In this document: one piece after another, positions 1 to 64,000 of the stretch | Layout of the letters: each line of letters opens with the position of its first letter | How positions within the stretch are numbered: position 1 is the stretch's first letter | From: an uncultured bacterium | GTDB taxonomy: Bacteria; Hydrothermota; Tepidihabitantia; Tepidihabitantales; Tepidihabitantaceae | Direction: 5' to 3' | Assembly (NCBI GenBank): GCA_964597845.1 | Contig: CAZQZR010000003.1 | Coordinates: 3,427 to 67,426, forward strand | Length of the DNA: 64,000 nt | The notes under the pieces: generated by a model | The model's database searches: none | What the model was told of the DNA's origin: nothing | Seen by the model: only the letters and a program-made list of their open reading frames with translations | Position numbers and translations under genes: made by a program

Positions 1-40
1 CCGCTTCGAGAACTTCAGTATCGACGAACCCAAGCCGTAG
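1..40 (+). CDS. 3' end of a CDS cut by the window edge (...RFENFSIDEPKP*)
   Basis: Open frame with G/C-rich third positions ending at TAG 38-40, followed by hairpin 62-85. A second copy at 4350-4426 differs in the overlap only by a GAA/GAG change that is synonymous in this frame. Confidence 0.4.
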   Translation, partial: RFENFSIDEPKP

Positions 41-61
41 CCGAATCGAACTACAACGACA

Positions 62-85
62 GCCGCCCGGCTCTCACCTGGCGGC
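62..85 (+). terminator. GC-rich hairpin downstream of the truncated CDS
   Basis: GCCGCCCGG-ctctca-CCTGGCGGC stem-loop followed by TTCGTTCAAA. The same hairpin recurs at 4496-4519. Confidence 0.4.
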
Positions 86-156
86 TTCGTTCAAACTGCC
101 TGGGTTCTATTTCCTCACTTAACCACTAGACCACTTGACCACTGGGGCACTTTGCT

Positions 157-1620
157 CTACTCCGTCAGCACGACCTTCCAGACCGCTTGCGGCTTGAGGC
201 TTGTGGCTTGCGGTTCTTCGCGGACGAAGTAGACGCCGGGACTCAGCCTGCTCACATCATTCGCGCCGGGCAGGAGGTCCATGACCTTGCGGCCGGTGAT
301 ATCGAACAAGACGCTTACCACCGACCGCCGACCGCTGACCGCTCCGGGCACCAGAAGCACGCCGCGGCAGATCAGCGCCTGCTCGGGCCGCCAGACAGCG
401 GCCGGTTCCCGCTCTTCGACGCCGCCTGACGGGTCAGTCCATCTGACAAAGGTCCGGTTATCGGGAGTTCTGTACGAAATCCAGATGCGGTCTCGCACCG
501 GGTCGTAGAAAATGGCATCCGTGAAGCTGGAAGACGCGGGAGGTTGCACGATTGAATCTAGAGGACTCCATTCTGACCCGTCCCAGACCCGGTAGTAGAA
601 GTTGGAGTCCGCATCCCACACGACCCAGACCTTGTTGTCGCCATCAATCTCCATGTTGCAGAAGAAGCCGGAATGAGAAATGGTATAGACGGAACTCCAG
701 TGCAGGCTGGTATCAAGGCAGGCAGCATAGATTCCGGAATCGGGGCCGTAAGGGTTCCCGCCCCAAACGACCCAGACGTTGCCTTGGTTGTCGGCGGCCA
801 GACCCCTCAGTATGCGTGTGCCTTCACTTGGGCTTGGGTCGAATATCAAACTGTCCGGCCAGTTCCCGGCAGAGTCGGACCGACAGAGAAAGACCCGGTC
901 GTAGTGTGGGTACAATGCGGTGGCTCCTGCCCACCGGTCGCCGTTCGGGGCAACCGTCAGCCTCGAGAATGCGACCTGTTCGCCGGTCGGGAAGGCCACA
1001 ATTGGATGAGCCCCACTCCACAGTGTGTCATCACAAACGTCGGCCCAGATACGATAGTCCTCCCCCACCCAAAAGACCGCCCAGACCTTTCCGATACTGT
1101 CCGACTCCAGAGTGAACCCGGTCGACACGTCCACCTGGGTGTTACCTATGATAAAGATGTCTGACCAGGCAGCCCCATCATAGTACAGCGTCGCGGTCGC
1201 CGAGTCAGACACGCTGTACTCCGCCGAGAAGAGAACCCAGAGTTTCCCATCCCGGGCCCGGGTCGCGTCGAAGCCGCCGAGCCCGCATGCTAGTCCGCCG
1301 GTAAACACCAGCTCGGGCTCCAACCACTGGTTCCCGTCATAGCGGGCGGCGCTGAACGTGCTGCTGTCGAGATTGAATGGGCGATTGAGGAGCAGACACC
1401 ATAGCCGTCCATAGCAGTCAAGGCCGAACCTGCTCTTGGTGGCGATTCCCACCTGCTGGGGAGGCGCCCATTCGTAATGAGGTTGACAGACGGTAGCTGC
1501 TGTTTCGGGGGCAGGCGCCTCCGGAGGCGCCCGACGAAGCGGAGCGGCCCGTATCCCGGTTCCGACCAATGCTGCAACGAGCAATGGGACCAGCCGTTTC
1601 ACATGTGCTCCTCGCGCCAT
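157..1620 (-). CDS. secreted protein of unknown function with T9SS-type C-terminal sorting domain
   Basis: 487-aa ORF with N-terminal signal peptide (LVPLLVAALVGTG) and a W/D-rich repetitive body. C-terminal FDITGRKVMDLLPGANDVSRLSPGVYFV motif is shared with nine other ORFs in this window. Confidence 0.7.
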   Translation of the reverse strand: MARGAHVKRLVPLLVAALVGTGIRAAPLRRAPPEAPAPETAATVCQPHYEWAPPQQVGIATKSRFGLDCYGRLWCLLLNRPFNLDSSTFSAARYDGNQWLEPELVFTGGLACGLGGFDATRARDGKLWVLFSAEYSVSDSATATLYYDGAAWSDIFIIGNTQVDVSTGFTLESDSIGKVWAVFWVGEDYRIWADVCDDTLWSGAHPIVAFPTGEQVAFSRLTVAPNGDRWAGATALYPHYDRVFLCRSDSAGNWPDSLIFDPSPSEGTRILRGLAADNQGNVWVVWGGNPYGPDSGIYAACLDTSLHWSSVYTISHSGFFCNMEIDGDNKVWVVWDADSNFYYRVWDGSEWSPLDSIVQPPASSSFTDAIFYDPVRDRIWISYRTPDNRTFVRWTDPSGGVEEREPAAVWRPEQALICRGVLLVPGAVSGRRSVVSVLFDITGRKVMDLLPGANDVSRLSPGVYFVREEPQATSLKPQAVWKVVLTE

Positions 1621-1629
1621 CTCTTCGGG

Positions 1630-2103
1630 TCAGCGGATGACCAAGGTCTTCAGCAGTCCGCTACCGAGGTCGCTCTCGTATCTGACGAAGTAGCTGCCCG
1701 GCGCCAATCCCCGGCGCCCGGCGACGGGCCGGACCGGCCCAATCCAGTGCGAGCCCGTGCTCAGTTGCTGGTTCGGAACCACTGCTATCACCCTTCCCAT
1801 CGCATCGCATACGGTCAGGCGCAGCCTGGCTGGTTGTGGGATCTCGGCTCGAATACGCAACTCGCCCCTGGCGACAGGCGGAACCCACAGCGAGAACTCG
1901 CGCGGGATGTTCGCGTCTCCGCCCTGCGGGCCGTCGGAGTTCACGATGATAACGCCCTCATCGCCGTGGAACAGCGGCTTGGATGCCTCGATCTGGATGA
2001 CGCCCCCCCCCGTGCGCGTAAACGTATATATGAGCATCGCCGTTGGCATCGGTCCTGGCAGAGCCGAGGATATCATCCTCCTTGTAGACTCCGACTGCGG
2101 CAT
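1630..2103 (-). CDS. C-terminal portion (T9SS-type sorting domain) of the C25 peptidase, out of frame with 1958..3967
   Basis: The ORF ends in ...CDAMGRVIAVV...LAPGSYFVRYES...LVIR (sorting-domain pattern). It joins the upstream C25 frame if the G9 run (C9 on + strand, 2003-2011) is read as G8. Only about 1630-2002 is likely coding. Confidence 0.6.
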   Translation of the reverse strand: MPQSESTRRMISSALPGPMPTAMLIYTFTRTGGGVIQIEASKPLFHGDEGVIIVNSDGPQGGDANIPREFSLWVPPVARGELRIRAEIPQPARLRLTVCDAMGRVIAVVPNQQLSTGSHWIGPVRPVAGRRGLAPGSYFVRYESDLGSGLLKTLVIR

Positions 2104-3967
2104 CTCGAACCGGCTGACCGCCGCTCAGGCGTGCGACATGAGCGTCAATGTAGTAAGGGTTCCATGGGGCTATCTGCCGAGGACTAAAGGTGAGGTCCAA
2201 AGCACCGCTGTCAGCCATCCACACGTGAAGTGAAGGGTCACCCATGAGGTGGTACATCCGATTGTTATCGTGTCCGCTCGGGTTTGGGTACTCGCGGAGC
2301 ATCTCCAGCTTGGCGGCGTTCATCACGATGTTAGTGTAGGTTATCTGGCGGGTGAACGGTATTGTGCACAGTGACTCGTCCAGAACGTGATTCGGAGCGG
2401 TCGCCGAAGGCCTAGTCGCCCCCCACGCGGCGACACCGCCTCCGCCGACGTGCTCTACCCATGTTTCGCTGTGTCCCTCGTCTCCGCCCTGAGCAGGATG
2501 GATGTTGCCACAGCAGCAACATATCTCATAGACGAGTGGGAGCCAATCGGAGTTCGTCAACTGAAGTATGTGTCCGTTCTCGAAGTACTCGTTATACGTG
2601 TTCCACTTCTCCCACGATTGCTGTAGACCGTGGCCGCGGTAGTTGATCGTGCCGTAGCCGCCCCCGCTGTTAATCTTGTCCATCAGAGTGGCGTTTGTGA
2701 CCCCAGGGTCGCTTCCGTGCTGTCGATGGCACGAGATTCCCAGCTCTTCGAGTCGTGCGGCGATACGTTCCTTGCACGCCTGGTACTCCGAATTCATCCA
2801 ATTGCTGACCATGAGGACCCTGGTGTTCTTCCAGTTGGGGCCCGTGTACCGCTCGTAGCGCATCTCCTTTTGGATGACTGCGGAGACCACCGCGGGGTCG
2901 CTGGTGGAAATCCTGCCCAAGTCCACGTCGGCGATGTCGTCGTCCGAACCGCCGGCAACACAAGCATACCAATGGTCGCTCCAGATAAAGCCTCCCCCCG
3001 TGTATGGCCAACCCGGCGGAGAGGGAATAAGGTCATGGTCGCCGACGAAGAGCACGAACAGCTCGTATGCCTGGGGGTTGTACCATGAGGCGATCCACGC
3101 ACGGATGGTATTCACGTCGCGCGGTATCTCGCTGCCGATGCAGTGCACCTGCGTCGCGTATCCCTGCATGCACTTCCAGACACGCAGCGGCTCGACCGCT
3201 TGCCTGAGCGCTGGTGTGTCCTCGCCCAGGACGATCATGAACTTCAGCGGGAGTTGCGCGCCCGGTTCCGAGATGCCCAGGTAGCCGAAGTTCGACAGGC
3301 TTCCGGCGTATGCCCGGTAGTAGGGTGAAGTAACGACCGCAGGCAGTGCGCTCCCTCCTGCAAACGTGTACGTCACGGTCAGAGTTCGGTACACGACGAG
3401 CTTCCGCTGCACCGGGTTGAAATGGAACGGGCGCACGATGGCGACTGCGGCACCCAGTTCCCTCCATACGCCGAGTTCGTGCGCCGTGGCAACATCGCCA
3501 AGGGCCGGAAAGTACGCGTCGGCACCATAGACCGCGTTGTCAATCACGAACGGGTTCGACTGACCGGGATAGCTGTCGACCTCAGGGATCTGTGCCGGGA
3601 ACACGTAGTAGCCCTCAAGCTCCAACTGATCCCCGAGCTCGACCTGAGATAACGGCTCCACGCCCGGAGCGAATCCGATCAGTCGAGTTACTTGCGGGAG
3701 TTCCGGTTGGCTCAGATCACTCATCACCCCTTCTCCTGGAAGTGAAAGATTCTGGTATGTCACACCGTCCTCTGCCACCGTGTCCTCAACGTACATGCCG
3801 TGGATGGTCACCTCGAACGTCACATACGCAGGGCTGGCGCTGACGATGTTGACGGTTGGGGGAGTCGGCCCGGCGCTGTCGAACGGGACCCAGACCGGCT
3901 CTGCACTTGCCGCGCCGAACGCGAGCATGAGGATCACGATGAGGGACCCCATAGTTCGTCTGCTCAT
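1958..3967 (-). CDS. gingipain-like cysteine peptidase (family C25), N-terminal propeptide plus catalytic domain; frame broken at its 3' end
   Basis: Start trimmed to MSRRTMGSLIVILMLAFGAASA (signal peptide), 5 nt after AAGGAGG. Propeptide-like N-domain. C25 hallmarks INYRGHG (His) and EICCCCG (Cys), plus HWYACVAGGSDDDIADVDLGRIS. Confidence 0.8.
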   Translation of the reverse strand: MSRRTMGSLIVILMLAFGAASAEPVWVPFDSAGPTPPTVNIVSASPAYVTFEVTIHGMYVEDTVAEDGVTYQNLSLPGEGVMSDLSQPELPQVTRLIGFAPGVEPLSQVELGDQLELEGYYVFPAQIPEVDSYPGQSNPFVIDNAVYGADAYFPALGDVATAHELGVWRELGAAVAIVRPFHFNPVQRKLVVYRTLTVTYTFAGGSALPAVVTSPYYRAYAGSLSNFGYLGISEPGAQLPLKFMIVLGEDTPALRQAVEPLRVWKCMQGYATQVHCIGSEIPRDVNTIRAWIASWYNPQAYELFVLFVGDHDLIPSPPGWPYTGGGFIWSDHWYACVAGGSDDDIADVDLGRISTSDPAVVSAVIQKEMRYERYTGPNWKNTRVLMVSNWMNSEYQACKERIAARLEELGISCHRQHGSDPGVTNATLMDKINSGGGYGTINYRGHGLQQSWEKWNTYNEYFENGHILQLTNSDWLPLVYEICCCCGNIHPAQGGDEGHSETWVEHVGGGGVAAWGATRPSATAPNHVLDESLCTIPFTRQITYTNIVMNAAKLEMLREYPNPSGHDNNRMYHLMGDPSLHVWMADSGALDLTFSPRQIAPWNPYYIDAHVARLSGGQPVRDAAVGVYKEDDILGSARTDANGDAHIYVYAHGGGRHPDRGIQAAVPRR

Positions 3968-4206
3968 GGATGCCTCCTTAGAGCATTCAGTCGTTGCATC
4001 CTCGCGCCTCGGGTGCCGGTGTCGTTCTTCGGCTCGGTGCCGCCGTGCTGGTTCAGAGCCGCGCACAAATGCACGCGGTCGAACCGGACAACCCACAAGG
4101 GATTATGCAACTTCTAGTGGCGGGGGTCAACGTTGGGTAAGTTCTTAAACTACGTATGTTACGTGAACATTCGCGCCTGACCTTCTCCTGGAGTAGTAAG
4201 AAAACG

Positions 4207-4275
4207 CTGTCAAGCCGCCGGGGTGATAGAAAGGCAACGCCGCCCGAGGGGGCGGAACGTTGTCCGGTTCCGGTC
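4207..4275. repeat. about 70-nt structured repeat, copy 1 (partner at 7379..7447)
   Basis: ctgtcaRRcYgccggSgKgatagaaagRcaacgccgcccg..ggcggaRcgttgtccggttccggtcgggcgg is shared by both loci with a few mismatches. It contains the outer stem GCCGCCCGA/TCGGGCGGC and an inner CCGCCC/GGGCGG hairpin. Confidence 0.6.
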
Positions 4276-4349
4276 GGGCGGCCCTGTCTGCGTGCGGCCC
4301 CGCGCAGGCAGGGCGGCTATCTTACTTGAACTTCTTCTGCAGAGTCTGG

Positions 4350-4426
4350 ACCCGGGCGAGCTCGACTTTGACGTCCTCGCCGCGATCCGCTTCGAGAACT
4401 TCAGTATCGACGAGCCCAAGCCGTAG
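4350..4426 (+). pseudogene. duplicated 3'-end fragment of the CDS seen at 1..40
   Basis: 25 codons (DPGELDFDVLAAIRFENFSIDEPKP*) with about 90% G/C at third positions. No credible start codon or upstream coding signal. Sequence identical to 1-40 except one synonymous change. Confidence 0.4.
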
Positions 4427-4495
4427 CGCCCGCGCTGTCATTCCGACCGAGGCGCTCTGCGCCGAGTGGAGGAATCTCTCAGCGACCCAACGACA

Positions 4496-4519
4496 GCCGC
4501 CCGGCTCTCACCGGGCGGC
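4496..4519 (+). terminator. hairpin, second copy of the 62-85 hairpin
   Basis: GCCGCCCGG-ctctca-CCGGGCGGC perfect 9-bp stem. It is separated from the TAG by about 50 extra nt relative to copy 1. Confidence 0.4.
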
Positions 4520-4550
4520 TGCCTGATCACCAGGCTTCTAGTCCGTCACT

Positions 4551-4686
4551 CGACCCCTTGACTCCTCGAGTCCTCCTCTGTCTTCAATCCTCTACCTCTG
4601 CCTTCTGCATTCTGACCTCTGACTTCTGACTTCGGCCGTCCTGGCTCGACCCCTTGAATCCTCGACTCCTCGACCCCTTCTCGACT
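4551..4686. repeat. pyrimidine-rich heptamer-period word repeat spacer
   Basis: gactcct cgagtcc tcctctg ... cctctga cttctga cttcgg. The segment cttctgcattctgacctctgacttctgac is the inverted relative of 43347-43395. Confidence 0.6.
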
Positions 4687-4785
4687 CTACTCCATCAGTA
4701 CGACTTTTGCAGAGAATCTCTGTCCTTCTACTGCCAGCGTGCAGAAGTACACCCAGGCCGGCACGCTCCGGCCTCTTGCGTTCCT
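4687..4785 (-). pseudogene. remnant of a T9SS-type sorting domain
   Basis: The minus frame reads ...PAWVYFCTLAVEGQRFSAKVVLME*, matching the C-terminal pattern of the intact sorting domains. It is preceded by an in-frame stop, and an LDPG fragment lies in another frame. Confidence 0.5.
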
Positions 4786-5241
4786 CTATCCCGGGTCAAG
4801 CGGCAAGCGCCCGGCGGCTGTGCTTCGCCTCTCAATGGCCTGCCGGCGATATCGGACTCGTGCGGCCACAATCAATCCCTGACATACTTAACATGTCTGC
4901 ATGAATATGGAGTTAAGGTCCCTGACCGAGGGAGGCTCTGGAATCGCCAGTGCCGGATGCGAGCGAAATGAGTGGAGTCGTCCCACTGGCACTAATCTTC
5001 AGCAGATGAAAGCGAGGCAGTAACGCACGGCTTGACACCTAAGCCAGTAATGTCCCCGAAATTCCCCAGACGGCCGGCGCACCGGGTCCTCGGACTCAAT
5101 CCCGGTTGAAAGTGCGCCGTGATCGAGTCTGTGGTTACGGAAACTCCCTTGCGAATGCAGTGACTCCAACACCGCCTCCCACGACTTGCGCTCGCCAAGG
5201 GCCTCGTCCGGGTCGGGCGAAACGGACAGAGCCGAACAAAC

Positions 5242-5269
5242 TTGACAGGTGCTCACGCTTCGGTATCTT
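5242..5269 (+). promoter_or_regulatory. sigma70-like promoter
   Basis: TTGACA-N16-TATCTT about 90 nt upstream of the ATG at 5362. Confidence 0.45.
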
Positions 5270-5361
5270 GTGACCGGCATGTGCGTCGTGGAGTCAGTTC
5301 TTCTCTCGCTCCTCTCTGATCTTGAGTCCGGCGCCCTGATCGTATCCCGGAGCCGGAACCG

Positions 5362-7176
5362 ATGAAGCTGGAATCGGTGAAGGGCGCCCGGCGCATCGCA
5401 ATCGCCGCCGGGCTGTTCTTGGTAGTCGCCGGGCTGGCCTTGGTGCTCAGCGGCCTTCTGGACAAGCTTCTGCTCTCCGCGGTCTCGCTGATGAAGGGAG
5501 GCGCGCCGGCCCCGCTCTGGCTCAACCGGATGCGCTTCAGTGCCACGTTTGCCCTAGTCTGCGGGGGTCTGCCCCTCACCCTCGGTTCCCTGGCGCCCGC
5601 GAGCTGGTTCTCGTCCGCGGCGCGAATCCTGAAGGAGCGCTACCTACTCGTGGGCGCGATAGCCGTCCTGGTCCTGTTGTGGCTGCCGCCGGTGCTGGTC
5701 GGACACAGCGTAACACTGGCCGGACACCGATACTGGTGGCTCGACGACGACGCAATGATCTCGATGCGGTATGCCCGGAATCTGGCGACCGGCGCAGGAC
5801 TTGTCTGGAATCCGGGCGTGCGGGTCGAAGGCTACACCAACTTCCTGTGGACCCTGTTCATGGCCCTGGTTCACCTCTTCCCCATCCCGGCCGCGAAGAC
5901 CTCCCTGGTCGTGATGCTGGCCAACCTGGTTCTGGCCGCGGCGACGGTGCCGGTGATCGCCCGGCTCGTGCGCCTGCTGGGCGGCGGCGCGCTTGCGACC
6001 GCCGCGTCGCTCGCCGGCTACGTGCTCTGCCAGGACACGATGTACTGGGCCACGTCGGGCTCCGAGAGCACCCTGCTCACGCTCCTGTTCCTGTGGGCCG
6101 CGTATCGAATCCTGCGCGAATCGCAACTGGACCGGCCCCGGCCGGCGACCTACCTGCTCATCGCGATCATGTCGCTGGTCCGGGCCGACGCCGTCTTTCT
6201 CTGCTGTCTGTTGGGCACGCTCGCCCTGGTTCTCACCCGGAATCGGCGGCCGGTGCTCCTCTATTTCGGCCTGTCGCTCCTGCTGCCCGTGGTCCACGAG
6301 CTGTTCCGACTCCACTACTACCACGCGCTCCTGCCCAACACCGCCTACCTGAAGACCGCGCATTGGCCTGGCCGGACCCAGGCCGGCCTGCTCTACGTCC
6401 GCCAATTCATCGCCCACTATCCCTTCGTGATCGTGCTGGCCATAGCCGGCGCGTTCGGCCGGTCCCGGTGGGCGCTGCGCGCATTCGTGGCCGTGTTTCT
6501 CGTCTATGCGGCCTATATCGCCTACCTGGGCGGCGACACCTTGTACCATTTCCGCTTCTTCGTGCCGGTTCTGCCTCTGGTCATGGTGCTGGCGTTCGCG
6601 GGCATCCAGCGCCTGCACCCGGCGGTGCGGCTGACGCTCGTCGTCCTCGGCCTCGCGAGCACGCCGCTCATCGCCTTCAACTACACCGACTACCTGAGAT
6701 ACAACCAGGAAGACGCCGACTACGTCCGAATCGGTCTGCTGCTCAAGCAGAACACGCGGGTTACGGCCCGGGTCGCTGACTTCCAGGCAGGCACGACCTT
6801 CTACTACTCCGAGCGGTACGGCATCGATTTCCTGGGCAAGTCGGATTCCCACATCGCACATATGCCGGTCGTGTCCAGCGGCCGGAAGCCCGGCCTCAAC
6901 AAGTTCGATTTCGACTATTCGCTGGGTGTACTCAAGCCGGATCTGGTGATCGCCAACTTCAAGCTGCCGGTCACTGAAGACTCGATGCGCAGGGCGTCGG
7001 TCGGCGACTGGGCCTATCACGGGCAGCTCTACTTCAACTCCATATTCCGCGAGCACTACCTACCCAACCCAGTCGCGTGCGAGACCCGGCGCACGATCTT
7101 CGCCGCCGACTGGTCGCCTGAGCGGGACCGGATAAACGACTGGAAGGACCTGTCGGCCGAAACCCAAGGTCCATAG
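5362..7176 (+). CDS. polytopic membrane glycosyltransferase (GT-C fold, arabinosyl/mannosyl-transferase-like)
   Basis: 604 aa with many hydrophobic helices. N-terminal WWLDDDAMISMRYARNLATGAGLVWNPGVRVEGYTNFLW motif is typical of GT-C membrane glycosyltransferases. Confidence 0.7.
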   Translation: MKLESVKGARRIAIAAGLFLVVAGLALVLSGLLDKLLLSAVSLMKGGAPAPLWLNRMRFSATFALVCGGLPLTLGSLAPASWFSSAARILKERYLLVGAIAVLVLLWLPPVLVGHSVTLAGHRYWWLDDDAMISMRYARNLATGAGLVWNPGVRVEGYTNFLWTLFMALVHLFPIPAAKTSLVVMLANLVLAAATVPVIARLVRLLGGGALATAASLAGYVLCQDTMYWATSGSESTLLTLLFLWAAYRILRESQLDRPRPATYLLIAIMSLVRADAVFLCCLLGTLALVLTRNRRPVLLYFGLSLLLPVVHELFRLHYYHALLPNTAYLKTAHWPGRTQAGLLYVRQFIAHYPFVIVLAIAGAFGRSRWALRAFVAVFLVYAAYIAYLGGDTLYHFRFFVPVLPLVMVLAFAGIQRLHPAVRLTLVVLGLASTPLIAFNYTDYLRYNQEDADYVRIGLLLKQNTRVTARVADFQAGTTFYYSERYGIDFLGKSDSHIAHMPVVSSGRKPGLNKFDFDYSLGVLKPDLVIANFKLPVTEDSMRRASVGDWAYHGQLYFNSIFREHYLPNPVACETRRTIFAADWSPERDRINDWKDLSAETQGP

Positions 7177-7194
7177 TCGCAACTAGAGTACGTC

Positions 7195-7215
7195 GCCCCG
7201 CCCTTCAGGGCGGGC
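7195..7215 (+). terminator. hairpin after the glycosyltransferase gene
   Basis: GCCC(C)GCCC-ttca-GGGCGGGC directly downstream of the stop at 7176. Confidence 0.4.
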
Positions 7216-7310
7216 GTATTCCCCATGAGCGCTTCGGGCGGAAGAGCTTCGGGGACACAGTGTTCGTTGTGCCCGTCCATGCCCGGCGTCTCCCCCGCCA
7301 TCAGCGCAAG

Positions 7311-7359
7311 CCGTGAGCCGTAGACCGTAAGCCGTACACCGTAGACCGTAGTCCGTCTC
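7311..7359. repeat. clean heptanucleotide array (CCGTRNN)x7
   Basis: ccgtgag ccgtaga ccgtaag ccgtaca ccgtaga ccgtagt ccgtctc; seven units in perfect 7-nt phase; intergenic. Confidence 0.8.
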
Positions 7360-7378
7360 GGCTCGCCCTCCTCGGTTC

Positions 7379-7447
7379 CCTGTCAGACTGCCGGCGGGAT
7401 AGAAAGACAACGCCGCCCGTGGAGGCGGAGCGTTGTCCGGTTCCGGT
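7379..7447. repeat. about 70-nt structured repeat, copy 2 (partner at 4207..4275)
   Basis: See 4207..4275. This copy lies about 135 nt downstream of the stop of the minus-strand gene 7580..8470. Confidence 0.6.
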
Positions 7448-7579
7448 CGGGCGGTGCGTTCGACGACCGAAGTTGCCCGGTCCGGCAGACCACTGACGGC
7501 GGCCCCCACGCCAACACGCACCTCATACTGCAGCGACAATGGAGCAAACTCTGAATCCCGGGCCGCCTTGCGCCGTCGA

Positions 7580-8470
7580 CTATTTGCTGGTCGCGAGCTG
7601 GACCGACACCGAGAGTTCCGGGTTCTCGGTCGTCGCGCCGCCCGGGCCGTGGCCGCCACCGTGCATGCCGCCACCGGACCTGCCTCCGCCAAATCCGCCC
7701 GGCCCGCCACGGCCGCCACCTTCCGTTCCGCCTCCGCCTCCTCCGCCCCATCCGGACGGACGCCCGGACCCCCTCTGGTCCCGGAATGCGGCGCGTTCTT
7801 CCGCGCTCAGCCCCGCGCTGACCGCGACCTGTACCCGTTCTCCGGCCCGGGCATGCACGGCATAGAAACCGGCAAGACCCGTGTCGGCCAGCGGGACGCT
7901 GAATTCGTACACGCACATGCCGTTGTCGTCCTTAAACCCGGCGGCCGGGCCCTGGCTGCCGTCTGCCGACAGGTCGGTCTCAGATTTGTCGGGCAGGGTT
8001 ACGAGCAGCTTGCCCTGCCACTCGGCCCGCATGTGCTCCATCCTCGGCGGCATCCCGTTGAAGCCGGACCCGGAATCGGGCCGGGCTCCCGCCTGATCGT
8101 CCGTCCGCTGACGTTCCGGACCTTGAGGCAGGCGGTAGCTGGTGGTCTGCCGGTGCGAGTTAGTCACGCGCACGGTCAGGCCGCCCATCGCGGCCGACCG
8201 CGCCCAGTGTTCGTCATTGGCCCGGAACTTGGCCATGACGTAGACCTGCCGGGCGTCGTTGACCACGGTCATCTGCAGGCCGTCTTTCATCTGGTACGCG
8301 GCCTGCTGTCCGGTCCAGTCCGAAGGGTCGCCGTCGGCAGTCAGCGTGCCCGGGGCCCAGCCGCTGGCCAACTGCGCGGTCGCGGCGCAACCAATAAGAA
8401 GTGCGGCCCCGGCTGCTGTCAGCAACGCCAGGGCGGCACTCCCGATCAATGTCTGAGGCTCACATTCCAT
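7580..8470 (-). CDS. lipoprotein of unknown function with Gly-rich C-terminal tail
   Basis: 296 aa. Signal peptide with lipobox (LLIGC). C-terminal GGGGGGGTEGGGRGGPGGFGGGRSGGGMHGGGHGPGG. Confidence 0.65.
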   Translation of the reverse strand: MECEPQTLIGSAALALLTAAGAALLIGCAATAQLASGWAPGTLTADGDPSDWTGQQAAYQMKDGLQMTVVNDARQVYVMAKFRANDEHWARSAAMGGLTVRVTNSHRQTTSYRLPQGPERQRTDDQAGARPDSGSGFNGMPPRMEHMRAEWQGKLLVTLPDKSETDLSADGSQGPAAGFKDDNGMCVYEFSVPLADTGLAGFYAVHARAGERVQVAVSAGLSAEERAAFRDQRGSGRPSGWGGGGGGGTEGGGRGGPGGFGGGRSGGGMHGGGHGPGGATTENPELSVSVQLATSK

Positions 8471-8555
8471 GCAGTCTTAGACACACCTGCCGCCATGTCC
8501 CTGTGCCCAACGCGGCCGGTGACCCGCAGCCTGAATCCGTCGCACCGCTGCCGAC

Positions 8556-8583
8556 TTGACTTTGAGGCCGGGGCTGGTAAGCT
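8556..8583 (+). promoter_or_regulatory. sigma70-like promoter giving a near-leaderless speB mRNA
   Basis: TTGACT-N16-TAAGCT, with only 11 nt between the -10 hexamer and the ATG at 8595. No Shine-Dalgarno sequence. Confidence 0.45.
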
Positions 8584-8594
8584 GGCTCGACTGC

Positions 8595-9428
8595 ATGGCC
8601 TTCTACTACGCAACGGCAAGCGCCTCCGATGCCCGCGTCATCATCGTCGGGATGCCGCTTGACCGCACGAGTTCCTTCATCCCCGGCGCGCGATTCGGCC
8701 CGGACGTGATCCGCGCGGCCGCGGACAACATCGAGTCTTTCAGCCCCTATCAGAAGCGTGACATCTCAGGCATCAAGGTCCACGACGCGGGCAATCTCGC
8801 GTTCGCGTTCCCGACCGCGACCGCTCCGCTGGAGCTTATCGCCGCTGCGACCGGCGAGAGCGTCGCCCGTGGCGCAAAACAGCTTGCCCTCGGCGGCGAG
8901 CATACCATTACGCCGCCAATCGTGGCCGAACTGGCAAAGGGCTTTCCCGACCTGTGTGTGATCCAGTACGACGCACACTCTGACCTGCGCCAGGATTTCC
9001 TGGGTGAGCAGGTCTGCCACGCGACCGCGATGGCGCGCGTGCTGGACACGATTCCGCGCGACCGGCTGTTCCAGCTCGGCATCCGCTCTTTCTCACAGGC
9101 CTCGGAGATGTCCGAGCCGAACCTGTTCCCGTTTGAGGTGCTTGCGCCGGTCGAGCGGGTCCGGGCCGCAATCGGTACGCGGCCGGTCTACGTGACGCTG
9201 GACATCGACGTGCTTGACCCAGGCGTGATGCCTGACGTGCAAACGCCCCAGCCGGGCGGATGTTCATACCGGGACCTTGCGCTGTCTTTGGCCGGGCTCG
9301 CCGGACTTGCGGTTGTCGGCTGTGACTTGGTCGAGGTCTGCCCGAGGACGATGCAGCCGTCAGCCGGGGCCGCCGCTGCAGCCGAGCTCGCAAGAGAACT
9401 CTGCCTGCTACTCACCCACACCGCATAG
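8595..9428 (+). CDS. speB: agmatinase (arginase/ureohydrolase family)
   Basis: Motifs GGEHTITPP, DAHSDL and LDIDVLDP. Start set at MAFYYATASASDARVIIVGMPLD; the upstream TTG of the ORF track (8556) is the -35 box. Confidence 0.85.
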   Translation: MAFYYATASASDARVIIVGMPLDRTSSFIPGARFGPDVIRAAADNIESFSPYQKRDISGIKVHDAGNLAFAFPTATAPLELIAAATGESVARGAKQLALGGEHTITPPIVAELAKGFPDLCVIQYDAHSDLRQDFLGEQVCHATAMARVLDTIPRDRLFQLGIRSFSQASEMSEPNLFPFEVLAPVERVRAAIGTRPVYVTLDIDVLDPGVMPDVQTPQPGGCSYRDLALSLAGLAGLAVVGCDLVEVCPRTMQPSAGAAAAAELARELCLLLTHTA

Positions 9429-9431
9429 TCG

Positions 9432-9510
9432 GAGAATAGTGAATAGTAAATAGAGAATTGTGAAACTCGAATCCGCCTTTCACTATTCACCATTCTCAAT
9501 TCACTATTCC
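9432..9510. repeat. long imperfect hairpin built from heptamer words (gaatagt family)
   Basis: gagaatagtgaatagtaaatagagaattgtgaaa / tttcactattcaccattctcaattcactattcc are inverted arms around a 12-nt loop, immediately after the speB stop. The word ttctcaattcactattc recurs at 48251-48275. Confidence 0.6.
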
Positions 9511-9565
9511 GCTGTGTCTTGCGGTTCTCTTTCCGCACAACCGTCCAATGAGGAGGTAACCAACC

Positions 9566-9730
9566 ATGTGTTGTCGTGCTTGCTCTGGCTACGAGCTTTG
9601 CCGGGCCAAGGGCAAACTGTCCGAAGACTGCTGCTCGCAGTGTCGCTATTTCGATTCGTGCATGGAAGAACCGGCACAGGAGAAAACCAAGCATAAGGCC
9701 GCGCCCTATCACCGGGCCGCCCGGCCGTAG
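9566..9730 (+). CDS. small cysteine-rich protein (54 aa), not in the ORF track
   Basis: GAGGAGG lies 8-9 nt upstream of the ATG. Product MCCRACSGYELCRAKGKLSEDCCSQCRYFDSCMEEPAQEKTKHKAAPYHRAARP has 8 Cys in the first 32 residues. Third-position G/C is about two thirds. Confidence 0.5.
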   Translation: MCCRACSGYELCRAKGKLSEDCCSQCRYFDSCMEEPAQEKTKHKAAPYHRAARP

Positions 9731-9808
9731 CCCAACCAGCGAACCAGTTCGCAGTTAGGAGTTAGGAGTCAGGAGACGGTCCGACTGCTACCTGCTACCT
9801 GCTAACTC

Positions 9809-11932
9809 CTAAGGACTGACCAGGGCAACGCGCTCGACGCGCACCCCGCGCGGGGAGTTCACCACGAGCAGGTAGAGCCCGCTCGCCTTGTTCTGTGGCC
9901 GCCAGACCGCCTGGTGCCGCGCCGCCTCGACCCGCAGTTCGGCAACCGGCCGGCCATCGATCGTTCGCACTCCCACACTGGTCGCATCGTACGGCAACCC
10001 ATCGATCACGACGCCGCTATGCACCCCGAGAATGCACGGGTTCGGATAGACCCGCAGATGGTTCGCGGTGGTCTCCGGCGCCACGGAGTAATTGTATACG
10101 GACAGGCCGCGTTGCGTCCCGATCAAGGCGAGCCCGAGGTCGTCGCTCAGCGCCATCGCCGAGTAGAACCCGACAAACCCCTGGAGGTTCGCGATGAGGC
10201 CGCTGTTCTGGGGCGTGAAGCTGGTCCAGTTCCGGGCAACCTGGTCGTAGATTGAGAGCCCGGCCTCGGTCAAGAGCCACACGCGGTCCGATGCGTCGAC
10301 GCGGACTCGGTAGACGTTGTTCGCGAGGATGCCGCTGTTGGCGGTGGTGAAGACCTGGAACGAAGAACCGTTCCACGTCGCCGCGCCCTGCGGGGTCGCA
10401 ACCCAGACGCGGTCCTGTCCGTCAACCGCCACCGACCTGACTTCAGCCGACGGCAACCCGCCGGAAAGCACGGCATAGGAATCGTCGGACCGGTCGTGCA
10501 GGGTCCCGCCGTAGTCAATCATCACCAGCCCGACGGTCAGGCCCAACCAGGCCCGGCCGCGCGAGTCGAACGCAAACTCGTAGAGCCCGCCCGGCGGCGG
10601 CGCCAGGCCCGCGACCTCGAACACGGTCTGCTGAAGAACGGAGTCCACCGCGACTACGGTCCCACCGCCGTTGAAAACCCACTTGGTGTCATACTGGTCG
10701 ATGCCAAATGCGTCAATGATGTTCCAACTGGACAGGTCGCCCCATTGCACCTTCTGCCACGAGCCATCCGAGGGGTCGTACGCGGCCAGCCCGCCGTTGC
10801 CGGAGAAGTGCGCGAGCCAGATCCGGTTCTTGGAATCAACCCGCACCTGGACTGGTACGGGTAGCACGCTCCACATCACCGAAACCTGCCCTACCGAATC
10901 CACCAATGATATGGCGGAACCGTAGTGGCACAGGTAGATGTCGCCGGTCGAGCGGATAGCGCAGTCGGAAACCGCTGCGGACCAGATGCAGTTGCTGTAA
11001 TACGAGCTCCATGACTGGCCCGAGAAAGCATAGCGCAAACCTGACCCGTAGAGTTCGTTGCCTCCACAACCGACCCAAAGTGCGTCGGCAAAGTGCAAAA
11101 CCCGCGTGTCCTCATTGAGAATCACCGAGAATCGGGATGAATCGGCTCCGTCGCCCTCGTACAGCCCGGCTTGCGTCGCCAGGTAGATTCTCGGCCCGGA
11201 CACGACCAGTTGGTACACCTCAGTCGGCTCGCCAAAGCCGACGACCTTCCTGAACCCCGTGCTCTCTCTTATCGCCAGCCCTCGCTCGGTAGCGAGCAAC
11301 AGGCTGTCGTGCCACAGCGCGACGGCCCGCACCGAGTCGCCGAACGGCTGACGATAAGGCGTCCAGGACGTGAATCCGCGGTCAACCGCCACAACACCGC
11401 GATTGGTGCCCACCCAGTATTCGCTCAAGGCCGCGACGCAGAGTATCTGGTCGCTCAGCAACTCCGGCACCCGGGCCATGGTGAACCGGACGATGCTGTC
11501 GTCATCGAAGTCGAGGAACGTGCCGCGTGTCTCAATCACGTATAAGCCCTGGTCCGAACCGCAGAGCAGCCGGTCCCCATCCCATATCATGGTCCTGATC
11601 CGCAGGGCAAGGTCGTTAGGCCGGTACTGCCGGACCAGGCCGCTGTCCGGCTCAATCACGGCCATGCCGCCGCCATCGGTCCCGACCCAGAGGTCGCCGG
11701 CCGCATCCCGGCCGATACACAGGCACCGGTTCGTCGGCAACCCATCCGAATTCACGAACGTCCGGCGCAGCAGGGGCTCGGGCAGGATGTCGAGCGCGAC
11801 GACGCCGCCGTTGGTCGCAAGATACATGACCGAATCGGTACCGACCATACCTCTGATGAAGTTCGTGTTGGTATAGGACTGCCAGGCACCGGTGCTGCCG
11901 GTCGCGAGGAGAAGGAGGAGTAGTCCTGTCAT
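9809..11932 (-). CDS. beta-propeller protein (two-component-regulator-propeller-like repeats) with T9SS-type sorting domain
   Basis: 707 aa with signal peptide. Repeated ...G.LWVGT.GG....D... blades. C-terminal ...ASGLYLLVVNSPRGVRVERVALVSP. Confidence 0.65.
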   Translation of the reverse strand: MTGLLLLLLATGSTGAWQSYTNTNFIRGMVGTDSVMYLATNGGVVALDILPEPLLRRTFVNSDGLPTNRCLCIGRDAAGDLWVGTDGGGMAVIEPDSGLVRQYRPNDLALRIRTMIWDGDRLLCGSDQGLYVIETRGTFLDFDDDSIVRFTMARVPELLSDQILCVAALSEYWVGTNRGVVAVDRGFTSWTPYRQPFGDSVRAVALWHDSLLLATERGLAIRESTGFRKVVGFGEPTEVYQLVVSGPRIYLATQAGLYEGDGADSSRFSVILNEDTRVLHFADALWVGCGGNELYGSGLRYAFSGQSWSSYYSNCIWSAAVSDCAIRSTGDIYLCHYGSAISLVDSVGQVSVMWSVLPVPVQVRVDSKNRIWLAHFSGNGGLAAYDPSDGSWQKVQWGDLSSWNIIDAFGIDQYDTKWVFNGGGTVVAVDSVLQQTVFEVAGLAPPPGGLYEFAFDSRGRAWLGLTVGLVMIDYGGTLHDRSDDSYAVLSGGLPSAEVRSVAVDGQDRVWVATPQGAATWNGSSFQVFTTANSGILANNVYRVRVDASDRVWLLTEAGLSIYDQVARNWTSFTPQNSGLIANLQGFVGFYSAMALSDDLGLALIGTQRGLSVYNYSVAPETTANHLRVYPNPCILGVHSGVVIDGLPYDATSVGVRTIDGRPVAELRVEAARHQAVWRPQNKASGLYLLVVNSPRGVRVERVALVSP

Positions 11933-12163
11933 TTTCTACTACACGATACTACCGGGCAAAGGGGCAAGTGGCAATGGCGAAGTTCGGTCCCGAATCCCGA
12001 GAGAGGAACTCACCACCAAGGCACCAAGACACAAAGCCGGGCCTGACTGAAATGCTCCCTGCAGGCCCAGCGTCCCGGCGTTTGTCTCTCCGGGTCCGTC
12101 CTTCGCCATTTTCCCCCTTCCCCTTCACTTTGGCCTTTGTCCTTTCCACTTTCCACTTGTCCT

Positions 12164-13549
12164 TCAGTATGCCCCGCGGCCGCTCACTACGGCCCGCAGG
12201 GTCCGCAGGGCGATTGAGAAGTCCATCCACAGTGACCAGTTGCGGATGTAGTATTCGTCGAGAGTGAGCCGCTCCTTGAACGGCAGCGAGGTCCGGCCCG
12301 ACACCTGCCACAGCCCGGTCATGCCCGGCCGCACGCGCACGATGGTATCGAGCGACTCGCCGATCCGGTCCGATTCTACCGGCAGATATGGTCGCGGCCC
12401 GACCAACGCCATTTCACCCCGCAGGACGTTCCAGAGCTGCGGCAACTCGTCGAGACTGAAACGCCTGAGCAACCGGCCGATAGGGGTAACCCGCGGGTCA
12501 TCGGTGATGCGGGCGTACTTGAGCCATTCCGCCCGCACCTGCTCGTCATTGGCCAGCATGTCGGCCAGCCGCTGCTCCGCGTCGCAATACATCGTCCTGA
12601 ATTTCAGGCAGTCGAACAGCCGCCGGTCTCGTCCAATCCGCTTCTGACGGAAGAAAACAGGCCCCTTCGAGGAGACCTTGACCAGCAGTGCCAGCAGCAG
12701 GAACAAAGGCGCGAGCAGGACGAGCAGCGGCACGGTGCCGACCAACTCCAGCACCGACTTGGTGAACGTGTTCAGAGGCCGAAGCAGGCTGTACCGGTAC
12801 TTCATCACGAGAATGCTGCCCACTTGTTCGACCTCCGCGGCCGTGCTTTGCAGCAACGCCGCGGTCGGGATAACGAGCGTCTCCGCGAACCTGCGCTCGG
12901 CGAACTTGAACACGACCCGCATCTCCTCCGGCGTAAATGAATCCGATACCACGACCAGCGCCGCGTCGAGCGATGTCACCTCGGCCAACACGCTCTCCAG
13001 CGCCCCGCTGCCGGCGTCATGCGGTATCTGCCGGCCCGCGACATAGCCGAGGGCCCGGTGCCGGGTCAGCTCCGTGCAGAACTGCTCGGCTGCCGGACCG
13101 CCGCCCAGGATGACCAGTTGCTGCCGACCCAGCCTGACCGCTGCCAGAATCCACTTGAGTAGGGCACGAGTAGCCGGCGCGATGACCATGCTGAACGCGA
13201 GCGCGAGCAGCACCGCCACGCGCGACACAATCCAGATCCGCCAGAGGAAGAGGAGTATCATGACCGCGGCGGTCGCAATGATGACGCCACGTACATAGCG
13301 GCGGGTTTCTTCCCAGGCCACCAGCCGCTTCGTGTACAGCCCTTCGTAGGCGAAGACGAACGGATAGACGGCCAGCACGAAAGCCTTCTCGGTCAGCATG
13401 TTAATCTGCAGGCCCGGCGGAAACGCGTACGGCACGCCGGTCTGGAACCAGTTGCGCACGAGGTAGCCAAGCGCGTAGCTGGCGAACACGGCCGCGGCAT
13501 CGCCGAGAACGAGCACGACCGTGGCGACGAACCGCTGGGACCGGCTCAT
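12164..13549 (-). CDS. polyprenyl-phosphate sugar phosphotransferase (WbaP/EpsB-like, Bac_transf family)
   Basis: 461 aa with N-terminal TM helices. C-terminal FRQKRIGRDRRLFDCLKFRTM ... DELPQLWNVLRGEMALVGPRP. Confidence 0.85.
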   Translation of the reverse strand: MSRSQRFVATVVLVLGDAAAVFASYALGYLVRNWFQTGVPYAFPPGLQINMLTEKAFVLAVYPFVFAYEGLYTKRLVAWEETRRYVRGVIIATAAVMILLFLWRIWIVSRVAVLLALAFSMVIAPATRALLKWILAAVRLGRQQLVILGGGPAAEQFCTELTRHRALGYVAGRQIPHDAGSGALESVLAEVTSLDAALVVVSDSFTPEEMRVVFKFAERRFAETLVIPTAALLQSTAAEVEQVGSILVMKYRYSLLRPLNTFTKSVLELVGTVPLLVLLAPLFLLLALLVKVSSKGPVFFRQKRIGRDRRLFDCLKFRTMYCDAEQRLADMLANDEQVRAEWLKYARITDDPRVTPIGRLLRRFSLDELPQLWNVLRGEMALVGPRPYLPVESDRIGESLDTIVRVRPGMTGLWQVSGRTSLPFKERLTLDEYYIRNWSLWMDFSIALRTLRAVVSGRGAY

Positions 13550-14445
13550 GCTTGACGCGCCCCGGTCTGCCAGGAATACTCGAACTCTCGCAGCCCCACG
13601 AGCCAGCCCGCCTCGGAGAGAAACAGGTATGCGGCGAACGCCACTCGCAAAACCAGCCGGGCCAGCCCGCCTCGACCCAGGCAGAAATAACGCATCAGGG
13701 CTTTCAGGCGCTGATAGTCGCCGAATTGCTGGAACCGACGCCTGACCCCGCCGTAGAAGTGCTCGACGGTCACGCGCGGGTCGAGATACACCTTCCAGCC
13801 CGACTGGCCCAGCCGACGGCAGATGTCCATGTCTTCAGCGTACATGAAGAACCCCTCGTCGAACCCGGCAATACGGTCGATTGCGTCTCGTCGAAAGACC
13901 ACGAGCGTCCCGATAACCGCCTCAACCGAGACCGGTTCCGTCGCAAGGTGGGCTTCGGCATACTGGAAGTCGCGCGCCGGTGCGTAGCGTGGAAAGATGC
14001 GCGCTAGCGGCGAACGCCGGCCCGCGAGAACGTAGCGCAGGCGCGGAAGGCGCCGCGCCGACGGCTGCGGCGAACCGTCCGGATAATGGAGTTGCGGCGA
14101 AACGGCGCCCGCCTCCGGGTGTTCGTCCATGAACCGGACCAGTCCGGTCATCGCCGGCGTCGAGAAAACGAGGTCGGGATTGGCCACCGCCACGTACCGG
14201 CCGCGGGCGTGCCTGTATCCCCGGTTGAACGCGGCACCGTAGCCGGCGTTGCGCCCAAGCAGCAGGAGTCTCGCCCCGTGCCGGCGACAGACCGACGCGA
14301 CCTCGGCCCGGTCCCGCGACGCGTTGTCTACGACTAGAGTCTCGATTGCCATGCTCGGCTCCGCATCATGGAGCGAGGAAAGCGCGCGGTCCAGCAGCCG
14401 TGCCGAATTGTAGTTGATGAACACGATGGTCAGTTCCAGAGGCAT
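13546..14445 (-). CDS. family 2 glycosyltransferase
   Basis: LTIVFINYNSARLLDRALSSL...VVDNASRD (GT2 N-terminal signature). Start trimmed to MPLELTIV so it does not overlap the hydrogenase gene. 4-nt overlap with the downstream transferase. Confidence 0.8.
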   Translation of the reverse strand: MPLELTIVFINYNSARLLDRALSSLHDAEPSMAIETLVVDNASRDRAEVASVCRRHGARLLLLGRNAGYGAAFNRGYRHARGRYVAVANPDLVFSTPAMTGLVRFMDEHPEAGAVSPQLHYPDGSPQPSARRLPRLRYVLAGRRSPLARIFPRYAPARDFQYAEAHLATEPVSVEAVIGTLVVFRRDAIDRIAGFDEGFFMYAEDMDICRRLGQSGWKVYLDPRVTVEHFYGGVRRRFQQFGDYQRLKALMRYFCLGRGGLARLVLRVAFAAYLFLSEAGWLVGLREFEYSWQTGARQA

Positions 14446-14483
14446 CAAGGACAGTCTATGGCTGCGGCCCTCCTCTTCAAGAC

Positions 14484-15941
14484 CTAGCTTGCCAGTTGCC
14501 GGACGAGCTCCCCATCGCGACGCCGGATGTCGATCACGACCGTGGGCCGGCCCAGCACGTGCGAGGCACAGGCCATACACGGATCATAGGCGCGGAAGAA
14601 CATCTCGACCATGTTCAGTAACCCATCGCTGACCTTGCCTTTGTGAATTAACTCCTTAGCGGCCTCGCGCACCGACATACATATCGGGCCGTTGTTGTTC
14701 GTGGTTGCGACAATCAGGTTCACGCTTTCAATCATCCGGTCTTCGGTCAACCGGTAGTGGTGAAAGAGAGTCCCGCGGGCCGCCTCGACCACACCGACAC
14801 CCTCCGGTTTCATGTCGAACTTCATGTTCCGGATGTCGGTGCCGGTTATGCCCGGGTCGGTCGCGAGTTCCAGCGCCCGTTCCGCGGCGTAGAGCAGCTC
14901 GACGAGCCTTGCCCAATGGTACGCCAGTGTGGAGTTGACCGGCTTGGCGCCGAACGTAGCGAACAGCTTGCGATACGCGGCGTCGGCCCCGGGCGTTGCC
15001 ATCCCGTCGGCGGCGTTGAGCCTGCCCAAAGGTCCGACCCGGTACAAACCCGAATCCGGGCCGTCAACCAGGCCCTTGTACCCGATTGCTTTCAGGTACG
15101 TTGCCTTAACGTAGCTCCAGTCGAGCACGTGCTCGGCGATGTAGTCCAGGTAGTCACTGCCATTGAACCGGGCAAACTCCTTGCCCTGCTGGTCGGTGAC
15201 CCGGACCGGGCCGTCGTAGAAGCTTACCCGGTTCTGCTCGTCCACCATGCCCATGTTGTACACCGCGAGACCCAGTTTCGGGTTCTGTATCAGTGCCATG
15301 TACGCGGGGTTCTTCAGCACGACGTCCTCGAACAACTGCAGGGTGAACTTGGCGAAGTCTACGCACGACCGCGCCATCGTCTCAATCTCTTTGCGGCCTT
15401 CTTCCGACAGTGCCTTCGTCTGCCCGCCGGGAACGCCGCTCACCGGGTGGGTCGGCTTGCCGCCGAGAATCTCGGTAATCCGCTGGCCATAAGCCCGGTG
15501 CTTGATGACCTCCCTCGCCGTCTCCATCCCGACCTTCTCGATGACGCCGAGAATGTTTCGCTTCTCCTTCGGCGCGTCCGGCCCGACCACGAAGTCCGGC
15601 CCGCCCAGGAAATAGAAGTGCAGGATGTGGTCGTAGATGATGTAGCCGTGGTATATCAACTCGCGAAGCTTGCGCGCGGTCTCGGTCGGTTGAACCCCGA
15701 AGGCCGCGTCAAGCGCCTTGGTTGCGGCGTAGTGGTGGGCGACCGGACAAACCCCGCAGATTCGGCTGGTAAGCTGGGGCATGTCCTCGGCCTTCCGACC
15801 GACGCAGAACTGCTCGAACCCGCGCAGCTCCGGCACCTGCAGATAGGCGTTCTCGACCTCGCCCTTGTCGTCGAGGAAAATCTCAATCTTGCCGTGTCCC
15901 TCGAGCCGCGTAATCGGGTCAATCGTAATCCGCGTGCTCAC
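14484..15941 (-). CDS. [NiFe] hydrogenase large subunit (group 3, Mvh/F420-non-reducing-like)
   Basis: RLEGHGKIEIFLDDKG; N-terminal Ni-binding RICGVCPVAHH; C-terminal DPCMACASH followed by a 24-aa extension. Confidence 0.9.
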   Translation of the reverse strand: MSTRITIDPITRLEGHGKIEIFLDDKGEVENAYLQVPELRGFEQFCVGRKAEDMPQLTSRICGVCPVAHHYAATKALDAAFGVQPTETARKLRELIYHGYIIYDHILHFYFLGGPDFVVGPDAPKEKRNILGVIEKVGMETAREVIKHRAYGQRITEILGGKPTHPVSGVPGGQTKALSEEGRKEIETMARSCVDFAKFTLQLFEDVVLKNPAYMALIQNPKLGLAVYNMGMVDEQNRVSFYDGPVRVTDQQGKEFARFNGSDYLDYIAEHVLDWSYVKATYLKAIGYKGLVDGPDSGLYRVGPLGRLNAADGMATPGADAAYRKLFATFGAKPVNSTLAYHWARLVELLYAAERALELATDPGITGTDIRNMKFDMKPEGVGVVEAARGTLFHHYRLTEDRMIESVNLIVATTNNNGPICMSVREAAKELIHKGKVSDGLLNMVEMFFRAYDPCMACASHVLGRPTVVIDIRRRDGELVRQLAS

Positions 15942-16915
15942 TTCTGCCTCCGGTTGCTGATGGTCGCATCGGCCAGGCCGTACATGTAGAACGTGCCGAC
16001 CGGGTCTTTGACTTTCGCCAGCAGCTTCTCGGTCTCCGGCCCGGTAATGTCCTTCTCATCATCCACTCTCAGCACTGACGCCAGCGCGGAGATCATCTTG
16101 CCACCCTGGTCCCCGACCTCCGGCGTCGGGCCCATGCAGCCGGTGCACGGCCAGTTGCCGTTGATACACCGCTGGCCGCAGCCGCCGCGCGTAACCGGTC
16201 CCATGCACACGATGCCCTGCTCCAGGAAGCAGACACCCGGGTCTGCCTGGATTTCCCAGACGCGCTTGACGTCCGGCATCTTCTTGGCCGCGTTCTTGTT
16301 TCGGTCGCACTCGTCGCACAAGGCCTTGGCCGGACCCAGCACCGCACCCTTAGCCGGCAGGTTGCCCTCGAAGATCGCCGTCATGGCGTCGAGAATCCTC
16401 GGCACCGCGGGCGGGCATCCCGGCAGGTAGTAGTCGACATCGACCACCCGGTTCAGGGGCGACACCCGGTCATAGAACTCGGGCAGCGACACTTCGCCCT
16501 CCGGGACTTTGCCCTTCACGAGCGGCCTCGTGCCGTCCGGGTTGACGACCGACGGTTCCTCGGTGTAGACGTGCTTGAGTATCTGCTCGCGGCCGAACAG
16601 GTTGGCAAGCCCCGGGATGCAGCCGTGATGGGCACACGAACCGAAAGCAACCAGCACCTTCGACTTCTTCCGCAGCAGGTGGGCCAGCTCCTCCTGCTCC
16701 GAGTTCCGTATCGAGCCGTTGAAGAAGCAGACGTCCATGAACCGGTCCGGCATTGCCTTCACGTCCGCGTACTTCGTGTCCATCGCAACGGGCCAGAACA
16801 GGATGTCGGCCCGCTCGAGCACGTCCAGGATTTTCTCATTAGTGTCGAGCACGGCGATCTCGCAGCCTCCGCACGAGGCTGCCCAGTAGAAACCGAACTT
16901 CAGTTTATCTGGCAA
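15938..16915 (-). CDS. [NiFe] hydrogenase small subunit (MvhG-like)
   Basis: FYWAASCGGCEIAVLD and GSCAHHGCIP Fe-S ligand motifs. 4-nt overlap with the large subunit gene. Confidence 0.85.
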   Translation of the reverse strand: MPDKLKFGFYWAASCGGCEIAVLDTNEKILDVLERADILFWPVAMDTKYADVKAMPDRFMDVCFFNGSIRNSEQEELAHLLRKKSKVLVAFGSCAHHGCIPGLANLFGREQILKHVYTEEPSVVNPDGTRPLVKGKVPEGEVSLPEFYDRVSPLNRVVDVDYYLPGCPPAVPRILDAMTAIFEGNLPAKGAVLGPAKALCDECDRNKNAAKKMPDVKRVWEIQADPGVCFLEQGIVCMGPVTRGGCGQRCINGNWPCTGCMGPTPEVGDQGGKMISALASVLRVDDEKDITGPETEKLLAKVKDPVGTFYMYGLADATISNRRQK

Positions 16916-16969
16916 ATGAATCCTCCGAGGTAACTCAGGGCGAAGAGCATAGACGAAACACCCCCCAAG

Positions 16970-18643
16970 TCAAGCGCCCTCGCCCTCGCTTCTCCTCGTT
17001 TTCCCGGCCAGCACGGTCGCCGCTGCGAGGTAGAGAAACGGCATCGCCGGCACTCGGAATCGACCGTCGGTGAACGGCAGGGCAGCTACCACGAAGTATA
17101 ACCCAATGACGAGTAGCATCAGCTTCTCTGCCCGCCACCGCCTGAATGCCAGTGAAACCAGCGCCAGTAGAAAGGCCCCGATTGCGGTCAGCAGTTCGAA
17201 CCCGGCCAGGAGCCATATCGCGAGCCTTACGCCAGTGGAACCATAGTCCCGGTTCAGCAGCACGCTCCCCTGGGTCCCCGGCACCTTGGCATGAAGCATC
17301 CTCAGCACGAGGTCGTCCGACTTGATACCGGCAATGACCTTTGGCACGCCACGCAGGCATATCCAGGCGTAGCGGAGCGGGTCGTGGAGGATGATACTTG
17401 TCGCCTTGCGCGTCATCAGGTCGGCGAGCTCCAACGGGTTGTCCGTGGCGAGTCTCGCGGTGAAGTCGTGCGCGAGTTCTATCCTCGCGCTGTCCTGCGA
17501 GACGTGCTGCTCACCGCCTAGCACCGAGGCCGCGTTGGCATAGAGCAGGTTGTACCCGCCGTTCGAGGTGAGGCTGAACCGGTGAAAGTGATAGTAGTTC
17601 CGCGCCGCCCAGATTCCGGGCAGCAGCGAGAACGCAACCAGCATCAAGACCAACCCGCGCCAGTTCCTCCTCGCAGCCAGCGCGATTCCGAACGGCACGA
17701 ACGCAAGCAGGGCAACCGGCCTCACGAGCACCGCGAACCCCAGCACCAGCCCGGCCGCAGCCACACTCAACGCCCGGCTCGGCGTCCCCGCTCTCCCTTT
17801 GCCATTTCCCCTTTCCCATTCGCGCCTCGGTATGCCCGTTCTCCCTTCGCCATTTCCCCTTTCCCCTTCGCGCTTGGCGTCCTTGGCGGTTTCCCTTCCG
17901 CTCCTCACTTCGCCATTTCCCCTTTCCCATTCCTTCTTGGCGTTCTTGGCGTCCTTGGCGGTTTCCCTTCCACTCCTCACTTTGCCATTTCCCCTTTCCC
18001 CTTCTCCCCTTGGCCATCCCCAGACCAGCGCCGCCGCTAATACTACCGTGAACGCAAACAGCACCTCGGACATGACCATGCCCGACGAGAAGATGCTCGG
18101 GATGTCAACCGCAAGCAGTGCTGCACCCAAGAGCCCGACCCGCGAGTTGAACAGCCGGAGTCCGACCAGACCGGTGAGGAACACTGTGAGCCCGGCCAGC
18201 AGCGCCTGCACAATGACAATCGCAGTCACGTTACCGTTAAGGAAAGCAAGCAGCAACGGGTAGCCCGGAGTCCGAAACGTATTCGGAATCCCCGTTCCCA
18301 CTTTGCCGTTTCCCCCTTCCCCTTTGCTCCTCAGATTGCCATTTCCCCTTGAGACTTCTCCCCTTGTGCTCAGCCCTTCGCCATTTCCCCTTTCCCCTTC
18401 GCTTCCGGGCTCCTCGCTCCAGCTATACGATTGCCGGTGCCTGATGCCCGCGCCGAGCAACAGATACTGCTCCGAATCACCCAGCTCTATCTCCCCTCGC
18501 TTCAAGTAGGTTGCTTCCGTCTCAGGCTTCACCGGGTCAGCCGCAACGTAGCTGTGCCCCTTGAACGACGCGGAAACCGCCAGCCTGATGACGACTGCCG
18601 CCACGGCGATGGCCAGTAGCGCTCGGAACTCGCTCTTAGACAC
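16970..18643 (-). CDS. membrane glycosyltransferase (GT39/ArnT-PMT-like) carrying low-complexity inserts
   Basis: 557 aa and polytopic. RTPGYPLLLAF... core typical of ArnT/PMT_2-type enzymes. Two inserts are rich in GERGNGK/ETAKDAK and are encoded by the intergenic word repeats. Confidence 0.7.
   Translation of the reverse strand: MSKSEFRALLAIAVAAVVIRLAVSASFKGHSYVAADPVKPETEATYLKRGEIELGDSEQYLLLGAGIRHRQSYSWSEEPGSEGERGNGEGLSTRGEVSRGNGNLRSKGEGGNGKVGTGIPNTFRTPGYPLLLAFLNGNVTAIVIVQALLAGLTVFLTGLVGLRLFNSRVGLLGAALLAVDIPSIFSSGMVMSEVLFAFTVVLAAALVWGWPRGEGERGNGKVRSGRETAKDAKNAKKEWERGNGEVRSGRETAKDAKREGERGNGEGRTGIPRREWERGNGKGRAGTPSRALSVAAAGLVLGFAVLVRPVALLAFVPFGIALAARRNWRGLVLMLVAFSLLPGIWAARNYYHFHRFSLTSNGGYNLLYANAASVLGGEQHVSQDSARIELAHDFTARLATDNPLELADLMTRKATSIILHDPLRYAWICLRGVPKVIAGIKSDDLVLRMLHAKVPGTQGSVLLNRDYGSTGVRLAIWLLAGFELLTAIGAFLLALVSLAFRRWRAEKLMLLVIGLYFVVAALPFTDGRFRVPAMPFLYLAAATVLAGKTRRSEGEGA
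17787..18012. repeat. word-repeat block (ccatttc/ccctttc and cttggcgtc families) translated inside the GT39 gene
   Basis: About 75-nt unit duplicated in tandem (cttcgccatttcccctttccc...cttggcgtccttggcggtttcccttcc.ctcctca). Encodes GERGNGKVRSGRETAKDAK... The same words occur intergenically at 12120, 33190, 37462 and 50681. Confidence 0.75.
18291..18402. repeat. second word-repeat block inside the GT39 gene
   Basis: ttgccgtttcccccttcccctttgc...ttgccatttcccctt...cgccatttcccctttcccc, encoding EGERGNGEGLSTRGEVSRGNGNLRSKGEGGNGK. Confidence 0.7.
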
Positions 18644-18966
18644 GCACTACTTGTAGCCTGCCCGCGCCGACTGTCAAGCTAAACCGCGCCGGTGCAAGAC
18701 CAGCGCGGGCGGAGTCCGGCAGCTTAACTCCGCCCGCAGTTCGCTTCCGGTCGCGGCTGTCAGCCGGTCTCGTCCCAGGGGTTTGCCGGTGCAAGCCTTT
18801 GCCATTTCCACTTTGGACTTGTGACTTGCGCCCTCGCCATGCATCCTGACCCGGAATACGTTCCGCATGATAAGGATTCTTATCAAGCGTGTTGTCTCAG
18901 TTCCTTGTGTAAGTCCTGAACTATGAATTCACTGTCCCCTACTGCCTGGAAGTGACACCCCCGTCG

Positions 18967-19302
18967 GGGGGAGGCTCTCCCCAAGCCTTTGGCAGGCTCT
19001 TTGGCAAAGCCTCTGCCAAGGCCTTGGGCAAGCCCTCCGGCAAAGCCTCTGCCAAGCTCTTTGGTCAGGCCTCTGGCAAGGTCTTTGCCCCGCTCTTCGG
19101 CAAGGTCTCTCGTAAGGCCTCTGCCGAGGTCTCTGGTAATGTCTTTCCTCAGCTCCTTGGCAGAGTCTCTGGCAAGGTCTCTCCCAAGCTCATTGGCAAG
19201 CTCTTCGACAAGGCCTCTGGCAAAGCCTCTCCCAAGGCCTTTGGCAAGTCCTTGGGCAATGGCTCTGCCAAGCTCTTTCCTCCGTTCTTTGGCAGTACCT
19301 TT
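18967..19302. repeat. 12-nt degenerate tandem array A (28 units, consensus GGCAAGGCCTCT)
   Basis: 28 consecutive 12-mers in perfect phase with no indel. Positions 3, 4, 9, 10 and 12 (..CA....CT.T) are conserved. Open in three reading frames. Confidence 0.85.
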
Positions 19303-19702
19303 GCCCGGTTCCGATACCCGCCCGGCCAGCCGGCCGTCGATCACCGGCGACATTCGATTTGACACCACCCTCATTCGGGGTAATCCTGACCGCCGATGCA
19401 CAGTGGATTCAGCCCAGCCTTGACAGAGGCTGGAAATATAGGAAGTGTGCCAAATCTGACCCGGGCTCCAGTTCACTTTCCAGCATGATTGCTCCTTTCA
19501 TTCGGTCTCAATAAGCAATCTGCACTTTGGCCCCGAAATAATGCACCTTCCTTCGTCCGGCGCGGGACATGAATGAATTGTCCTCAATTCGTATCGTGTC
19601 CCAAGCCGGATTACAGCGCTGTGTCTCGTTAAGTGCCGGAACCTCAGCAACCTACAATCCGCAATCGTCAATCTACAATGCGGAGGGGCCCCGACAGGGG
19701 GA

Positions 19703-19858
19703 GTGGTTCTGACCGTGACTCTAAGACCAAATCTAACCGAGACTCTGACCGAGACTCTATCGTAGGCTCTGTCCGGGACTCTGACCGAGACTCTGTCCTA
19801 GACTCTAAGATAGAATCTGTCCGAGACTCTGTCCTAGACTCTGAGATAGAATCTGTCA
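19703..19858. repeat. 12-nt degenerate tandem array B (13 units, consensus GAGACTCTGTCC)
   Basis: 13 consecutive 12-mers in perfect phase (gagactctgacc gagactctatcg taggctctgtcc ...). Units contain GAC-tct-GTC dyads. Confidence 0.8.
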
Positions 19859-20017
19859 TAACCTGTTTTCCTCCCGCCTCGCGACCTCCGAGATACGCAG
19901 CCGAGTACCCTCTATCGGGACCTTTGCCCAAACCGGCGAATGGCGCAATTGGGCAGCTTGACTCCGGCCGAAACCAGACCTATCCCAGTGCCTGTGGATG
20001 TCGGATTCAGCCCGGCC

Positions 20018-20046
20018 TTGACGGGCACATAATTGAATACTATATC
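20018..20046 (+). promoter_or_regulatory. sigma70-like promoter followed by the CCCCGAAAT motif
   Basis: TTGACG-N17-TATATC, immediately followed by cccgaaattactcccc. Confidence 0.4.
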
Positions 20047-20084
20047 CCCGAAATTACTCCCCGGAATTACTCGGAATTACCTCG

Positions 20085-20112
20085 TTGACATCCACACTCG
20101 CCGTGCTATCAT
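20085..20112 (+). promoter_or_regulatory. sigma70-like promoter upstream of 20193
   Basis: TTGACA-N16-TATCAT about 80 nt upstream of the start. AGGAGG RBS at 20181-20186. Confidence 0.45.
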
Positions 20113-20192
20113 CACCACGATGCAGACCGAATCTGCAGCCTTGACGGAAGCGCGATGGGCAATGTGTCTCCGAATCCCACAGGAGGTGTGAT

Positions 20193-22319
20193 TTGACGAC
20201 GTCTCAACGTCCCCTCGGATCGGCTGCCGTGTTGGCGCTAGCCATGTTCCTAGTCTTGACGGGTCCTAGCTGTAAGAAGAATCATCCACCGCAAAAGCCG
20301 ACGATTGCCGGGCCGACAAGTGGTCGGCCTGGAGATACGCTGGCCTTCACGGTTGAAACGATAGACCCGGATGATGACATCGTATCTTACCTGTTCTCCT
20401 GGGGTGATACCGCGAGCGCCGAATGGACATCGGGGTACCCTAGCGGGCAAAACGTCACGCGGTCAAAGGTCTACATGGACTCCGGCGATTACGTGCTCAA
20501 GGTCAAAGCGCGTGACGTCCACGAACTGGAATCAGACTGGTCTGAGCCGTTTCAGGTCCTCGTCACTGAAGTGATGTCCCCTCCGTCGTTCGTAGGCGGA
20601 CCGGATACGGCTTGGGCTGGGCAGGCAAGCACGTACCGACTGGCTATTGCTCTGGCCCCGGGCTACGTCCGCTACGTGGTCGACTGGGCCGACGGCACCG
20701 TCGACACGACCGCCGCGGCATTCGCGCCGGCCGATACGACAGCCGTCGTCCACGTCTGGAACGCGGGCGGCGCGTTTGACATCAAAGCCAAGGCCTTTCT
20801 CGCGGATCAGCCGGGCGAAGGTTCGGACTGGTCGCCGCCCAAGTCGGTGGCAGTCATCGTCAACAGTCCGCCGGTGGTGGACTCCGTGCAGGCTCCGCCG
20901 GCCGCAGTCAAGAACGTCGAGGCGTTCTTCACTATTTGGGGCAGCGACCCGGACGGCGACAGCCTTCGGGTACTGGTAAACTGGGGCAGCAGCACGACGG
21001 ACACCGGCTACTTCCTGAACCCGTGCAACATCGAAGTCGGCCACGTCTTCACCCAGACAGAGACCGCCATGGTGATTGTCGAGACCCAAGACTGGAAGGG
21101 CACGAAATCTGCGCCGGACACGGTCTATGTGCCGGTCGTCACTGCCGGTGAGGTCGTCTGGTACTGGTGGAGCAACGACCCCGAGAACCATGAAAAACCG
21201 CTGACGACTTCCGTCATCGTGGCCAATGACGGCACGGACGAGGTCGTGCTCGGCAGTTGCGAAGGTGACTACCACTTCTACTCCATCCGCGCCAGCAACG
21301 GCCACAGCAAGAAGAGCGTGACCACCAAGGAGAACGAAGCCTCATTCACCGGCCACCCGGGCCTCGCGAACGGGCACATCATCGTCGGCAGCGACGAAGG
21401 CGAGCTCTACGCCTTGTCGCTGGTCAACAGCCTGCACGTAGACTGGCAGTTCCCGGACAGCGCAGCGGAGCGTGGGACGTACATCGAGTGGGGTGCACCG
21501 GCGTTCAACGGCTACAGCTTCTACATCGGCCATGACGACGACAGCATTTTCAAGTTCACGGACAACGGCGTCGCGGGCACCCGGGTTGCCGGGTACGGCC
21601 TCCGCGCCTCGGTGGTTGACGCGCCGATAGTCGACGCGACGGGCAACGTCATCTTCGGCACGGACTCGGCCTACTTGTACAAGATGGAGGGCAACCTGAG
21701 CTCGGTAATCTGGCGCGTCCGGTTGCTGGGCTTCGGCGAGGTCTACGGACCGATACTCGGCAGCGACGGCACGATTTACTGCGCCTCGGATTCCTCCCGT
21801 CTGTACGCGATTGACCCAACGGACGGCAGCGTGAAAACAGGCTGGCCGGTGACCCTGAATGGCGACGTGTCCCGGCCGGCCCTTGGCCAGTCGGCGCTCT
21901 TCGTCGCCAGCGGCTTCGGCAAGGCCTATTCCATCAATCCTGCGACCGGCACCATCAACTGGGAAAGAGCGCTCACCGAGACCGACGGGTTCTATACCAC
22001 CCCCGTCGTTGCGGCCAACGGCTACGTCTATTTCCAGAGCGACGCCGACCAGCTCTACTGCGTGAATCAGGCCGACGGCACGGTCATCTGGACCTGCAAC
22101 TGCCCGAACTACCTGCCCCGCACCGGTGGCGGCCGCCCGCACCGGCCGCGAAAGACGCAGTTGGTCTGGTACAGCCCGAACCCGTCCATCACGTCCACCG
22201 GTGACATCATCGTTGTCGGCGCGGACGCCTGCTACTGCGTAGACGGCCATGCAGGCCCGCTCGACCCGGCTGCTGCCTGGCCCAAGTGGCAGAAGAATCT
22301 CTACAACTCCGGCAAGTAG
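20193..22319 (+). CDS. lipoprotein with PKD-like repeats and a PQQ/BamB-like beta-propeller
   Basis: 708 aa with TTG start after AGGAGG. Lipobox-like LTGPSC. Three ..Y.F.WGD....W......V..V....G.Y....KA.D......S.WS... modules, then repeated G.vy......G..lYA.d...G propeller blades. Confidence 0.7.
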   Translation: MTTSQRPLGSAAVLALAMFLVLTGPSCKKNHPPQKPTIAGPTSGRPGDTLAFTVETIDPDDDIVSYLFSWGDTASAEWTSGYPSGQNVTRSKVYMDSGDYVLKVKARDVHELESDWSEPFQVLVTEVMSPPSFVGGPDTAWAGQASTYRLAIALAPGYVRYVVDWADGTVDTTAAAFAPADTTAVVHVWNAGGAFDIKAKAFLADQPGEGSDWSPPKSVAVIVNSPPVVDSVQAPPAAVKNVEAFFTIWGSDPDGDSLRVLVNWGSSTTDTGYFLNPCNIEVGHVFTQTETAMVIVETQDWKGTKSAPDTVYVPVVTAGEVVWYWWSNDPENHEKPLTTSVIVANDGTDEVVLGSCEGDYHFYSIRASNGHSKKSVTTKENEASFTGHPGLANGHIIVGSDEGELYALSLVNSLHVDWQFPDSAAERGTYIEWGAPAFNGYSFYIGHDDDSIFKFTDNGVAGTRVAGYGLRASVVDAPIVDATGNVIFGTDSAYLYKMEGNLSSVIWRVRLLGFGEVYGPILGSDGTIYCASDSSRLYAIDPTDGSVKTGWPVTLNGDVSRPALGQSALFVASGFGKAYSINPATGTINWERALTETDGFYTTPVVAANGYVYFQSDADQLYCVNQADGTVIWTCNCPNYLPRTGGGRPHRPRKTQLVWYSPNPSITSTGDIIVVGADACYCVDGHAGPLDPAAAWPKWQKNLYNSGK

Positions 22320-22337
22320 CAGAGCACTTCTGGACCG

Positions 22338-22365
22338 CTGCGGGCCCTCTTTCGAGGGCCCGCAG
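22338..22365 (+). terminator. perfect 12-bp hairpin after 20193..22319
   Basis: CTGCGGGCCCTC-tttc-GAGGGCCCGCAG, 19 nt after the stop codon. Confidence 0.55.
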
Positions 22366-22495
22366 GCGTATGTGAGCAGACCACTTACGAGCTAGGGAAA
22401 TGAGGAACAGTCACTGCTTGGACTGCCGGGGACGGCAACCGTTTTCGCTTCACCCGAATCCCGCGTCCGCTGAGACGAACTCCTGAGCCGCCGCC

Positions 22496-22523
22496 TTGAC
22501 TACCGCGCCCGATTCTGCATAAT
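22496..22523 (+). promoter_or_regulatory. sigma70-like promoter for a leaderless small ORF
   Basis: TTGACT-N16-CATAAT, with 6 nt between the -10 hexamer and the ATG at 22530. Confidence 0.45.
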
Positions 22524-22529
22524 GGCCTC

Positions 22530-22691
22530 ATGCCAAAGACCAACCGCTGGCATCCAGTCATGCTGCCGGACGACTACCTGCGGAAGATGAAGCAGGACCT
22601 CAGCGAGGTCAAGGCTCAGGTCGAGGCTGAGACCCGTCATAAACCCGTTCTGGACGACCCCCCGCCGCCCGACGACGACCCGCCGCCTTGA
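22530..22691 (+). CDS. small hypothetical protein (53 aa), not in the ORF track
   Basis: MPKTNRWHPVMLPDDYLRKMKQDLSEVKAQVEAETRHKPVLDDPPPPDDDPPP. Promoter directly abuts the ATG and third positions are G/C-rich. Confidence 0.4.
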   Translation: MPKTNRWHPVMLPDDYLRKMKQDLSEVKAQVEAETRHKPVLDDPPPPDDDPPP

Positions 22692-22715
22692 CATCAAGGC
22701 CGGCAGAAGTAGTAT
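22688..22715 (+). promoter_or_regulatory. sigma70-like promoter overlapping the small ORF stop codon
   Basis: TTGACA-N16-TAGTAT. It shares the upstream ccgccgccTTGAC context with the promoter at 22496. Confidence 0.4.
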
Positions 22716-22874
22716 TCGCCTGATGGTGGAACCCGAATCCCGTCCGGCCTTGGCGGACATGGAGTTAAGTAATGTGTCCCCGAAATCCCCTCACGAAAGT
22801 AGCATACGTCTGATGGCAAGCTCTGAACCGCGCCGGCGGAACGAAGTCCGGCCTGACTGGGTGAGATAATCACG

Positions 22875-23594
22875 GTGTCACCGGAATCACCGACCGACCT
22901 AACGCACGTCCGGGCCGTTCTGTTCGACCTGTTCCACACTTTGGTTTCGCTTGAGGTGTCGCAGCCGCCCGGCCCCAGCGTGTCGGCGATACTCGACGTT
23001 GACCGGGATACGTGGTGGCGAGCTTGGACCGACAATTCAGATGACTATGTGCTGGGTCGGACCGTGTTGGAAGGTACGCTCCCGGCCCGGGCCCGCGTCG
23101 CCAACCCGGCCGTCACCGATGAACAAGTCCGGCAGGCCCTGCTGGCCCGGCCCGCCCGGTTCCGCCACGCCATCACCCACGTCGAGCCGGAGACCATCGC
23201 CGGCCTGGCTCAACTTCGGACGATGAACCGGCGGCTCGGATTGGTCAGTAACTGCGGCAGGGACGAAATCGCGGCCTGGCCCGACTCACCGCTCGCCCCC
23301 TGCTTTGATACTGCTGTCTTTTCCTGTGACGTCGGCCTCGCCAAGCCCGACCCGGCCATCTACCGCCTTGCCGCGACGCGCCTCGGGGTCGAGCCGGCCG
23401 AGTGCCTCTTCGTCGGTGACGGAGGCAGCGACGAACTCGTCGGTGCCCGCGCCGCAGGCATGACCCCGGTGCTCCTTACCCGCCACCTTGAGGTGATGGG
23501 CCCGCAACGGATCGCTCCCGCCGCCAAGCAGGCCGCGTTCCGCGTTCGCACCGTGCTTGACCTCTGTGCGCTGCTGGAGCTCCCCGGCCGCTAG
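22875..23594 (+). CDS. HAD-superfamily hydrolase
   Basis: Motif I VLFDLFHTLVS, motif II VSNCG, motif IV FVGDGGSDEL. GTG start. Confidence 0.8.
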   Translation: MSPESPTDLTHVRAVLFDLFHTLVSLEVSQPPGPSVSAILDVDRDTWWRAWTDNSDDYVLGRTVLEGTLPARARVANPAVTDEQVRQALLARPARFRHAITHVEPETIAGLAQLRTMNRRLGLVSNCGRDEIAAWPDSPLAPCFDTAVFSCDVGLAKPDPAIYRLAATRLGVEPAECLFVGDGGSDELVGARAAGMTPVLLTRHLEVMGPQRIAPAAKQAAFRVRTVLDLCALLELPGR

Positions 23595-23633
23595 CCAGGG
23601 AAATCGCCGACACCTTACAGCGCCGCTGACCGG

Positions 23634-24263
23634 TCAGTGCGGCGCGCAGGCGGCGATGTCCTGCGGGTTAAGCACGATGCTCGCGACCGAAGCCTCGACC
23701 CGGCGTCGCGCTTCAGGCGAACGGTTGCCCGGACGCAGGTAGCCGAGGTCGGCCGGTTCGAGTTCGATAGTGAACCGGACGCGCGAGTGAAGCACCAGCG
23801 ACTTGTTCGCCCCGTTGTACTGCACCGGCGCAATGAAGACGCTCGCAATGTTGTACCCGAACATCAAGCCTTGATGACCGGTCGTCGCGACTTCCGCCGG
23901 GTAAACGGAACCGTAGTACCTGGAGTCCGCCGGTAAGAACGCGAACGGACCGGGGTCGGAGAGTGGCCGCGGCGGTTGGACCGGATAGACGTCGAACGTG
24001 CCGGGAACAGTCTCGGCTTCCACGACGTCAAGCCGAACGCCTACGACCTTCATGTCCTGAGGCACCACGAGCTGCGCAACCGCAATCGGCACTGCCGGCG
24101 CGCCAATCTCCCACGCGCTCACGCACCGGCCAAGCGAAACGGTCGTCATCCCGTCCATCTCCTTAAGCGTCAGTTGGCCGCGGTCGAACACCAGCTCGCC
24201 GCTCACCGTCGCCGCAGCGGCGAGTGCGACCACGCCGAGGATTGTTCCGAATGCTCTGAACAT
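23634..24263 (-). CDS. free-standing gingipain (C25) propeptide-like domain protein
   Basis: 209 aa with signal peptide. The remainder is collinear with the N-terminal propeptide region of the C25 enzyme at 1958..3967 (..PAVP....L.VP......V...........G.....P.Q.P........Y.....YP......G.........V...P.QYN). No catalytic domain and no sorting domain. Confidence 0.6.
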   Translation of the reverse strand: MFRAFGTILGVVALAAAATVSGELVFDRGQLTLKEMDGMTTVSLGRCVSAWEIGAPAVPIAVAQLVVPQDMKVVGVRLDVVEAETVPGTFDVYPVQPPRPLSDPGPFAFLPADSRYYGSVYPAEVATTGHQGLMFGYNIASVFIAPVQYNGANKSLVLHSRVRFTIELEPADLGYLRPGNRSPEARRRVEASVASIVLNPQDIAACAPH

Positions 24264-24266
24264 GTT

Positions 24267-25721
24267 CTAGTCCTTTCCAGTCTTGATAATCTTCTGGCTA
24301 CGGCCGCTGGTCGGCCCCGGCATGACGTAATAGACGCCAGGCGCGAGCCGACTCACGTCATTGGCACCGGGCGCGAGGTCCAGCACCTTGCGGCCGGCGA
24401 CGTCCAGCAGGGCGGTTTTGGGGACAGTCCCCGTGCGGGGACAGTCCCCGCCAAGGAACAGCACGCCGCGGACGAGGGTCGGGCCGAGCTTGTGGCCTGA
24501 GGCTTGTGGCTTGAAGCTCTCCCCCACCCCGGCCCCGGCCGGTATCCAGACCGGCATCGCCGCTTCGCCAAGCAGGTTCCATTCAAAGAGACACCAACGG
24601 TACGTGGAACTGGTCTCGGCCAGGGGCACGGCATCGGCCCAGGCGTGGACGATGGCTTCGAGGCTGCCCTGGAGCGGGTCGGCGAACAGGCCGCGGACAA
24701 AGCCCTCGACCATCACGAATGACCCGCCCCGCTGGGGATTCTGTCCTGGACCGCCCAGGCCGTAGCGCGAGTTGCTCGCCACGGCCACGCCGCCGCCGTT
24801 CGGGTTCTGCATGAAATACTCGGAAGCGCAGTCCGCGGTGTCGAACTCTCCGGTTGAGCAGCCGACCGTCGTCATGATCGTGTACTTGCCCTGATTGGTA
24901 AACTGCGCCAGTTCCTCGCGGTACATGACGTAACCGTGGTTCATGTAGCCCATGCCCATGCCGAAGTAGTTGCAGTGGTCGGCATGAATCCAGATGTGCT
25001 GGCCCTGGTTAACGAGGTTCCTGACCGCGGTCTCATGGTTGCCGGTGTAGCTGTCGTAGACTCTGGCGCACGGTTTCATGCCGGAGGAGACATAGGCCGA
25101 GTCGTAGAGCTCCATCGTCGTCTCGCAGTAGACCCCGTCGAAGATGTCGAAACCGGAGAGCAGCACGTTGCGCAGGTACGGAGCGTCGGGGTCGGCGGTG
25201 TAGGCAAGGAACTTGCTGACGAACAGGTCCGCACCGGCGGTCGTGGTCGCGGGCACGCGGCCGACGAAGACGTCCGGGTACATGTCGCAGGAGTCCTCGG
25301 GTTCGCCGAACAGCCCGTTCCCGTTGGCATCCCATGTGCCGTCAAGGTCGGAGTAGTAGAGGTCGGCCGGGATGGAATCGAGCAGTATCGGATTGTAGCC
25401 GGTAGCATCGACCCAGGCGCGACGGCAGGGCACGATTTCCACGTCGCCGCCCAGCAGCACGTGGGTCGTGCCCCAGTTGGAGTATGCATACCTGATGAAG
25501 TTGCGAATCTTCTCCGGGTTGTCCCGACCGGAGTAGGAGGCGTATATCGCTGCGGTCGTCACGACCGTGTCGTTCAACCCCAGGGTGCCCGCAACGTAGC
25601 CGCAGAGCGTCGTGAAGTGCGACACGAAGGAATCGCACGTTATCACGACGTGCGGATACTCCTGGCCCGCGGCCGGCATCGCCGCGAGCATCAGCACGAA
25701 GAGCAGAGTCACTCGCTTCAA
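24267..25721 (-). CDS. gingipain-like cysteine peptidase (C25) lacking a propeptide, with T9SS-type sorting domain
   Basis: 484 aa. The signal peptide leads directly into the catalytic domain (VLLGGDVEIVPCRR, LYYSDLDGTWDANGNG, HADHCNYFGMG, TTVGCSTGEF). The sorting domain contains the 30-nt palindromic element. Confidence 0.8.
   Translation of the reverse strand: MKRVTLLFVLMLAAMPAAGQEYPHVVITCDSFVSHFTTLCGYVAGTLGLNDTVVTTAAIYASYSGRDNPEKIRNFIRYAYSNWGTTHVLLGGDVEIVPCRRAWVDATGYNPILLDSIPADLYYSDLDGTWDANGNGLFGEPEDSCDMYPDVFVGRVPATTTAGADLFVSKFLAYTADPDAPYLRNVLLSGFDIFDGVYCETTMELYDSAYVSSGMKPCARVYDSYTGNHETAVRNLVNQGQHIWIHADHCNYFGMGMGYMNHGYVMYREELAQFTNQGKYTIMTTVGCSTGEFDTADCASEYFMQNPNGGGVAVASNSRYGLGGPGQNPQRGGSFVMVEGFVRGLFADPLQGSLEAIVHAWADAVPLAETSSTYRWCLFEWNLLGEAAMPVWIPAGAGVGESFKPQASGHKLGPTLVRGVLFLGGDCPRTGTVPKTALLDVAGRKVLDLAPGANDVSRLAPGVYYVMPGPTSGRSQKIIKTGKD
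24420..24449 (-). repeat. double-palindrome element, in-frame in a C25 peptidase sorting domain
   Basis: GGGGACAGTCCCC-GTGC-GGGGACAGTCCCC, translated (minus strand) as GDCPRTGTVP(K). Confidence 0.9.
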
Positions 25722-25730
25722 CCTATCCTC

Positions 25731-27155
25731 CTAGTCCAGTATCACAACTCTCGCCGTCCCGCGGTCGGTCGGCGAACTCACGAAGTAGACTCCGGGCGCG
25801 AGGCGACGCACGTCGTTCGCGCCGGGATGAAGGTCGAGCACCTTGCGGCCGGTGATGTCGAGCAGGCGACCGCTAACCGCCGACCGCCCACCGCTCACCG
25901 CCTCGGGCAGGAAGAGGACGGAACGTAGGACCGTGGGTCGGAGCTTGGGGCTTGCGGCTTGTGGCTTGGAGCGTTCCTCGACCGCGCTGCTCGACGGCAG
26001 CCACACCGGCATCGTCGGCTCGCCCGCGAGCATGAACTCGTAGTGACACCAGCGCCAGACAACGTTCTCCGGAACCAGCGGCGCGGCCTGGGCCTGGCCG
26101 GTGACGAGGCCAGCAAAAGAGCCGTTGCCCGGACCCTGCCAGAAGCCCCCCAGCGTCTTCTCGCAGTAGAAGGCGGTACCGGTGCGGAACGGGTCCGGGC
26201 TTGTGCCCCACGTCAGGCGGGTGCTGCCGAAGGTCGCGACGCAGCCGCCGGCGGGCACGGTCAGCAGGACCTCGGCGACGCAGTAGCCGGAATCGAATGC
26301 CGAAACCATGCAGCCGGCCGCGACGTTGATGGTGTAGTCAGGGGCGTTGGTCATGTCGTCGAGCTCGCTCCACAACATGAACCAGTTGTGATTCAACCAG
26401 CCGGCGCCCATTATGTTGTAGGAGCAGTGGTCCTGGTGGAGCCAGATGTGCATGCCTTGGTTGAGCCGGAGCTTGACCGAGTCTTCGTGGTTGCCGGAGT
26501 GGCTGTCGTAGACCTTGAATGAATGCATCGAAGGCGGCCGGAGCAGGGTGTCGTACAGCTCGCAGACGTCTTCGCCGTGGTACTCGGACGTGGCATCGAA
26601 CCCGGCAAACAGCACGTTCTCGAGATACGGCTTCGTCGAGTCGCCCGTATAGACGACGTAGCGGTCGGCAAACGCCTCCATCTCGGCGGGCGTCGCGAGC
26701 GGAAGGCGTCCGAGAAAGACGTCGGGAATCAGGTCAACCGAGTCCTCCGCCTCGCCGAACTGGCCGTCGCCGTCCCCGTCCCAGTCGCCATCCAGCGCCG
26801 AGTAGTAAAGCTCGGTCGGAATCGAGTCCTTGTACTCTGGGGTGAGTTCGACCCAGCAGCGCCGGCAGGGAATCTGCTCGTTGTCGCCGGCCAAGAGGAC
26901 GTACGTCGTGCCCCATTCTGAGTACGCCCGCTTGATGAAGTTGCGAATCTTCTCCTGGTCGTCGCGCCCGGACGATGACGCGAGCACGTCCGAGACCGAC
27001 ACGGTCGTGTCGCTGAATCCACGGGACTGGACGCGGGCGCAGAGCGGGGCGAGCGCAGCCGCGAGAGAGTCCGGCACAATTGTCAGGTGGTCGTACTGCG
27101 CCGCGACAGGTGCGGCAAGTACGGCGACAAGCAGCAGGCAGCTCAGACGGTTCAT
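25731..27155 (-). CDS. gingipain-like cysteine peptidase (C25) paralog with T9SS-type sorting domain
   Basis: 474 aa. VLLAGDNEQIPCRR, LYYSALDGDWDGDGDG, HQDHCSY, AAGCMVSAF. At the position where its neighbours carry the palindrome, the sorting domain carries an (ACCGCNG)n word. Confidence 0.8.
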   Translation of the reverse strand: MNRLSCLLLVAVLAAPVAAQYDHLTIVPDSLAAALAPLCARVQSRGFSDTTVSVSDVLASSSGRDDQEKIRNFIKRAYSEWGTTYVLLAGDNEQIPCRRCWVELTPEYKDSIPTELYYSALDGDWDGDGDGQFGEAEDSVDLIPDVFLGRLPLATPAEMEAFADRYVVYTGDSTKPYLENVLFAGFDATSEYHGEDVCELYDTLLRPPSMHSFKVYDSHSGNHEDSVKLRLNQGMHIWLHQDHCSYNIMGAGWLNHNWFMLWSELDDMTNAPDYTINVAAGCMVSAFDSGYCVAEVLLTVPAGGCVATFGSTRLTWGTSPDPFRTGTAFYCEKTLGGFWQGPGNGSFAGLVTGQAQAAPLVPENVVWRWCHYEFMLAGEPTMPVWLPSSSAVEERSKPQAASPKLRPTVLRSVLFLPEAVSGGRSAVSGRLLDITGRKVLDLHPGANDVRRLAPGVYFVSSPTDRGTARVVILD

Positions 27156-27164
27156 CGCGACATT

Positions 27165-28652
27165 CTAGCGGACGACCGCGACGCGAGCAAATGCGCCCGG
27201 TTCGATACCGCGCACGAAGTAGATGCCCGGCGCGAGATGACGCACGTCGTTGGCGCCGGGACGCAGGTCAAGCACCTCTCGCCCGCTGATGTCCAGCAGG
27301 GCGGCTTTGGGGACAGTCCCCGTGCGGGGACTGTCCCCGTTCAGGAACAGCGCACCGCGCACGACGGTGGGCATGCTATACTCCGCTCTCGCCCTGCCGG
27401 CGCCCGCTTCGCTCACCGCCGTGAACGGAAGAAGCAACGTGGCGGAGACGGTGTCGCCGTTGTCCGGAATCGAAAGCGGCATCTCGGTCGAGGAGCCCTG
27501 CGTCTGCCACCCCAGGTGTTTGACCTCGAACAGGTCGACGGAGCCGGTGCGGCCATCGGCCGTGTCGTCCAGGCAGGCGAGGTAGAGCGTGTCCTCTTCG
27601 CCGGTCAGCCACGGCGCGCCGTCGGTCAGGTCGAACGGGATACGCCGGTATGGGAACGGATGGTCGGTGACTGCGGCCCGCCACGACCGGAAGTCCTCGT
27701 GCCACAGGCTGCTCTCCGGCGTGCCGACGCCGAACCGGATTCCGACGCGGTCGCGGGTCGGGTGGCTGAACCGGACCGTGCCGATGAGCACCGGCTGGTA
27801 GTCGATCCGGTCAGTCACGTAGGCGGCGTAGGCGTAGACAATCCGTGTGTCCGCAGTCGCCTGGTAGGACATCCAGAAGTAGCCGCTGTCGCCCCAGGCC
27901 GTGCCCATCGAGTTGACGAGCCGGAACGCACCCGACCCGTCACGCGTGCCCATCGTGTCATCATACCCGACGATGGTCACCGCGTGCCCCGAAATCGGGC
28001 TGCCCTGCATGTCGGCCAGGGTGTAGGTGTTATTATAGTCGCTGATGTGCCAGAAATTGTCGTAGATGACGATGCCGGTGACACAGGTATTGCCGTTGGC
28101 GATGTGCTGGCGGATGAGGTTGACGAAGTTGGGGTCGTTGACGTCGAACCAGAACGCGCTGTCGGTCCGGAACATCATTGCGTTCAGGTACGCCTGCTCG
28201 GTCGGCCAGGTCAGATAGTCAAGGGTATCATATGGACAGTCGGCCATCGTGCCACAGCCCTGCTCGCACATCAGCGCCATCGCTCGGCTGAAAGTGGAAC
28301 TCCCGTTCGTCCCGCGGTTGATCTGGTTGTAGATGAATGCCGGGGCGCCCTGGTGGCTCGGATCGGTGAGGTCCCAGCCCCGTTCGCTGAACTCAAGCTG
28401 GGTCCGGTGGTAATAGCCGAACGCCCATGCGGTGCAGCAGTTCTGCCAGTGCTGGTTGCCGACCGGCGGCATCTCGTGCGACAGGTCGACATAGAGCACC
28501 GTGTCCGCGCACGGCCTCCCCGCCGCGACCGGAACCTCGGTCACCCTGTGAACCCACGGAATGGTATGCATGTCTTCACGGATGACGCCGCCGCAGCCAG
28601 GCGGCGCGACCTGCGCAATAACTACCAGCAGCACGGAGGCAAGAACCGGCAT
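27165..28652 (-). CDS. papain-like cysteine peptidase (C1) with T9SS-type sorting domain
   Basis: 495 aa. GNQHWQNCCTAWAFG (Gln/Cys), SGHAVTIVGYDD (His), NSMGTAWGDSGYFW (Asn/Trp). The sorting domain contains the palindromic element. Confidence 0.85.
   Translation of the reverse strand: MPVLASVLLVVIAQVAPPGCGGVIREDMHTIPWVHRVTEVPVAAGRPCADTVLYVDLSHEMPPVGNQHWQNCCTAWAFGYYHRTQLEFSERGWDLTDPSHQGAPAFIYNQINRGTNGSSTFSRAMALMCEQGCGTMADCPYDTLDYLTWPTEQAYLNAMMFRTDSAFWFDVNDPNFVNLIRQHIANGNTCVTGIVIYDNFWHISDYNNTYTLADMQGSPISGHAVTIVGYDDTMGTRDGSGAFRLVNSMGTAWGDSGYFWMSYQATADTRIVYAYAAYVTDRIDYQPVLIGTVRFSHPTRDRVGIRFGVGTPESSLWHEDFRSWRAAVTDHPFPYRRIPFDLTDGAPWLTGEEDTLYLACLDDTADGRTGSVDLFEVKHLGWQTQGSSTEMPLSIPDNGDTVSATLLLPFTAVSEAGAGRARAEYSMPTVVRGALFLNGDSPRTGTVPKAALLDISGREVLDLRPGANDVRHLAPGIYFVRGIEPGAFARVAVVR
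27309..27338 (-). repeat. double-palindrome element, in-frame in the C1 peptidase sorting domain
   Basis: GGGGACAGTCCCC-GTGC-GGGGACTGTCCCC, translated as GDSPRTGTVP(K). Confidence 0.9.
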
Positions 28653-28655
28653 GCG

Positions 28656-30533
28656 CTACTTCGTAATCACGATGCGGCTGGCCCCGGACCACGCATCTGT
28701 CTGCGTGCGCACGAAGTACACGCCGGGTGCGAGGCGACGCACGTCGTTCGGACCGGGATGCAGGTCGAGCACCTCTCGCCCGCTGATGTCGAGGAGCACG
28801 GTTTTGGGGACAGTCCCCGTGCGGGGACAGTCCCCGTTCAGGAACAGCACACGGCCAATGACCGTGGCGCGCGGCCCGGCCGGTCCGAGCGGGCCAGCGC
28901 TTTCCTCAGCGAGGCCGACCACGTCGTCGCCGAGCACGACGGTGAATGCAACCGGCATCATGATGGTGTTGCCAGCATCGGTGAAGGTCACCTCAAGCCG
29001 GAGCGGAATGGTATCTCCCGGCTGCCCCAGGTCGGACGCCCGAACCAGGAACTGGTCGGCCCGGTTGTCGACGTCGCTCAGGCGACCGACGCCCGGGAAC
29101 GACTTGACCGAGTCCAACACCGTGACGAGCGTATCGAGCGACACCAGCCTTGCGCTGATGCTGTATGCCGAGTCGAGCGGGTGTATGGCCCGGTTCCGAA
29201 TGGTGAACCAGACACGCGCGGTCTCGCCGGGGTCGAGCCGGCCCGACGAGTTGCCCGACCCCGTATCGTTGACCGTGCTCGCCACTGGGTCGAAGTACAC
29301 GCCGGCGATGCGGGCCAGGTAGTAGAGGGTCGGGACGTCTCCGTCAACTTCCTTGCGCATGAGCGCGGAGTCGTTCCAGCAGGCGTAGAACCACGTGTCT
29401 GCTTCGATCGTGAACGCGTAGGTGACGAACTTGCCCCCGGAATCGGATAGCCCCCAGTCAATCTGGATGCCGTTACAGAGGTAGAGGACGTTCGAGGCCT
29501 GGCCGGTCCTCGCGTAGTCGTAGTCGTTGTACATCTGGAACGTGTCAACCACCTCCTGGAGCAGGGCCTGTTCCGGGGGCGAGGAGTAGGTATACCCCCA
29601 CGGGTAGCAGTTGTACCCGCCGAAGCAGTGGAAGTCCTGCTCGGTGCGGAACCGGTGTGCGGCCTCCAGGTCGCGGGCCGCAGTGGCTTCCGCGTCGCTC
29701 CAGGCATAGGGACCACGGTAGGCGTGCGACGAGGGGTTGGGGGATGAACCAACGTTGTCGTAGCCCCACTTGTAGCCGTGGTTGCGGGACGGGTCCACGC
29801 CGATGTTCGGGGGCACGACGACGCGGCGGTTCTTGCGCCAGTAGACGCCCGCGCCGCCCGAGTCCGAGCAGAAAACAGAACAGTCCGGGTTGAGTATCGG
29901 TACCGTATAGATTTCGCGGTTGTTAACCAGCCAGGTGGACAACGGGTCGGTTCCGTAGCCGGACAGAATCTGTTGCAGGAAAGCCATGACAATGGACGTA
30001 CCCATCGGCTCGTCGCCGTGAGTCGAGCCGGAGAAGTAACAGGCCGGCTCGTCCTCCTCCACCGATGCGTTGTCCGATATCTTGAGGCACAGAATGTCGC
30101 GGTTCTGGCTGGTAGTCCCGATGACGAAAAGGCTGCAGATTTCCGGGTACCTGGCCGCGAAGGCGATGACCGAATCCGTCATCTCCCAGTAGGTGTAGTA
30201 GTAGCCGAAGTCCTGGAGGGTCGGCGGCTGGTCCGGGTCTACGCCGGTGAACAGCTGGAACTTCTCGTCGAGGTTGGCCCATGTAACTGCGGTCTCGAGC
30301 CCGCAGTCCCGGATGCGGGCAAGCTGCTCCGCGTCGGTGACAAGGACCAGGTACGTGCCGTTCTCGTCCGTGCCATGAGAACAGATGTAGAGGTCCCCGG
30401 CAAGGTCACCGAGCCGGTCGAGGTCACGGGCGTCGTTGACGTACAGCCTTGCCTCAATGAGCGTCACGGACCGGTCTTGGGCAAACCCGGCTGTCACCAG
30501 GCACACGAGGGCAAGTAGCATCATCCGGTACAT
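28656..30533 (-). CDS. M14 zinc carboxypeptidase with T9SS-type sorting domain
   Basis: 625 aa. AAGGAG RBS and signal peptide. Zn-binding region FSGSTHGDEPMG. The sorting domain contains the palindromic element. Confidence 0.85.
   Translation of the reverse strand: MYRMMLLALVCLVTAGFAQDRSVTLIEARLYVNDARDLDRLGDLAGDLYICSHGTDENGTYLVLVTDAEQLARIRDCGLETAVTWANLDEKFQLFTGVDPDQPPTLQDFGYYYTYWEMTDSVIAFAARYPEICSLFVIGTTSQNRDILCLKISDNASVEEDEPACYFSGSTHGDEPMGTSIVMAFLQQILSGYGTDPLSTWLVNNREIYTVPILNPDCSVFCSDSGGAGVYWRKNRRVVVPPNIGVDPSRNHGYKWGYDNVGSSPNPSSHAYRGPYAWSDAEATAARDLEAAHRFRTEQDFHCFGGYNCYPWGYTYSSPPEQALLQEVVDTFQMYNDYDYARTGQASNVLYLCNGIQIDWGLSDSGGKFVTYAFTIEADTWFYACWNDSALMRKEVDGDVPTLYYLARIAGVYFDPVASTVNDTGSGNSSGRLDPGETARVWFTIRNRAIHPLDSAYSISARLVSLDTLVTVLDSVKSFPGVGRLSDVDNRADQFLVRASDLGQPGDTIPLRLEVTFTDAGNTIMMPVAFTVVLGDDVVGLAEESAGPLGPAGPRATVIGRVLFLNGDCPRTGTVPKTVLLDISGREVLDLHPGPNDVRRLAPGVYFVRTQTDAWSGASRIVITK
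28806..28835 (-). repeat. double-palindrome element, in-frame in the M14 peptidase sorting domain
   Basis: GGGGACAGTCCCC-GTGC-GGGGACAGTCCCC, translated as GDCPRTGTVP(K). Confidence 0.9.
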
Positions 30534-30818
30534 ATCATCTCCTTATCGGACAATCGGCGACTTTCCAGCCATACTCCTTCTTTCAGCCAATGTGGAGTAT
30601 ACACAAGGAGCAGTCTCGGGCAAGCCGCAAGCGGCCGATGCCGCCTGTTTGCAGTGACCAGTTTGCAGGCAAACACCAAACCCCAAGCGCCAATCAAGCC
30701 CTGGTGTCGCATGAAGTCCGGAGGCTCAACGGCTGAGTTCGCGCGGACTTTGGTCATTGGTAGATTCGAGCTTGCTTCGTCATTCGAGCTTCGGAATTCG
30801 AACTTCCCCACAAAGGTT

Positions 30819-30841
30819 GGGGCGCGGACAAGCCGCGCCCC
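30819..30841 (-). terminator. hairpin after the upstream M14 gene
   Basis: GGGGCGCGG-N5-CCGCGCCCC, 22 nt downstream of the stop at 30863, followed on the minus strand by AACCTTTGTGGGG. Confidence 0.45.
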
Positions 30842-30862
30842 GAAGATCCGGACTGCTGCGTT

Positions 30863-33115
30863 CTAGCGCACGACGGTCAGCCGCGCGGTCGAAGTCTTGT
30901 CGGCTGAGAGACGGACGTAGTACACACCGGCGGGCACTGACCTGCCGGTCATGTCCTTCGCGTCCCAGGTGACGGTGTAGGTCCCGGCTTTGCTCATGCC
31001 GGACGCGAGGGTCCGCACCTGCCTGCCGGTCGCGTCATAGACGCCGAGGTTGACCGCACCGGTCCGTTCCAGCGCATAGCTGACCTGCGCGCCGGCGGTC
31101 ACCGGGTTCGGGCCGACCTTGAAGATGGAAGTCACGAGGTTGCCGGTCGGTTCCTGCGCAATCCCCGAGCCGGTGACGACGATGTCCTCAAGCGGGCCAT
31201 GGTCGCTCCAGTCCCACGCCGCGTTGTGCCCGCGCACGCGGTAGTAGTACGTATCCGGGGTCCTGCCGGTAACTTGATACAGCGTGTCGGTGATAGTGTC
31301 CGAAATGACCGTGTGGTTCGCAAAGGCGGGTACGGGCCACACGTCGTCGATGTAAACGCCGGGACCGGTCGTGCCGTCGTCGGTCATGTAGCGAAACCGG
31401 ATGAAAACCGACTTGCCAACCCAGGGCTCAAGCGAGAACGCCTTATACAGCCAGCCCGAGGAATTACCCATGAACCGGTCGTGAAGCTGAATCCACTCCT
31501 TGCCCTCGAGCGACACCTCGGCGACGGTCACGTCGTAGCGGTTCTCGGTGCTGTACCATATCCAGTACTTGAGCGAGTCACCCGTCTGAACGGGGTACGG
31601 GTCCTTGGTCGAGATGTAGTTGGAGATGTTATTGCCGTTGCCGAGCGAAGCGCTGTAGGTACCGCCATGCTTCTGGGTCGTGGACTGAGTCGCGCCCTGC
31701 ACGTTCCACCCACTCAAGTCTGACTCCATGTTGTCCTCGACCACGGACAAACCGGACAGCTCTTCGAGTTCCCACTTGTCCGGGTGGTTCTGCTCGGGCC
31801 GAGTCGGCGTCCAGTGAATCGTGAAGTCGCCGCTGCTGGAGGAATCCATGACCGCGAGAATCGGCCGCGGCACCATGCCCTCAAGCGCGCCCTGGATCGA
31901 GTCCGCGCGGTTGAACAGGTACCAGACTCCGTCGAATACCTCGTGCTCGATAGCATCGAGGTCCGAAGTCGGCTGGTAGAACTGGGTGCCTATCTCGAAG
32001 GTGAACGACATGCAGGGGAACCCGCCGATGTAGTGCGACCAGCCATAGGCCCAGTCAACCGAGATGCAGTTCGACGGGTACAGGTCGTCGCTCCGAGCCG
32101 GGGTGTAATTCCCGCCGTGGAGGGCCGACATCTGCGCCGCTATTCCCTGCGCGAGCGAGGACATGTAGCTCTGGTCCGGGGCGGCCGTACCGTCTCCGTA
32201 CGGGTAAAGTATCAACTCCGAGTAGGAATGCAGCGAAGGATTGGCCAGGAACGTGTGCTGCTTGAAGAACGCGTTCATCGCCTTCACTTCGGTCCCCCAG
32301 GCGCCGCTCGCGCCGAACCATGTTTCGTCGTCGGGTCGGTGGCACGTGCGCGAACCCCTTACCAGGGCGCCCCAGTCAGCCATCCGGTTGCCGTTGCAGG
32401 CGCCGTTGTAGTCGCGGTTCAGGTCGGCGCCGATGTCCGAGCCGAACGGCTGGCGGTTCTTGCGCCACATATGCTGCGACGGATAGTCGTAGATGAAGCC
32501 GTCGACATTCACCACCGGGATGACCCATATCTCGTGGCTATCGATGAAGTCCCGGATCACGGTATCGGTGGCGTAGTTGGTAACCAGCGTGTCGACGAAG
32601 TGGCGGGCCGCCTGGGCCGCCGCCCACTCGCGAGCATGATGCTGGGCGTCGAGCAGGAGTTCCGGCTCGTCCTCGTCAACGGTGACGTTGTCGCTCAGCT
32701 TCACCATATAGATGTAGCGGCCTTCGTAGGACGGGCCGATGCTGTCGAGCATCACGATATCGGGATAGGTCGCTGCCCAGTTCCGCATCACAACCTTCAG
32801 TTCGTCGTAAGACTGGTACGAGCCGTCCTGGACGTATTCACCGTTGCGCGTGTCCATGTCGGCGCAGAGGATTGTGACCGGCAGACCCGACGCCTGGACC
32901 AGCCCGAAGTCGGCACGGTCGAGTAACAGGTCATACGATTCGCCGAGTTTCGCCCCGGCGATATCGATAGACGTACCCTTGAATGTGATGTGCGAGTAGA
33001 GTTCAGGGTAGCTATGCGCGGCGACGCGCACGAGCATGGGACCGGCCGCAGCCGACCCGACCAACAGAACAAGAGAGAGCAGCGACAGCGCTCTCCCGGA
33101 GTGCAGACAGCACAT
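30863..33115 (-). CDS. M14 zinc carboxypeptidase with T9SS-type sorting domain
   Basis: LLDAQHHAREWAA (HxxE Zn site). Start trimmed to MCCLHSGRALSLLSLVLLVGSAAA, 8 nt after GGAGG. C-terminal ...GRSVPAGVYYVRLSADKTSTARLTVVR. Confidence 0.85.
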   Translation of the reverse strand: MCCLHSGRALSLLSLVLLVGSAAAGPMLVRVAAHSYPELYSHITFKGTSIDIAGAKLGESYDLLLDRADFGLVQASGLPVTILCADMDTRNGEYVQDGSYQSYDELKVVMRNWAATYPDIVMLDSIGPSYEGRYIYMVKLSDNVTVDEDEPELLLDAQHHAREWAAAQAARHFVDTLVTNYATDTVIRDFIDSHEIWVIPVVNVDGFIYDYPSQHMWRKNRQPFGSDIGADLNRDYNGACNGNRMADWGALVRGSRTCHRPDDETWFGASGAWGTEVKAMNAFFKQHTFLANPSLHSYSELILYPYGDGTAAPDQSYMSSLAQGIAAQMSALHGGNYTPARSDDLYPSNCISVDWAYGWSHYIGGFPCMSFTFEIGTQFYQPTSDLDAIEHEVFDGVWYLFNRADSIQGALEGMVPRPILAVMDSSSSGDFTIHWTPTRPEQNHPDKWELEELSGLSVVEDNMESDLSGWNVQGATQSTTQKHGGTYSASLGNGNNISNYISTKDPYPVQTGDSLKYWIWYSTENRYDVTVAEVSLEGKEWIQLHDRFMGNSSGWLYKAFSLEPWVGKSVFIRFRYMTDDGTTGPGVYIDDVWPVPAFANHTVISDTITDTLYQVTGRTPDTYYYRVRGHNAAWDWSDHGPLEDIVVTGSGIAQEPTGNLVTSIFKVGPNPVTAGAQVSYALERTGAVNLGVYDATGRQVRTLASGMSKAGTYTVTWDAKDMTGRSVPAGVYYVRLSADKTSTARLTVVR

Positions 33116-33359
33116 TAATGTACCTCCAGATGACTCATTTATGGTAAAAGGGGGAAATGACAAAGGGTAAATGACAAAGTCGGACTTGGGACTTTCCACT
33201 TTCCACTTTCTGCTTTCCTCTCCCAATGATTCTAAGCCGAATGCTGTAGCTGTCAAATTCGCATTGCCGCCGCTTCCACGCTGAGTCCACGACCCTGTGC
33301 TGTAATTCGGGCCGCGCGCCGACAGCGTCGGCACCCATAAGCCTTTGGCGTTCAATCCC

Positions 33360-33387
33360 TTGAAACCCTTTGTCTTCACGCTATAAT
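33360..33387 (+). promoter_or_regulatory. strong sigma70-like promoter of the dehydrogenase/hydratase/citrate-lyase block
   Basis: TTGAAA-N16-TATAAT about 50 nt upstream of the GTG at 33440 (GGAGG RBS). Confidence 0.55.
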
Positions 33388-33439
33388 CCTCACCGACTGC
33401 CTCGGATAGTCAATTGCAGCATTTGATGCGGAGGAAAAC

Positions 33440-34621
33440 GTGGCTGGTAAAACAATCGTAACTATGCCCGGCGACGGCATCGGCAAGACTGTCTTGCCTG
33501 AGGCCATCCGGGTTCTTAATGCAGTCGGGTTCTCGGCAGACTACGTCCAGGCCGACATCGGCTGGGACTTCTGGCGCAAGGAGGGCAACGCCCTGCCGGA
33601 CCGGACTATCAGGCTGCTGGAGCAACACAAGGTCGGGTTGTTCGGCGCGATAACGTCCAAGCCGAAGGACAAGGCCCAGGCCGAGCTCGATCCGGCCCTG
33701 CAGGACAAGGGCTATCAGTACTTCAGCCCGATCGTGACGATGCGCCAGCACTTTGACCTTGACATCTGCATCCGCCCGTGCAAGTCATTCCCGGGCAACC
33801 CACTCAACTTCATCCGCCGAAAGGATGATGGCTTTGAGGAACCGAAGGTCGACGCGGTCATCTTCCGGCAGAATACCGAAGGCCTCTATTGCGGCGTGGA
33901 ATGGACCAACCCGCCTGCCGATGTCCGCAAAGCCATCGAGACCCACAAGAAGATGAAGGCGTTTGCCTCAGTGCCGTCCGATGACATGGCCATATCGCTC
34001 CGCATCTTCACCCGCGCCGCGTGCCGGCGCATCGCCCGCGCCGGGTTCGAGCACGCCAAGCAGTACGGGTACAAGTCCGTTACCATCTGCGAGAAGCCGA
34101 ATGTCATTCGGGAGACGTCCGGCATGATGGAGGCCGAAGCCAGGAAGATCGCCGCGGAATATCCCGGCATCGCGCTCTGGTCCACGAACATCGACGCCCA
34201 GATGATGTGGCTGACCAAGAACCCCGAGGACTATGGCGTCATCGTGTCCGGCAATATGTTCGGCGACATCGTGTCCGACGGATTTGCCGGGCTGGTCGGC
34301 GGGCTCGGCTTCGCGTGCTCGGCGAACATCGGCCGCGAGGTCGCGGTCTTCGAGCCGACCCACGGTTCCGCCCCGAAATACGAGAAACTCTCGCCGTCCA
34401 TCGTCAACCCGATAGCGACGATTCTCGCCGCCGGCATGATGCTCGACCACATCGGCGAGAACGAGAAATCGAAACGCATAGGCGCCGCGGTGGCTGGGGT
34501 GATAGCCAAAGGCAAGGTGCGCACCTACGACATGCTCCGGCTGACCGGCGGCCCCGACGTATTCAAGTCCGGCGCGGCCACGACCGAGCAGATGACCGAC
34601 GCGATTATCGCGGAACTGTGA
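33440..34621 (+). CDS. isocitrate/isopropylmalate/homoisocitrate dehydrogenase family protein
   Basis: 393 aa. N-terminal MPGDGIGKTVLPEA, central NTEGLYCG, C-terminal NMFGDIVSD...GSAPK, characteristic of beta-decarboxylating dehydrogenases. Confidence 0.85.
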   Translation: MAGKTIVTMPGDGIGKTVLPEAIRVLNAVGFSADYVQADIGWDFWRKEGNALPDRTIRLLEQHKVGLFGAITSKPKDKAQAELDPALQDKGYQYFSPIVTMRQHFDLDICIRPCKSFPGNPLNFIRRKDDGFEEPKVDAVIFRQNTEGLYCGVEWTNPPADVRKAIETHKKMKAFASVPSDDMAISLRIFTRAACRRIARAGFEHAKQYGYKSVTICEKPNVIRETSGMMEAEARKIAAEYPGIALWSTNIDAQMMWLTKNPEDYGVIVSGNMFGDIVSDGFAGLVGGLGFACSANIGREVAVFEPTHGSAPKYEKLSPSIVNPIATILAAGMMLDHIGENEKSKRIGAAVAGVIAKGKVRTYDMLRLTGGPDVFKSGAATTEQMTDAIIAEL

Positions 34622-34628
34622 GACGAAA

Positions 34629-35204
34629 GTGGTAACTGCCAAGAACATCGAAGAGCTGTTCCACGACCAGCTCTCCTCAATCGAAAACGCGGACACTCGC
34701 AAGCAGACAATAGCGACATGGGTCGAGGCGGCGAAGCAGGGCGGCTGGAAATCGGTCGAAGACCTCAAGGCCATGCCCTTCACGCTCCTGACCAAGACCC
34801 ACGGCATCTCGCTGGTAGAACACACGATTGCGGTGACCGAAGGCGCGCTCGCCCTTGCCGACGCCCAGGAGAGCGCCTACTCAACCATGCCCTACAAGGT
34901 GAACATGGACCGCCTGATTGCCGGCGGCCTGCTGCACGACGTCGGCAAACTGCTTGAAACCGAGAAAGACGAGAAAGGCGGATTCCGCAAGAGCCTGAAG
35001 GGCATGTACACGCGCCATCCCATCTCCGGGGCGATTCTTGCTGCCAAGTGCGGCCTGCCCGAAGACATCGTGAACACCATTGCCTGCCATGCAAAGGAAG
35101 GCGAAGGCGCCCCGAAAGTGCTTGAGACCGTGCTCATCCACCAGGCCGACTTCGCCACGTTCGACCCGCTCGTGATGTTGGAGAAGGGCCAGCTCATTCC
35201 CTGA
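34629..35204 (+). CDS. HD-domain protein
   Basis: 191 aa with GGLLHDVGK (HD motif). Confidence 0.7.
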   Translation: MVTAKNIEELFHDQLSSIENADTRKQTIATWVEAAKQGGWKSVEDLKAMPFTLLTKTHGISLVEHTIAVTEGALALADAQESAYSTMPYKVNMDRLIAGGLLHDVGKLLETEKDEKGGFRKSLKGMYTRHPISGAILAAKCGLPEDIVNTIACHAKEGEGAPKVLETVLIHQADFATFDPLVMLEKGQLIP

Positions 35205-35206
35205 CC

Positions 35207-37054
35207 ATGGCGACGATTGTCGAGAGAATAATCGCGGCCCATTCCCCGACCAGGTCGGCTAGGCCCGGCGATATCGTCGAGCTTGGGATTGACGTAAGGG
35301 TCGCGCGCGACTTCGGCGGCGCGAACGTCGTCAAGAACCTCGAAGACTACGGACTCGGTGTGGACGACACGAAGAAGACGTTTTTCACCTTCGACTGCAA
35401 CCCGACCGGCTCAGACCAGAAGTACGCGACGAACCAGCAGGCCTGCCGCATCTTTGCCCGCAACCACGACATCAAGGTCTACGACGTGGACGCCGGCATC
35501 GGCACCCACCTTGCAGTAGACCTCGGGCTGGTCGGTCCGGGCAACACCCTCGTCTCGACCGACTCGCACGCCAATATCCTCGGCGCAATCGGAGCATTCG
35601 GCCAGGGCATGGGCGACCAGGATATCGCCCACGCCTGGGCGTTCGGCAAGGTCTGGTTCGAAGTCCCGGCCACGGTGAAGGTCGAACTGGTCGGCATGCC
35701 GAGGCCGGGCGCCGGCCCCAAGGACGTCGGGCTCGCCCTGCTCCGGCACTTCGGCGCCAATGGCCTGCTCGGCCTTGCCGCTGAAGTCTACGGCGAGTAC
35801 GCGGACAAACTCAGCCTCGCCGGACGCATGACCATATCGTCGCTGGGCACCGAAATGGGTGCAATCATCATCTTCTTCCCACCGAACCAGGCCGTGCTCG
35901 ACTACTGCCGTCTAGCAGGGGCCAGGGGTCAGGGACCAGGGAACGGGGACCAAACCCCGTCCCCCGAACCCAGCACCCCGATCCCCGTCTATTACGCCGA
36001 CCCGAACGCGACCTACGAACGCACCGAGCAAGTCGACATCACCGGTCTCGAACCCCTCATCTCCCGGCCCGGCCACCCCGAAGACGTGGTCACGGTCGCC
36101 TCTATCGCCGGCCGCAAGATTGACTCGGCCTTCATTGGCTCGTGCACCAACGGCCGGATGGAAGACTTGAAAGCCGCTGCCGGAGTACTCAAGGGACGCA
36201 AAGTCGCGCCCGGCGTAGTCCTGAAAATCGTCCCCGCAACCGACGCTATCTGGCAGGAAGCGTTGCGCAGCGGTGTCATCGAGACCTTCAAGAAAGCCGG
36301 TGCGCTGGTCGGCAACGCCGGCTGCGCGGGCTGCGCTGCCGGCCAGATCGGCCAGAACGGCCCGGCCGAGGTCACGGTCTCGACCGGCAACCGGAATTTC
36401 GCCGGCAAGCAGGGCAAAGGCGACGTCTACCTCGCTTCGCCTGAAACCGTAGCCGCATCCGCTGTCGCCGGCGCCATCGTCAACCCCGGCGCGATACCGG
36501 TCAGGCCGGCGCTGTTCAAACCCAAACCCATGTCCCGGTTGTCGCACGAACGCCGCACGCCGCCTCCCGCGCCGATTGTCGTCGAAGGCCGGGTCTGGCT
36601 CATCCCCAGAGACAATATCGACACCGACATGATCTTCCACAACCGGCATATCGCCATAACCGACATTCGCGAAATGGGCCAGTACTGCTTCGGGAATCTA
36701 CCCGGCTGGGAGCACTTCAGCAAGAACGCGCAGCCCGGCGACGTCGTCGTAACCGGCAGGAACTTCGGGGCCGGCTCCTCGCGCCAGCAGGCGGTTGACT
36801 GTCTCAAGAGCCTGAAGGTCGGCCTCGTCATCGCCCGCTCTTTCGGCGCCATCTACTTCCGCAACGCGGTCAACGCCGGGCTCCCGGTGATGGCGGCCGA
36901 CCTCATGGAATCGGGTATGAAGGACGGAGACCGGATTCGGGTGAACATGGCGACCGGTGAGATTGAACTGATGGTAACGGGCGTGAAGGTCCACGGTCGC
37001 CCGTTTCCGCCGGTCCAGCTCGAGATCTACAAGAATGGCGGCCTGCTGGGCTAG
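35207..37054 (+). CDS. aconitase-family hydratase, LeuC-like catalytic domains fused to a LeuD-like swivel domain
   Basis: 615 aa. N-terminal IVERIIAAHS...GDIVELGIDVRVARD and STDSHANI. C-terminal GRVWLIPRDNIDTDMI...GRNFGAGSSRQQA. Low-complexity insert ARGQGPGNGDQTPSPEPSTP. Confidence 0.8.
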   Translation: MATIVERIIAAHSPTRSARPGDIVELGIDVRVARDFGGANVVKNLEDYGLGVDDTKKTFFTFDCNPTGSDQKYATNQQACRIFARNHDIKVYDVDAGIGTHLAVDLGLVGPGNTLVSTDSHANILGAIGAFGQGMGDQDIAHAWAFGKVWFEVPATVKVELVGMPRPGAGPKDVGLALLRHFGANGLLGLAAEVYGEYADKLSLAGRMTISSLGTEMGAIIIFFPPNQAVLDYCRLAGARGQGPGNGDQTPSPEPSTPIPVYYADPNATYERTEQVDITGLEPLISRPGHPEDVVTVASIAGRKIDSAFIGSCTNGRMEDLKAAAGVLKGRKVAPGVVLKIVPATDAIWQEALRSGVIETFKKAGALVGNAGCAGCAAGQIGQNGPAEVTVSTGNRNFAGKQGKGDVYLASPETVAASAVAGAIVNPGAIPVRPALFKPKPMSRLSHERRTPPPAPIVVEGRVWLIPRDNIDTDMIFHNRHIAITDIREMGQYCFGNLPGWEHFSKNAQPGDVVVTGRNFGAGSSRQQAVDCLKSLKVGLVIARSFGAIYFRNAVNAGLPVMAADLMESGMKDGDRIRVNMATGEIELMVTGVKVHGRPFPPVQLEIYKNGGLLG

Positions 37055-37065
37055 CCGTGCGGGCG

Positions 37066-37326
37066 TCAGCGGCCGAGCTTCTTAATTCTCTCCGGCCGGC
37101 GCGCGAGCATGTAGATCAGCGCGCCAATCCAGTGCGTGAACACGATAACCAATGCCCAAATGAGCCGGTCGTTGCCTTCATCGGTCTCGCGCGTCAGCAC
37201 CTCGACCAGCATCCATATCCAGAGCACTGTCCCGGCGACGCCAATCAGCCCGCCGGACAGGCAGATCATCAGCCAAAGCCAGCCCATCGTGCCGGCCACG
37301 AGCACCGCGGGAAAACTACTGTGCAT
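37066..37326 (-). CDS. small membrane protein with PLD-nuclease N-terminal (PLDc_N) domain
   Basis: 86 aa with two TM helices. WIWMLVEVLTRE....WALVIVFTHWIGALIYMLARRP. Confidence 0.7.
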   Translation of the reverse strand: MHSSFPAVLVAGTMGWLWLMICLSGGLIGVAGTVLWIWMLVEVLTRETDEGNDRLIWALVIVFTHWIGALIYMLARRPERIKKLGR

Positions 37327-37335
37327 GAGTACTTC

Positions 37336-37363
37336 AGAATACCCGCGCCTCAGACGGCGTCAA
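37336..37363 (-). promoter_or_regulatory. sigma70-like promoter giving a near-leaderless mRNA
   Basis: Minus strand TTGACG-N16-TATTCT, with 9 nt between the -10 hexamer and the ATG at 37326. Confidence 0.4.
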
Positions 37364-37510
37364 GCCGCACCGGCCGCGAGTTGTCGACCATTCCCGTCAG
37401 CCTTCCATTGTCATCGTTCGTCGTAATCCTCTACCCCGCATTCGCGCTAGCGTCCCCTTTGCTCGGTCCTTTGCCATTTCCACTTTCCACTTTTGCCTTT
37501 GCCTGAACAC

Positions 37511-37538
37511 TTGCCGTCCTCCGGGTTTGCCCTATAAT
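37511..37538 (+). promoter_or_regulatory. sigma70-like promoter upstream of the leuC-like gene
   Basis: TTGCCG-N16-TATAAT about 40 nt upstream of the ATG at 37580 (GAGG RBS). Confidence 0.5.
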
Positions 37539-37579
37539 TGAGCACTGTCTGAAAGACAAGCCAATTGAGTGAGGTTTCT

Positions 37580-38842
37580 ATGCCAATGACGTTTGCCGAA
37601 AGAGTGCTCAGCCGCAAGGCAGGCAAGAAGGCTGTCCGGGCGGGTGAACTCGTCACCTGCAAGCCCGACCGGCTCCTGATGCACGACAATGCCGCGGCCA
37701 TCACCGACAAGGTGGCAAAGGACCTGGCCGAGTTCGGGATCGCGGACCCGGAACAGCCGGTCATCGTCCTCGACCACGTGATTCCGGCCTCAGACGAAAA
37801 GACCGCTACAAGCCACAAGAAGATCCGCGAGTTCGTCCAGAGATACGGCATCAAGCACTTCTTCGACATCGGCACCGGCATCTGCCACCAGGTGATGGTC
37901 GAAAAGGGACTGGTCCTGCCCGGCACGCTCGCAGTCGGTTCGGACTCGCACACCTGCTCCTACGGCGCGGTGAACACGTTTGCCACCGGCGTCGACCGGA
38001 CCGAGGCGGCGTCCCTGCTCCTCACCGGCGAGACATGGTTCAAGGTCCCCGAGACAATCCGCATTACCCTCAAGGGCCGGCTGCCGGAGATGGTGGCGGC
38101 CAAGGACCTCATCCTGACCATCATCGGCAAGATCGGCGCCGACGGCGCGGACTACTGCTCAGTCGAGTTCTGGGGTGACATCGGCAGCCTGACGATTGAC
38201 GACCGGTTCACCATCGCGAACATGGGCGTCGAGATGGGTGCGAAGAACGCTGTCTTCCCGGTGGACGAAATCACGAAGGGCTATCTGCAGGAAGTCGGCG
38301 TGAAGCGCATATCGTGGAACCCCGAGTGGGCGGATGATGGCGCGACCTATCGGCAGGAGCTGACGTGGAACATGGCCGAGGTCGTGCCGGCGATTGCCGT
38401 CCCGCACAAGGTTGACAAGTACAAGCCCGTCACCGAGATGGCCGGCCTGGAGATTCAGCAGTGCCTGATTGGCACGTGCACGAACGGACGGGCGAGCGAC
38501 CTCGCGGTCGCGGCGAGAATACTCTGCGGCAAGAAGGTCTCTCAGAATACGCGGCTGCTGATACTCCCCGCCTCCCGGGCTGAACTCGAGAAGGCACTCG
38601 ACGCCGAGGACATCCAGACCCTTGTTTCTGCCGGCGCGGTCCTGCTGCCCCCAGGCTGCGGGCCGTGCCTCGGCGCGCACCAGGGCTGCCTTGCGCCCGG
38701 CGAGAAGTGCCTTTCGACTGCAAACCGCAACTTCAAAGGCCGGATGGGCTGCAAGGACGCCGAAATCTACCTTGCCTCGCCCGCAACCGTGGCCGCGACC
38801 GCACTCACCGGCAAGATTACTGACCCGCGTGAATTCGCATGA
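37580..38842 (+). CDS. leuC: 3-isopropylmalate dehydratase / homoaconitase large subunit family
   Basis: MTFAERVLSRKAG...ELVTCKPDRLLMHDN, GSDSHTC, CGPCLG, ANRNFKGR (aconitase-family Fe-S ligand region). Substrate assignment is uncertain. Confidence 0.8.
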   Translation: MPMTFAERVLSRKAGKKAVRAGELVTCKPDRLLMHDNAAAITDKVAKDLAEFGIADPEQPVIVLDHVIPASDEKTATSHKKIREFVQRYGIKHFFDIGTGICHQVMVEKGLVLPGTLAVGSDSHTCSYGAVNTFATGVDRTEAASLLLTGETWFKVPETIRITLKGRLPEMVAAKDLILTIIGKIGADGADYCSVEFWGDIGSLTIDDRFTIANMGVEMGAKNAVFPVDEITKGYLQEVGVKRISWNPEWADDGATYRQELTWNMAEVVPAIAVPHKVDKYKPVTEMAGLEIQQCLIGTCTNGRASDLAVAARILCGKKVSQNTRLLILPASRAELEKALDAEDIQTLVSAGAVLLPPGCGPCLGAHQGCLAPGEKCLSTANRNFKGRMGCKDAEIYLASPATVAATALTGKITDPREFA

Positions 38843-38876
38843 CTTTGGACTTGAGACTTTGGACTTAGGACTTAAC

Positions 38877-39404
38877 ATGAAGATATGGGCCTACGGCGAT
38901 GACATCAACACCGACATGCTGTTCCCGGGCAAGTACACTTACACGTGTGCCAAACCGGACGAGATCAAACCGCATCTGCTCGAAGACCTTGACCCTGAGT
39001 TCGCCAAAGCAGTCCAGCCCGGCGACATCATCATCGCGGGCAAGAACTTCGGGTGTGGCTCTTCGCGGGAACAGCCGGTCGTGGGACTCAAAGCGGTCGG
39101 CATCGAAGCGATTGTGGCCAGGAGCTACGCCCGCATCTTCTATCGCGCGGCCATCAACCAGGGCCTGCTGCTGATTGAGTGCCCGGACGCGGTCGCCGCG
39201 TACGCACGGGACATGACTGGAACCGCCGAGGTTCCGGACCGTGTCCCAAGAGTCCAGCTTGACCTGAAACAGAGCACCATCAAGGTCGGTGACCAGACGT
39301 TCAAGTTCCCGACACTGCCCCCGGAAATCCTGGCGATACGTGACGCCGGGGGCCTGCTTGAATACACTCGTGCCCGGCTCCGGGCAAAGAAGGAGGCCAG
39401 ATGA
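38877..39404 (+). CDS. leuD: 3-isopropylmalate dehydratase / homoaconitase small subunit family
   Basis: 175 aa. MKIWAYGDDINTDMLFPGKY...GKNFGCGSSREQP. Start trimmed from the ORF-track 38622. Confidence 0.8.
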   Translation: MKIWAYGDDINTDMLFPGKYTYTCAKPDEIKPHLLEDLDPEFAKAVQPGDIIIAGKNFGCGSSREQPVVGLKAVGIEAIVARSYARIFYRAAINQGLLLIECPDAVAAYARDMTGTAEVPDRVPRVQLDLKQSTIKVGDQTFKFPTLPPEILAIRDAGGLLEYTRARLRAKKEAR

Positions 39405-40792
39405 GCGCACAGTCGAAAGGACGCAAAGCCACGAAAGCACGAAAGCACGAAGAGGAATCCGTTTCTTCTGTTTCGTGTCTTCGTGGCTCAACTCCGGTCG
39501 GTGTTCGTGCATCCCAGGCCGGTCGCCGCGGTCCGGACGTCCGTTCCGACCTTTGGGTCGAACTCGAACTGCGCAAGTCCGGCGGCATCGAACTGAACCT
39601 TAAGAGCAAGGTTGACTTCATGTACGGCGAGGCCAACCGCAAGCTCGTACTCGATACGCTCAAGACCCTCGGAGTCGAGCACGCCCGTGTGGACATCGAA
39701 GACACCGGCGCTCTCCCTTTCGTCATCATGGCCCGACTGGAGACCGCTGTCAGGCGAGCTGCGCTCGCCAAGTCCGAAGTCCAAAGTCAGAAGGCCAAAG
39801 TAGCGGAGGTTCTGCCTGAACCAGGGCCGTCCTTCACGAGGCCTTCGGCGCGCGACCGTTGGCGCCGGTCCCGACTCTACCTGCCCGGCAACGAGCCCAG
39901 GTTCATGATCAATGCCAGAATCCACAAGCCGGACGCGGTCATCCTCGACCTCGAGGATTCGGTTCCGGCTCCGGACAAAGATGCGGCCCTGCTCGTCGTC
40001 CGCAATGCACTCTATGCGCTCGACTTCGGCGACTGCGAGCGTATGGTACGCATCAACCCGCTTCCGGCCGGGCTCGAGGAAGTAGAGCCGCTGGTCCACG
40101 CCGGAGTCAACGTCATTCTCATTCCCAAGTGCGAGTCCGCAGAACAGGTCAAAGCAGTCGACGCCCGCATCTCCTCCGCCCTTTCCTCACTCGCAACCCG
40201 CAACTCGCAACTCGTAACCTACCTGATGCCTATTGTCGAAACCTGCGAAGGCATGTTCAAGGCGCGAGAGATTGCCGGCGCATCGCCGCGCGTCGTCGCG
40301 CTGACCTACGGGCTCGAAGACTACCTGCTCGACCTCGGCGGCATCAAAACAACGGCGGGGCTTGAGAGCCTGTGGGCGCGGTCCCAGGTCGCAAACGCGG
40401 CCAAGGCCGCCGGCATCCAGGCCATCGACACGGTCTTCGCCGACATCGATGACACGGCCGCGCTGCAGGCCAGTTGCCAGGCCGCAAAGGAACTCGGGTT
40501 CGAAGGCAAGGGCTGCATCCACCCGCGCCAGGTCCCGGTCGTAAACGAGGCGTTCTCCCCATCACCCGCGGAAATCGAGAAAGCTCAGCAGATAGTGGTG
40601 GCATTCAAGGAAGCGCAGGCCCGGGGCCGCAACGTCGTCAGCGTTGGTTCGAAGATGATAGACCCGCCGGTCGTGGAACGCGCCCTGCGCACGATCGCAA
40701 TGGCAACGGCAATGGGTTCAGGGGGTCAAGGGTCCTCGGGTTCAGCCCAGACCCCCCGGACCCCGGAACCCCAGAACCCCTCGGAGTCCTAG
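39401..40792 (+). CDS. citE: citrate lyase acyl-carrier (CitD-like) fused to citrate lyase beta / citryl-CoA lyase (CitE-like)
   Basis: ATGA overlap with the leuD-like stop. Residues about 50-120 (DLWVELELRKSGGIELNLKSKVDFMYG...VDIEDTGALPFVIMARLE) are CitD-like. The rest (RSRLYLPGNEPRFM...DAVILDLEDSV) is HpcH/CitE-like. Both termini are encoded by repeat words. Confidence 0.75.
   Translation: MSAQSKGRKATKARKHEEESVSSVSCLRGSTPVGVRASQAGRRGPDVRSDLWVELELRKSGGIELNLKSKVDFMYGEANRKLVLDTLKTLGVEHARVDIEDTGALPFVIMARLETAVRRAALAKSEVQSQKAKVAEVLPEPGPSFTRPSARDRWRRSRLYLPGNEPRFMINARIHKPDAVILDLEDSVPAPDKDAALLVVRNALYALDFGDCERMVRINPLPAGLEEVEPLVHAGVNVILIPKCESAEQVKAVDARISSALSSLATRNSQLVTYLMPIVETCEGMFKAREIAGASPRVVALTYGLEDYLLDLGGIKTTAGLESLWARSQVANAAKAAGIQAIDTVFADIDDTAALQASCQAAKELGFEGKGCIHPRQVPVVNEAFSPSPAEIEKAQQIVVAFKEAQARGRNVVSVGSKMIDPPVVERALRTIAMATAMGSGGQGSSGSAQTPRTPEPQNPSES
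39428..39487. repeat. word-repeat hairpin translated as the N-terminus of the CitD-E fusion
   Basis: GCCACGAAAGCACGAAAGCACGAAGAGGAA-tccg-TTTCTTCTGTTTCGTGTCTTCGTGGC. There is no alternative in-frame start downstream. Confidence 0.7.
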
Positions 40793-42400
40793 ATGCAACT
40801 CGTCAAGAACGCGCTCGGCCGCATGGTCCCGACCGAGGTCAACGGCAAGCCGGCAATCCCATTCCCCGGAGTAGGTAAGCACCGGCCCACCGGCCGCAAG
40901 GCCTGCCCGCAAATCCCGACCTGCCTTGATTACCCGGAAGACGGCAACAAAGTCGTGGCCGACTTGAGGACCGCGATCGAGAAGGCCGGTATCCGCAACG
41001 GCACGACTCTCTCGACCCACCACCACTTCCGCGACGGCGATACACTCCCACTCCAACTCTTCGACCTCTGCGCCGAAATGGGTCTTAAGGACTTGGTCTG
41101 GTATCCTTCGGCCGCCTTCCCGTGCCACGCGCCGATAACCAAACATCTCGACTCCGGCGTCATCCACCACATCGAAGGCAGCTTAAACGGCCCCTTGGGA
41201 GACTACTGCACCCAGGGCAAGATGCGCGGGCTGGGCGTGCTCCGCTCGCACGGCGGCCGTGCCCAGGCGATTCAGGATGGTGAAATCCACATCGACATCG
41301 CGGTTGTCGCCGCGCCGACTGCCGACCAGTTCGGCAACGCCAACGGGGTCCACGGCGACACGGCCTGCGGCGTGCTCGGCTACGCCCCCGCCGACGTAAC
41401 CTATGCCGACCGGACTATCGTAGTCACCGACAACCTGGTCCCCTTCCCGGCAATCCCCATCCAGCTCTCGGGCACGTACGTCGACATGGTCGTACAGCAG
41501 GACCATATCGGCGACCCAAAGAAAATCGTCTCGGGCACGACCCAGATTACGCGCAGCCCGGACCGGCTCTACATCGCCGAACTGACCGCGAAGTTCATCC
41601 GTGACGCCGGCATCATGCGCGACGGGTTCAGCTTCCAGGCGGGCGCCGGCGGCGTCTCGCTCGCCTTCGCCATCTACCTTGCCGACATGATGAAGCAGAA
41701 CGGGGTCAAAGCAGGCTGGCTCCACGGCGGCTCGACCCGGTACCTCGTGAAGATGCTCGAGGACGGCCTTGCGCCCGCGCTGGTTGACGGGCAGGCATTC
41801 GACGAGGACGCAATCCGCTCCATCGCGGTCAACCGCGGCCACATCTCCACCAGCCCCCTGGTCAGCTACAACTTCCACGCCAAAGGCAACTACATCAACC
41901 TGCTCGACGTGGCCGTGCTCGGCGCGACCGAAGTGGACACGAACTTCAACGCCAACGTCGTCACCCATTCGGACGGCCGCCTGCGCCACGGCATCGGCGG
42001 CTGGCAGAACTGCATGTACGCCCGCTGCACGATACTCTCGGTACCCGCCATGCGCGACCGGATGCCGGTCATCGTTGACGAAGTAACCACGCTCTGCGCC
42101 CCGGGCGAACTTGTAGACGTCATCGTCACCGAGCTCGGAATCGCCATCAACCCCAGACGACAGGACCTGCTCGATGCGGTCAAAGGCAAGGGCCTCCCGG
42201 TCCGGCCCATCGAAGACATCAAGGCCGAGGTCGAGCGCATCTGCGGCAAACCGGCCCGTCAGGCGCGCGAAAACGGGGACTGTCCCGCGCCGAGTTCGAC
42301 GCAGGCGCTCCGGGGGACTGTCCCCAGTTTTCGCCGAGTCGTAGCCGTCGTCAAATGGGTTGACGGCACGGTACTCGACTCGGTGTACCAAGTCAGTTAG
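40793..42400 (+). CDS. citF: citrate lyase alpha subunit (citrate CoA-transferase)
   Basis: 535 aa with the ATG directly after the CitE stop. CitF-like length and N-terminus (NALGRMVPTEVNGK...PF.G). C-terminal region interrupted by a palindromic-element variant. Confidence 0.8.
   Translation: MQLVKNALGRMVPTEVNGKPAIPFPGVGKHRPTGRKACPQIPTCLDYPEDGNKVVADLRTAIEKAGIRNGTTLSTHHHFRDGDTLPLQLFDLCAEMGLKDLVWYPSAAFPCHAPITKHLDSGVIHHIEGSLNGPLGDYCTQGKMRGLGVLRSHGGRAQAIQDGEIHIDIAVVAAPTADQFGNANGVHGDTACGVLGYAPADVTYADRTIVVTDNLVPFPAIPIQLSGTYVDMVVQQDHIGDPKKIVSGTTQITRSPDRLYIAELTAKFIRDAGIMRDGFSFQAGAGGVSLAFAIYLADMMKQNGVKAGWLHGGSTRYLVKMLEDGLAPALVDGQAFDEDAIRSIAVNRGHISTSPLVSYNFHAKGNYINLLDVAVLGATEVDTNFNANVVTHSDGRLRHGIGGWQNCMYARCTILSVPAMRDRMPVIVDEVTTLCAPGELVDVIVTELGIAINPRRQDLLDAVKGKGLPVRPIEDIKAEVERICGKPARQARENGDCPAPSSTQALRGTVPSFRRVVAVVKWVDGTVLDSVYQVS
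42275..42325 (+). repeat. palindromic element variant with expanded spacer, in-frame in citF
   Basis: GGGGACTGTCCC-N26-GGGGACTGTCCCC, flanked by the inverted GCGAAAAC / GTTTTCGC. Translated as GDCPAPSSTQALRGTVP. Confidence 0.8.
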
Positions 42401-42712
42401 GAGTTAGCAGTTAGCAGTTAGGAGTTGGCAGACCGCTGACTCCGTCCAGCTCAGGCACAAGCGCAAGCCCTAGGCTGGCTCAAGCGCAAGCTCAAGCACA
42501 AGCTGGCCCGCCGTTTTGGCCTTTGGCTTTTGGCTTCTCCGCCTCCACACTTCTGCGCTCTAGCCTCTAGCTTCTTCACTCTGACTTCGTCTCTTCGATG
42601 CCTTCTTGGTGGACTCCGGTTCGGACTTGGCGATCTTGGCGTCCTTGGCGGTTCAATCTCGGCTTCCGGGTCGGTTTCTGGACTCCTGCCTCCTGCCCGG
42701 TAGAATCCCAGG

Positions 42713-43480
42713 GTGAACAAAGCCTGGCGGCTTCCTATCCGTCTCGTCACGACGATAGTGCTAGTCGGCATCGGTATCCTCGTCATGAACCTGCCCGCCC
42801 TGCTCCGGCGGCAGCGGCTGCCGGCTCTGGGCCTGACCGCCGCGACCACGTTCACAGACTCGGCCAATGTACCTGCGGGAACTCCCCTGCCAGACTCGGC
42901 CGCAGTGATGGTCGCGCTCGGACGCGTGTTTGACCCGGAAATCGGCATCTCCATAGTTGATCTGGGACTCGTGAACTCCCTGCGCATCGACTCTGCCGGC
43001 ACGGTCAAGGCAACCATCATACTCACCACTCCCGAGTGCCCGTATGTGCAGCACCTTGGGGTCCAGGCAACAAAGGAGGTCATCGCGGTCCGGGGGGTAC
43101 GCCGGGTCAGAGTCCGCCTGGACCCGACGCTTCCCTGGGACCCGAGCCGTCTGACACCGGAGGCAAGGGAGCTCTACCGCAAGCGGTTTGGTGGGGGACT
43201 GCCACGGCTCCCCGGGGACTGGCACGGCTTTCCTCCGGGGAAAACCGTGCCTGTACCCAATCCCAGGCAAAACCGTGGCTGTACCACCCCAGAACCGAGA
43301 CAGAAGTTCACCACCAAGACACAAAGACACGAAGGCGGGCGCGGGCGAAGTCAGAGGTCAGATACCAGAAGTCAGAATGCAGAAGTCCGGAGTCCGGGTC
43401 TTGGCGAACTTGGCGTCCTTGGCGGTTCAATATCGGATTCGGGCACCAGCAGCAATGATGATTCTGAAACTGGTCGCTAA
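42713..43480 (+). CDS. DUF59 / Fe-S assembly (MIP18-like) domain protein whose ORF runs on through repeat DNA
   Basis: Core VFDPEIGISIVDLGLV...TTPECPYVQHLG...V.V.L...PWDPSRLTPEA. The last about 90 codons are encoded by hairpin/word repeats. The N-terminus may start later, at MVALG (42908). Confidence 0.6.
   Translation: MNKAWRLPIRLVTTIVLVGIGILVMNLPALLRRQRLPALGLTAATTFTDSANVPAGTPLPDSAAVMVALGRVFDPEIGISIVDLGLVNSLRIDSAGTVKATIILTTPECPYVQHLGVQATKEVIAVRGVRRVRVRLDPTLPWDPSRLTPEARELYRKRFGGGLPRLPGDWHGFPPGKTVPVPNPRQNRGCTTPEPRQKFTTKTQRHEGGRGRSQRSDTRSQNAEVRSPGLGELGVLGGSISDSGTSSNDDSETGR
43190..43450. repeat. composite repeat block (nested inverted repeats plus heptamer arrays)
   Basis: GCCACGG..GGCACGG..CCGTGCC..CCGTGGC nested dyads. 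accaccaagacacaaag paired with cttggcgtccttggcggt. The array gaagtca gaggtca gatacca gaagtca gaatgca gaagtcc ggagtcc lies at 43347-43395. Confidence 0.7.
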
Positions 43481-44093
43481 GGCCCTGCTGCTCGGTCTCT
43501 CCACCGGCCTGTTCTGCGCCGGGTTCTGTGTTCCGCTGGTCGGCCCGCTGCTGCTTTCGGATGAGAACCGAAGCGTCAGACGCTCGGCGTCCCGTGTCGG
43601 CCTCTTCCTTGCGGGAAGGCTCGTTGCCTACCTGCTGTTCGGACTGGTGTTCGGTGCGCTAGGCGGCGCGCTCAGCCGCGTGTGGGGCATCAAAGCCGTG
43701 CTGCTACCGCTGGTGTATGCGCTCCTTGGAGTGCTGATGATTATCTACGCTGTGGTTCAGTCATTCCCGCATGTCGGGCTCTGCCGTGCGGTCAGCCCGC
43801 GCATCCGGTCTGGCTGGTACCTAGTCTTGGTCGGCTTCCTTGCCGGCATCAACCTCTGCCCGCCGTTCCTGCTCGCGGTCACGACGGTCATGGACATCGG
43901 CGGCGCTTGGCAGGGAGCCCTGTTCTTCTTCGTCTTCTTCCTCGCCACGAGTGTCTACCTACTGCCCCTCTTCTTCGCCGGGCTCGTGAGCCGTTTCTCG
44001 GCAGTCCGCTTCGCCGGCCGCGTCGCAGCCGTACTCGCCGGCGTCTACTTCATCTACCTCGCCGCCCGCACTCTCCTCAGCCGCGCCCGCTAG
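43455..44093 (+). CDS. integral membrane protein (DsbD_2/TauE-like, 6 TM) with CxxxC in the first helix
   Basis: 212 aa. MMILKLVAKALLLGLSTGLFCAGFCVPLVGPLL..., uniformly hydrophobic helices. Start trimmed from 43188. Confidence 0.6.
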   Translation: MMILKLVAKALLLGLSTGLFCAGFCVPLVGPLLLSDENRSVRRSASRVGLFLAGRLVAYLLFGLVFGALGGALSRVWGIKAVLLPLVYALLGVLMIIYAVVQSFPHVGLCRAVSPRIRSGWYLVLVGFLAGINLCPPFLLAVTTVMDIGGAWQGALFFFVFFLATSVYLLPLFFAGLVSRFSAVRFAGRVAAVLAGVYFIYLAARTLLSRAR

Positions 44094-45403
44094 CGCTGCA
44101 CGACGACCTTCCGCGCCCGGCCCAAGTCCCCCTCCCCGCGCCCCTCGTTTCTGACGAAGTAGACGCCGGGCTTCGCGCTCACGACCCTCCGCCCCATCGC
44201 GTCGAACGCGACCGCGCCGGGCGGCAGGCTGCGTACAACCGTTGCCGCGCCAGTCGCCATCCGCCCGTCGCCATTCGCCGTCTCCTCGATACTGGGCCGT
44301 AAACTCCGATAGCATGTCAGACATCTGCCACGCCTGTCATGCAGGCCGACATAGATGCGACCGTTTCGGTCCGAAGTAATGTCCGCAGCAATTGAGTAGC
44401 TTTCCGTCACGGCCTCTGGGGGCGACCAACCGTTGCCCCGGTTGTAGCTCACGACGAGTATCGTGTCAGGCCGCGTCCAGCAAGTCCAGACCCAACCAAG
44501 CGGGTCGGTACAGACCATCGGCGCAGACCACCGCCGGTCGGTAGTCACGATGCGCTGGTCAATCATGCCACCCTGCGAGAACGTGGCTGACCATAGCGCG
44601 CCCGACGAGTCGAGGTACACTATCCACATGTGGCCGGACGAATCGCCGGTCGCCGCGTAGGAACCGCCACAGTCCAAGCTCGCCAGCCGACGAATTGTAT
44701 CCGGCAGTACTTGGTCAATCAGAATCTCGCTCACACCGTAGGTCGAGTGACTGCATACTGCCCAAAGGCCCGAGTCGGGTCTCGCAACCATCAGCGGCAA
44801 CCCATAGTCTATGAACAAGGGGCTGCCAGAACCCTCCGCAATCGAGTGCGGCCATATCCACGTGTCGCCTTGAAACATACTGTACAACGCGGAAGTACAT
44901 AAGCCGGGAAGCGGCGCGTACTGCACGCAGATGCCCATGTACCAGTCACCCTGCTTGCCAACGGCAAAGCTCTGGCCCACAGAGCCGGGGCCGGGCAAGG
45001 CCTGCCGCTCCGGCCCCCAGCCCAGAGAGTCGTGCACACGGGTGCAGATGCCCCACGAGTCATCGTCGGTGTAGTATGTGCCGTTGTACCACGACAGCCA
45101 AACCCTATCCTGTGCATCCGTACCCGCAGCAAGACAATACACGAACGTGTCCGCAACAAGCACGCGAGCGTCGGACCAGGAGTCACCCATGCTCCAATGT
45201 GCGAAGGCGCAGCTCATGTCCGGCCAACCGTTGTCGACGCTGTAGAAAGCCCACAGCGTGTCGCCGCCGGCCATGGCGAACTGGAAGTCATCGACATAGT
45301 GCAACGCCGTGTCCACACCAACGTCAATGGGCTCCGACCACTGGCCGAGGCAAACAGAGCAAAGGGCGCAGGCCACTGCAAGTAGTGCGAGCTTCGACTT
45401 CAT
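44090..45403 (-). CDS. secreted protein of unknown function with T9SS-type sorting domain
   Basis: 437 aa with signal peptide and a W/D-rich repetitive body. C-terminal LPPGAVAFDAMGRRVVSAKPGVYFVRNEG. Confidence 0.7.
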   Translation of the reverse strand: MKSKLALLAVACALCSVCLGQWSEPIDVGVDTALHYVDDFQFAMAGGDTLWAFYSVDNGWPDMSCAFAHWSMGDSWSDARVLVADTFVYCLAAGTDAQDRVWLSWYNGTYYTDDDSWGICTRVHDSLGWGPERQALPGPGSVGQSFAVGKQGDWYMGICVQYAPLPGLCTSALYSMFQGDTWIWPHSIAEGSGSPLFIDYGLPLMVARPDSGLWAVCSHSTYGVSEILIDQVLPDTIRRLASLDCGGSYAATGDSSGHMWIVYLDSSGALWSATFSQGGMIDQRIVTTDRRWSAPMVCTDPLGWVWTCWTRPDTILVVSYNRGNGWSPPEAVTESYSIAADITSDRNGRIYVGLHDRRGRCLTCYRSLRPSIEETANGDGRMATGAATVVRSLPPGAVAFDAMGRRVVSAKPGVYFVRNEGRGEGDLGRARKVVVQR

Positions 45404-45412
45404 GGCACCTCC

Positions 45413-47728
45413 TTACCTGACGACAACCTTCCGCATCCTACCCGACCCCTGACCCCTGGCCCCTGGCCCCTCTCCTACGAAGTACACGCCGGGCCTCGCG
45501 CTTACAACCCTCCGCCCCATCGCGTCGTACACCACCGCTCCGGGCGGCAGGCTGCGGATGACCGTGGCTGCCGGCCTGAAGCTTGAGGCCGGAGGGCCGA
45601 AGCTCTCTTCGATTCCCCCGCCCGAGTCCCGTAGGACCGAAATGGTCGCCCCGCGGTAGTTCGCTACGTAGACCCGGCCTTGGTCCGGGTCCCAGACTGC
45701 GTCGCTCGGCGTGTGGTCGACCCCGACGGTCGCGAGCACGCTGTCGGTCGTTCCGTCAATGACCGTGACATCGTTGCTGTAGGAGTTCGCGCAGTAGACC
45801 CTGTCGTTCTCGGCGTCGTAACAAAGGGCAACCGGCTCCTCACCGACGGGCACCGTCGCGACGGCCGAGTCGGTCGCGCAGTCGATTACCGTCACCGTGG
45901 CGTCGCCCGAGTCCGCGCAGTAGACCTTGTTGCCGCGCGGGTTGTAGCAGAGGGCGACTGGCAGGAGTCCCACGTCCACCGAATCGATGACTTCGTTCGT
46001 TGCGCCGTCGAAGACGGTCACGTTGCGGCTCGTGTTGTTCGCGCAGTAGACCTTCTGCTCCCGGGGATTGAAGCAAAGTGCCCTGGGTCGCCTTCCCGCG
46101 GTGACATGGGTGACCTGGTTCGTCGTGCCGTCGATCACGGACACGTATTCGCAAGCATTGTTCGCGCAGTAAACGGCGTCGCTCTGGGAGTCGTAGCAGA
46201 GGGCTTCCGGCCAGTCTCCCACGGTGACCGTAGTGATGACCTGGTCCGTCGCGCCGTCGATCACGGTCACGGACCTGCCGTAGCGGTTGGCGCAATAGAC
46301 CCTGTTGTGCGGGCTCCAGCAGAGGGCGCAGGGATAGTCGCCGACCCTGATCGTGGCAAGCGCCGAGTCCGACGCGCCGTCGATCACGGTCACGGTCGAG
46401 TTCCCCGAGTCAGCGCAGTAGACCTTGTTGCCCTGCGGGTTGTAGCAGAAGGCGCAGGGCCAGACTCCGGTCGTGACGTTGGCGACGATCCGGTTCGTGG
46501 CACCGTCGATCACGCCCACGGCGCCGCTGGTCTGGTTCGCGCTGTATACCTTGTCATCTACAGGGTTGTAGCCGAGGGCACGAGGCCGGTCTCCTACCAC
46601 CACAGTGGCAACGATGCTGTCGGCCTTGCAGTCTATCACCGTCACGTCGTCTCTGACGTGATTGGGGCAGTAGACACTGCTGTTCCGGGGGTTGTAGCAC
46701 AGGGCCGGAATGCTGACGGGCATCTGCACGGCGGCAACCACTTCGTCGGTCGCCCCGTCGACGGCGACCAGGCTGCGGCCGCCGTGACCGACAAACCAGA
46801 CCCGGTTGTTGCCCGCGTCGTAGCAGAGACCCCAGCACTTCCCGTCCGGTATCGTCGCGAGGACCGAATCGGTCTCGCCGTCGATTACCGTGAGCGTCGC
46901 TTTCGGATTCGGACCGGCGCTGTTGTTCTGGCAATAGATCTTGTTATTGACCGGATTGTAGCACAGGTCGCTGGGGGCGTAGCCCGCGGCGACTGTCGCG
47001 ACGACCGCGTTCGTCGCCGCGTCTATCACGGTCACGTTCCTGCGCATGAAGTTCGCGCAGTAGATCTTGTTGCTCCTGGGGTTGTAGCAGACAACGGTGG
47101 GAAAGAGGCTGCAGGTCGCCGCGGCTACGACGACGTTCGTCTCACCGTCTATCACGACCAGGTTGTTGGTGTCCGTGTTCAGCGCGCAGTACACCTTGTT
47201 GTCATCCGGGTTGTAGCAGAGGGCCCGCGGGCTGTTGCCGACGGCGATTGACGCGATGATACAATCGGAGCTGCCGTCGATGACGGTGACGCTGTCGCTC
47301 ATCTTGTTCGCGACGTAGACCCTGTTGTCATGGCTGTTGTAGCAGAGAGCGTACGGCTGGTTCCCGGTGGCCACGGTGGTGATGGCCTGATTGGTAGCCC
47401 CATCAATCACCGTCACGTTGTCGTCGTGCATGCTCGCGGCGTAGATCTTGTTGTTCGCCGGGTTGCAGCAAAGGGACGACACGCGCTCCATGCCTCTGCC
47501 GGCGGGTATCCGGGCTATCTTCTGGTTCGTCGCGCAATCGATGGCAACCACGCAATCTCCCTCCTCGCCGCCAACGTACATGGTGTTGGTGACGGAGTTG
47601 AGCGTGATGCAGCGCGGTCCGGTCATCCCCCCGAGTGAATCCGGCAACACGATTGTCGTCTCCGGCCACTGGGCATTGACGGCTGACAGCAAGCAGCCTA
47701 CGGCTAACAGTACAGAAACGTACTTCAC
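45413..47728 (-). CDS. YVTN-family beta-propeller repeat protein with T9SS-type sorting domain
   Basis: 771 aa. About 40-residue repeats (..N.VTVIDGATN.V.ATV.VG..P.ALCYNP..NKVYCAN..). C-terminal LPPGAVVYDAMGRRVVSARPGVYFV. Confidence 0.8.
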   Translation of the reverse strand: MKYVSVLLAVGCLLSAVNAQWPETTIVLPDSLGGMTGPRCITLNSVTNTMYVGGEEGDCVVAIDCATNQKIARIPAGRGMERVSSLCCNPANNKIYAASMHDDNVTVIDGATNQAITTVATGNQPYALCYNSHDNRVYVANKMSDSVTVIDGSSDCIIASIAVGNSPRALCYNPDDNKVYCALNTDTNNLVVIDGETNVVVAAATCSLFPTVVCYNPRSNKIYCANFMRRNVTVIDAATNAVVATVAAGYAPSDLCYNPVNNKIYCQNNSAGPNPKATLTVIDGETDSVLATIPDGKCWGLCYDAGNNRVWFVGHGGRSLVAVDGATDEVVAAVQMPVSIPALCYNPRNSSVYCPNHVRDDVTVIDCKADSIVATVVVGDRPRALGYNPVDDKVYSANQTSGAVGVIDGATNRIVANVTTGVWPCAFCYNPQGNKVYCADSGNSTVTVIDGASDSALATIRVGDYPCALCWSPHNRVYCANRYGRSVTVIDGATDQVITTVTVGDWPEALCYDSQSDAVYCANNACEYVSVIDGTTNQVTHVTAGRRPRALCFNPREQKVYCANNTSRNVTVFDGATNEVIDSVDVGLLPVALCYNPRGNKVYCADSGDATVTVIDCATDSAVATVPVGEEPVALCYDAENDRVYCANSYSNDVTVIDGTTDSVLATVGVDHTPSDAVWDPDQGRVYVANYRGATISVLRDSGGGIEESFGPPASSFRPAATVIRSLPPGAVVYDAMGRRVVSARPGVYFVGEGPGARGQGSGRMRKVVVR

Positions 47729-47935
47729 GGCACCTCCTAAGTGTCTGTCACCCCGACCGAAGTGGAGGGGTCTTTCCGGAGAGATTCATCGACTCGCTCC
47801 GCTTGTTCAGAATGACTTCAGCAGCTTCATGGCATCTCCCAGACGCCAGATTATCGGCCGCCACTGCGTCTTGTCAATGGGCAAGGGACTTTGGCGTACG
47901 GGAGCAAAGCTCCCGCCTTTCCCGAGCCCGGCTTC

Positions 47936-47961
47936 CGAAAAGCGGCAGCTCGCGCTGCCGC
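47936..47961 (-). terminator. canonical intrinsic terminator
   Basis: Minus strand GCGGCAGC-gcga-GCTGCCGC followed by TTTTCGG, 11 nt after the TAG at 47973-47975. Confidence 0.6.
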
Positions 47962-47972
47962 AGTCCAAGGTG

Positions 47973-48071
47973 CTACTTGCGCCTGAGTTGGCGGTCGAGG
48001 CCGTCGAGGGCCAGCTCGGCGAATTTGCGGGCCTGCTCGGCGTCCGGCCGGTCTTTGAGCGCATCGGCCAA
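47973..48071 (-). CDS. possible small ORF (32 aa from TTG; open frame extends to 48149)
   Basis: LADALKDRPDAEQARKFAELALDGLDRQLRRK with about 87% G/C at third positions. GGAG lies 6 nt before the TTG. Followed by an intrinsic terminator. There is no ATG/GTG in the 58-codon open frame. Confidence 0.3.
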   Translation of the reverse strand: MADALKDRPDAEQARKFAELALDGLDRQLRRK

Positions 48072-48311
48072 GACCTTCTCCCGCTCAGGCGACCCGGGTT
48101 GAGTGTCGTAGACTGCGCGGTTGGTATCTTCCTCTGTCCCGCCATTCGCCTACTTCCTTCAGAAGTAGGGCCAGTTTCCAGCACCCCGGCGCACGCTTCC
48201 CGTTCGGCCCAGTTTCCTATATGTCCCCTCGAAATCGAGCCCCGAAATCCTGTAACTTCTCTATTCTCAATTCACTATTCACTCTTGCCGAAACTCCCCT
48301 ACCCCATCCCC

Positions 48312-48647
48312 TAGACTGTTTGGTGAATTGTCCGGAGAATCATCTAGAGAGCAATCCGGCAGACTATCCTCCAGACTATCCGCCAGACAATCTGGAGAAT
48401 CATCTAGACGACTATCCAGCAGACTATCTGGAAGACAATCTCCCGGAGAATGTGGAGGACAATCTGGACCGCAGTCTGGAGAACCATTCAGCCGACTATT
48501 CCGCAGATTGCCCGGAGAATCATCTGGAGAGCAATCTGGAGGATTATCCGGAGAGCAATCGGGCAGACAATCTACCCGATTATTCGGTAGATTGTCTGGT
48601 GAATTGCCTGGCGGATTATCTGGAGAACTATCCGGGGAATTCTCGTC
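48312..48647. repeat. 12-nt degenerate tandem array C (28 units, consensus NRGAYWATCYGG)
   Basis: 28 consecutive 12-mers in perfect phase with no indel (agaatcatctag agagcaatccgg cagactatcctc ...). Positions 3-4 GA, 7-8 AT and 11-12 GG are conserved. Open in three reading frames. Begins about 20 nt after the HerA terminator. Confidence 0.85.
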
Positions 48648-48666
48648 CAAAGGCCTAAACAGACAG

Positions 48667-48692
48667 CCGGGGCGCGGAATTCCGCGTCCCGG
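48667..48692 (-). terminator. palindromic hairpin after the HerA-like gene
   Basis: CCGGGGCGCGGAATTCCGCGTCCCGG, followed on the minus strand by CTGTCTGTTTAGG, 24 nt after the stop. Confidence 0.5.
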
Positions 48693-48715
48693 CATGAATC
48701 GGTAAACGGCCCGGA

Positions 48716-50362
48716 CTACAGGTCTTTTCTTCGCGCGCGCCAGCGCCTGACGATGCGGTCCACGTCCATCTCCTTGATGCCGCTCGACCACCATTTGGCG
48801 AACTCGACGTCCGAGCTCGTCGGCTTCGGGTTCGGGCAATCGATCATCACCCGTGTCGGCAGGGCCACGCAGTCACCGAGTATCAGCGCTTCGCCGGTCC
48901 GGAGCGACGGCAGCATGTCCATCAAACCTGAAAGCGAATCCGGCACCAGCTTTCGGACGTACGCCTGGTCCTCCGGGTTCGTGAGCCGCATGGCGATGAA
49001 GCTGTTACACTGGGAGAGCACGGTTTCGGACAGTTCCTTGGGCCGCTGGCTGACGATGATTGTGCCGATGCCGTACTTCCGGCCCTCCTTGGTAAGCCGT
49101 TCGATCGCGGTCTTCGCTGCCTGGAGCTTATAGTCGTTGCGGTTAGGCACATAGTTGTGTGCCTCTTCGAATACCAGCAGTATCGGGAAACGGTCGCGCT
49201 CCGGATTCCAGAGGTTGAACTCAAACACGATGCGTGAAACGACCGCGGCCACCACGCCGACCGCCTCGGTGGGAACGCCGCTCAGGTCGACAACCGCCAT
49301 CCTGTTCCCCGTGTCGATCGAAAGGAACTCCCTGAGTAGCCGCACGAGGCTGTCGTTGTTCGTATAAGTGGAGGGCGAGAACATGAACCTGAACCGCGGG
49401 TCGCTCACTTTGCTGTCGAGCCGCAGCAGGAACCGGTCGAATTCACCGTACAACGGCCCCGGCTGCATGTCGCCGTCGTTGTTCGGCACCATCTGGATGT
49501 TCCAGTTCCTTATCTGGCCAAGCATGTCCTCAATCTGAAAGAAGATCGGAGAATCCGCGGTCACCCGCTCGCCCTTGCGCAATCGGTCACTCCCGACCGT
49601 GCCTTCCCGCGCCCGCACCAGCGCATCACGCAGAATCGTAATCTGGTTCTTGGCCGAGAACTCGTTCATGTCTATAGTCAGGTCCTGGAACTCGTCGAAG
49701 CTGAGCAGCCAGTACGGCAACTCGACCTTGTCCGCCTCAATCAGCGTGACCTTTTCCGGGAACGCCGACGCATACTCGCCGTGCAGGTCAAGTACGATGA
49801 TGTGAGCGTCAGGGTACTTGCGAATCGCCTCCTGCAGAATCGAGACGACCGTGCAGGATTTGCCGCAACCCGTCGTGCCGACCACCGCGATGTGCTGCCC
49901 GAAGAAACGGTCGACGTTGATGAAGGCGCGCTGGTCCTCGGCCTGCGACGGCCGGCCGAACGAGAAGTCGTACTCATTGTACTCGGAGAAGATGCTCTTC
50001 AGTTCGTCGGGGCCCACCATTCTCACGATTTGGCCAACGGTGGGGTAAACGGCCACTCCGCGGATGAACCCGCCGTTGGCCCCCATCGTACCGATGAGTA
50101 TGCAGTCCGCTATCTTCCGCCCGGCGGTCGGACAAGCCGGGTCAAGAGCCGCTGACGACAGGTGGCCTGCGTTCATGCTGATGGACGAAACGATGCCGAT
50201 GACACTGCGGTCTCGGACCGCGATCTTGATGTGCGAGCCGGGCTGCCCCGGGAAGTAGTCCAGGGCCAGCGGAACCGTCGTGTCTACGTGCAACTCTACG
50301 AGCGCCCGCTCGCCGTTCACCTCGACGACGAAGCCGATGTCAATATCACTATTTGCTGTCAT
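48716..50362 (-). CDS. HerA-like (DUF87) P-loop ATPase
   Basis: 548 aa. N-terminal barrel-like IGFVVEVNGERALVEL. Walker A VVGTTGCGKS, Walker B ILLVFEEAH, GIGTIIVSQRP. AAGGAG RBS. Confidence 0.85.
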   Translation of the reverse strand: MTANSDIDIGFVVEVNGERALVELHVDTTVPLALDYFPGQPGSHIKIAVRDRSVIGIVSSISMNAGHLSSAALDPACPTAGRKIADCILIGTMGANGGFIRGVAVYPTVGQIVRMVGPDELKSIFSEYNEYDFSFGRPSQAEDQRAFINVDRFFGQHIAVVGTTGCGKSCTVVSILQEAIRKYPDAHIIVLDLHGEYASAFPEKVTLIEADKVELPYWLLSFDEFQDLTIDMNEFSAKNQITILRDALVRAREGTVGSDRLRKGERVTADSPIFFQIEDMLGQIRNWNIQMVPNNDGDMQPGPLYGEFDRFLLRLDSKVSDPRFRFMFSPSTYTNNDSLVRLLREFLSIDTGNRMAVVDLSGVPTEAVGVVAAVVSRIVFEFNLWNPERDRFPILLVFEEAHNYVPNRNDYKLQAAKTAIERLTKEGRKYGIGTIIVSQRPKELSETVLSQCNSFIAMRLTNPEDQAYVRKLVPDSLSGLMDMLPSLRTGEALILGDCVALPTRVMIDCPNPKPTSSDVEFAKWWSSGIKEMDVDRIVRRWRARRKDL

Positions 50363-50498
50363 GTTTGATTACTCCTTAGCGGGCGGCCGCCCGGCCGGAG
50401 GACTCTCTTCGGGTTGTACATTATGCGGAAAGAGCCGAACCTGCGGTCAAGTCCGCTCTGAATGGGAAGCACGCGACGTAACCAGTCAATCGACAGTA

Positions 50499-50527
50499 AC
50501 AATAGCCGAGTTTGGCGGCGGCGTCAA
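50499..50527 (-). promoter_or_regulatory. sigma70-like promoter of the HerA-like gene
   Basis: Minus strand TTGACG-N17-TATTGT about 140 nt upstream of the ATG. Confidence 0.4.
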
Positions 50528-50563
50528 CTGGCGGGATATTCCCGAGAACCGTGATAGGAACTT

Positions 50564-50698
50564 ACCACCAAGACACGAAGAGGAAGGGATGAAGCCGGAA
50601 AGGCTGAAGCCGGAAAAACCTGAGTTCGGGTTCGTCCTTCATCCCTCATCCTTCATCCTTTCCGCGACATGCTTGGCGGTCTTGGCGTCCTTGGCGGT
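50564..50698. repeat. long nested hairpin made of word repeats (A-B...B'-A')
   Basis: accaccaagacacgaag / aggaagggatgaag ... cttcatccctcatccttcatcc / cttggcggtcttggcgtccttggcggt. The outer and inner arms are each imperfect reverse complements. Confidence 0.7.
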
Positions 50699-50726
50699 TC
50701 TATATCGGTTTCCGGGATATTGTCGG

Positions 50727-50754
50727 TTGACTGAGCCGCGAAATCGTTTAACAT
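50727..50754 (+). promoter_or_regulatory. sigma70-like promoter of the radical SAM gene
   Basis: TTGACT-N16-TAACAT about 120 nt upstream of the ATG at 50874. Confidence 0.4.
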
Positions 50755-50873
50755 CTGACGGTGATACTGAAGTCAGAAAGAACCGACGTGCGTGGACACG
50801 CAGCCAAGGTGCTCCCCGCGCCGGCCGCTGCTCGCTCCGCCCAACTCCCTATCGAGAGGGCACGGTAGCACTC

Positions 50874-51578
50874 ATGCGCATCGTCGGGTTCACTGAAACC
50901 TCGCTACTCGACTGGCACGGCCGGATCGCCGCCGTCCTGTGGATCAGCGACTGCAACTTCTGTTGTCCGTTCTGTCATAACCACCAGGTCGCCGACGACG
51001 ACCCGAGCCTGCCGGAAGTACCGTGGGACGAAATCGCCCGGACGCTCGACCGCAAACGCGACTGGTATGACGGCGTGGTCCTGACCGGCGGCGAGCCGCT
51101 GATGCACCCCGAGGTCTTCGAGTTGTGCCGGCGCATCAAGGACATCGGCCAGCCGGTAAAGGTGGACACGAACGGCTCATTCCCCTACGCGCTCAAGGAC
51201 CTGGTTGACCGGCAGCTCGTGCAAGCCGTTGCCATGGATGTGAAGGCACCGCTCAGCGCACGATACGCCAGAGCCGCCGGCCGGCCGGTTGACCTCGCGC
51301 CGCTGCGCCGGACCATCAAGCTCCTAATCGAATCCGGCATCGAGCACGAGTTCCGCAGCACGCTCGTGCCCGGTCTCATCAACCCGGATGACATCGTGGC
51401 CATCGGTGAAGCGGTCAAAGGCGCCCAGGCTGTCGCTCTGCAGGCATACGTGCCCGAACGGGCAAGAGTCAAGGGATTCGGCGGAGGAAAGTCTTACTCG
51501 CAGTCTGAAGTTGACGCCATGGCCGAAGTCTTGAGACGGTCGGTCAAGGAAGTCAGGATTCGCGGCAGCTTCGCCTGA
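50874..51578 (+). CDS. radical SAM activating enzyme (anaerobic ribonucleotide reductase activase NrdG-like family)
   Basis: 234 aa. SLLDWHG..A.VLWISDCNFCCPFCHN (CX3CX2C), VVLTGGEPLMH, VKVDTNG. Start trimmed from 50280. Confidence 0.8.
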   Translation: MRIVGFTETSLLDWHGRIAAVLWISDCNFCCPFCHNHQVADDDPSLPEVPWDEIARTLDRKRDWYDGVVLTGGEPLMHPEVFELCRRIKDIGQPVKVDTNGSFPYALKDLVDRQLVQAVAMDVKAPLSARYARAAGRPVDLAPLRRTIKLLIESGIEHEFRSTLVPGLINPDDIVAIGEAVKGAQAVALQAYVPERARVKGFGGGKSYSQSEVDAMAEVLRRSVKEVRIRGSFA

Positions 51579-52225
51579 AGCCCCTTTCCGAATACCCGTT
51601 CGAATCCTGATATGACCGCCGCCCGCACCGAGCTGTCGGCTGTGACTCCGCCCTCGCGGCAAACCGAGGTCATTTCAACTTCCGGCATCCCGCAGGGATT
51701 AATGAGATGGAACCAGTCGAGGTCGACCGACACGTTCAGGGCGAACCCGTGGAAGGTGACGCGGCGCCTGACCGCCACGCCAATTGAAGCAATCTTCCGC
51801 TCGTCGCACCAGACCCCGATATGGCCTGGTCTAGGCCCCGCTCGCACTCCGAGTTCCCCGAGCGCAGCACACAACGCCGCCTCTACCCGCTCGACGAACC
51901 CGCGCACGCTGGCCAGTTCCTGCTCCAGTTTGAATACCGGGTAGCCGACCAGTTGGCCCGGGCCGTGGAACGTTACGTCGCCGCCCCGCTCGATGCGGTG
52001 CAGCGCCACACCGCGGCGCGCCAGTTCGGCCTCGCTCACGAGCAGATTCGATGTCCTCGCCGACCGGCCCAGCGTGATTACCGGCTCGTGCTCGAGCAGC
52101 ACGAGGACGTCCGGTATCGCGTCCTCGGCGCGGAGCCGCCACAGCTCGCGCTGCAGTTCGAGCCCCCGGCCGTACTCGACCCGGCCCAGGCTGAGCAGCG
52201 CGGCGCTGCCCCTACCGGTTGACAA
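51494..52225 (-). CDS. lipB: lipoyl(octanoyl) transferase
   Basis: GRVEYGRGLELQ...VLLLEHEPVITLGR...RGGDVTFHGPGQLVGYP...KIASIGV. The 3' end overlaps the convergent radical SAM gene by 85 nt. Confidence 0.85.
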   Translation of the reverse strand: MSTGRGSAALLSLGRVEYGRGLELQRELWRLRAEDAIPDVLVLLEHEPVITLGRSARTSNLLVSEAELARRGVALHRIERGGDVTFHGPGQLVGYPVFKLEQELASVRGFVERVEAALCAALGELGVRAGPRPGHIGVWCDERKIASIGVAVRRRVTFHGFALNVSVDLDWFHLINPCGMPEVEMTSVCREGGVTADSSVRAAVISGFERVFGKGLQAKLPRILTSLTDRLKTSAMASTSDCE

Positions 52226-53615
52226 TGTGGACGGCTTTGGAGTGGATGGCTTCGGCGGCCTCGAACAGCAGCTCGCTCATCGTCGGGTGGGCGTGCACGA
52301 CCCGGCCGATGTCGGCCGCGGTAAGGCCCAGTTCGACCGCGACCGCTGCCTCGGCAATCAGGACGTCGGCGCCGGGCGCGGCCAGTTGCACTCCCAGCAC
52401 TTTGTCGGTCTGGGCATCGACTACCATCTTGCACAGGCCGTCGCTCCGGCCCAGGGTCAGAGACCGCCCCACCGCCGACAGCGGTACTCGACTCACCTTA
52501 ACCTTGAGGTCCTGGTTCGCGGCCTCGGCTTCGTTGAGGCCGACCGACGCTACCTCAGGGTCGGTGTACACACAGGACGGGACCGCCTTGAAACGCCACT
52601 GCCGGCCGCCGGCAAGGGACTCTGCCAGCGCGATTCCATCGGCCATTGCCCGGTGCGCCAGCAGGAGGCCCGGCTTCACGTCACCGATGGCATAGACGTG
52701 GCCGGCGCTGGTCCGGTACTTCTGGTCGACCGCAATGAAACCCCGTTCATCAACCCGCACCCCGGCCTTGTCCAGTTCCAGGCCGGTCAAGAGCGGCTTG
52801 CGCCCGACCGCCACCAGCACCGCGTCCGCCTCGACCGAGGACTCGGTTTCGCCGTCCGCATACCTGACCCGCAGCCCCGGCTCGCGGTCCAGCCCCGACA
52901 CCTTGACCCCGAGATGGAACTCGACGCCCTCGCTCCCGATCGCCTTCCTGAGCGCGGCGCTGACCTCGAGGTCGAACCCGGGCAGCAATTGCGGCATCAG
53001 CTCGAGTACGGTCACACTCGCGCCCAGCCGGCGGAAGATGGTCGCGAACTCAAGACCGATTGCGCCGGCGCCAATGACGACGACCCGGGTCGGAAGCCGG
53101 GTCAGGTTCAGTGCGCCGGTCGAATCGAGCACGGACTGGCCGTCCGGCTCGAAGCCGGGCAGCACGACGGGCTCTGAGCCGGTCGCGATGACAATGTTGT
53201 CCGCGCCCATCTCGACCTCGGTTCCGTCCGGCTGCGCAACCATGACCCGCCGCGCGTCGAGGAAACGCGCCGTGCCCTTGACCACCTCGACGCCGTTCGA
53301 CCGGAGCAGGAACTCGACCCCGCGCACCAGCCGGTCGACAACCCGCGTCTTCCAGCCGTACAGCGCCTGGATGTCAATCTGCGGCTGCCCGAACACGACA
53401 CCCATGCGCCGCGCTTCGGCGGCGTTGCGCACCGTGGCTGCGGCGTGCAGCAGGGACTTCACCGGGATGCAGCCCCAGTTCAGGCAGATGCCGCCGACGC
53501 GCTCCCGCTCGATGACGACGACTTTGCGGCCAAGCTGCGCCAGCCTGATTGCGGCGACGTACCCGGCCGGCCCGGCGCCGACAATAAGGACGTCGGCCTT
53601 ATGTACGGTACTCAT
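52212..53615 (-). CDS. lpdA: dihydrolipoyl dehydrogenase
   Basis: VLIVGAGPAGYVAAIRLAQLG, redox-active GGICLNWGCIPVKSL, C-terminal HAHPTMSE. Start trimmed to MSTVHKADV; the upstream codons are ccaattg repeat DNA. Confidence 0.9.
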   Translation of the reverse strand: MSTVHKADVLIVGAGPAGYVAAIRLAQLGRKVVVIERERVGGICLNWGCIPVKSLLHAAATVRNAAEARRMGVVFGQPQIDIQALYGWKTRVVDRLVRGVEFLLRSNGVEVVKGTARFLDARRVMVAQPDGTEVEMGADNIVIATGSEPVVLPGFEPDGQSVLDSTGALNLTRLPTRVVVIGAGAIGLEFATIFRRLGASVTVLELMPQLLPGFDLEVSAALRKAIGSEGVEFHLGVKVSGLDREPGLRVRYADGETESSVEADAVLVAVGRKPLLTGLELDKAGVRVDERGFIAVDQKYRTSAGHVYAIGDVKPGLLLAHRAMADGIALAESLAGGRQWRFKAVPSCVYTDPEVASVGLNEAEAANQDLKVKVSRVPLSAVGRSLTLGRSDGLCKMVVDAQTDKVLGVQLAAPGADVLIAEAAVAVELGLTAADIGRVVHAHPTMSELLFEAAEAIHSKAVHIVNR

Positions 53616-53624
53616 CGGGAATGA

Positions 53625-53740
53625 CCAATTGCCAATTGCCAATTCCCAACGAATCCCCCAAGACCGAATGACTCGGCCGTTCGTGCTCCATCATTTCCTG
53701 ATTCGTTGGTCATTAGGAATTGGGGCTTGGGAATTGCCGG
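53625..53740. repeat. long imperfect hairpin of heptamer words (ccaattg family) between lpd and the acyl-CoA dehydrogenase gene
   Basis: ccaattgccaattgccaattcccaacgaatc ... gattcgttggtcattaggaattggggcttgggaattgccgg. Confidence 0.65.
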
Positions 53741-53747
53741 TCTTTCC

Positions 53748-54899
53748 TCACCAAGCCGTGCCCTTGATCAGCTCGGACGCGATCACCAGCCGCTGAATCT
53801 GGTTGGTGCCCTCGTAGATCTGCGTGATCTTCGCGTCGCGCATCATCTTCTCAACCGGGTAGTCGCGCATGTAGCCGTAACCGCCGAGGATCTGCACCGC
53901 ATCGGTTGTCACCCTCATCGCCGTGTCCGACGCAAGCACCTTGGCCATCGAGGCGATTGCCGAGGTGTTCCTCGCGCCCGCGTCCGCCGCTCGAGCCGCC
54001 TGGTAGATGAGGTTCCGCGACGCTTCGACCTGGATTGCCATGTCCGCGAGCATCATCTGCACCGCCTGGAAGCTGGCAATCGGCGCATCGAACTGGATCC
54101 GGGTCCGGGCGTATTCGAGCGCCTCGTCCAGCGCGCCGGCCGCGATACCCAGGGCCTGCGCGCCGACCCCGGGCCGGGTCCGGTCAAACGTCCTCATCGT
54201 GTGGATGAAGCCGTGCCCCTCCTTGCCGCCAATCAGGTTCGCCGCCGGTACGCGGCAGTCCTGGAACACGAGCTCCGCGGTCTTGGAGCAACGGATGCCC
54301 ATCTTGTCTTCAATCTTGCCGTAAGTGAAACCGGGCGTGCCATCCTCGATGATGAACGCCGAAAGCCCGCGCGCGCCCCGGGACGGGTTGGTGCTGGCGA
54401 TGACCGAGTAGATCTTCGCCACGCTGCCGTTGGTGATGAACTGCTTGGTGCCGTTCAGCACGTAGTAGTCGCCGTCGCGCCGCGCCCGGGTCTTGACGTT
54501 ACTCGAATCCGAGCCAGCGCTCGCCTCGGTGATGGCAAACGCGGCCAGCTCGCCCGCGGCCAACCGGGGCATGAATCTCCGCTTCTGGTCATCGGTCCCG
54601 CCGATGAGTATCGGGAACGCGCCCAGCCCGCACGCGGCGTAGCACAGCCCGGCCGCCCCGTCAACCCGGCACAGCTCCTCGACAACGATACACATCTCCA
54701 TGATGCCGCCGCCCAGACCGCCGTACTCCTCCGGGAAGTAAACGCCCATCAGGCCGAGGTCGGCCATTCCCTTCATCAGCTCGAAGGGGAACTCGCCGGT
54801 CCGGTCCAACTCGGCCCGGACCGGTTTCATCTTCTCCTGGGCGAACCGCCGCGCCAAGTCACGGATTTCCTTCTGCGTATCGGTAAAGAAGTACTCCAA
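53748..54899 (-). CDS. acyl-CoA dehydrogenase (butyryl-CoA dehydrogenase-like)
   Basis: 383 aa. AFAITEASAGSD, GFTYGKIEDKMG, QILGGYGYMRDYPVEKMMRDAKITQIYEGTNQIQ. Confidence 0.9.
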   Translation of the reverse strand: MEYFFTDTQKEIRDLARRFAQEKMKPVRAELDRTGEFPFELMKGMADLGLMGVYFPEEYGGLGGGIMEMCIVVEELCRVDGAAGLCYAACGLGAFPILIGGTDDQKRRFMPRLAAGELAAFAITEASAGSDSSNVKTRARRDGDYYVLNGTKQFITNGSVAKIYSVIASTNPSRGARGLSAFIIEDGTPGFTYGKIEDKMGIRCSKTAELVFQDCRVPAANLIGGKEGHGFIHTMRTFDRTRPGVGAQALGIAAGALDEALEYARTRIQFDAPIASFQAVQMMLADMAIQVEASRNLIYQAARAADAGARNTSAIASMAKVLASDTAMRVTTDAVQILGGYGYMRDYPVEKMMRDAKITQIYEGTNQIQRLVIASELIKGTAW

Positions 54900-54916
54900 A
54901 CTCTGCTCCTTTGCGA

Positions 54917-55012
54917 ACTAGTTAGCAGTTAGCAGTGAAGAGTTAGTGAGGAAACCAACTCCTGACTCCTAACCCTTGACTCTTAACTCCTAACTCACTG
55001 TCCTACTGCTGC
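54917..55012. repeat. word-repeat inverted pair (tagcagt / taggagt family)
   Basis: ctagttagcagttagcagtgaagagttagtgagg ... ctcctgactcctaacccttgactcttaactcctaactcactgtcctactgctg. The same word family occurs at 9745-9815 and 42395-42430. Confidence 0.6.
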
Positions 55013-56018
55013 CGGCCCGCTGCCGGACTTCTCGGGCGACCCGTTCCAGCGCCGGTCTCATCTGCTCCAGGGTCCGGCGATACACATCAACAGTCATGCC
55101 GACCGGATCGCCGACCTCGACGTCACGACCGACGAACGACAAGAGCAGGCGCGTCCGGCCGGCCGCATCCGGCGCCAGTTCCACGACCCGCTCTCTGTGA
55201 TACTCCTCCATCACCAGGACAAGATCAGCGGCCCCGATCATCTCCGGTCCCATCTGCTGCGCACGATGCCGGGTCAGGTCCAGCCCGGCCTCGCGCATCA
55301 CCTGCACCGCCATGGCTGTCGCCGGGCCGCCGACCGGCGCATTGGTGCCGGCCGAATAGACAAAGGCCGGTATTCCCTCCAGCATCTCTGCCAGCGCGGC
55401 CGAGGCCATCGGGCTGCGACACGAATTGCCCGTACAAACCACCAGCACCGAGAAGAACAGGCCGGGGCCCAGCCGCACCAATTCCCCGAGTTCGAGTTCG
55501 AGGTCAAGTATTGCCAACTTTCCCCGTCTGTCAACGACGGCCGGGCGCGCGCCGAAATTCACGCCGGTCGGGCCCGGCCCGCCCGTCCCGCCGGTGACGA
55601 CAATCGAAGCAAGCTCGCCCAATTCGTCGGCCAGCCTGCCGGGCTCAGTCTCCTCTTCCGGTACGCCGAACCAGACCTCTCCATCGGCCCGCCGGACAAT
55701 CTCCTTCGTGAGGGGTTCCGCAGCAAGAGCCACGCCGGATCGTCCGGTGTCAAACCGGCCGACTACCGGCCCGGCCATCACCTTGAGCGCAAGTTCCTGG
55801 TAGTGCCGCTCCATGCCGGCCAGCTCGGACTCCAGCTTGTCCGGGCCGGCGACGAGTCGGTGCGGATCGCCGAACCGGGCGAGTTCGGCGCGATTTCGAC
55901 TGAGCACGCAGTAACCATTGAGCATCGGGACAACGGCCAGCCCGCGTGCCATCTCGACCACGACCTGCCCGGCGACTTCCGCAACGTTCCTCGGCTGACT
56001 TCTTACGAACTTCGGCAC
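54990..56018 (-). CDS. YrdC/Sua5-like domain fused to a low-molecular-weight protein-tyrosine phosphatase domain
   Basis: C-terminal half VLVVCTGNSCRSPMA (CX5R(S/T) P-loop) ... DPVG. The N-terminal half weakly resembles YrdC/Sua5 (...PTGVNFGARPAVVDRRG). Confidence 0.6.
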   Translation of the reverse strand: MPKFVRSQPRNVAEVAGQVVVEMARGLAVVPMLNGYCVLSRNRAELARFGDPHRLVAGPDKLESELAGMERHYQELALKVMAGPVVGRFDTGRSGVALAAEPLTKEIVRRADGEVWFGVPEEETEPGRLADELGELASIVVTGGTGGPGPTGVNFGARPAVVDRRGKLAILDLELELGELVRLGPGLFFSVLVVCTGNSCRSPMASAALAEMLEGIPAFVYSAGTNAPVGGPATAMAVQVMREAGLDLTRHRAQQMGPEMIGAADLVLVMEEYHRERVVELAPDAAGRTRLLLSFVGRDVEVGDPVGMTVDVYRRTLEQMRPALERVAREVRQRAGSSRTVS

Positions 56019-56021
56019 TGG

Positions 56022-57293
56022 CTAGCCGACGCGGTGGGCGAGTCCCCGCGCGCCGATGTCATGGCGGTAGTACATCCCTTGGAAGTGAATCCGCTCCAGC
56101 CGCTTGTAGGCCCGGTCCCGGGCCTCGGCGAGGGAGTGCCCGATGCCCGTGACGCCCAGCACCCGTCCGCCGCTCGTGACGACCCGGTTCTCGTCCAGCC
56201 GGGTCCCGGCATGGAACACGACCGCCTCGTCACGGCCGACCAGATCCCCGGTAACCTGCATGCCCTTATGGTAGGAACCGGGGTAGCCTTCTGCTGCGGC
56301 AACCACGCACAGCGCCGCGCGGTCGGCCGCAACCGCAACCTTGTGCTCGCGCAGCCGGCCGTCGACGCAGGCCAGCGCCAACTCGGCAAGGTCGCCGTCA
56401 AGCAGCGGCAGGATGACCTGAGTTTCCGGGTCGCCGAACCGGCAGTTGAACTCCAGCACGCGCGGCCCGTCAGCGGTCAGTATCATGCCGGCGTAAATGA
56501 CTCCGCGGTAGTCGATCTCGCGCCGGGCGAGTTCGGTAAGAAGCGGGGAGAACACCTGCCGCTGGACCTCCCCCTGCAGAGCCGCGGTCATCGCCGGCGC
56601 CGGCGCGTAAGCGCCCATGCCCCCGGTATTCGGGCCTTCGTCGCCGTCAAGCAGCCGCTTATGGTCCTGGGACGGCGGAAGCAATTGCACGCTCCGGCCG
56701 TCGCACAGGCCGATCATCGAGACCTCTTCCCCATCGAGGAACTCCTCGATGACGATGGCCCTGCCCGCCTCGCCGTACCGGCCTTCGACGAGCATGCCCG
56801 ACGCCGCCCGCTCGGCTTCATGCCGGTTCCGGGCAATGACTACGCCCTTGCCCGCGGCCAGCCCTGCCGCCTTCACCACAACCGGCATAGGCTGCTTCCT
56901 TACGTATTTGCGGGCCGTGTCGTAGTCGGTGAAAGCCTGGAATCGCGCGGTGGGAATTCCCGCCGCCATCATCAACTCCTTGGCAAAGGCCTTGTCGCCC
57001 TCAATCCGCGCCCCGCTCATTCCCGGGCCGAGAACCTTCAACCCGTGGCGCTCGAGATCGTCGGCGGCGCCGGCCACGAGCGGCCCCTCGGGGCCAACGA
57101 TTGTCAGGTCAATCTTCTGCTTCATGGCAAACTGGGCCAGCCCGCTCAAGTCCACTATGGAAATCGGCTCGCACCGGGCGATGTGCCTGATTCCGGCATT
57201 ACCCGGGGCGCAGAAGACCTCGTGACCGTGATTAGCGAGGTGCCAGACGAGCGCGTGCTCCCGGCCCCCGCCGCCGACAACAAGAACTCTCAA
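56022..57293 (-). CDS. purD: phosphoribosylamine-glycine ligase
   Basis: MRVLVVGGGGREHALVWHL..., ATP-grasp region, C-terminal GGRVLGVTG. TTG start overlapping the upstream stop (TTGA). Confidence 0.9.
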   Translation of the reverse strand: MRVLVVGGGGREHALVWHLANHGHEVFCAPGNAGIRHIARCEPISIVDLSGLAQFAMKQKIDLTIVGPEGPLVAGAADDLERHGLKVLGPGMSGARIEGDKAFAKELMMAAGIPTARFQAFTDYDTARKYVRKQPMPVVVKAAGLAAGKGVVIARNRHEAERAASGMLVEGRYGEAGRAIVIEEFLDGEEVSMIGLCDGRSVQLLPPSQDHKRLLDGDEGPNTGGMGAYAPAPAMTAALQGEVQRQVFSPLLTELARREIDYRGVIYAGMILTADGPRVLEFNCRFGDPETQVILPLLDGDLAELALACVDGRLREHKVAVAADRAALCVVAAAEGYPGSYHKGMQVTGDLVGRDEAVVFHAGTRLDENRVVTSGGRVLGVTGIGHSLAEARDRAYKRLERIHFQGMYYRHDIGARGLAHRVG

Positions 57294-57862
57294 TGCTTAA
57301 GTAGTCTCTCCAGTTTCGCCGCCTTCATCGCTGCGGCCCAACTTCCGAAATACCTGATCGCGGCCGCGTGCAGAGTGCGGTACTTCTTGCGCACGGGGAT
57401 GGTCGTGCGCAGTTCCACGCCCTCACGGCGCATGCGCTTGATTTCAGCAACAATCTCTCCTTTCGACCATTCCTTCTGACGCTTGATCTTCATGTAATCG
57501 AGCCCGGCGGCGTTGATCGCCTGCCGCCAGGAGCCAAAATAGACCGCGGCCGCCCCGACCAGCCCGCCGTGTTTCACCTCGGCGGCACTGACGTACAACG
57601 GCTCGCCCGCGGCCTCAAGCTCGCGGATCCGCGCCACGATCTTCCTCCGGCTCCAGAAACACTTGCGCCGGATTTCCTCGTAATCGAGCCCGGCGGCCTT
57701 GATGGCATTTTCCCAACTGCCGCAGTACTTCCTCCCGGCATAGGCGAGCGCGGGGTAGTTGCGGGCGATGTGGCCGGAGTTGAACTGCTTGCCTTTGCTG
57801 CTCAACTCGCCAATCACCCGGAGCACCTCTTCTTTGGACCATCGCTTGTAAGAACGCTTCAT
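57290..57862 (-). CDS. protein made of three homing-endonuclease-associated (HNH-repeat-like) repeats, no nuclease domain
   Basis: 190 aa = 3 x about 60 aa of WS+.EI...I.......G..L...........A....YFGSW..A...AGLDY. Confidence 0.55.
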   Translation of the reverse strand: MKRSYKRWSKEEVLRVIGELSSKGKQFNSGHIARNYPALAYAGRKYCGSWENAIKAAGLDYEEIRRKCFWSRRKIVARIRELEAAGEPLYVSAAEVKHGGLVGAAAVYFGSWRQAINAAGLDYMKIKRQKEWSKGEIVAEIKRMRREGVELRTTIPVRKKYRTLHAAAIRYFGSWAAAMKAAKLERLLKH

Positions 57863-57933
57863 AGTATCCTCCCGTTAGAATCTATCCTAACCTTCTGAAA
57901 TTGTCAAGGGGTTTCGGCACATGCCTCGCCGGC

Positions 57934-57961
57934 TTGACAACGCAATCTGGCGCTCTAATAT
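57934..57961 (+). promoter_or_regulatory. sigma70-like promoter giving a leaderless glyS mRNA
   Basis: TTGACA-N16-TAATAT, with 7 nt between the -10 hexamer and the ATG at 57969. No Shine-Dalgarno sequence. Confidence 0.5.
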
Positions 57962-57968
57962 CCTCGCG

Positions 57969-60122
57969 ATGAAGCAACTGCTCCTTGAAATCGGTACTGA
58001 AGAAATCCCGGCCTCGTTCCTTAAGCCGGCGGCGCTCGACCTTGAGCGCCGGGTTCGGGCCGCGATTTCGGAAAATGACATACCGGCTGGCGTGTCCGAG
58101 CTCTTCTCGACCCCGCGCCGGCTCGCGCTCCGCCTAAGCGACGTCGCCGACGGCAGGCCTGCCCAGGTCATTGAACTCCAGGGCCCGCCCCGCAAGGCCG
58201 CGTTCGACGCCCAGGACAACCCCACCAGGACCGCGGTCGGATTCAGCGCGGCCCACGGCAAGACCCCGGCGGACCTGTACTTCAAACAGACTCCGCGCGG
58301 CGAATACGTCTTCCTGAAGAAACAGACCGACCCGTTGCCGACCACCAAAGTGCTGCAGGAAAGGCTGCCCGGAATCATCCCCACCCTGCCATTCCCCAAG
58401 AACATGCGCTGGGACGCAAGCGGCCTCAGGTTCGCCCGACCTATCCGCTGGCTCGTCTGCCTGTTTGGCCCGGATGCGGTCGAGTTCACACTCGGCGAAC
58501 TCAAGTCCGGCGCCGACTCCCGCGGGCTCCGCAACTCGAAGCCTTCTCAGTTTCGCGTCCCGAGCCCGGCCGAGTACGAAACCGCGCTAAAGGCGCACGG
58601 CGTCATCGCGTCGCACGACGCCCGGCGCAAGACCATCGCGGCGGACTTGCTTCGCCTGGCCGGCACGGTCAGCGGCCAGCCGGTCGAGGACGACGAACTA
58701 TTGGACGAGACCACGGACATCACCGAATCCCCGGAACTGCTCCTCTGCTCATTCAACCCGGACTACCTCTCCCTGCCCGGCGAAGTACTGGTAACCGCGC
58801 TCAAGAAGCACCAGCGCTGCTTCTCCGTTCAGGGGGACTGTCCCCGCACGGGGACTGTCCCCAAAGCCGCGCCTGCCCTCCTCCCCCGTTTTGTCGCCGT
58901 CACCAATACGCCCGGCTGCGACCACGCAGTGGTGACCGGCTGGTACGAGAGAGCCGCCGAGTCGCGACTGCGCGACGCCCGTTTCTTCGTCGAGTCCGAC
59001 CTGAAACGCGGCCTCGAAGCGCTGGTCGATGAGGAAAAGCAAGTCACGTGGATCGAAGGCATGGGCACCTACTTCGACAAAACCCAGCGCCTGCGCGAAC
59101 TCTGCCGCCACCTGACAGCGCAGACCCCGAACACCGACGCGATCGCGCTGGACCGGGCCGCCCTGCTCTGCAAGGCCGACCTGCTCACAGAGATGGTACG
59201 CGAGAAGGAGTTTACCTCGCTGCAGGGCCGCATCGGTGGCATCTACGCGCGTACCATGGGTGAACCGCCGTCCGTTGCCGACGCGATTGCCGAGCACTAC
59301 CTGCCCCGTTTCACCGGCGACAAGCTGCCGGCGACCCGTGACGGCGCGCTGCTCAGCATTGCCGACAAGCTCGACAACATCGTCGCCACCTTCCTGAGTG
59401 GCGAAATTCCCACCGGCTCCGAAGACCCGTTCGCCCTGCGCCGCCAGGCAACCGGGCTCCTCACCATCGTGCTCAAACAGAACCTGCCGATTGATATCGG
59501 TGAACTGGTCGCGGCCGCGCTCCGGCTCCTCCCCGCAGCGAAGAACGAATACGCGTCCCAGATTCCCGGCCTGTTCCGCGAACGGCTCAATGCCCTTCTC
59601 GCCGAACAGGGAATCCGGTACGACATCGCGGCCGCGGTCATGGAGACCAGTTGGCAGCAGCCGGCCCAGGCTCTGGTCCGGGCCAATGCGCTGGCCGCGT
59701 TCCGCGACGACCCCGAGTTCCTAAGGCTCGTAGTCGGTCAGAAGCGCGTGGCCAACATCCTGAAGGGACAAACCGCCTGGGGACTGTCCCCGCATGGGGA
59801 CTGTCAGGGGACTGTCCCCGAACGGGGACTGTCCCCAAAACTCAAAGAGCGACTTCTCACCGAACCCACCGAGCAGCAACTCTGGACCGAAGCGCAGAAG
59901 GTCGAGCCCGACCTTAACCAAAGCCTTGCCGCGCACGACTACCGGCGCGCCTTCAAGTTACTTCTCGGCCTCCGTCCGACGATAGACAAGTTCTTTGAGG
60001 ACATACTGGTGATGGCCAAGGATGAGAAGGTGCGAGAGAACCGCCTTAGCCTGCTCGGGTACGTCCGCTCCCTATTCGGCAGAGTCGCGGACCTGTCGAA
60101 GATAGTCATTGAAGGAGAATAG
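57969..60122 (+). CDS. glyS: glycine-tRNA ligase beta subunit
   Basis: MKQLLLEIGTEEIPASF..., FSTPRRLA, typical GlyS N-terminus and length apart from two palindromic-element inserts. No glyQ is adjacent. Confidence 0.9.
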   Translation: MKQLLLEIGTEEIPASFLKPAALDLERRVRAAISENDIPAGVSELFSTPRRLALRLSDVADGRPAQVIELQGPPRKAAFDAQDNPTRTAVGFSAAHGKTPADLYFKQTPRGEYVFLKKQTDPLPTTKVLQERLPGIIPTLPFPKNMRWDASGLRFARPIRWLVCLFGPDAVEFTLGELKSGADSRGLRNSKPSQFRVPSPAEYETALKAHGVIASHDARRKTIAADLLRLAGTVSGQPVEDDELLDETTDITESPELLLCSFNPDYLSLPGEVLVTALKKHQRCFSVQGDCPRTGTVPKAAPALLPRFVAVTNTPGCDHAVVTGWYERAAESRLRDARFFVESDLKRGLEALVDEEKQVTWIEGMGTYFDKTQRLRELCRHLTAQTPNTDAIALDRAALLCKADLLTEMVREKEFTSLQGRIGGIYARTMGEPPSVADAIAEHYLPRFTGDKLPATRDGALLSIADKLDNIVATFLSGEIPTGSEDPFALRRQATGLLTIVLKQNLPIDIGELVAAALRLLPAAKNEYASQIPGLFRERLNALLAEQGIRYDIAAAVMETSWQQPAQALVRANALAAFRDDPEFLRLVVGQKRVANILKGQTAWGLSPHGDCQGTVPERGLSPKLKERLLTEPTEQQLWTEAQKVEPDLNQSLAAHDYRRAFKLLLGLRPTIDKFFEDILVMAKDEKVRENRLSLLGYVRSLFGRVADLSKIVIEGE
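58833..58862 (+). repeat. double-palindrome element, in-frame in glyS
   Basis: GGGGACTGTCCCC-GCAC-GGGGACTGTCCCC, translated as GDCPRTGTVP(K). Same orientation and frame relative to the host gene as the three sorting-domain copies. Confidence 0.9.
59779..59836 (+). repeat. tandem/partial copies of the palindromic element, in-frame in glyS
   Basis: GGGGACTGTCCCC-gcat-GGGGACTGTC-a-GGGGACTGTCCCC-gaac-GGGGACTGTCCCC, translated as GLSPHGDCQGTVPERGLSP. Confidence 0.9.
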
Positions 60123-60636
60123 TGGTCTAGTGGTCAAGTGGGTCAGTGGTCGAGTGACCGACAGACGCGATTCGCCGCTCCGCCTCCGGACTTCTGCAAT
60201 CTGCATTCTCCTGCTCCTTTCCACTTGCGCTCCCACCCCTCGCCCCCCGTCCCTTACACCTCGCCCCGAACTCCTGACCACCGAACTGCGCATCAAGGAA
60301 GCTCGCGTCTTCGCCGAAGTCGTCAGCAAGCCGGAAGACCGGAACCTCGGCCTTATGTTCCGGCGCAGCCTCGCACCGGATTCGGGCATGCTCTTCGTGT
60401 TTGACACCGACGACTATCAGCGTTTCTGGATGAAGAACACACTCATTCCATTGAGCATCGCCTTTGTCACCCGCGACTCGCTCATCACCGACATCCTCGA
60501 AATGGCCCCGCTCGACACGACCACGCCCTATCTCTCGTCGAAGGCCGTGCGCTACGCGATTGAGATGAACTCGGGCTGGTTCCAGACCCACGGTCTGAAA
60601 CCCGGTGACACCGTCAGAGGTCTCCCACCCCACTAG
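60109..60636 (+). CDS. DUF192 family protein (probable lipoprotein)
   Basis: LGLMFRRSLAPDSGMLFVFD....FWMKNTLIPLSIAF.......IEMNSGWF. N-terminal LLLLSTC. The start is uncertain; the TTG at 60109 overlaps the glyS end and a word repeat. Confidence 0.65.
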   Translation: MKENSGLVVKWVSGRVTDRRDSPLRLRTSAICILLLLSTCAPTPRPPSLTPRPELLTTELRIKEARVFAEVVSKPEDRNLGLMFRRSLAPDSGMLFVFDTDDYQRFWMKNTLIPLSIAFVTRDSLITDILEMAPLDTTTPYLSSKAVRYAIEMNSGWFQTHGLKPGDTVRGLPPH

Positions 60637-61214
60637 CCCGGGCCCGGCGACTAACTCTCGATTTCATCCACTTTATCATTGTGCTCACTGCTAACAATCT
60701 GAGCTGCCGCCAGATATGAAGACAACCAAGAAACGTACTGGAGTAGATGAGCAAGACTTCCACACAGGACGCGCCTTCCGATCCCAGCATGCTACTTGAT
60801 TCCGTTTGTTCCCACAGCATGACATGCTGCTCCAAGCCCCTTTTGTCCCTCAAGACCCACAAGTCCCCTCCACCCCTATGGCATGGGATTCTTGCCACTC
60901 CTGTCGCAGCCCGGTACGTCTCTGCTATCTCAACTACTTACGCCAGTTCAGGCGAACTGACCAACGCGACTTGCGCCCAGTGAGCCCGCGGACCAACGAC
61001 CTGACCGACCGAGGACCAGTACCTTGATTCCGGGATTGGCGGACAGCTCTCTCGCCTCAGTGCAGGCCGGAGCCGCAAGCCGCTGTCGCAGACCGTGAGT
61101 GGTTAACCGAAGTCCATCGTCCAAGGCGTCCCCACTGCTGTTTTCCTATGTCCCATTTTGACCTCTGACTCCGCCCTTCCCGCCTTATCCCTCTCGCCGT
61201 CGCCTTGACATTCC

Positions 61215-61247
61215 GGAAGAAAGAAGAAAGCCGGGCAACACCCGGCT
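61215..61247 (-). terminator. canonical intrinsic terminator of the TPR gene
   Basis: Minus strand AGCCGGG-tgttg-CCCGGCT followed by TTCTTCTTTCTTCC, 22 nt after the stop. Confidence 0.65.
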
Positions 61248-61268
61248 GTCAAGAGCAATACAAGTGGA

Positions 61269-62714
61269 CTACTTCTTCACTCCCGCTGCCTCCTGCCGTA
61301 CCGTGTTCATCATCGAGAGCACGCAGGCGATACCCTCCTCATTCAGCCCGACTTCAACGAACAGCTCTTCCATCCGCTTCCGTCCCAGCTTGCCCTCACA
61401 CTTGGTCAGCTCGTTCAGCATCGACCTGGGTCCGTCGGCCGCCCCGATCTTCAGGGACAAACACAGCGCCGCGGCCAACTCCGGCACGGCCTGATCATGC
61501 TTCCCCATGTCCATCAAAATTGTCCCAACGCTGGCAAGGCTGCACGCCACGCCCTGCTGATACCCGATCTCACGGTGAATCGCCAGCGCCTCCTGCAGGT
61601 ACTTCAGAGCCCTGTCGGGCTCGGCTTTGTCGCGGTAGACAAGCCCGATGTTGCCGAGGTCGCTCGCGACGACCCGCTGATACCCGATTTCACGGTCGAT
61701 CGCCAGTCCTTCCTCGAAGCACTCCAGCGCCTTGTCGAGTTCGCCCTTGACGCGGAAGATACTCCCGATGTTGCCGAGCCGGTCCGCCGCGCCCTGCTTG
61801 TGACCGACTTCGCGGTCTATGGCCAGCGCCTCTTTGTAGTACTTGAGCGCCTTGTCGAGTTCGCCCTTGTCGCGGTAGATAAGCCCGATGTTGCCGAGGT
61901 CGCTCGCCACGCCCTGCTGATAATCAATTTCGCGGTCTATCGTGAGCGCTTCCTCATAGCACTTCAGCGCCTTGTCGGATTCACTTTTGTTGCGGTAGAT
62001 AGTCCCGATGTCGCCGAGGTCGCTCGCCACGGCTCGCCGATATCCGATCTTGCGGTGAATCGCCAGCGCTTCCTCGTAGCACTTCAGCGCCTTGTCGGGC
62101 TCGCCCATGTCGTGGTAGATGAGCGCGATTTCGCCGATGTCTGATGCCTCGCCCCGATGATGCCCGATTTCACGGTGAATCGCCAGCGCCGCCTCCATGT
62201 ACTTCAGCGCCTGCTTGGGTCCGCCCTTGTCCCGATGGATGTTCGCCATGTTGACGAGGTTTGTCGCCGCCTCCTCCCGAGACGCGACTTCACGGTCTAT
62301 CGCCAGCGCTTCCTCGTAGCATTTCAGCGCCCTGTCAGGTTCGCCCTTCGTGCCGCAGATGAACCCGATGTCACCGAGGGCCGCGGCCTTCCCCAGCTTG
62401 TCCCCGAACTGCTCTGCCAGCCGGACCGATTCCTCGTAGTTCCTGAGCGCGTCGTCCAGGCGGCCCGGGCGGTAGCAGCACAACCCGATCAGGTTAAACA
62501 GCGCGACGAGCTGCTTCCCCTCGGCCAGCTTTGTCGCTTCCCGGAAGTGGCCAATTGCTTTGTCCCACTTGTTCGCACGCATGGCGGCATGACCAAGGTC
62601 GTACAGTTTTCTGATCGCGGGCTCAGACTCCGGCAGGCCGCCGAGGTATCCCATCAAGCCTCCATCTGGGAGCGCAGACTTGCGGCCCCATTCCACAGAA
62701 CGCCGGAACCGCAA
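61269..62714 (-). CDS. tetratricopeptide-repeat protein
   Basis: 481 aa. About nine 40-aa units of ALK.YEEALAI.REIG...G.A..LGNIG.IYRDKGE.DK. Confidence 0.8.
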   Translation of the reverse strand: MRFRRSVEWGRKSALPDGGLMGYLGGLPESEPAIRKLYDLGHAAMRANKWDKAIGHFREATKLAEGKQLVALFNLIGLCCYRPGRLDDALRNYEESVRLAEQFGDKLGKAAALGDIGFICGTKGEPDRALKCYEEALAIDREVASREEAATNLVNMANIHRDKGGPKQALKYMEAALAIHREIGHHRGEASDIGEIALIYHDMGEPDKALKCYEEALAIHRKIGYRRAVASDLGDIGTIYRNKSESDKALKCYEEALTIDREIDYQQGVASDLGNIGLIYRDKGELDKALKYYKEALAIDREVGHKQGAADRLGNIGSIFRVKGELDKALECFEEGLAIDREIGYQRVVASDLGNIGLVYRDKAEPDRALKYLQEALAIHREIGYQQGVACSLASVGTILMDMGKHDQAVPELAAALCLSLKIGAADGPRSMLNELTKCEGKLGRKRMEELFVEVGLNEEGIACVLSMMNTVRQEAAGVKK

Positions 62715-62959
62715 TGCCCCAGTCGAATCTTCAACAAGCGGCAGCAGTTCATCAGTCTATTGACGAGAAACGAGCGCGGGTGATTGTCCAGCTACTTGGG
62801 GAGCGACGAGAGCTAATTGGGGATGAAAGATCTTTCACCGACGTCAACGAGACGCTGCGCATCGGCTGCCGACTACTGGCTCACGAATGTGACTTACCGC
62901 AGGTTTCCGTGCTTCCGGGTCGTTCGCGGGAAACACCCTCCGCCATCCGCCGTTTCTCC

Positions 62960-63328
62960 CTATGCGTTCGCCTCCTGGAGTACTCGGCGGTTCATTCTCA
63001 GCCGCAACTCGTCGTAGTACGTCCTCACCATCCCCTGCATCACCTTCGGGTCCAGCCCCAGAGCTTTCCCGTGCTGGATCTCGGTCTCAATCTGCTCAAC
63101 CAGGTCCTCGCCCTCGTACCGGCAGAACAGCGCGCCTACGGTCGGCGCAAACTCGAGGTGAGAGCCGAACGGCGCCATAGCCATGCCCAGCCGGCTCAGG
63201 CACGCGCCCGCGATGAGCCTGGCGGGCAGCCGTTGCGCCACGGCTCGCTGCTCGCCTGGGTCAGTCCACCGTATCTCATCCAGCACCTTCACCGTCTCAG
63301 GCTCAAGTTCCTGCTCTAGCAACTCCAT
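62960..63328 (-). CDS. hypothetical protein
   Basis: 122-aa ORF of ordinary composition upstream of, and co-directional with, the TPR gene. No motif recognised. Confidence 0.5.
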   Translation of the reverse strand: MELLEQELEPETVKVLDEIRWTDPGEQRAVAQRLPARLIAGACLSRLGMAMAPFGSHLEFAPTVGALFCRYEGEDLVEQIETEIQHGKALGLDPKVMQGMVRTYYDELRLRMNRRVLQEANA

Positions 63329-64000
63329 AGTCCACCTCTCATTTCCGTCATCATGTGTCTGTCTACGTTTCGACCCCGAATCCTGTGCCTTGTCCTTTCG
63401 CCCAGTCCTCGAACGCGGTCATCCGAGCCGCACGAACCCTGCGAGTATCCAAGAGCGCCGAATTCTCTCCGAACTGCGACACTCTCTTAGTGTACGAACG
63501 AATCTCCAGGCGCAAGACAGCACCGAATCCCCCGGCCGGCACCGAAGTAGCTCGACAGACCCGGTGCCCGAGCCGTACTGCGCCTTGCCCTGGTTACGCG
63601 TGGTCTATCGGACGGGCCAATGGTTGGGGGCCGATTCGTGAAAATGACTTGGGTGTGGGCTAGACCCCAAGAAGGAGGCTAGGACGCCGGCCCCCCGATG
63701 AATGTGTGCGGACGCTACCCAGGTGAACCGTATCGCCTTGGTACGCAGCCAAGCTCTCGGCTTGACGGTGCCCTCGGCCTTGGTCTGCAACCGGCAGTGC
63801 CTTGCCGGATTGCGCCCGTGGCAGGTCCGCCACCTGTTTCCCCGGCTCCGAGAAGAGCGTGTATCCCTCTTTCGTACTAACCCGAGGCGTACGCGTGACT
63901 GAGTGAAACCAGGAAAGCTCGTTGACGAATGAAGCGGAGAGGATCGAGTCTTGTGAGACTCAGGACAACGGCAGAGGCTGAGATGGCTGAGAGACCCGTG

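Follow-up and report, generated by a model that had tools for sequence, protein, structure and literature searches.

A 176-bp MITE with arms of short-word arrays, and the repeats around it, in a 64-kb stretch of WOR-3 DNA

The word arrays and hairpin at positions 50541-50716 of the 64,000-nucleotide stretch analysed here (the window) are a member of a MITE family, with inverted termini, a 5-bp target-site duplication and an empty orthologous site in close relatives. The structure reaches beyond 50564-50698, where the preliminary description of this DNA had placed a nested hairpin. As one of many word repeats at gene ends, the element represents a new family within a known kind of selfish DNA rather than a new type of system; the candidate phylum WOR-3, which is known only from metagenomes, would gain a transposon family by it. 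For the window as a whole, the explanation we think probable is that this MITE, with arms made of words, stands among other arrays that are a mixture of three kinds.

Structure, copies and orthologous sites of the 176-bp element

The focal element folds at -72.5 kcal/mol (z -4.6; z -3.1/-3.5 against shuffles for 50533-50714), and its parts are listed in Table 1. The imperfect terminal inverted repeats, recorded as CCCYAGAACCGAGATAGG / CCTATCTCGGTTCTRGGG, are 19 nt long and complementary at 14 of 19 positions in the focal copy and at 13 of 19 in the family consensus. Both arms are arrays of 8-9-nt words. The string CACCACCAAGACAC is found at 12011, 43309 and 50563, and the right-arm 19-mer has the same orientation in all five window copies (CTTGGCGTCCTTGGCGGTT: five exact occurrences versus 0.02 expected, every one on the + strand). 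This one-way orientation is unexpected for a DDE transposon, yet it is not significant because only about four of the sites are independent. The size lies within that of MITEs (under about 300-500 bp), and there is no coding frame of its own, the sole reading frame across the focal copy being a spurious 5' extension of the radical-SAM ORF.

Table 1. Parts of the focal element and other arrays, hairpins and family pieces in the window.
Position	Strand	Feature	Remarks
50541-50716	+	Focal MITE, 176 bp (CCCGAGAACCG...CGGTTTCCGGG), one long imperfect palindrome	Absent from orthologous spacer of L005 and L007
50536-50540	.	Target-site duplication ATATT, left copy	Identical 5-mer directly outside both termini
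50717-50721	.	Target-site duplication ATATT, right copy	
50541-50559	+	Left terminal inverted repeat CCCGAGAACCGTGATAGGA	14/19 complementary to right terminus; kept in 7 copies
50698-50716	+	Right terminal inverted repeat TTCTATATCGGTTTCCGGG	
50564-50583	+	Left arm, CACCAAGA/CACGAAGA-type 8-nt words (ACCACCAAGACACGAAGAGG)	Also at 12011 and 43309; in all family copies
50584-50663	+	Apical cargo, second palindrome of 7-nt words (GGATGAA... / TTCATCC x4)	TRF 50582-50616, 50631-50660
50672-50699	+	Right arm (CTTGGCGNN)x3, end GGTT	Exact 19-mer 5x in window
50522-50527	-	-35-like hexamer TTGACG, herA-side promoter	TTGACG-17-TATTGT; 9 nt left of duplication; consensus match only
50727-50732	+	-35-like hexamer TTGACT, radical-SAM-side promoter	TTGACT-16-TAACAT; 5 nt right of duplication; consensus match only
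43287-43444	+	Second complete MITE copy, 158 bp; one-sided (GAAGTCA)n apex array 43347-43395	
42626-42670	+	Solo right family end (CTTGGCG arrays + GGTTCAATCTCGGCTTCCGGG)	Closes 280-bp run of other word arrays from CitF stop
17841-18011	+	2.5 tandem copies of 72-nt unit (CTTCGCCATTTCCCC words + CTTGGCGTCCTTGGCGGTT)	TRF
11945-12163	+	Composite nested palindrome; outer arms GGCAAAGGGGCAAGTGGCAATGGCGAAG / CTTCGCCATTTTCCCCC...TTTCCAC words around MITE-left-half-like core	Fold z -3.5/-3.1
9431-9535	+	GAATAGT/ACTATTC hairpin, 3 nt past stop codon, then GCTGTGTCTTGCGGTT matching a MITE arm	
9744-9813	+	TAGGAGT / CTGCTAC hairpin, overlaps stop of gene 9809-11932 (-)	
39414-39488	+	CACGAAAG / CTTCGTG hairpin after aconitase small-subunit stop	Fold z -5.5 (39410-39492)
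53616-53740	+	CCAATTG / GGAATTG hairpin between ACAD stop and Lpd start	40-nt arms, 75% complementary
54916-54997	+	TAGCAGT / ACTCCTA hairpin overlapping LMWPc stop	Fold z -3.6/-3.9 (54912-55000)
42393-42431	+	Solitary (CAGTTAG/GAGTTAG)x5 array	First TAG = CitF stop codon
60117-60160	+	Solitary (TAGTGGTC)x4-5 array	First TAG = glyS stop codon; fills glyS-DUF192 spacer
38843-38876	+	(GACTTNG)x4.7 array	Whole 34-nt spacer between two aconitase subunit genes
105-146	+	Solitary (ACCACTNG)x3 array, 11 nt from stop of gene 157-1620 (-)	Reverse complement of 60117 word
7309-7358	+	Solitary (CCGTRNN)x7 array, no hairpin	Fold z -0.8/-1.3

Seven complete copies of 113-176 bp were recovered, with termini and arms conserved. 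Together with an insert in the relative L006, these give eight sites, and at five of them (four complete copies and the L006 insert) a perfect 5-bp duplication lies directly outside the termini: ATATT, ACCGC, TACGG and ACCCA, and ACTGC in L006. One such match has a chance of about 1/1000. The duplication is absent in two of the eight (L137 and L143) and ambiguous in one (43287). The apex is variable: four copies are compact (L137, L140, L141 and L143, which lack the apical cargo with its significant reverse-complement partner) and three carry three different word modules. Compared by eye, 9431-9535 is near-identical to the reverse complement of cargo plus arm of copy L148 (1535-1682), the GAATAGT module of which corresponds to the free-standing hairpin 9431-9510 and the adjacent arm piece. 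Most copies have hairpin potential at z -3 to -5. The family is dispersed even within 64 kb, where two copies are complete and a solo end, tandem partial copies and one variant were also found.

Comparison with relatives demonstrated filled and empty orthologous sites. In L005, the closest relative (93% nucleotide identity), both flanks of the focal element are 92-94% identical to the window and the blastn HSPs break at 50538/50713. The orthologous site is empty and uninterrupted in L005 and in a second relative, L007, each having a single 5-mer at that point (CTAAC and CCTGC, respectively), while in a third relative, L006, that point is occupied by another member of the family, flanked by a duplication of its own and with termini that match the family (three mismatches to the right-end consensus). 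ATATT of the window differs from CTAAC of the L005 empty site at three of five positions, which exceeds the prediction from 7% divergence, so that imprecise excision in L005, or a different history, is possible.

We find it hardly credible that the element is an artefact of metagenome assembly or binning. The window is known only from metagenome assemblies, but the same sequence is found in four independent assemblies from different samples, three of them 99.9% identical across the focal element and gap-free and the fourth (97.7% identical) with the element unchanged, and related elements occur in isolate genomes of other phyla.

Insertion would have required a transposase encoded elsewhere, most likely of DDE type, that binds the imperfect termini of about 19 nt and perhaps the sub-terminal word arrays as well. 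The element would have entered a 5-bp staggered cut, repair of which would yield the ATATT duplication. It has word arms next to the termini (CACCAAGA-type on the left, CTTGGCGNN on the right) and a variable apex, here the GGATGAA/TTCATCC palindrome. The focal copy lies between two divergent predicted promoters, herA-like and radical-SAM, and not at a gene end; it appears to have inserted into the 19 bp that separate the back-to-back -35 boxes of these genes, and both promoters would thereby stay intact. No transposase domain was detected in the window ORFs tested, and neither a transposase gene nor an autonomous element with family termini turned up in the window or among related loci totalling about 1 Mb, no locus having a left-right pair of termini 0.8-3 kb apart. 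An all-against-all comparison of 2395 ORFs of the related loci for a recurrent ORF near related elements returned only ABC ATPases and similar common families.

Word arrays and hairpins across the window

Counting as arrays all runs of at least three copies at 80% identity or more, we found 26 period-7 arrays versus 0.2 expected from 20 dinucleotide shuffles of the window, and nine period-8 arrays versus 0.4 expected from such shuffles. Half of the arrays lie in the non-coding 15% of the window. When intergenic DNA alone was analysed and each spacer shuffled separately, the counts were 13 versus 0.03 for period 7 (maximum 1 in 100 shuffles) and 5 versus 0.09 for period 8; intergenic lag-7 autocorrelation was 0.298 versus 0.260 shuffled, with echoes at lags 14 and 21. 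The preliminary description had staked its period-7 claim on a comparison with composition-shuffled intergenic DNA, and the excess persisted in it. All the examples named there were found, each at the position given or a few bases off, and its account of word arrays of short period, word families that recur, long imperfect hairpins and a nested modular plan was borne out. Head to tail, over-represented against composition and mainly intergenic, the arrays share these properties with heptamer simple-sequence repeats.

About 13 arrays lie inside open reading frames, outside spacers, and encode linkers, a signal peptide and a membrane-protein loop. The tandem units at 17841-18011 are in frame inside a membrane-protein ORF (16970-18643, - strand), where EGERGNGEVRSGRETAKDAK repeats separate hydrophobic segments, and the second complete MITE copy lies within a 3' extension of the FeS_assembly_P frame, the Pfam domain of which ends at aa 134 of ORF 42713-43480. 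Stop-free arrays of this kind inflate frames and create false gene fusions or extensions when such genomes are annotated automatically.

A significant reverse-complement partner within 130 nt was found for 8 of 32 merged arrays, with some six to seven true hairpins, so the view that arrays are frequently paired holds for about a quarter and fails for most. The five stems proposed earlier fold better than shuffles (z about -2 to -6.3; for example 9429-9512 at z -4.9/-6.3 and 53612-53745 at about -2), and several other named arrays do not: 4540-4700, 7300-7365, 37440-37510 and 43300-43445 fold no better than their shuffles.

Spacer content was also compared across relatives, as had been proposed, and the words were found to differ or vanish from one relative to another. 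At the spacer orthologous to 53616-53740, L005 and L006 carry other words and L007 carries none, while the hairpin at 54916-54997 is shared by L007 but missing from L005 and L006 (98 nt in the window versus 35 nt in L005). Of the five large differences that separate the window from L005, four consist of word arrays, hairpins or the MITE. Both arrays and hairpins turn over quickly among relatives, which would account for much of the indel variation seen between close relatives in WOR-3. Such differences appear only between species-level relatives; among the four assemblies of the same population no gaps indicating unit-number variation were seen.

This last result bears on the reading that nothing moves, the arrays being local simple-sequence repeats made by polymerase slippage and the palindromes products of template switching. 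A heptamer excess is reported for many bacteria, and slippage has been put forward for that in intergenic DNA of Nostoc and Xanthomonas (PMC4692102, citing Mrazek 2007); the stop codon is in phase with the first array unit at four genes, and one orthologous spacer has different words in different relatives. As a general account we nevertheless hold it to be quite improbable, given the clean boundaries with inverted termini and 5-bp duplications, the same composite sequence at unlinked loci and on other contigs, a stop phase that is not exclusive to the first unit (8:1:5) and the constant copy number in the four population assemblies.

Very improbable, in our judgement, is that the arrays are binding sites for a nucleoid protein, a regulator or a repeat-reading protein, with the focal element a regulatory insert. 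Within a word some positions are fixed and others vary (CTTGGCGNN), a feature shared with the GGGANTN repeats of Xanthomonas (PMC4692102); five sites carry the identical 19-mer, and the focal element sits between divergent promoters. However, the window holds dozens of word families unrelated to one another, and as many proteins would be required; relatives with the same gene pair lack the focal insert, and no candidate protein was identified.

Under the MITE explanation, one part of the other window arrays would derive from this element and similar palindromes, as additional copies, halves or decayed remnants. A second part would be free-standing heptamer and octamer arrays, probably grown by slipped-strand mispairing and surviving mainly behind stop codons, and a third would be arrays absorbed into reading frames. 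This explanation gives no account of the period of 7-9 nt or of the solitary arrays that start at a gene's own stop codon. A footprint model, in which the 5-bp duplication plus two terminal bases would give period 7, was rejected: the termini would leave CC/GG behind, and most words do not contain it.

Stop codons and a possible role in RNA

Of the 19 non-coding arrays, nine to ten are found no more than 20 nt from a stop codon versus 0.98 expected (P<0.0005), about ten times more than chance, and two lie near start codons versus 1.1 expected. The impression that gene boundaries are filled with such words is incomplete, given the many coding arrays and the position of the focal copy. Judged by eye, the sense strand of stop-adjacent arrays is C-poor in 10 of 12 cases, and a stop triplet is present in 7 of 11 words; repeated with period 7, such a triplet closes each of the three frames.

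These features are what one would look for if hairpins and arrays were selected RNA elements (U-tract-independent terminators, REP-like stabilisers of 3' ends, or all-frame stops), kept at gene ends because the host lacks canonical intrinsic terminators, with mobility only spreading them. Canonical sites, a GC-rich hairpin followed by a U-tract, are not enriched in the window (14 versus 13.8 expected) and none coincides with the word hairpins; six hairpins have strong fold z-scores; and REP hairpins of E. coli stabilise 3' ends without terminating (PMC12642595). We regard this reading as unlikely all the same. The focal copy is upstream of both flanking promoters and is therefore probably not part of either mRNA, only a quarter of the arrays form hairpins, and orthologous genes in close relatives do without them. 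By crude gene calls, the elements occur in convergent, tandem and divergent spacers alike. Nor is there a consistent G-U strand asymmetry: the two strands of the focal copy are equal in energy, and the opposite strand is better by 3-7 kcal/mol in three of seven copies and worse in one. Adjacency to stops can also arise from insertions harming least there.

No Rfam 15 model reached its gathering score in the whole window or E<=1 in 50350-50880, and ARAGORN detected no tRNA or tmRNA in the window. Birth of arrays in place from a stop codon was considered as well and dropped: the stop that closes the open frame was the first member of the periodic stop series in 8 cases, the second in 1 and the third in 5, a spread not clearly different from uniform. 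Arrays at stop codons, in a stretch of DNA where canonical terminators are not enriched, make the old question of what heptamer repeats do in bacteria accessible to 3'-end mapping in every lineage that carries them.

Related elements in other genomes and comparison with known repeats

Bacterial MITEs such as Correia/NEMIS of Neisseria, RUP and BOX of Streptococcus pneumoniae and the Porphyromonas gingivalis minisatellite MITE (PMC4596501) are short, non-coding elements with inverted termini, a fixed-length duplication, many dispersed copies, filled and empty sites, a modular interior with tandem repeats, and intergenic copies that are sometimes in frame in genes, all of which the window family shares. 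It differs in that its arms are themselves 8-9-nt word arrays and its apex accepts further palindromic modules, in having no known partner insertion sequence, and, as far as checked, in matching no string in the literature and no model in Rfam. Its duplication is of 5 bp, whereas that of Correia and RUP elements is TA. The likeness to pneumococcal BOX elements suggested earlier pointed the right way, to a MITE, as the inverted termini, 5-bp duplication and empty orthologous site indicate; it is architectural only, consisting in terminal modules that pair and a middle module that is repeated.

The literature searched contained no paper with the arm or terminus strings and none that combines WOR-3 with MITE, which agrees with the earlier impression of an undescribed family as far as the strings go; for the phenomenon there are precedents in Nostoc, Xanthomonas and Beggiatoaceae. 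The heptamer repeats known as STRR in Calothrix and Anabaena, GGGGAYT in Nostoc, GGGAATC in Xanthomonas and TAACTGA in Beggiatoaceae (PMC4692102, PMC4679880, the latter citing the Calothrix STRR) likewise have period 7 and 2-10 or more units, are strongly over-represented and mostly intergenic, and vary in length and sequence between close relatives, as here. Intergenic heptamers are in excess in Nostoc and Xanthomonas, sometimes as inverted pairs between genes (PMC4692102), and TAACTGA repeats occur in Beggiatoaceae, Cyanobacteria and Bacteroidetes (PMC4679880). Those systems have one to three dominant words, in contrast to dozens of families in 64 kb, and TAACTGA repeats lie just upstream of start codons, whereas the window arrays abut stop codons. 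The window organism is a member of WOR-3 and, unlike STRR-type repeats, part of its arrays belongs to a transposon with inverted termini. The small dispersed repeats (SDR) of Nostoc punctiforme (Elhai et al. 2008, cited in PMC3116915) are reportedly tiny modules of 21-27 nt, nested in hairpins, present or absent at orthologous sites and encoding no protein; the window modules are set apart by that description, being 60-180 nt long and not cyanobacterial.

REP/REPIN sequences, which are mobilised by RAYT (PMC3116915, PMC3733652), are extragenic palindromes, often at gene 3' ends, present in hundreds of copies and thought to stabilise mRNA 3' ends. They are 20-40 nt long, carry a GTAG or CGTC tag and make no target duplication, while the focal family is longer, lacks the tag, ends in CCCG.../...CGGG and has a 5-bp duplication.

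Nested palindromes in Pirellulales, for example in Pirellula sp. PB1.3.31 and Lacipirellula limnantheis I41, likewise have arms built of the right-arm word (CTTGGCGNN)n, and the same right arm occurs in at least 119 loci of other genomes. We found no description of these palindromes in the literature searched. They have in common with the window family the exact 19-mer arm followed by GGTTCAAT, CACGAMG-type inner words, and A-B...B'-A' nesting around a variable inner hairpin, at 150-230 bp; the word family of the 39414-39488 hairpin is also present in the Pirellula elements L124 and L058. In Pirellulales, however, the CTTGGCG array makes up both arms and is near-terminal, whereas in the WOR-3 family it is confined to the right arm, with about 17 more bases to the terminus. 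The Pirellulales elements examined have no consistent target duplication, little complementarity outside the arms and no extended termini, and may therefore move differently.

The shared 19-mer and nesting reflect either transfer of a small non-coding element between phyla or a constraint shared by the arms. A bolder reading, which we consider unlikely, is that WOR-3, Pirellulales and perhaps other groups hold a cross-phylum population of tiny mobile modules that insert preferentially into hairpin apices and directly behind stops by an undescribed mechanism targeting hairpins or single strands. A host lineage lacking canonical intrinsic terminators would have adopted them as U-tract-independent 3' signals and all-frame stops, and the 176-bp MITE would be just the largest shell in a nested system. 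A heptamer vocabulary common to several phyla was also considered (10 shared words versus 2.0 expected) and the claim was dropped, since nearly all of the excess traced to a single unclassified MAG of 62% GC (L079/L034), probably a relative; with cyanobacteria, one word was shared versus 0.55 expected.

Among single matches to the 19-mer, many fall within long ORFs, as in Sorangium, and could be chance matches in coding sequence (...TAKDAK...). By context, again from crude gene calls, the cross-phylum elements were in 6 convergent, 6 tandem and 5 divergent spacers.

The focal insertion and its family

The window has a G+C content of ~62%, a negative GC skew along its whole length and a gene content of ordinary bacterial housekeeping genes, and the same DNA is contained in four metagenome assemblies. 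The preliminary description had flagged a nested A-B...B'-A' structure at 50564-50698, which sits in a 502-bp divergent spacer. We compared this region with three syntenic relatives retrieved via glyS: L005, the closest, at 92-94% nucleotide identity, and L006 and L007 at about 77-83%. The alignment of L005 with the window is unbroken save for window positions 50539-50712, which have no counterpart in L005. The empty site is uninterrupted both in L005 (GGCGGG-CTAAC-GTCGATTGAC) and in L007 (GCCGGG-CCTGC-CGTTGATTGAC). The insert, CCCGAGAACCG...CGGTTTCCGGG, has 19-nt termini that are complementary at 14 of 19 positions and is flanked on both sides by ATATT. At precisely this point L006 carries another insert, which is longer, has related termini and is flanked by its own repeat, ACTGC.

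Searching metagenome contigs for the element's right end matched 13 loci; with the window included, these yielded seven complete copies, 113-176 bp long, in which termini and arms are conserved. Three metagenome copies have perfect 5-bp flanking repeats (ACCGC, TACGG and ACCCA); with the focal and L006 insertions, a 5-bp duplication is present in five of eight cases, absent from two and ambiguous in one. MITEs are defined by being small, by having inverted termini and a fixed-length duplication, by occurring in several copies and by orthologous sites that may be filled or empty; the focal family shows all of these traits. In its behaviour and in these tests the focal element conforms to a bacterial MITE, which is its best explanation. 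Its family is new, the element strings being without match in the literature searched. No partner insertion sequence was seen in the small part of any genome that was searched; movement would depend on a DDE-type transposase acting in trans. A REP/REPIN identity was ruled out by the absent tag, the wrong size and the presence of a duplication, and the element is neither an intrinsic terminator nor a known RNA family.

Copies are built in the order left terminus (CCCYAGAACCGAGATAGGA), left arm of ACCAC(A/C)AAG(G)CAC(A/G)AAG words, apex, right arm of (CTTGGCGNN)2-3 ending in GGTTCAATATCGG, and right terminus. The arms are inexact complements in which the left arm often has A, not C, opposite a right-arm G; these positions read as A-C mismatches in the strand as written and as G-U pairs in its complement, and the two strands differ little, and not consistently, in folding energy. 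What varies between copies is the apex, short in compact copies (GGTCCGGAC...) and holding different word modules in others (see table). The nested plan of the flagged stretch is explained in this way, as a palindromic module inside the apex of another palindrome. Judged by eye, the apex module of the L148 copy is a close match to the reverse complement of the free-standing hairpin at 9431-9510, and the match continues into the adjacent arm (...GACACAGC); from this resemblance, some, at least, of the "simple" gene-end hairpins are related to composite elements or are what remains of them. For the whole, the best explanation is a new family of MITEs carrying nested word-repeat modules, within a lineage where heptamer repeats abound.

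The focal element and its duplication fill a 19-bp gap between two back-to-back -35-like hexamers and, being confined to this gap, leave both predicted promoters whole. The independent L006 insertion at the same point may reflect target choice. Equally, the gap could be the sole harmless place in a compact control region; we estimate that two insertions would share a position within the gap by chance roughly 1 in 15 times. Elsewhere in the window, CCCCGAAAT(T/C) motifs, some in tandem, recur close to CTTGACA-like -35 hexamers upstream of genes, and this may be a regulatory motif.

Features and their coordinates (window positions unless a relative is named)
Feature	Coordinates	Strand	Detail
HerA-like ATPase gene	48716-50362	-	one flank of focal spacer
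Radical-SAM activase gene	start 50865	+	other flank of focal spacer
Promoter-like match TTGACG-17-TATTGT	50527-50499	-	promoter scan, consensus match only
Promoter-like match TTGACT-16-TAACAT	50727-50754	+	promoter scan, consensus match only
Focal copy	50541-50716		apex a palindrome of GGATGAA/TTCATCC words
Second copy	43287-43444		apex a one-sided (GAAGTCA)n array
L148 copy			apex a GAATAGT/ACTATTC hairpin
DUF192 signal-peptide arrays, window	60154-60280		CTGCAAT/CTGCATT words
DUF192 signal-peptide arrays, L005	12213-12330		CCGCCAAGG array for positively charged start
DUF192 signal-peptide arrays, L007	12105-12163		CTGCAAT/CTGCATT words
CCCCGAAAT(T/C) motifs	5053-5070, 20045-20080, 22788-22806, 48227-48252		some tandem (CCCCGAAATTAC x2)
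In-frame heptamer linkers	157-345, 24487-24518, 25867-25972, 45440-45476		KPQATSL, AVSGRRS, GEGPGARGQGSG
Units on perfect palindrome GGGGACTGTCCCC	59773-59836, 28810-28847		first in glyS 3' coding region
Dispersed element CTGTCAYYCCGACCGARG...GGAGGRRTCTYTC	4420-4490, 47738-47810; L006 about 2660-2730
65-nt repeat GATAGAAAGRCAACGCCGCCCG..GGCGG..CGTTGTCCGGTTCCGGTCGGGCGG	4224-4290, 7395-7460		GC-rich hairpin without U-tract, behind gene ends
Period 12/24/36 arrays (GGCAAAGCCTCT; GACTCTGACCGA)	18981-19278, 19708-19855		first partly self-complementary
Run of 12-nt units (GGAGAATCATCT / GCCAGACAATCT ...)	48221-48705		arrays 48334-48627
Multi-pass membrane protein gene	16970-18643	-	557 aa, no Pfam match
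ACP and HpcH_HpaI domains in one frame	39401-40792		arrays 39767-39801 (linker), 40188-40220 (aldolase domain region)
Segment without word repeats	61026-61157		132 nt, missing from L005; 2-nt overlap at junction

Word arrays in spacers and at stop codons

Tandem Repeats Finder reports all of the tandem degenerate 7-9-nt word arrays named in the preliminary description, which proved largely correct: the feature is real and statistically strong. Counting arrays of at least 3 units and at least 80% identity over the whole window, we observed 26 of period 7 and 9 of period 8, where dinucleotide-shuffled versions of the window gave 0.2 and 0.4, respectively; periods 4 and 5 were at chance level in the same count. 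The period-7 signal also withstood comparison with intergenic DNA whose spacers were shuffled individually (13 versus 0.03, maximum 1 in 100 shuffles), and intergenic lag-7 autocorrelation was 0.298 versus 0.260 shuffled, with echoes at lags 14 and 21. The recurrence of words at separate loci was borne out by CTTGGCGTCCTTGGCGGTT, with 5 exact occurrences in the window versus 0.02 expected, and by CACCACCAAGACAC, found at 12011, 43309 and 50563. Inverted pairing holds for the five named stems, whose folding beats shuffles (z -2 to -6), but not for arrays at large: a significant reverse-complement partner lies within 130 nt of only 8 of the 32 merged arrays, and several named arrays fold no better than shuffles. 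Non-coding DNA makes up 15% of the window yet contains half of the arrays; the picture of arrays as gene-boundary filling has to be narrowed, with about a dozen falling within open reading frames.

A stop codon lies no more than 20 nt from 9-10 of the 19 mostly non-coding arrays, versus 0.98 expected from random placement in non-coding DNA (P<0.0005); near start codons the same test gave 2 versus 1.1 expected. In four genes (CitF, glyS, LMWPc and 9809-11932) the first array unit is in register with the natural TAG. Canonical hairpin-plus-U-tract terminators are not enriched in the window (14 versus 13.8); sigma-70-like promoters are (13 versus 3.4). The stop-adjacent arrays and hairpins might serve transcripts, for instance through REP-like 3'-end protection (PMC12642595) or by providing stops in all three frames, or might merely persist where they are least harmful.

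Arrays and hairpins turn over between relatives. Of the five large differences that separate the window from L005, four consist of the MITE, a hairpin or arrays. Three relatives have three different word hairpins in the Lpd-ACAD spacer and a fourth has nothing there, and the ACAD-LMWPc hairpin is common to the window and L007 and missing from L005 and L006. Between assemblies of the population the arrays showed no variation. Within the same 22-kb syntenic block, 2-6 heptamer arrays are present in relatives down to 65% GlyS identity and none in two more distant WOR-3 genomes (60% and 53%); candidate division WOR-3 is also the label carried by close homologues of the window's glycyl-tRNA synthetase beta chain. 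Growth in unit number would come from slippage, a hypothesis cited for heptamer repeats in PMC4692102, and elements would be lost via hairpin-mediated deletion. In their period, their bias towards intergenic DNA and their variability, the arrays agree with heptamer repeats known from Nostoc, Calothrix and Xanthomonas (PMC4692102) and with TAACTGA repeats (PMC4679880); they depart from these in number of word families, host and stop-codon preference.

Other repeats accompany the arrays. The dispersed CTGTCAYYCCGACCGARG...GGAGGRRTCTYTC element also makes up part of what is inserted at the focal site in L006. A gene 3' end is duplicated at positions 1-100 and 4376-4530, and in the second copy this ~60-nt element is inserted directly behind the stop codon. 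The period 12/24/36 arrays occupy a 1.8-kb gene-poor gap.

Arrays within reading frames

In C25 peptidases, the linkers adjoining a C-terminal sorting-type domain, of KPQA(S/T)SL and AVSGRRS type, are encoded by heptamer arrays. Such linkers flank a conserved C-terminal segment of ~30 residues (...LDITGRKV.DL.PGANDV.RL.PGVYFV) found in secreted peptidases and a beta-propeller protein. Six secreted peptidase genes are clustered at 24267-33379 (two C25, one C1-like, two M14, plus a C25 at 1958-4096); the C-terminal domains of several are of the FlgD_ig or a similar type, suggestive of cargo for a type IX-like secretion route. The GGGGACTGTCCCC motif encodes ...GDCPRTGTVP... in a C25 peptidase tail, and its glyS copy is extra relative to L005 (indels of 14, 10, 9 and 18 nt) and read in frame.

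A membrane-protein loop contains a 72-nt unit of element arms in 2.5 in-frame repeats; several in-frame GERGNGE/ETAKDAK inserts in this protein derive from element arms, and because the frame stays open the gene may still function. Word arrays encode parts of the signal peptide of a DUF192 lipoprotein, and even between close relatives such as the window and L005 these arrays are completely different. Stop-free arrays extend reading frames, for example that of FeS_assembly_P, which runs through the second MITE copy. The frame joining citrate-lyase acyl-carrier and beta-subunit domains may be a genuine fusion, or stop-free arrays may have produced it as an effect of annotation. The long run of 12-nt units, open in several frames, is 69% identical to L006 14737-15226, where a 152-aa gene with no Pfam domain is called; it could encode a four-residue-repeat protein or be non-coding.

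The building plan in Pirellulales

Species-representative genomes contain the right arm's exact 19-mer at no fewer than 119 loci. Among the matches listed, many are single 19-mers in long ORFs of GC-rich genomes, which may be coding coincidences; also among them are 22 Pirellulales loci with the 19-mer on both strands 80-230 nt apart, where it makes both arms of a long palindrome. These arms enclose CACGACG/CGTCGTG words, then GGTTCAAT, and also a variable inner hairpin made of other words; CACGAAG words and the GGTTCAAT motif also occur in the window (39414-39488 and right ends). The same building plan is present in a second phylum. A consistent duplication was not found around the Pirellulales elements, so we do not claim the same mode of movement as for the focal MITE. 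That the heptamer vocabulary is generally common across phyla was rejected: once an unclassified genome, probably a relative, was left out, the test failed. As a kind, the element is already known; the building plan that it shares with Pirellulales and the association with stop codons are worth following. Two complete paired (CTTGGCGNN)n palindromes, at 5463-5689 and 8509-8703, were also seen in L129 (IMG/VR contig 3300010051_000521), a contig classified as viral that could be a planctomycete prophage region or a misclassified fragment.

Follow-up and report, generated by a model that had tools for sequence, protein, structure and literature searches.

REP sequences are normally species-specific, and MITEs measure 70-300 bp, with terminal inverted repeats of 15-30 bp and a target-site duplication. 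RPEs, in the accounts of Ogata et al. 2000 that are given in PMC3733652 and PMC1779305, are AT-rich elements of ~100-150 nt with a CGTC end that are confined to Rickettsia. The classical REP super-families are defined by a GTAG or CGTC tag, and intragenic REPs have been reported (PMC3733652). Published TIRtrons are moderately abundant extragenic inverted repeats of 20-30 nt from cultured Proteobacteria, Acidobacteria and Planctomycetes (PMC3733652). TIRYT genes are flanked by inverted repeats that share the GGGGWSAS motif (Di Nocera et al. 2013, PMC3733652), and the repeats of these families also occur as dimers or clusters, some of which are self-complementary (PMC3733652). Fungal mitochondria contain GC clusters, double-hairpin elements and 'byp' elements (PMC4478555), and RHEs have been described in sponges (PMC2800124).

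The palindromic element that interrupts the glyS gene studied here, from an uncultured WOR-3 bacterium, resembles the RPEs, as these are portrayed in the two papers named above, in that it lies in frame within functional genes, including housekeeping genes, occupies tolerant regions, varies in presence and absence, and encodes no transposase. Its in-frame insertion at positions tolerated by the fold is evident from the intact 733-aa ORF of glyS, which matches TIGR00211 over its full length (688.7 bits) as well as PF02092 and PF05746 (DALR_1), and from the low pLDDT of the loops concerned. Unlike the RPEs of those accounts, the glyS element consists of 30 nt with 73% GC, is built from a self-complementary 13-mer, forms tandem and mosaic arrays and occurs in many phyla; it has neither the ~100-150-nt size nor the CGTC end. 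A permissive Rfam scan across glyS returned nothing relevant and no intron, and a literature search with the 13-mer and 11-mer strings retrieved eukaryotic primers and oligonucleotides but no bacterial match. To our knowledge, the element is smaller than any known ribozyme or intein. In-frame invasion of housekeeping genes by palindromes has so far been known mainly from Rickettsia, whereas here it is found in free-living uncultured lineages, with a smaller element that distant phyla share base for base.

With REPs, BIMEs and REPINs the element has in common that it is a short (20-40 nt), GC-rich, hairpin-forming, imperfect palindrome of many copies, arranged as singlets, doublets, inverted doublets and mosaics. 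On contigs of 61-63% GC, a single-copy syntenic Y1 gene is flanked by related sequence. In Proteobacteria and Actinomycetes the element is extragenic and terminator-like. However, an extragenic bias is seen only in the Oxalobacteraceae and at many Actinomycetes loci; five of the six sites in the window, that is the whole 64-kb stretch of DNA that was analysed, lie in ORFs, and most copies of low-GC genomes are genic. The 30-mer contains neither a GTAG nor a CGTC tag, base counts of its flanks revealed no conserved adjoining motif and, unlike species-specific REPs, it is identical across phyla. The mitochondrial GC clusters and double-hairpin elements are likewise tiny, GC-rich, mobile palindromes without an encoded enzyme, sometimes located within protein-coding genes, with a double-hairpin architecture. 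A classification as a MITE was rejected, as the unit has 30 nt, the long form about 77 nt, and no duplication is apparent at the junctions relative to empty alleles.

The glyS inserts and the other copies in the window

The module of the element is the 13-nt palindrome GGGGAC[T/A]GTCCCC. At no more than one mismatch it has 25 strand matches in the window, where 0.24 would be expected and none of 100 shuffles yielded more than 3. A unit usually consists of two modules separated by a directional 4-nt spacer (G-A/C-A-C/T), 30 nt in all, and in this lineage such a doublet carries an additional short AAA(A/G)CC tail. Since the 30-mer is free of stop codons in all six frames, a genic copy lengthens the protein by ten Gly/Pro/Ser/Thr-rich residues and leaves the frame unchanged. 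Positions are listed in Table 1.

Table 1 Positions of glyS, its inserts and the other element copies in the window
Feature	Position	Strand	Composition or context
Doublet, GCAC spacer in gene sense	24420-24449	-	C25 peptidase (24267-25721, -), C-terminal sorting domain; in frame, read as GDCPRTGTVP
Doublet, mixed A/T form	27309-27338	-	C1 peptidase (27165-28652, -), C-terminal domain; in frame; perfect 13-bp inverted repeat
Doublet	28806-28835	-	M14 carboxypeptidase (28656-30533, -), C-terminal domain; in frame
Long form	42262-42338	+	3' end of the citF ORF (40793-42400)
glyS	57921-60122	+	glycine--tRNA ligase beta subunit; intact ORF of 733 aa
glyS site 1	58833-58862	+	perfect doublet GGGGACTGTCCCC-GCAC-GGGGACTGTCCCC
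Site 1 tail, 3'	58863-58869	+	AAAGCCG, accompanies the doublet
glyS site 2	59779-59836	+	four-unit composite, one unit truncated
Site 2, first unit	59779-59791		13-mer, followed by GCAT
Site 2, second unit	59796-59804		truncated 9-mer, followed by CA
Site 2, third unit	59807-59819		13-mer, followed by GAAC
Site 2, fourth unit	59824-59836		13-mer
Site 2 tail, 3'	59837-59841	+	AAAAC

The original prediction placed a full palindromic copy at site 1 and four 13-mer arms, one of them truncated, at site 2, and the sequence agrees on both counts. In the glyS frame, site 1 reads GDCPRTGTVP (residues 305-314) followed by K, and site 2 reads GLSPHGDCQGTVPERGLSP. The proposal that a constant frame reflects selection for one tolerated translation has to be abandoned, as site 2 uses the GLSP..GDCP frame, unlike site 1, a third glyS site (site 3) of the relative L111 is read as GTVP..GLSP, and the opposite orientation (GDSP..GTVP, GTVP..GQSP) is found in other genes of WOR-3 and of other phyla; the relatives together use all frames and both orientations. 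The flanks said to be common to the glyS and the peptidase copies are so on the 3' side only. There the shared sequence is AAAGCCGC, with AAA[A/G]CC in every perfect copy. AAA[A/G]CC(G) follows the perfect copies of site 1 in four orthologues, of site 3 in L116 and L114, of the peptidase sorting domains and of the WOR-3 loci L093, L096, L080 and L104, and the site 2 tail matches that of the relative L113 (CCCCAAAACC) and those of the peptidase copies. On the 5' side, the gene-sense flanks CTGAAC (peptidases) and GTTCAG (glyS) are reverse complements of each other and the flank varies in glyS orthologues (ATACAA, ATTCAC, GTCCAA), so that the shared TTCAGG was rejected as a reverse-complement coincidence. 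The ORF of glyS begins upstream of MKQLLLEIG (57969), the start in most orthologues, and its first 16 codons may not be translated.

The long form at citF, of about 77 nt, has the layout GCGAAAAC-13mer(1 mismatch)-25 nt-13mer-A-GTTTTCGC. Its architecture, with a similar inner spacer, recurs at glyS site 3 of L118 and at the loci L158 and L204. As RNA, the elements are predicted to form hairpins of -26 to -47 kcal/mol (z -3.3 to -6.2), with -25.9 kcal/mol for site 1, -47 kcal/mol (z = -6.2) for site 2, -30.6 kcal/mol for the C1 peptidase copy and -44.6 kcal/mol for the citF long form.

Insertion sites in GlyRS and their variation among orthologues

The AF2 model of GlyS has an overall pLDDT of 92.6, with residues 1-12 below 50, and in Foldseek comparisons with the GlyRS beta structures 7lu4, 7yse and 8ie2 it yielded TM scores of 0.76-0.84. 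Strands 301-305 and 320-328 make up a beta-hairpin whose loop contains site 1 (block pLDDT 80 and 68), in a region that corresponds to the B3 domain of E. coli. Site 2 belongs to the long loop that connects helix 599-614 with helix 649-670, close to where the anticodon-binding region begins; its residues 624-633 are the only stretch among the insert sites with a pLDDT below 50. In the model, which is otherwise confident, all glyS insert sites are thus located in coil or loop segments of reduced confidence; a mapping of the inserts onto a predicted structure had been suggested as a check. The reading frame is kept in every copy, even in decayed ones that have lost the fold, and the inserts are therefore most likely translated as part of GlyS. 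The mitochondrial elements differ in this respect, as they reside in the AT-rich genomes of organelles and some of them, the 'byps', are skipped by the ribosome, such that the frame need not hold; for the bacterial element, in which it always holds, translation is the simplest reading.

The presence of the inserts varies between syntenic glyS orthologues of 75-93% identity, obtained from ENA (ERZ27297441), JGI (3300044799, 3300022553, 3300035099, 3300035660, 3300037137) and NCBI. The empty loops of the relatives are short and non-palindromic, with RKA[G/D]SDE at site 1 and TAGLPAES at site 2. As these loops come from independent assemblies, the inserts are true insertions rather than assembly artefacts, of a repeat that is also present in unrelated genes; the alignment with orthologues that had been suggested as a check thus bore out this part of the prediction. 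Homologous non-palindromic sequence at both sites of close relatives would have spoken against it, but their loops are shorter and ancestral, which confirms insertion. Site 1 is empty in L112, L113 and L114, perfect in L116, L117 and L118, and decayed in L111 and L115. At site 2, comparison with L111, the closest syntenic relative in which this site is empty (~92.7% DNA identity), revealed a clean insertion of 54 nt (18 codons) that is specific to the window, and other relatives carry at this position a simple GCAT doublet (L113) or a decayed multi-unit copy (L114). Site 3 is a further hot spot, filled in relatives by a frame-1 GCAT doublet (L116, L114), a frame-2 GCAC doublet (L111), a long form in the opposite orientation (L118) or a different element, GGGACATGAC...GTGTCCC (L113). 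Because the frames, spacers, orientations and even the element family at site 3 differ between orthologues, the comparison indicates that independent insertion events hit the same glyS loops. No target-site duplication was seen at any junction relative to the empty alleles; as the loops carry further indels, insertion junctions and target-site duplications are not definable.

Among 104 GlyS relatives, peptides of the 13-mer type were found at site 1 in 10, at site 3 in 9 and at site 2 in 5 proteins. Nearly all belong to a close clade (at least 74% identity), and distant GlyS proteins (below ~70% identity) are free of these elements except for P0079, which has one at site 3. Within a hypervariable loop, the 33-nt element is the longest run that is invariant across four orthologues that are otherwise 77-86% identical, and sister lineages contain decayed copies. 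This pattern suggests homogenisation or maintenance of the element at the DNA level, in some form.

Distribution of the element and its relationship to Y1 transposases

The oriented consensus GGGGACTGTCCCC-GMAY-GGGGACTGTCCCC was found in more than 40 genomes of at least 12 phyla, as a raw count. In Proteobacteria and Actinomycetes the copies are mostly intergenic, and those of the Oxalobacteraceae have a REPIN-like arrangement; in WOR-3, Omnitrophota and CPR genomes they are predominantly genic. Low-GC genomes (38-51% GC) contain in-frame copies in genes of the CobQ, MiaB, Mur-ligase and amidase type, those in CobQ and MiaB between Pfam domains, and their intergenic copies are bordered by A/T runs in the manner of bidirectional terminators. 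Tandem arrays with a period of 17-18 nt occur in L064 and L022. The element is also present in the genome of an isolate, Pseudoduganella flava CGMCC 1.10685. A MAG labelled Bifidobacterium breve was disregarded, since a GC content of ~70% in its element contigs makes that name implausible. The Oxalobacteraceae contain pairs of elements spaced by 1.5 kb, which were considered as transposase flanks and rejected; judged from their translations, the enclosed genes look ordinary (DctA-like, DegP-like). No phage or plasmid vector of the element emerged from IMG/VR, whose viral contigs contained no doublet, or from 72,556 plasmids, which yielded only partial chance matches. When the 3,390 ORFs of 110 loci with the element were compared all against all by BLAST, no protein family proved to recur beside it.

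A relationship to the TIRtron/TIRYT families is suggested by the A-form arm GGGGACAG, which fits GGGGWSAS (W=A, S=C, A, S=G) in a repeat that begins with the core; the T-form strand GGGGACTG deviates at one position. The motif is reproduced in metagenomic TIRYT loci, of which 43 of 54 have flanking inverted repeats; in ~34 of these 43, a core of the form GGG(G)[A/T]C[A/G] precedes the start codon by ~50-60 nt. However, the exact 13-mer flanks none of the ~60 TIRYT genes examined. The nearest flanking repeats match at 13 of 14 positions (L158, L203, L204) or 12 of 13 (L149, GGGGACAGACCCC). On the WOR-3-like contigs L158, L203 and L204 (61-63% GC), (G/A)GGGACAGTCACCCTATTTC and the complementary sequence border a Y1_Tnp gene; this repeat is the 13-mer plus one extra base, GGGGACAGTCACCC being the best case. 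L158 and L204 also carry the long form, and in L158 both the long form and the second family lie in frame within a CN-hydrolase gene. In 18 contigs this Y1_Tnp gene sits at the same syntenic position of the chromosome, by analogy the single-copy behaviour of a RAYT. In phmmer searches with E. coli RayT and ten published TIRYT proteins, no Y1 transposase gene was found in the window or in 118 element-bearing loci. E. coli RayT itself has no Pfam match at E <=0.01.

Explanations for the origin and spread of the inserts

In the model that we favor, with a probability of roughly 0.6, the glyS inserts stem from a non-autonomous hairpin element of the REP/RPE kind, copies of which were filtered by selection into tolerant loops, and we infer that the copies are mobilised by a Y1 enzyme. 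The arms would be recognised by a Y1 (HUH) tyrosine transposase, RAYT-like and from the IS200/IS605 superfamily ('TIRYT'), whose genes have flanking inverted repeats that start with GGGGWSAS in different phyla; the enzyme would move the hairpins in trans as single-stranded DNA; mobilisation in trans would account for the identical motif in many phyla. Selection would purge copies that damage the protein and the survivors would build up in a few permissive surface loops, which would explain the repeated, independent hits to the same three glyS loops within this WOR-3 clade. The mRNA would retain the insert, folded into a highly stable hairpin, and the insert would be translated. Perfect copies may be held uniform by re-insertion or short-tract gene conversion, and the rest would decay by point mutation. 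In the window, the orientation of the elements tracks transcription on both strands, with only about four independent events, and the GC skew indicates an unchanged direction of replication; such tracking is not predicted by a model of lagging-strand single-stranded DNA transposition.

Rather unlikely is spread without a mobilising enzyme, in which ectopic short-tract gene conversion, template switching or replication slippage between dispersed copies, seeded at partial matches to the palindrome, would generate both the copies and their uniformity. The empty site 2 alleles, GCGGGACTGCC or GGTCTGCCC, contain a partial match of 7-9 nt to GGGGACTGTCCCC and already read GGxCTGCC, so that microhomology-driven copying without a dedicated enzyme could explain the site 2 event, and empty site 1 has AAGGCAGGC at the position of the element tail AAAGCCG. 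Slippage is apparent in the tandem arrays of L064 and L022 and in the four units of site 2, and concerted evolution fits the perfect 33-nt identity over diverged orthologues. RecA-dependent exchange, however, usually needs repeats at least as long as or longer than 13-30 nt, which places the element at or below the required length. Nor do the enzyme-free processes explain the same oriented 30-mer with its constrained GMAY spacer in at least 12 phyla or the agreement of the arm with an end motif conserved in a transposase family, and at site 3 the frames and junctions differ without obvious microhomology.

It is highly improbable that the hairpins are selected signals that reduce the speed of ribosomes between domains, or that stabilise transcripts or bring about their termination, or that the Cys/Pro-rich loops have a role in the protein. 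The stability of the predicted RNA hairpins would suit such a function, as would the location of site 2 between two helices near the anticodon-binding region, the CobQ and MiaB copies between Pfam domains, the terminator-like intergenic copies of low-GC genomes with their A/T-run flanks, and the perfect DNA conservation in some lineages. Arguing against it are the close relatives that lack the insert or contain a decayed copy and yet retain an intact essential glyS, the peptides that differ by frame and orientation, the unrelated element families that fill the same loops, and the near absence of the element from distant GlyS. Artefacts of assembly or sequencing, such as chimeric joins across repeats, which metagenome assemblies may collapse or mis-join and near which many contigs with the related transposase terminate, are effectively refuted by the same inserts with the same codons and lineage-specific substitutions in assemblies made independently from different samples with different pipelines, by the intact frame throughout and by the Pseudoduganella flava isolate.

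The preferred reading, a non-autonomous hairpin element filtered into tolerant loops, can tentatively be widened. It is possible that a 30-nt 'coding-proof' selfish element owes its spread over at least 12 phyla to its mimicry of the conserved end motif of a domesticated Y1 transposase family, and that the compact genomes of WOR-3, Omnitrophota and CPR harbour it chiefly within essential genes, where it re-invades permissive loops and is kept perfect by re-homing or conversion. If this is true, such an element would keep supplying core proteins with natural loop insertions. A testable link is offered between REP-like repeats and Y1 transposases with GGGGWSAS ends, and the copies provide a natural map of the loops of GlyRS-beta and other core enzymes that tolerate insertions of 10-20 residues. 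Recurrent GDCP, GTVP and GLSP peptides are to be expected in gene annotations and protein-family alignments of candidate phyla, as products of the repeat and not as functional motifs. The element repeats also fragment metagenome assemblies.

Insertion sites in glyS

The glyS gene, encoding the beta subunit of the heterotetrameric glycyl-tRNA synthetase, carries two inserts composed of 13-mers (Table). Since the 13-mer GGGGAC[T/A]GTCCCC is itself palindromic, a doublet (30-mer) of two 13-mers with a 4-nt spacer is a direct and an inverted repeat at once. RNA folding predicts hairpins of -25.9 kcal/mol for the insert at site 1 and -47 kcal/mol for that at site 2. The longest glyS ORF begins 16 codons 5' of the MKQLLLEIG start found in most orthologues (57921-57968); as the extra 16 N-terminal residues have a pLDDT below 50, the real start is probably 57969.

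Table. Features of the window, and genes at other loci, associated with the palindromic elements
Feature	Position or locus	Strand	Remarks
glyS	57921-60122	+	TIGR00211 688.7 bits over full profile; PF02092; DALR_1
glyS site 1 insert	58833-58862	+	GGGGACTGTCCCC-GCAC-GGGGACTGTCCCC
glyS site 2 insert	59779-59836	+	13-mer, GCAT, truncated 9-mer, CA, 13-mer, GAAC, 13-mer
Three doublets	24420, 27309, 28806	-	C-terminal domains of C25, C1, M14 peptidases
Long form	42262-42338		GAAAAC-13mer-25 nt-13mer-GTTTTC; 3' end of citF
Second palindromic family	39207-39247		GGGACATGACTGGAACCGCCGAGGTTCCGGACCGTGTCCC, peptide RDMTGTAEVPDRVP; in frame in LeuD-like gene (Aconitase_C, ORF 38622-39404)
AT-richer low-complexity inverted repeats	54911-54973; 53616-53739; 9432-9497; 9755-9812; 48542-48620; 39427-39488		e.g. 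TTAGCAGTTAGCAG..., GAGAATAGTGAATAG...
Y1_Tnp gene	L204-L209 (10001-10684), also L158, L203		flanks (G/A)GGGACAGTCACCCTATTTC and complement
In-frame doublet, low-GC genomes	L003, L036		CobQ-type
In-frame doublet, low-GC genomes	L055, L091		MiaB-like
In-frame doublet, low-GC genomes	L088		Mur-ligase
In-frame doublet, low-GC genomes	L101		GatA-like amidase
In-frame doublet, twice in one gene	L076		HExxH membrane protein, Gottesmanbacterium

A protein search placed window GlyS (P0001) in a dense series of WOR-3 relatives of 685 to 742 aa, whose alignment confined length variation mostly to a few positions. Eight syntenic orthologues from independent assemblies (L111-L118) were compared at the DNA level. 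Site 1 lacks the insert in L112, L113 and L114, where the loop reads RKA[G/D]SDE; this loop also occurs in more distant relatives, so that the empty site is the ancestral state. Perfect, identical copies occupy site 1 in the window, L116, L117 and L118, and decayed copies in L111 and L115. Site 2 is empty in L111, L112, L115, L116 and L117 and contains a simple GCAT doublet in L113 and a decayed multi-unit copy in L114. Relative to L111, which is 92.7% identical to the window over 16 kb, the window carries a single clean 54-nt insertion at site 2. The original prediction that glyS contains true insertions is thus borne out. Nor are they an assembly artefact, since the same inserts recur with lineage-specific substitutions in independent assemblies, samples and pipelines.

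Site 3, between LRELCRHL and LDRAAL (window ~59120-59160), has no insert in the window. It contains a GCAT doublet in frame 1 in L116 and L114, a GCAC doublet in frame 2 in L111, the long form in opposite orientation in L118, and another palindrome, GGGACATGAC...GTGTCCC, in L113. Judged by their sequences, these occupants cannot all stem from a single event, and site 3 is, on this comparison, a third glyS hot spot with at least three or four independent insertions among the relatives. Among 104 GlyS relatives, 13-mer-derived peptides were found at site 1 (n=10), site 3 (n=9) and site 2 (n=5), and a second element type in five more at site 1 and five more at site 3. Nearly all insert-bearing proteins belong to a close clade (at least 74% identity), the exception being P0079, occupied at site 3. 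A fourth variable site lies near window position ~59548, where L111 has 27 additional nt (CACTGTCCGACAGGGGCCGCCGAGGCC).

Protein loops, reading frame and renewal

A confident AlphaFold2 model of GlyS, built from a 104-sequence alignment (pLDDT 92.6, pTM 0.84), matched solved GlyRS-beta structures with TM scores of 0.76-0.84. The inserts lie in loops: site 1 (residues 305-314) is a beta-hairpin loop between strands 301-305 and 320-328, and site 2 (~619-640) an extended coil that joins helices 599-614 and 649-670, in which residues 624-633 have a pLDDT below 50. Site 3 is a loop between helices 384-401 and 407-422. On the E. coli domain map (B3 216-340, HD 341-540, ABD 541 to the end; PMC8464048), site 1 would fall roughly in the B3 domain, site 2 in the anticodon-binding region and site 3 in the HD domain, as mapped by sequence position alone with a ~16-residue N-terminal offset.

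The reading frame is intact in every glyS copy, including decayed copies that are unable to form the hairpin and have gathered amino-acid changes (GDCPQTGTAPEAE in L111). Ribosomes probably read through the inserts, since splicing or bypass would not demand that the frame be kept. Orientation and frame at site 1 are, as claimed, those of the peptidase copies. The broader claim of a constant frame fails: several genes of WOR-3 and other phyla have copies in other frames and in the opposite orientation, and other frames occur at site 2 and at site 3 of L111. The flanks, described as identical, agree only in part. The 3' tail AAA(A/G)CC(G) is shared with the peptidase copies, whereas the 5' flank, read in gene sense, is CTGAAC in the peptidases and GTTCAG in glyS and varies among orthologues. 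Perfect copies in glyS (sites 1 and 3), in the peptidase domains and at other WOR-3 loci are all followed by this tail, which in this lineage therefore belongs to the element.

The glyS genes of the window, L116, L117 and L118 share 77-86% identity. No stretch is invariant in all four over a greater length than the 33 nt made up of the element and AAA, which have hypervariable loop sequence on either side. L111, the sister of the window, has ~6 substitutions in the same 37 nt. In gene trees, alleles without insert (L113, L114) are interspersed among occupied alleles. Either the perfect copies have been renewed, through re-insertion or by conversion with other copies as donors, or alleles have moved by recombination.

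Distribution in the window and across phyla

Allowing at most one mismatch, the 13-mer has 25 strand matches in the window, where 0.24 would be expected. A scan for 13mer-N4-13mer with one genome per species yielded at least 110 stretches in more than 40 genomes, with a locus GC of 38 to 74%. The matches listed include WOR-3, Omnitrophota, Planctomycetia, Patescibacteria, Aminicenantes, Armatimonadota, Binatia, Actinomycetes, Thermoleophilia, Geobacteraceae, Myxococcaceae, Sphingomonads and Oxalobacteraceae, the last with an isolate genome, Pseudoduganella flava. Of 130 copies among these matches, 93 are TT/AA forms when orientation is set by the central base, and their spacer is restricted to G-(A/C)-A-(C/T) (G in first position in 82/91, A in third position in 73/91). 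The element was not found in IMG/VR or in sequenced plasmids, and a literature search for its sequence returned no occurrence in a bacterial context.

In low-GC genomes, where an open frame spanning the doublet cannot be due to chance, the doublet is in frame in several genes (Table). The identical 30-mer is also in frame in a Ser/Thr kinase gene (L033). Hosts of these genes have 38-57% GC and are labelled Omnitrophota, Planctomycetia, Gottesmanbacteria and Aminicenantes; the 30-mer frequently lies between Pfam domains (L003, L036, L055, L076, L088, L091, L101, L033). The finding is real and wider than first seen: glyS has at least three hot spots, a second family occupies the same loops, and core genes of other phyla contain the 30-mer in frame.

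In Oxalobacteraceae and many Actinomycetes the element is intergenic, often as inverted doublet pairs ~45 nt apart or beside terminator-like A/T runs. At five Oxalobacteraceae loci (L048, L078, L090, L107, L061) a ~110-nt REPIN-like intergenic composite beside ordinary genes consists of a T-form doublet, GGGGTTGCTTTTC...~45 nt...AACCCC, and an A-form doublet with a 3-nt spacer (A and T denoting the central base). Tandem 13-mer arrays in Pirellulales (L064 2627-2850, period 17 nt, at least 7 units, with an assembly gap inside) and Allosphingosinicella (L022 1529-1684, period 18 nt, 9 units) show expansion by slippage. Contigs of a MAG labelled Bifidobacterium breve (CAMAVU01; L024, L038, L044, L047, L082) have ~70% GC and are rich in the element and in GGTTGGGG-type repeats; the label looks wrong or the bin contaminated.

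Y1 transposases and further repeats

TIRYTs are RAYT-like Y1 transposases whose genes lie between inverted repeats with a common GGGGWSAS, repeats also found as dimers and clusters (Di Nocera et al. 2013, PMC3733652). The A-form arm GGGGACAG matches GGGGWSAS. TIRYT proteins were reconstructed from Additional file 5 of PMC3733652, and 80 metagenomic loci were retrieved. A flanking inverted repeat was present in 43 of the 54 loci having both flanks, and ~34 of these 43 contained the core GGG(G)[A/T]C[A/G], mostly 50-60 nt 5' of the start codon. In several loci, both ends form complete hairpins GGGGACAG...CTGTCCCC. None of the TIRYT loci examined had the exact 13-mer as flanking repeat, and no TIRYT-type Y1 gene lies in the window.

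At L158 (61% GC), a Y1_Tnp gene lies between AGGGACAGTCACCCTATTTC and its complement, and a CN-hydrolase (Lnt-like) gene contains in frame both a long-form 13-mer element and a GGGACATGAC-type element. The transposase of L203, 86% identical to that of L158, is flanked by GGGGACAGTCACCC..., the 13-mer with one base added. In 18 contigs, drawn from many samples, a Y1_Tnp (IS200-like) gene of the same 90% cluster occupies a single syntenic site in the chromosome, and one of these loci again has a long-form element. Many of these contigs stop ~300 nt past the gene, as if a repeat breaks assembly. This Y1_Tnp resembles RAYTs in its single copy, syntenic position and related hairpins on its flanks. 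Such RAYT-like behaviour suggests trans-mobilisation by a TIRYT-type Y1 enzyme as the best available mechanism. The identity of the element across phyla would then reflect a recognition motif conserved in a widespread Y1 enzyme family.

For site 2, whose empty allele already reads GGxCTGCC, spread without an enzyme is plausible, through conversion guided by microhomology or through slippage. Slippage also accounts for the array expansions; the oriented consensus across phyla is left unexplained. Selection of the hairpin or peptide for a role in glyS is unlikely in view of close relatives with no inserts or decaying ones. The phenomenon is REP/RPE-like and hence not new as a category. What seems not to have been described before is the element as such, with its minimal double-palindrome form, its identity across phyla, the preference it shows for coding loops in compact genomes, and the proposed link to Y1 transposases with GGGGWSAS ends.

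The GGGACATGACTGGAACCGCCGAGGTTCCGGACCGTGTCCC family also occurs at glyS sites 1 and 3 of relatives and in the CN-hydrolase gene of L158, and its ends are similar to GGGGACAC-type repeats around some Y1 transposase genes (L151). One of the AT-richer inverted repeats, of 63 nt (54911-54973), is missing from L111, which points to additional families of small insertional repeats in the window genome. BLAST of L111 against the window also gave a ladder of matches (~73% identity, offset mostly by ~120 nt; window 61500-62400) inside the ORF at 61269-62714 (-), whose product appears to be built of tandem repeats in part.
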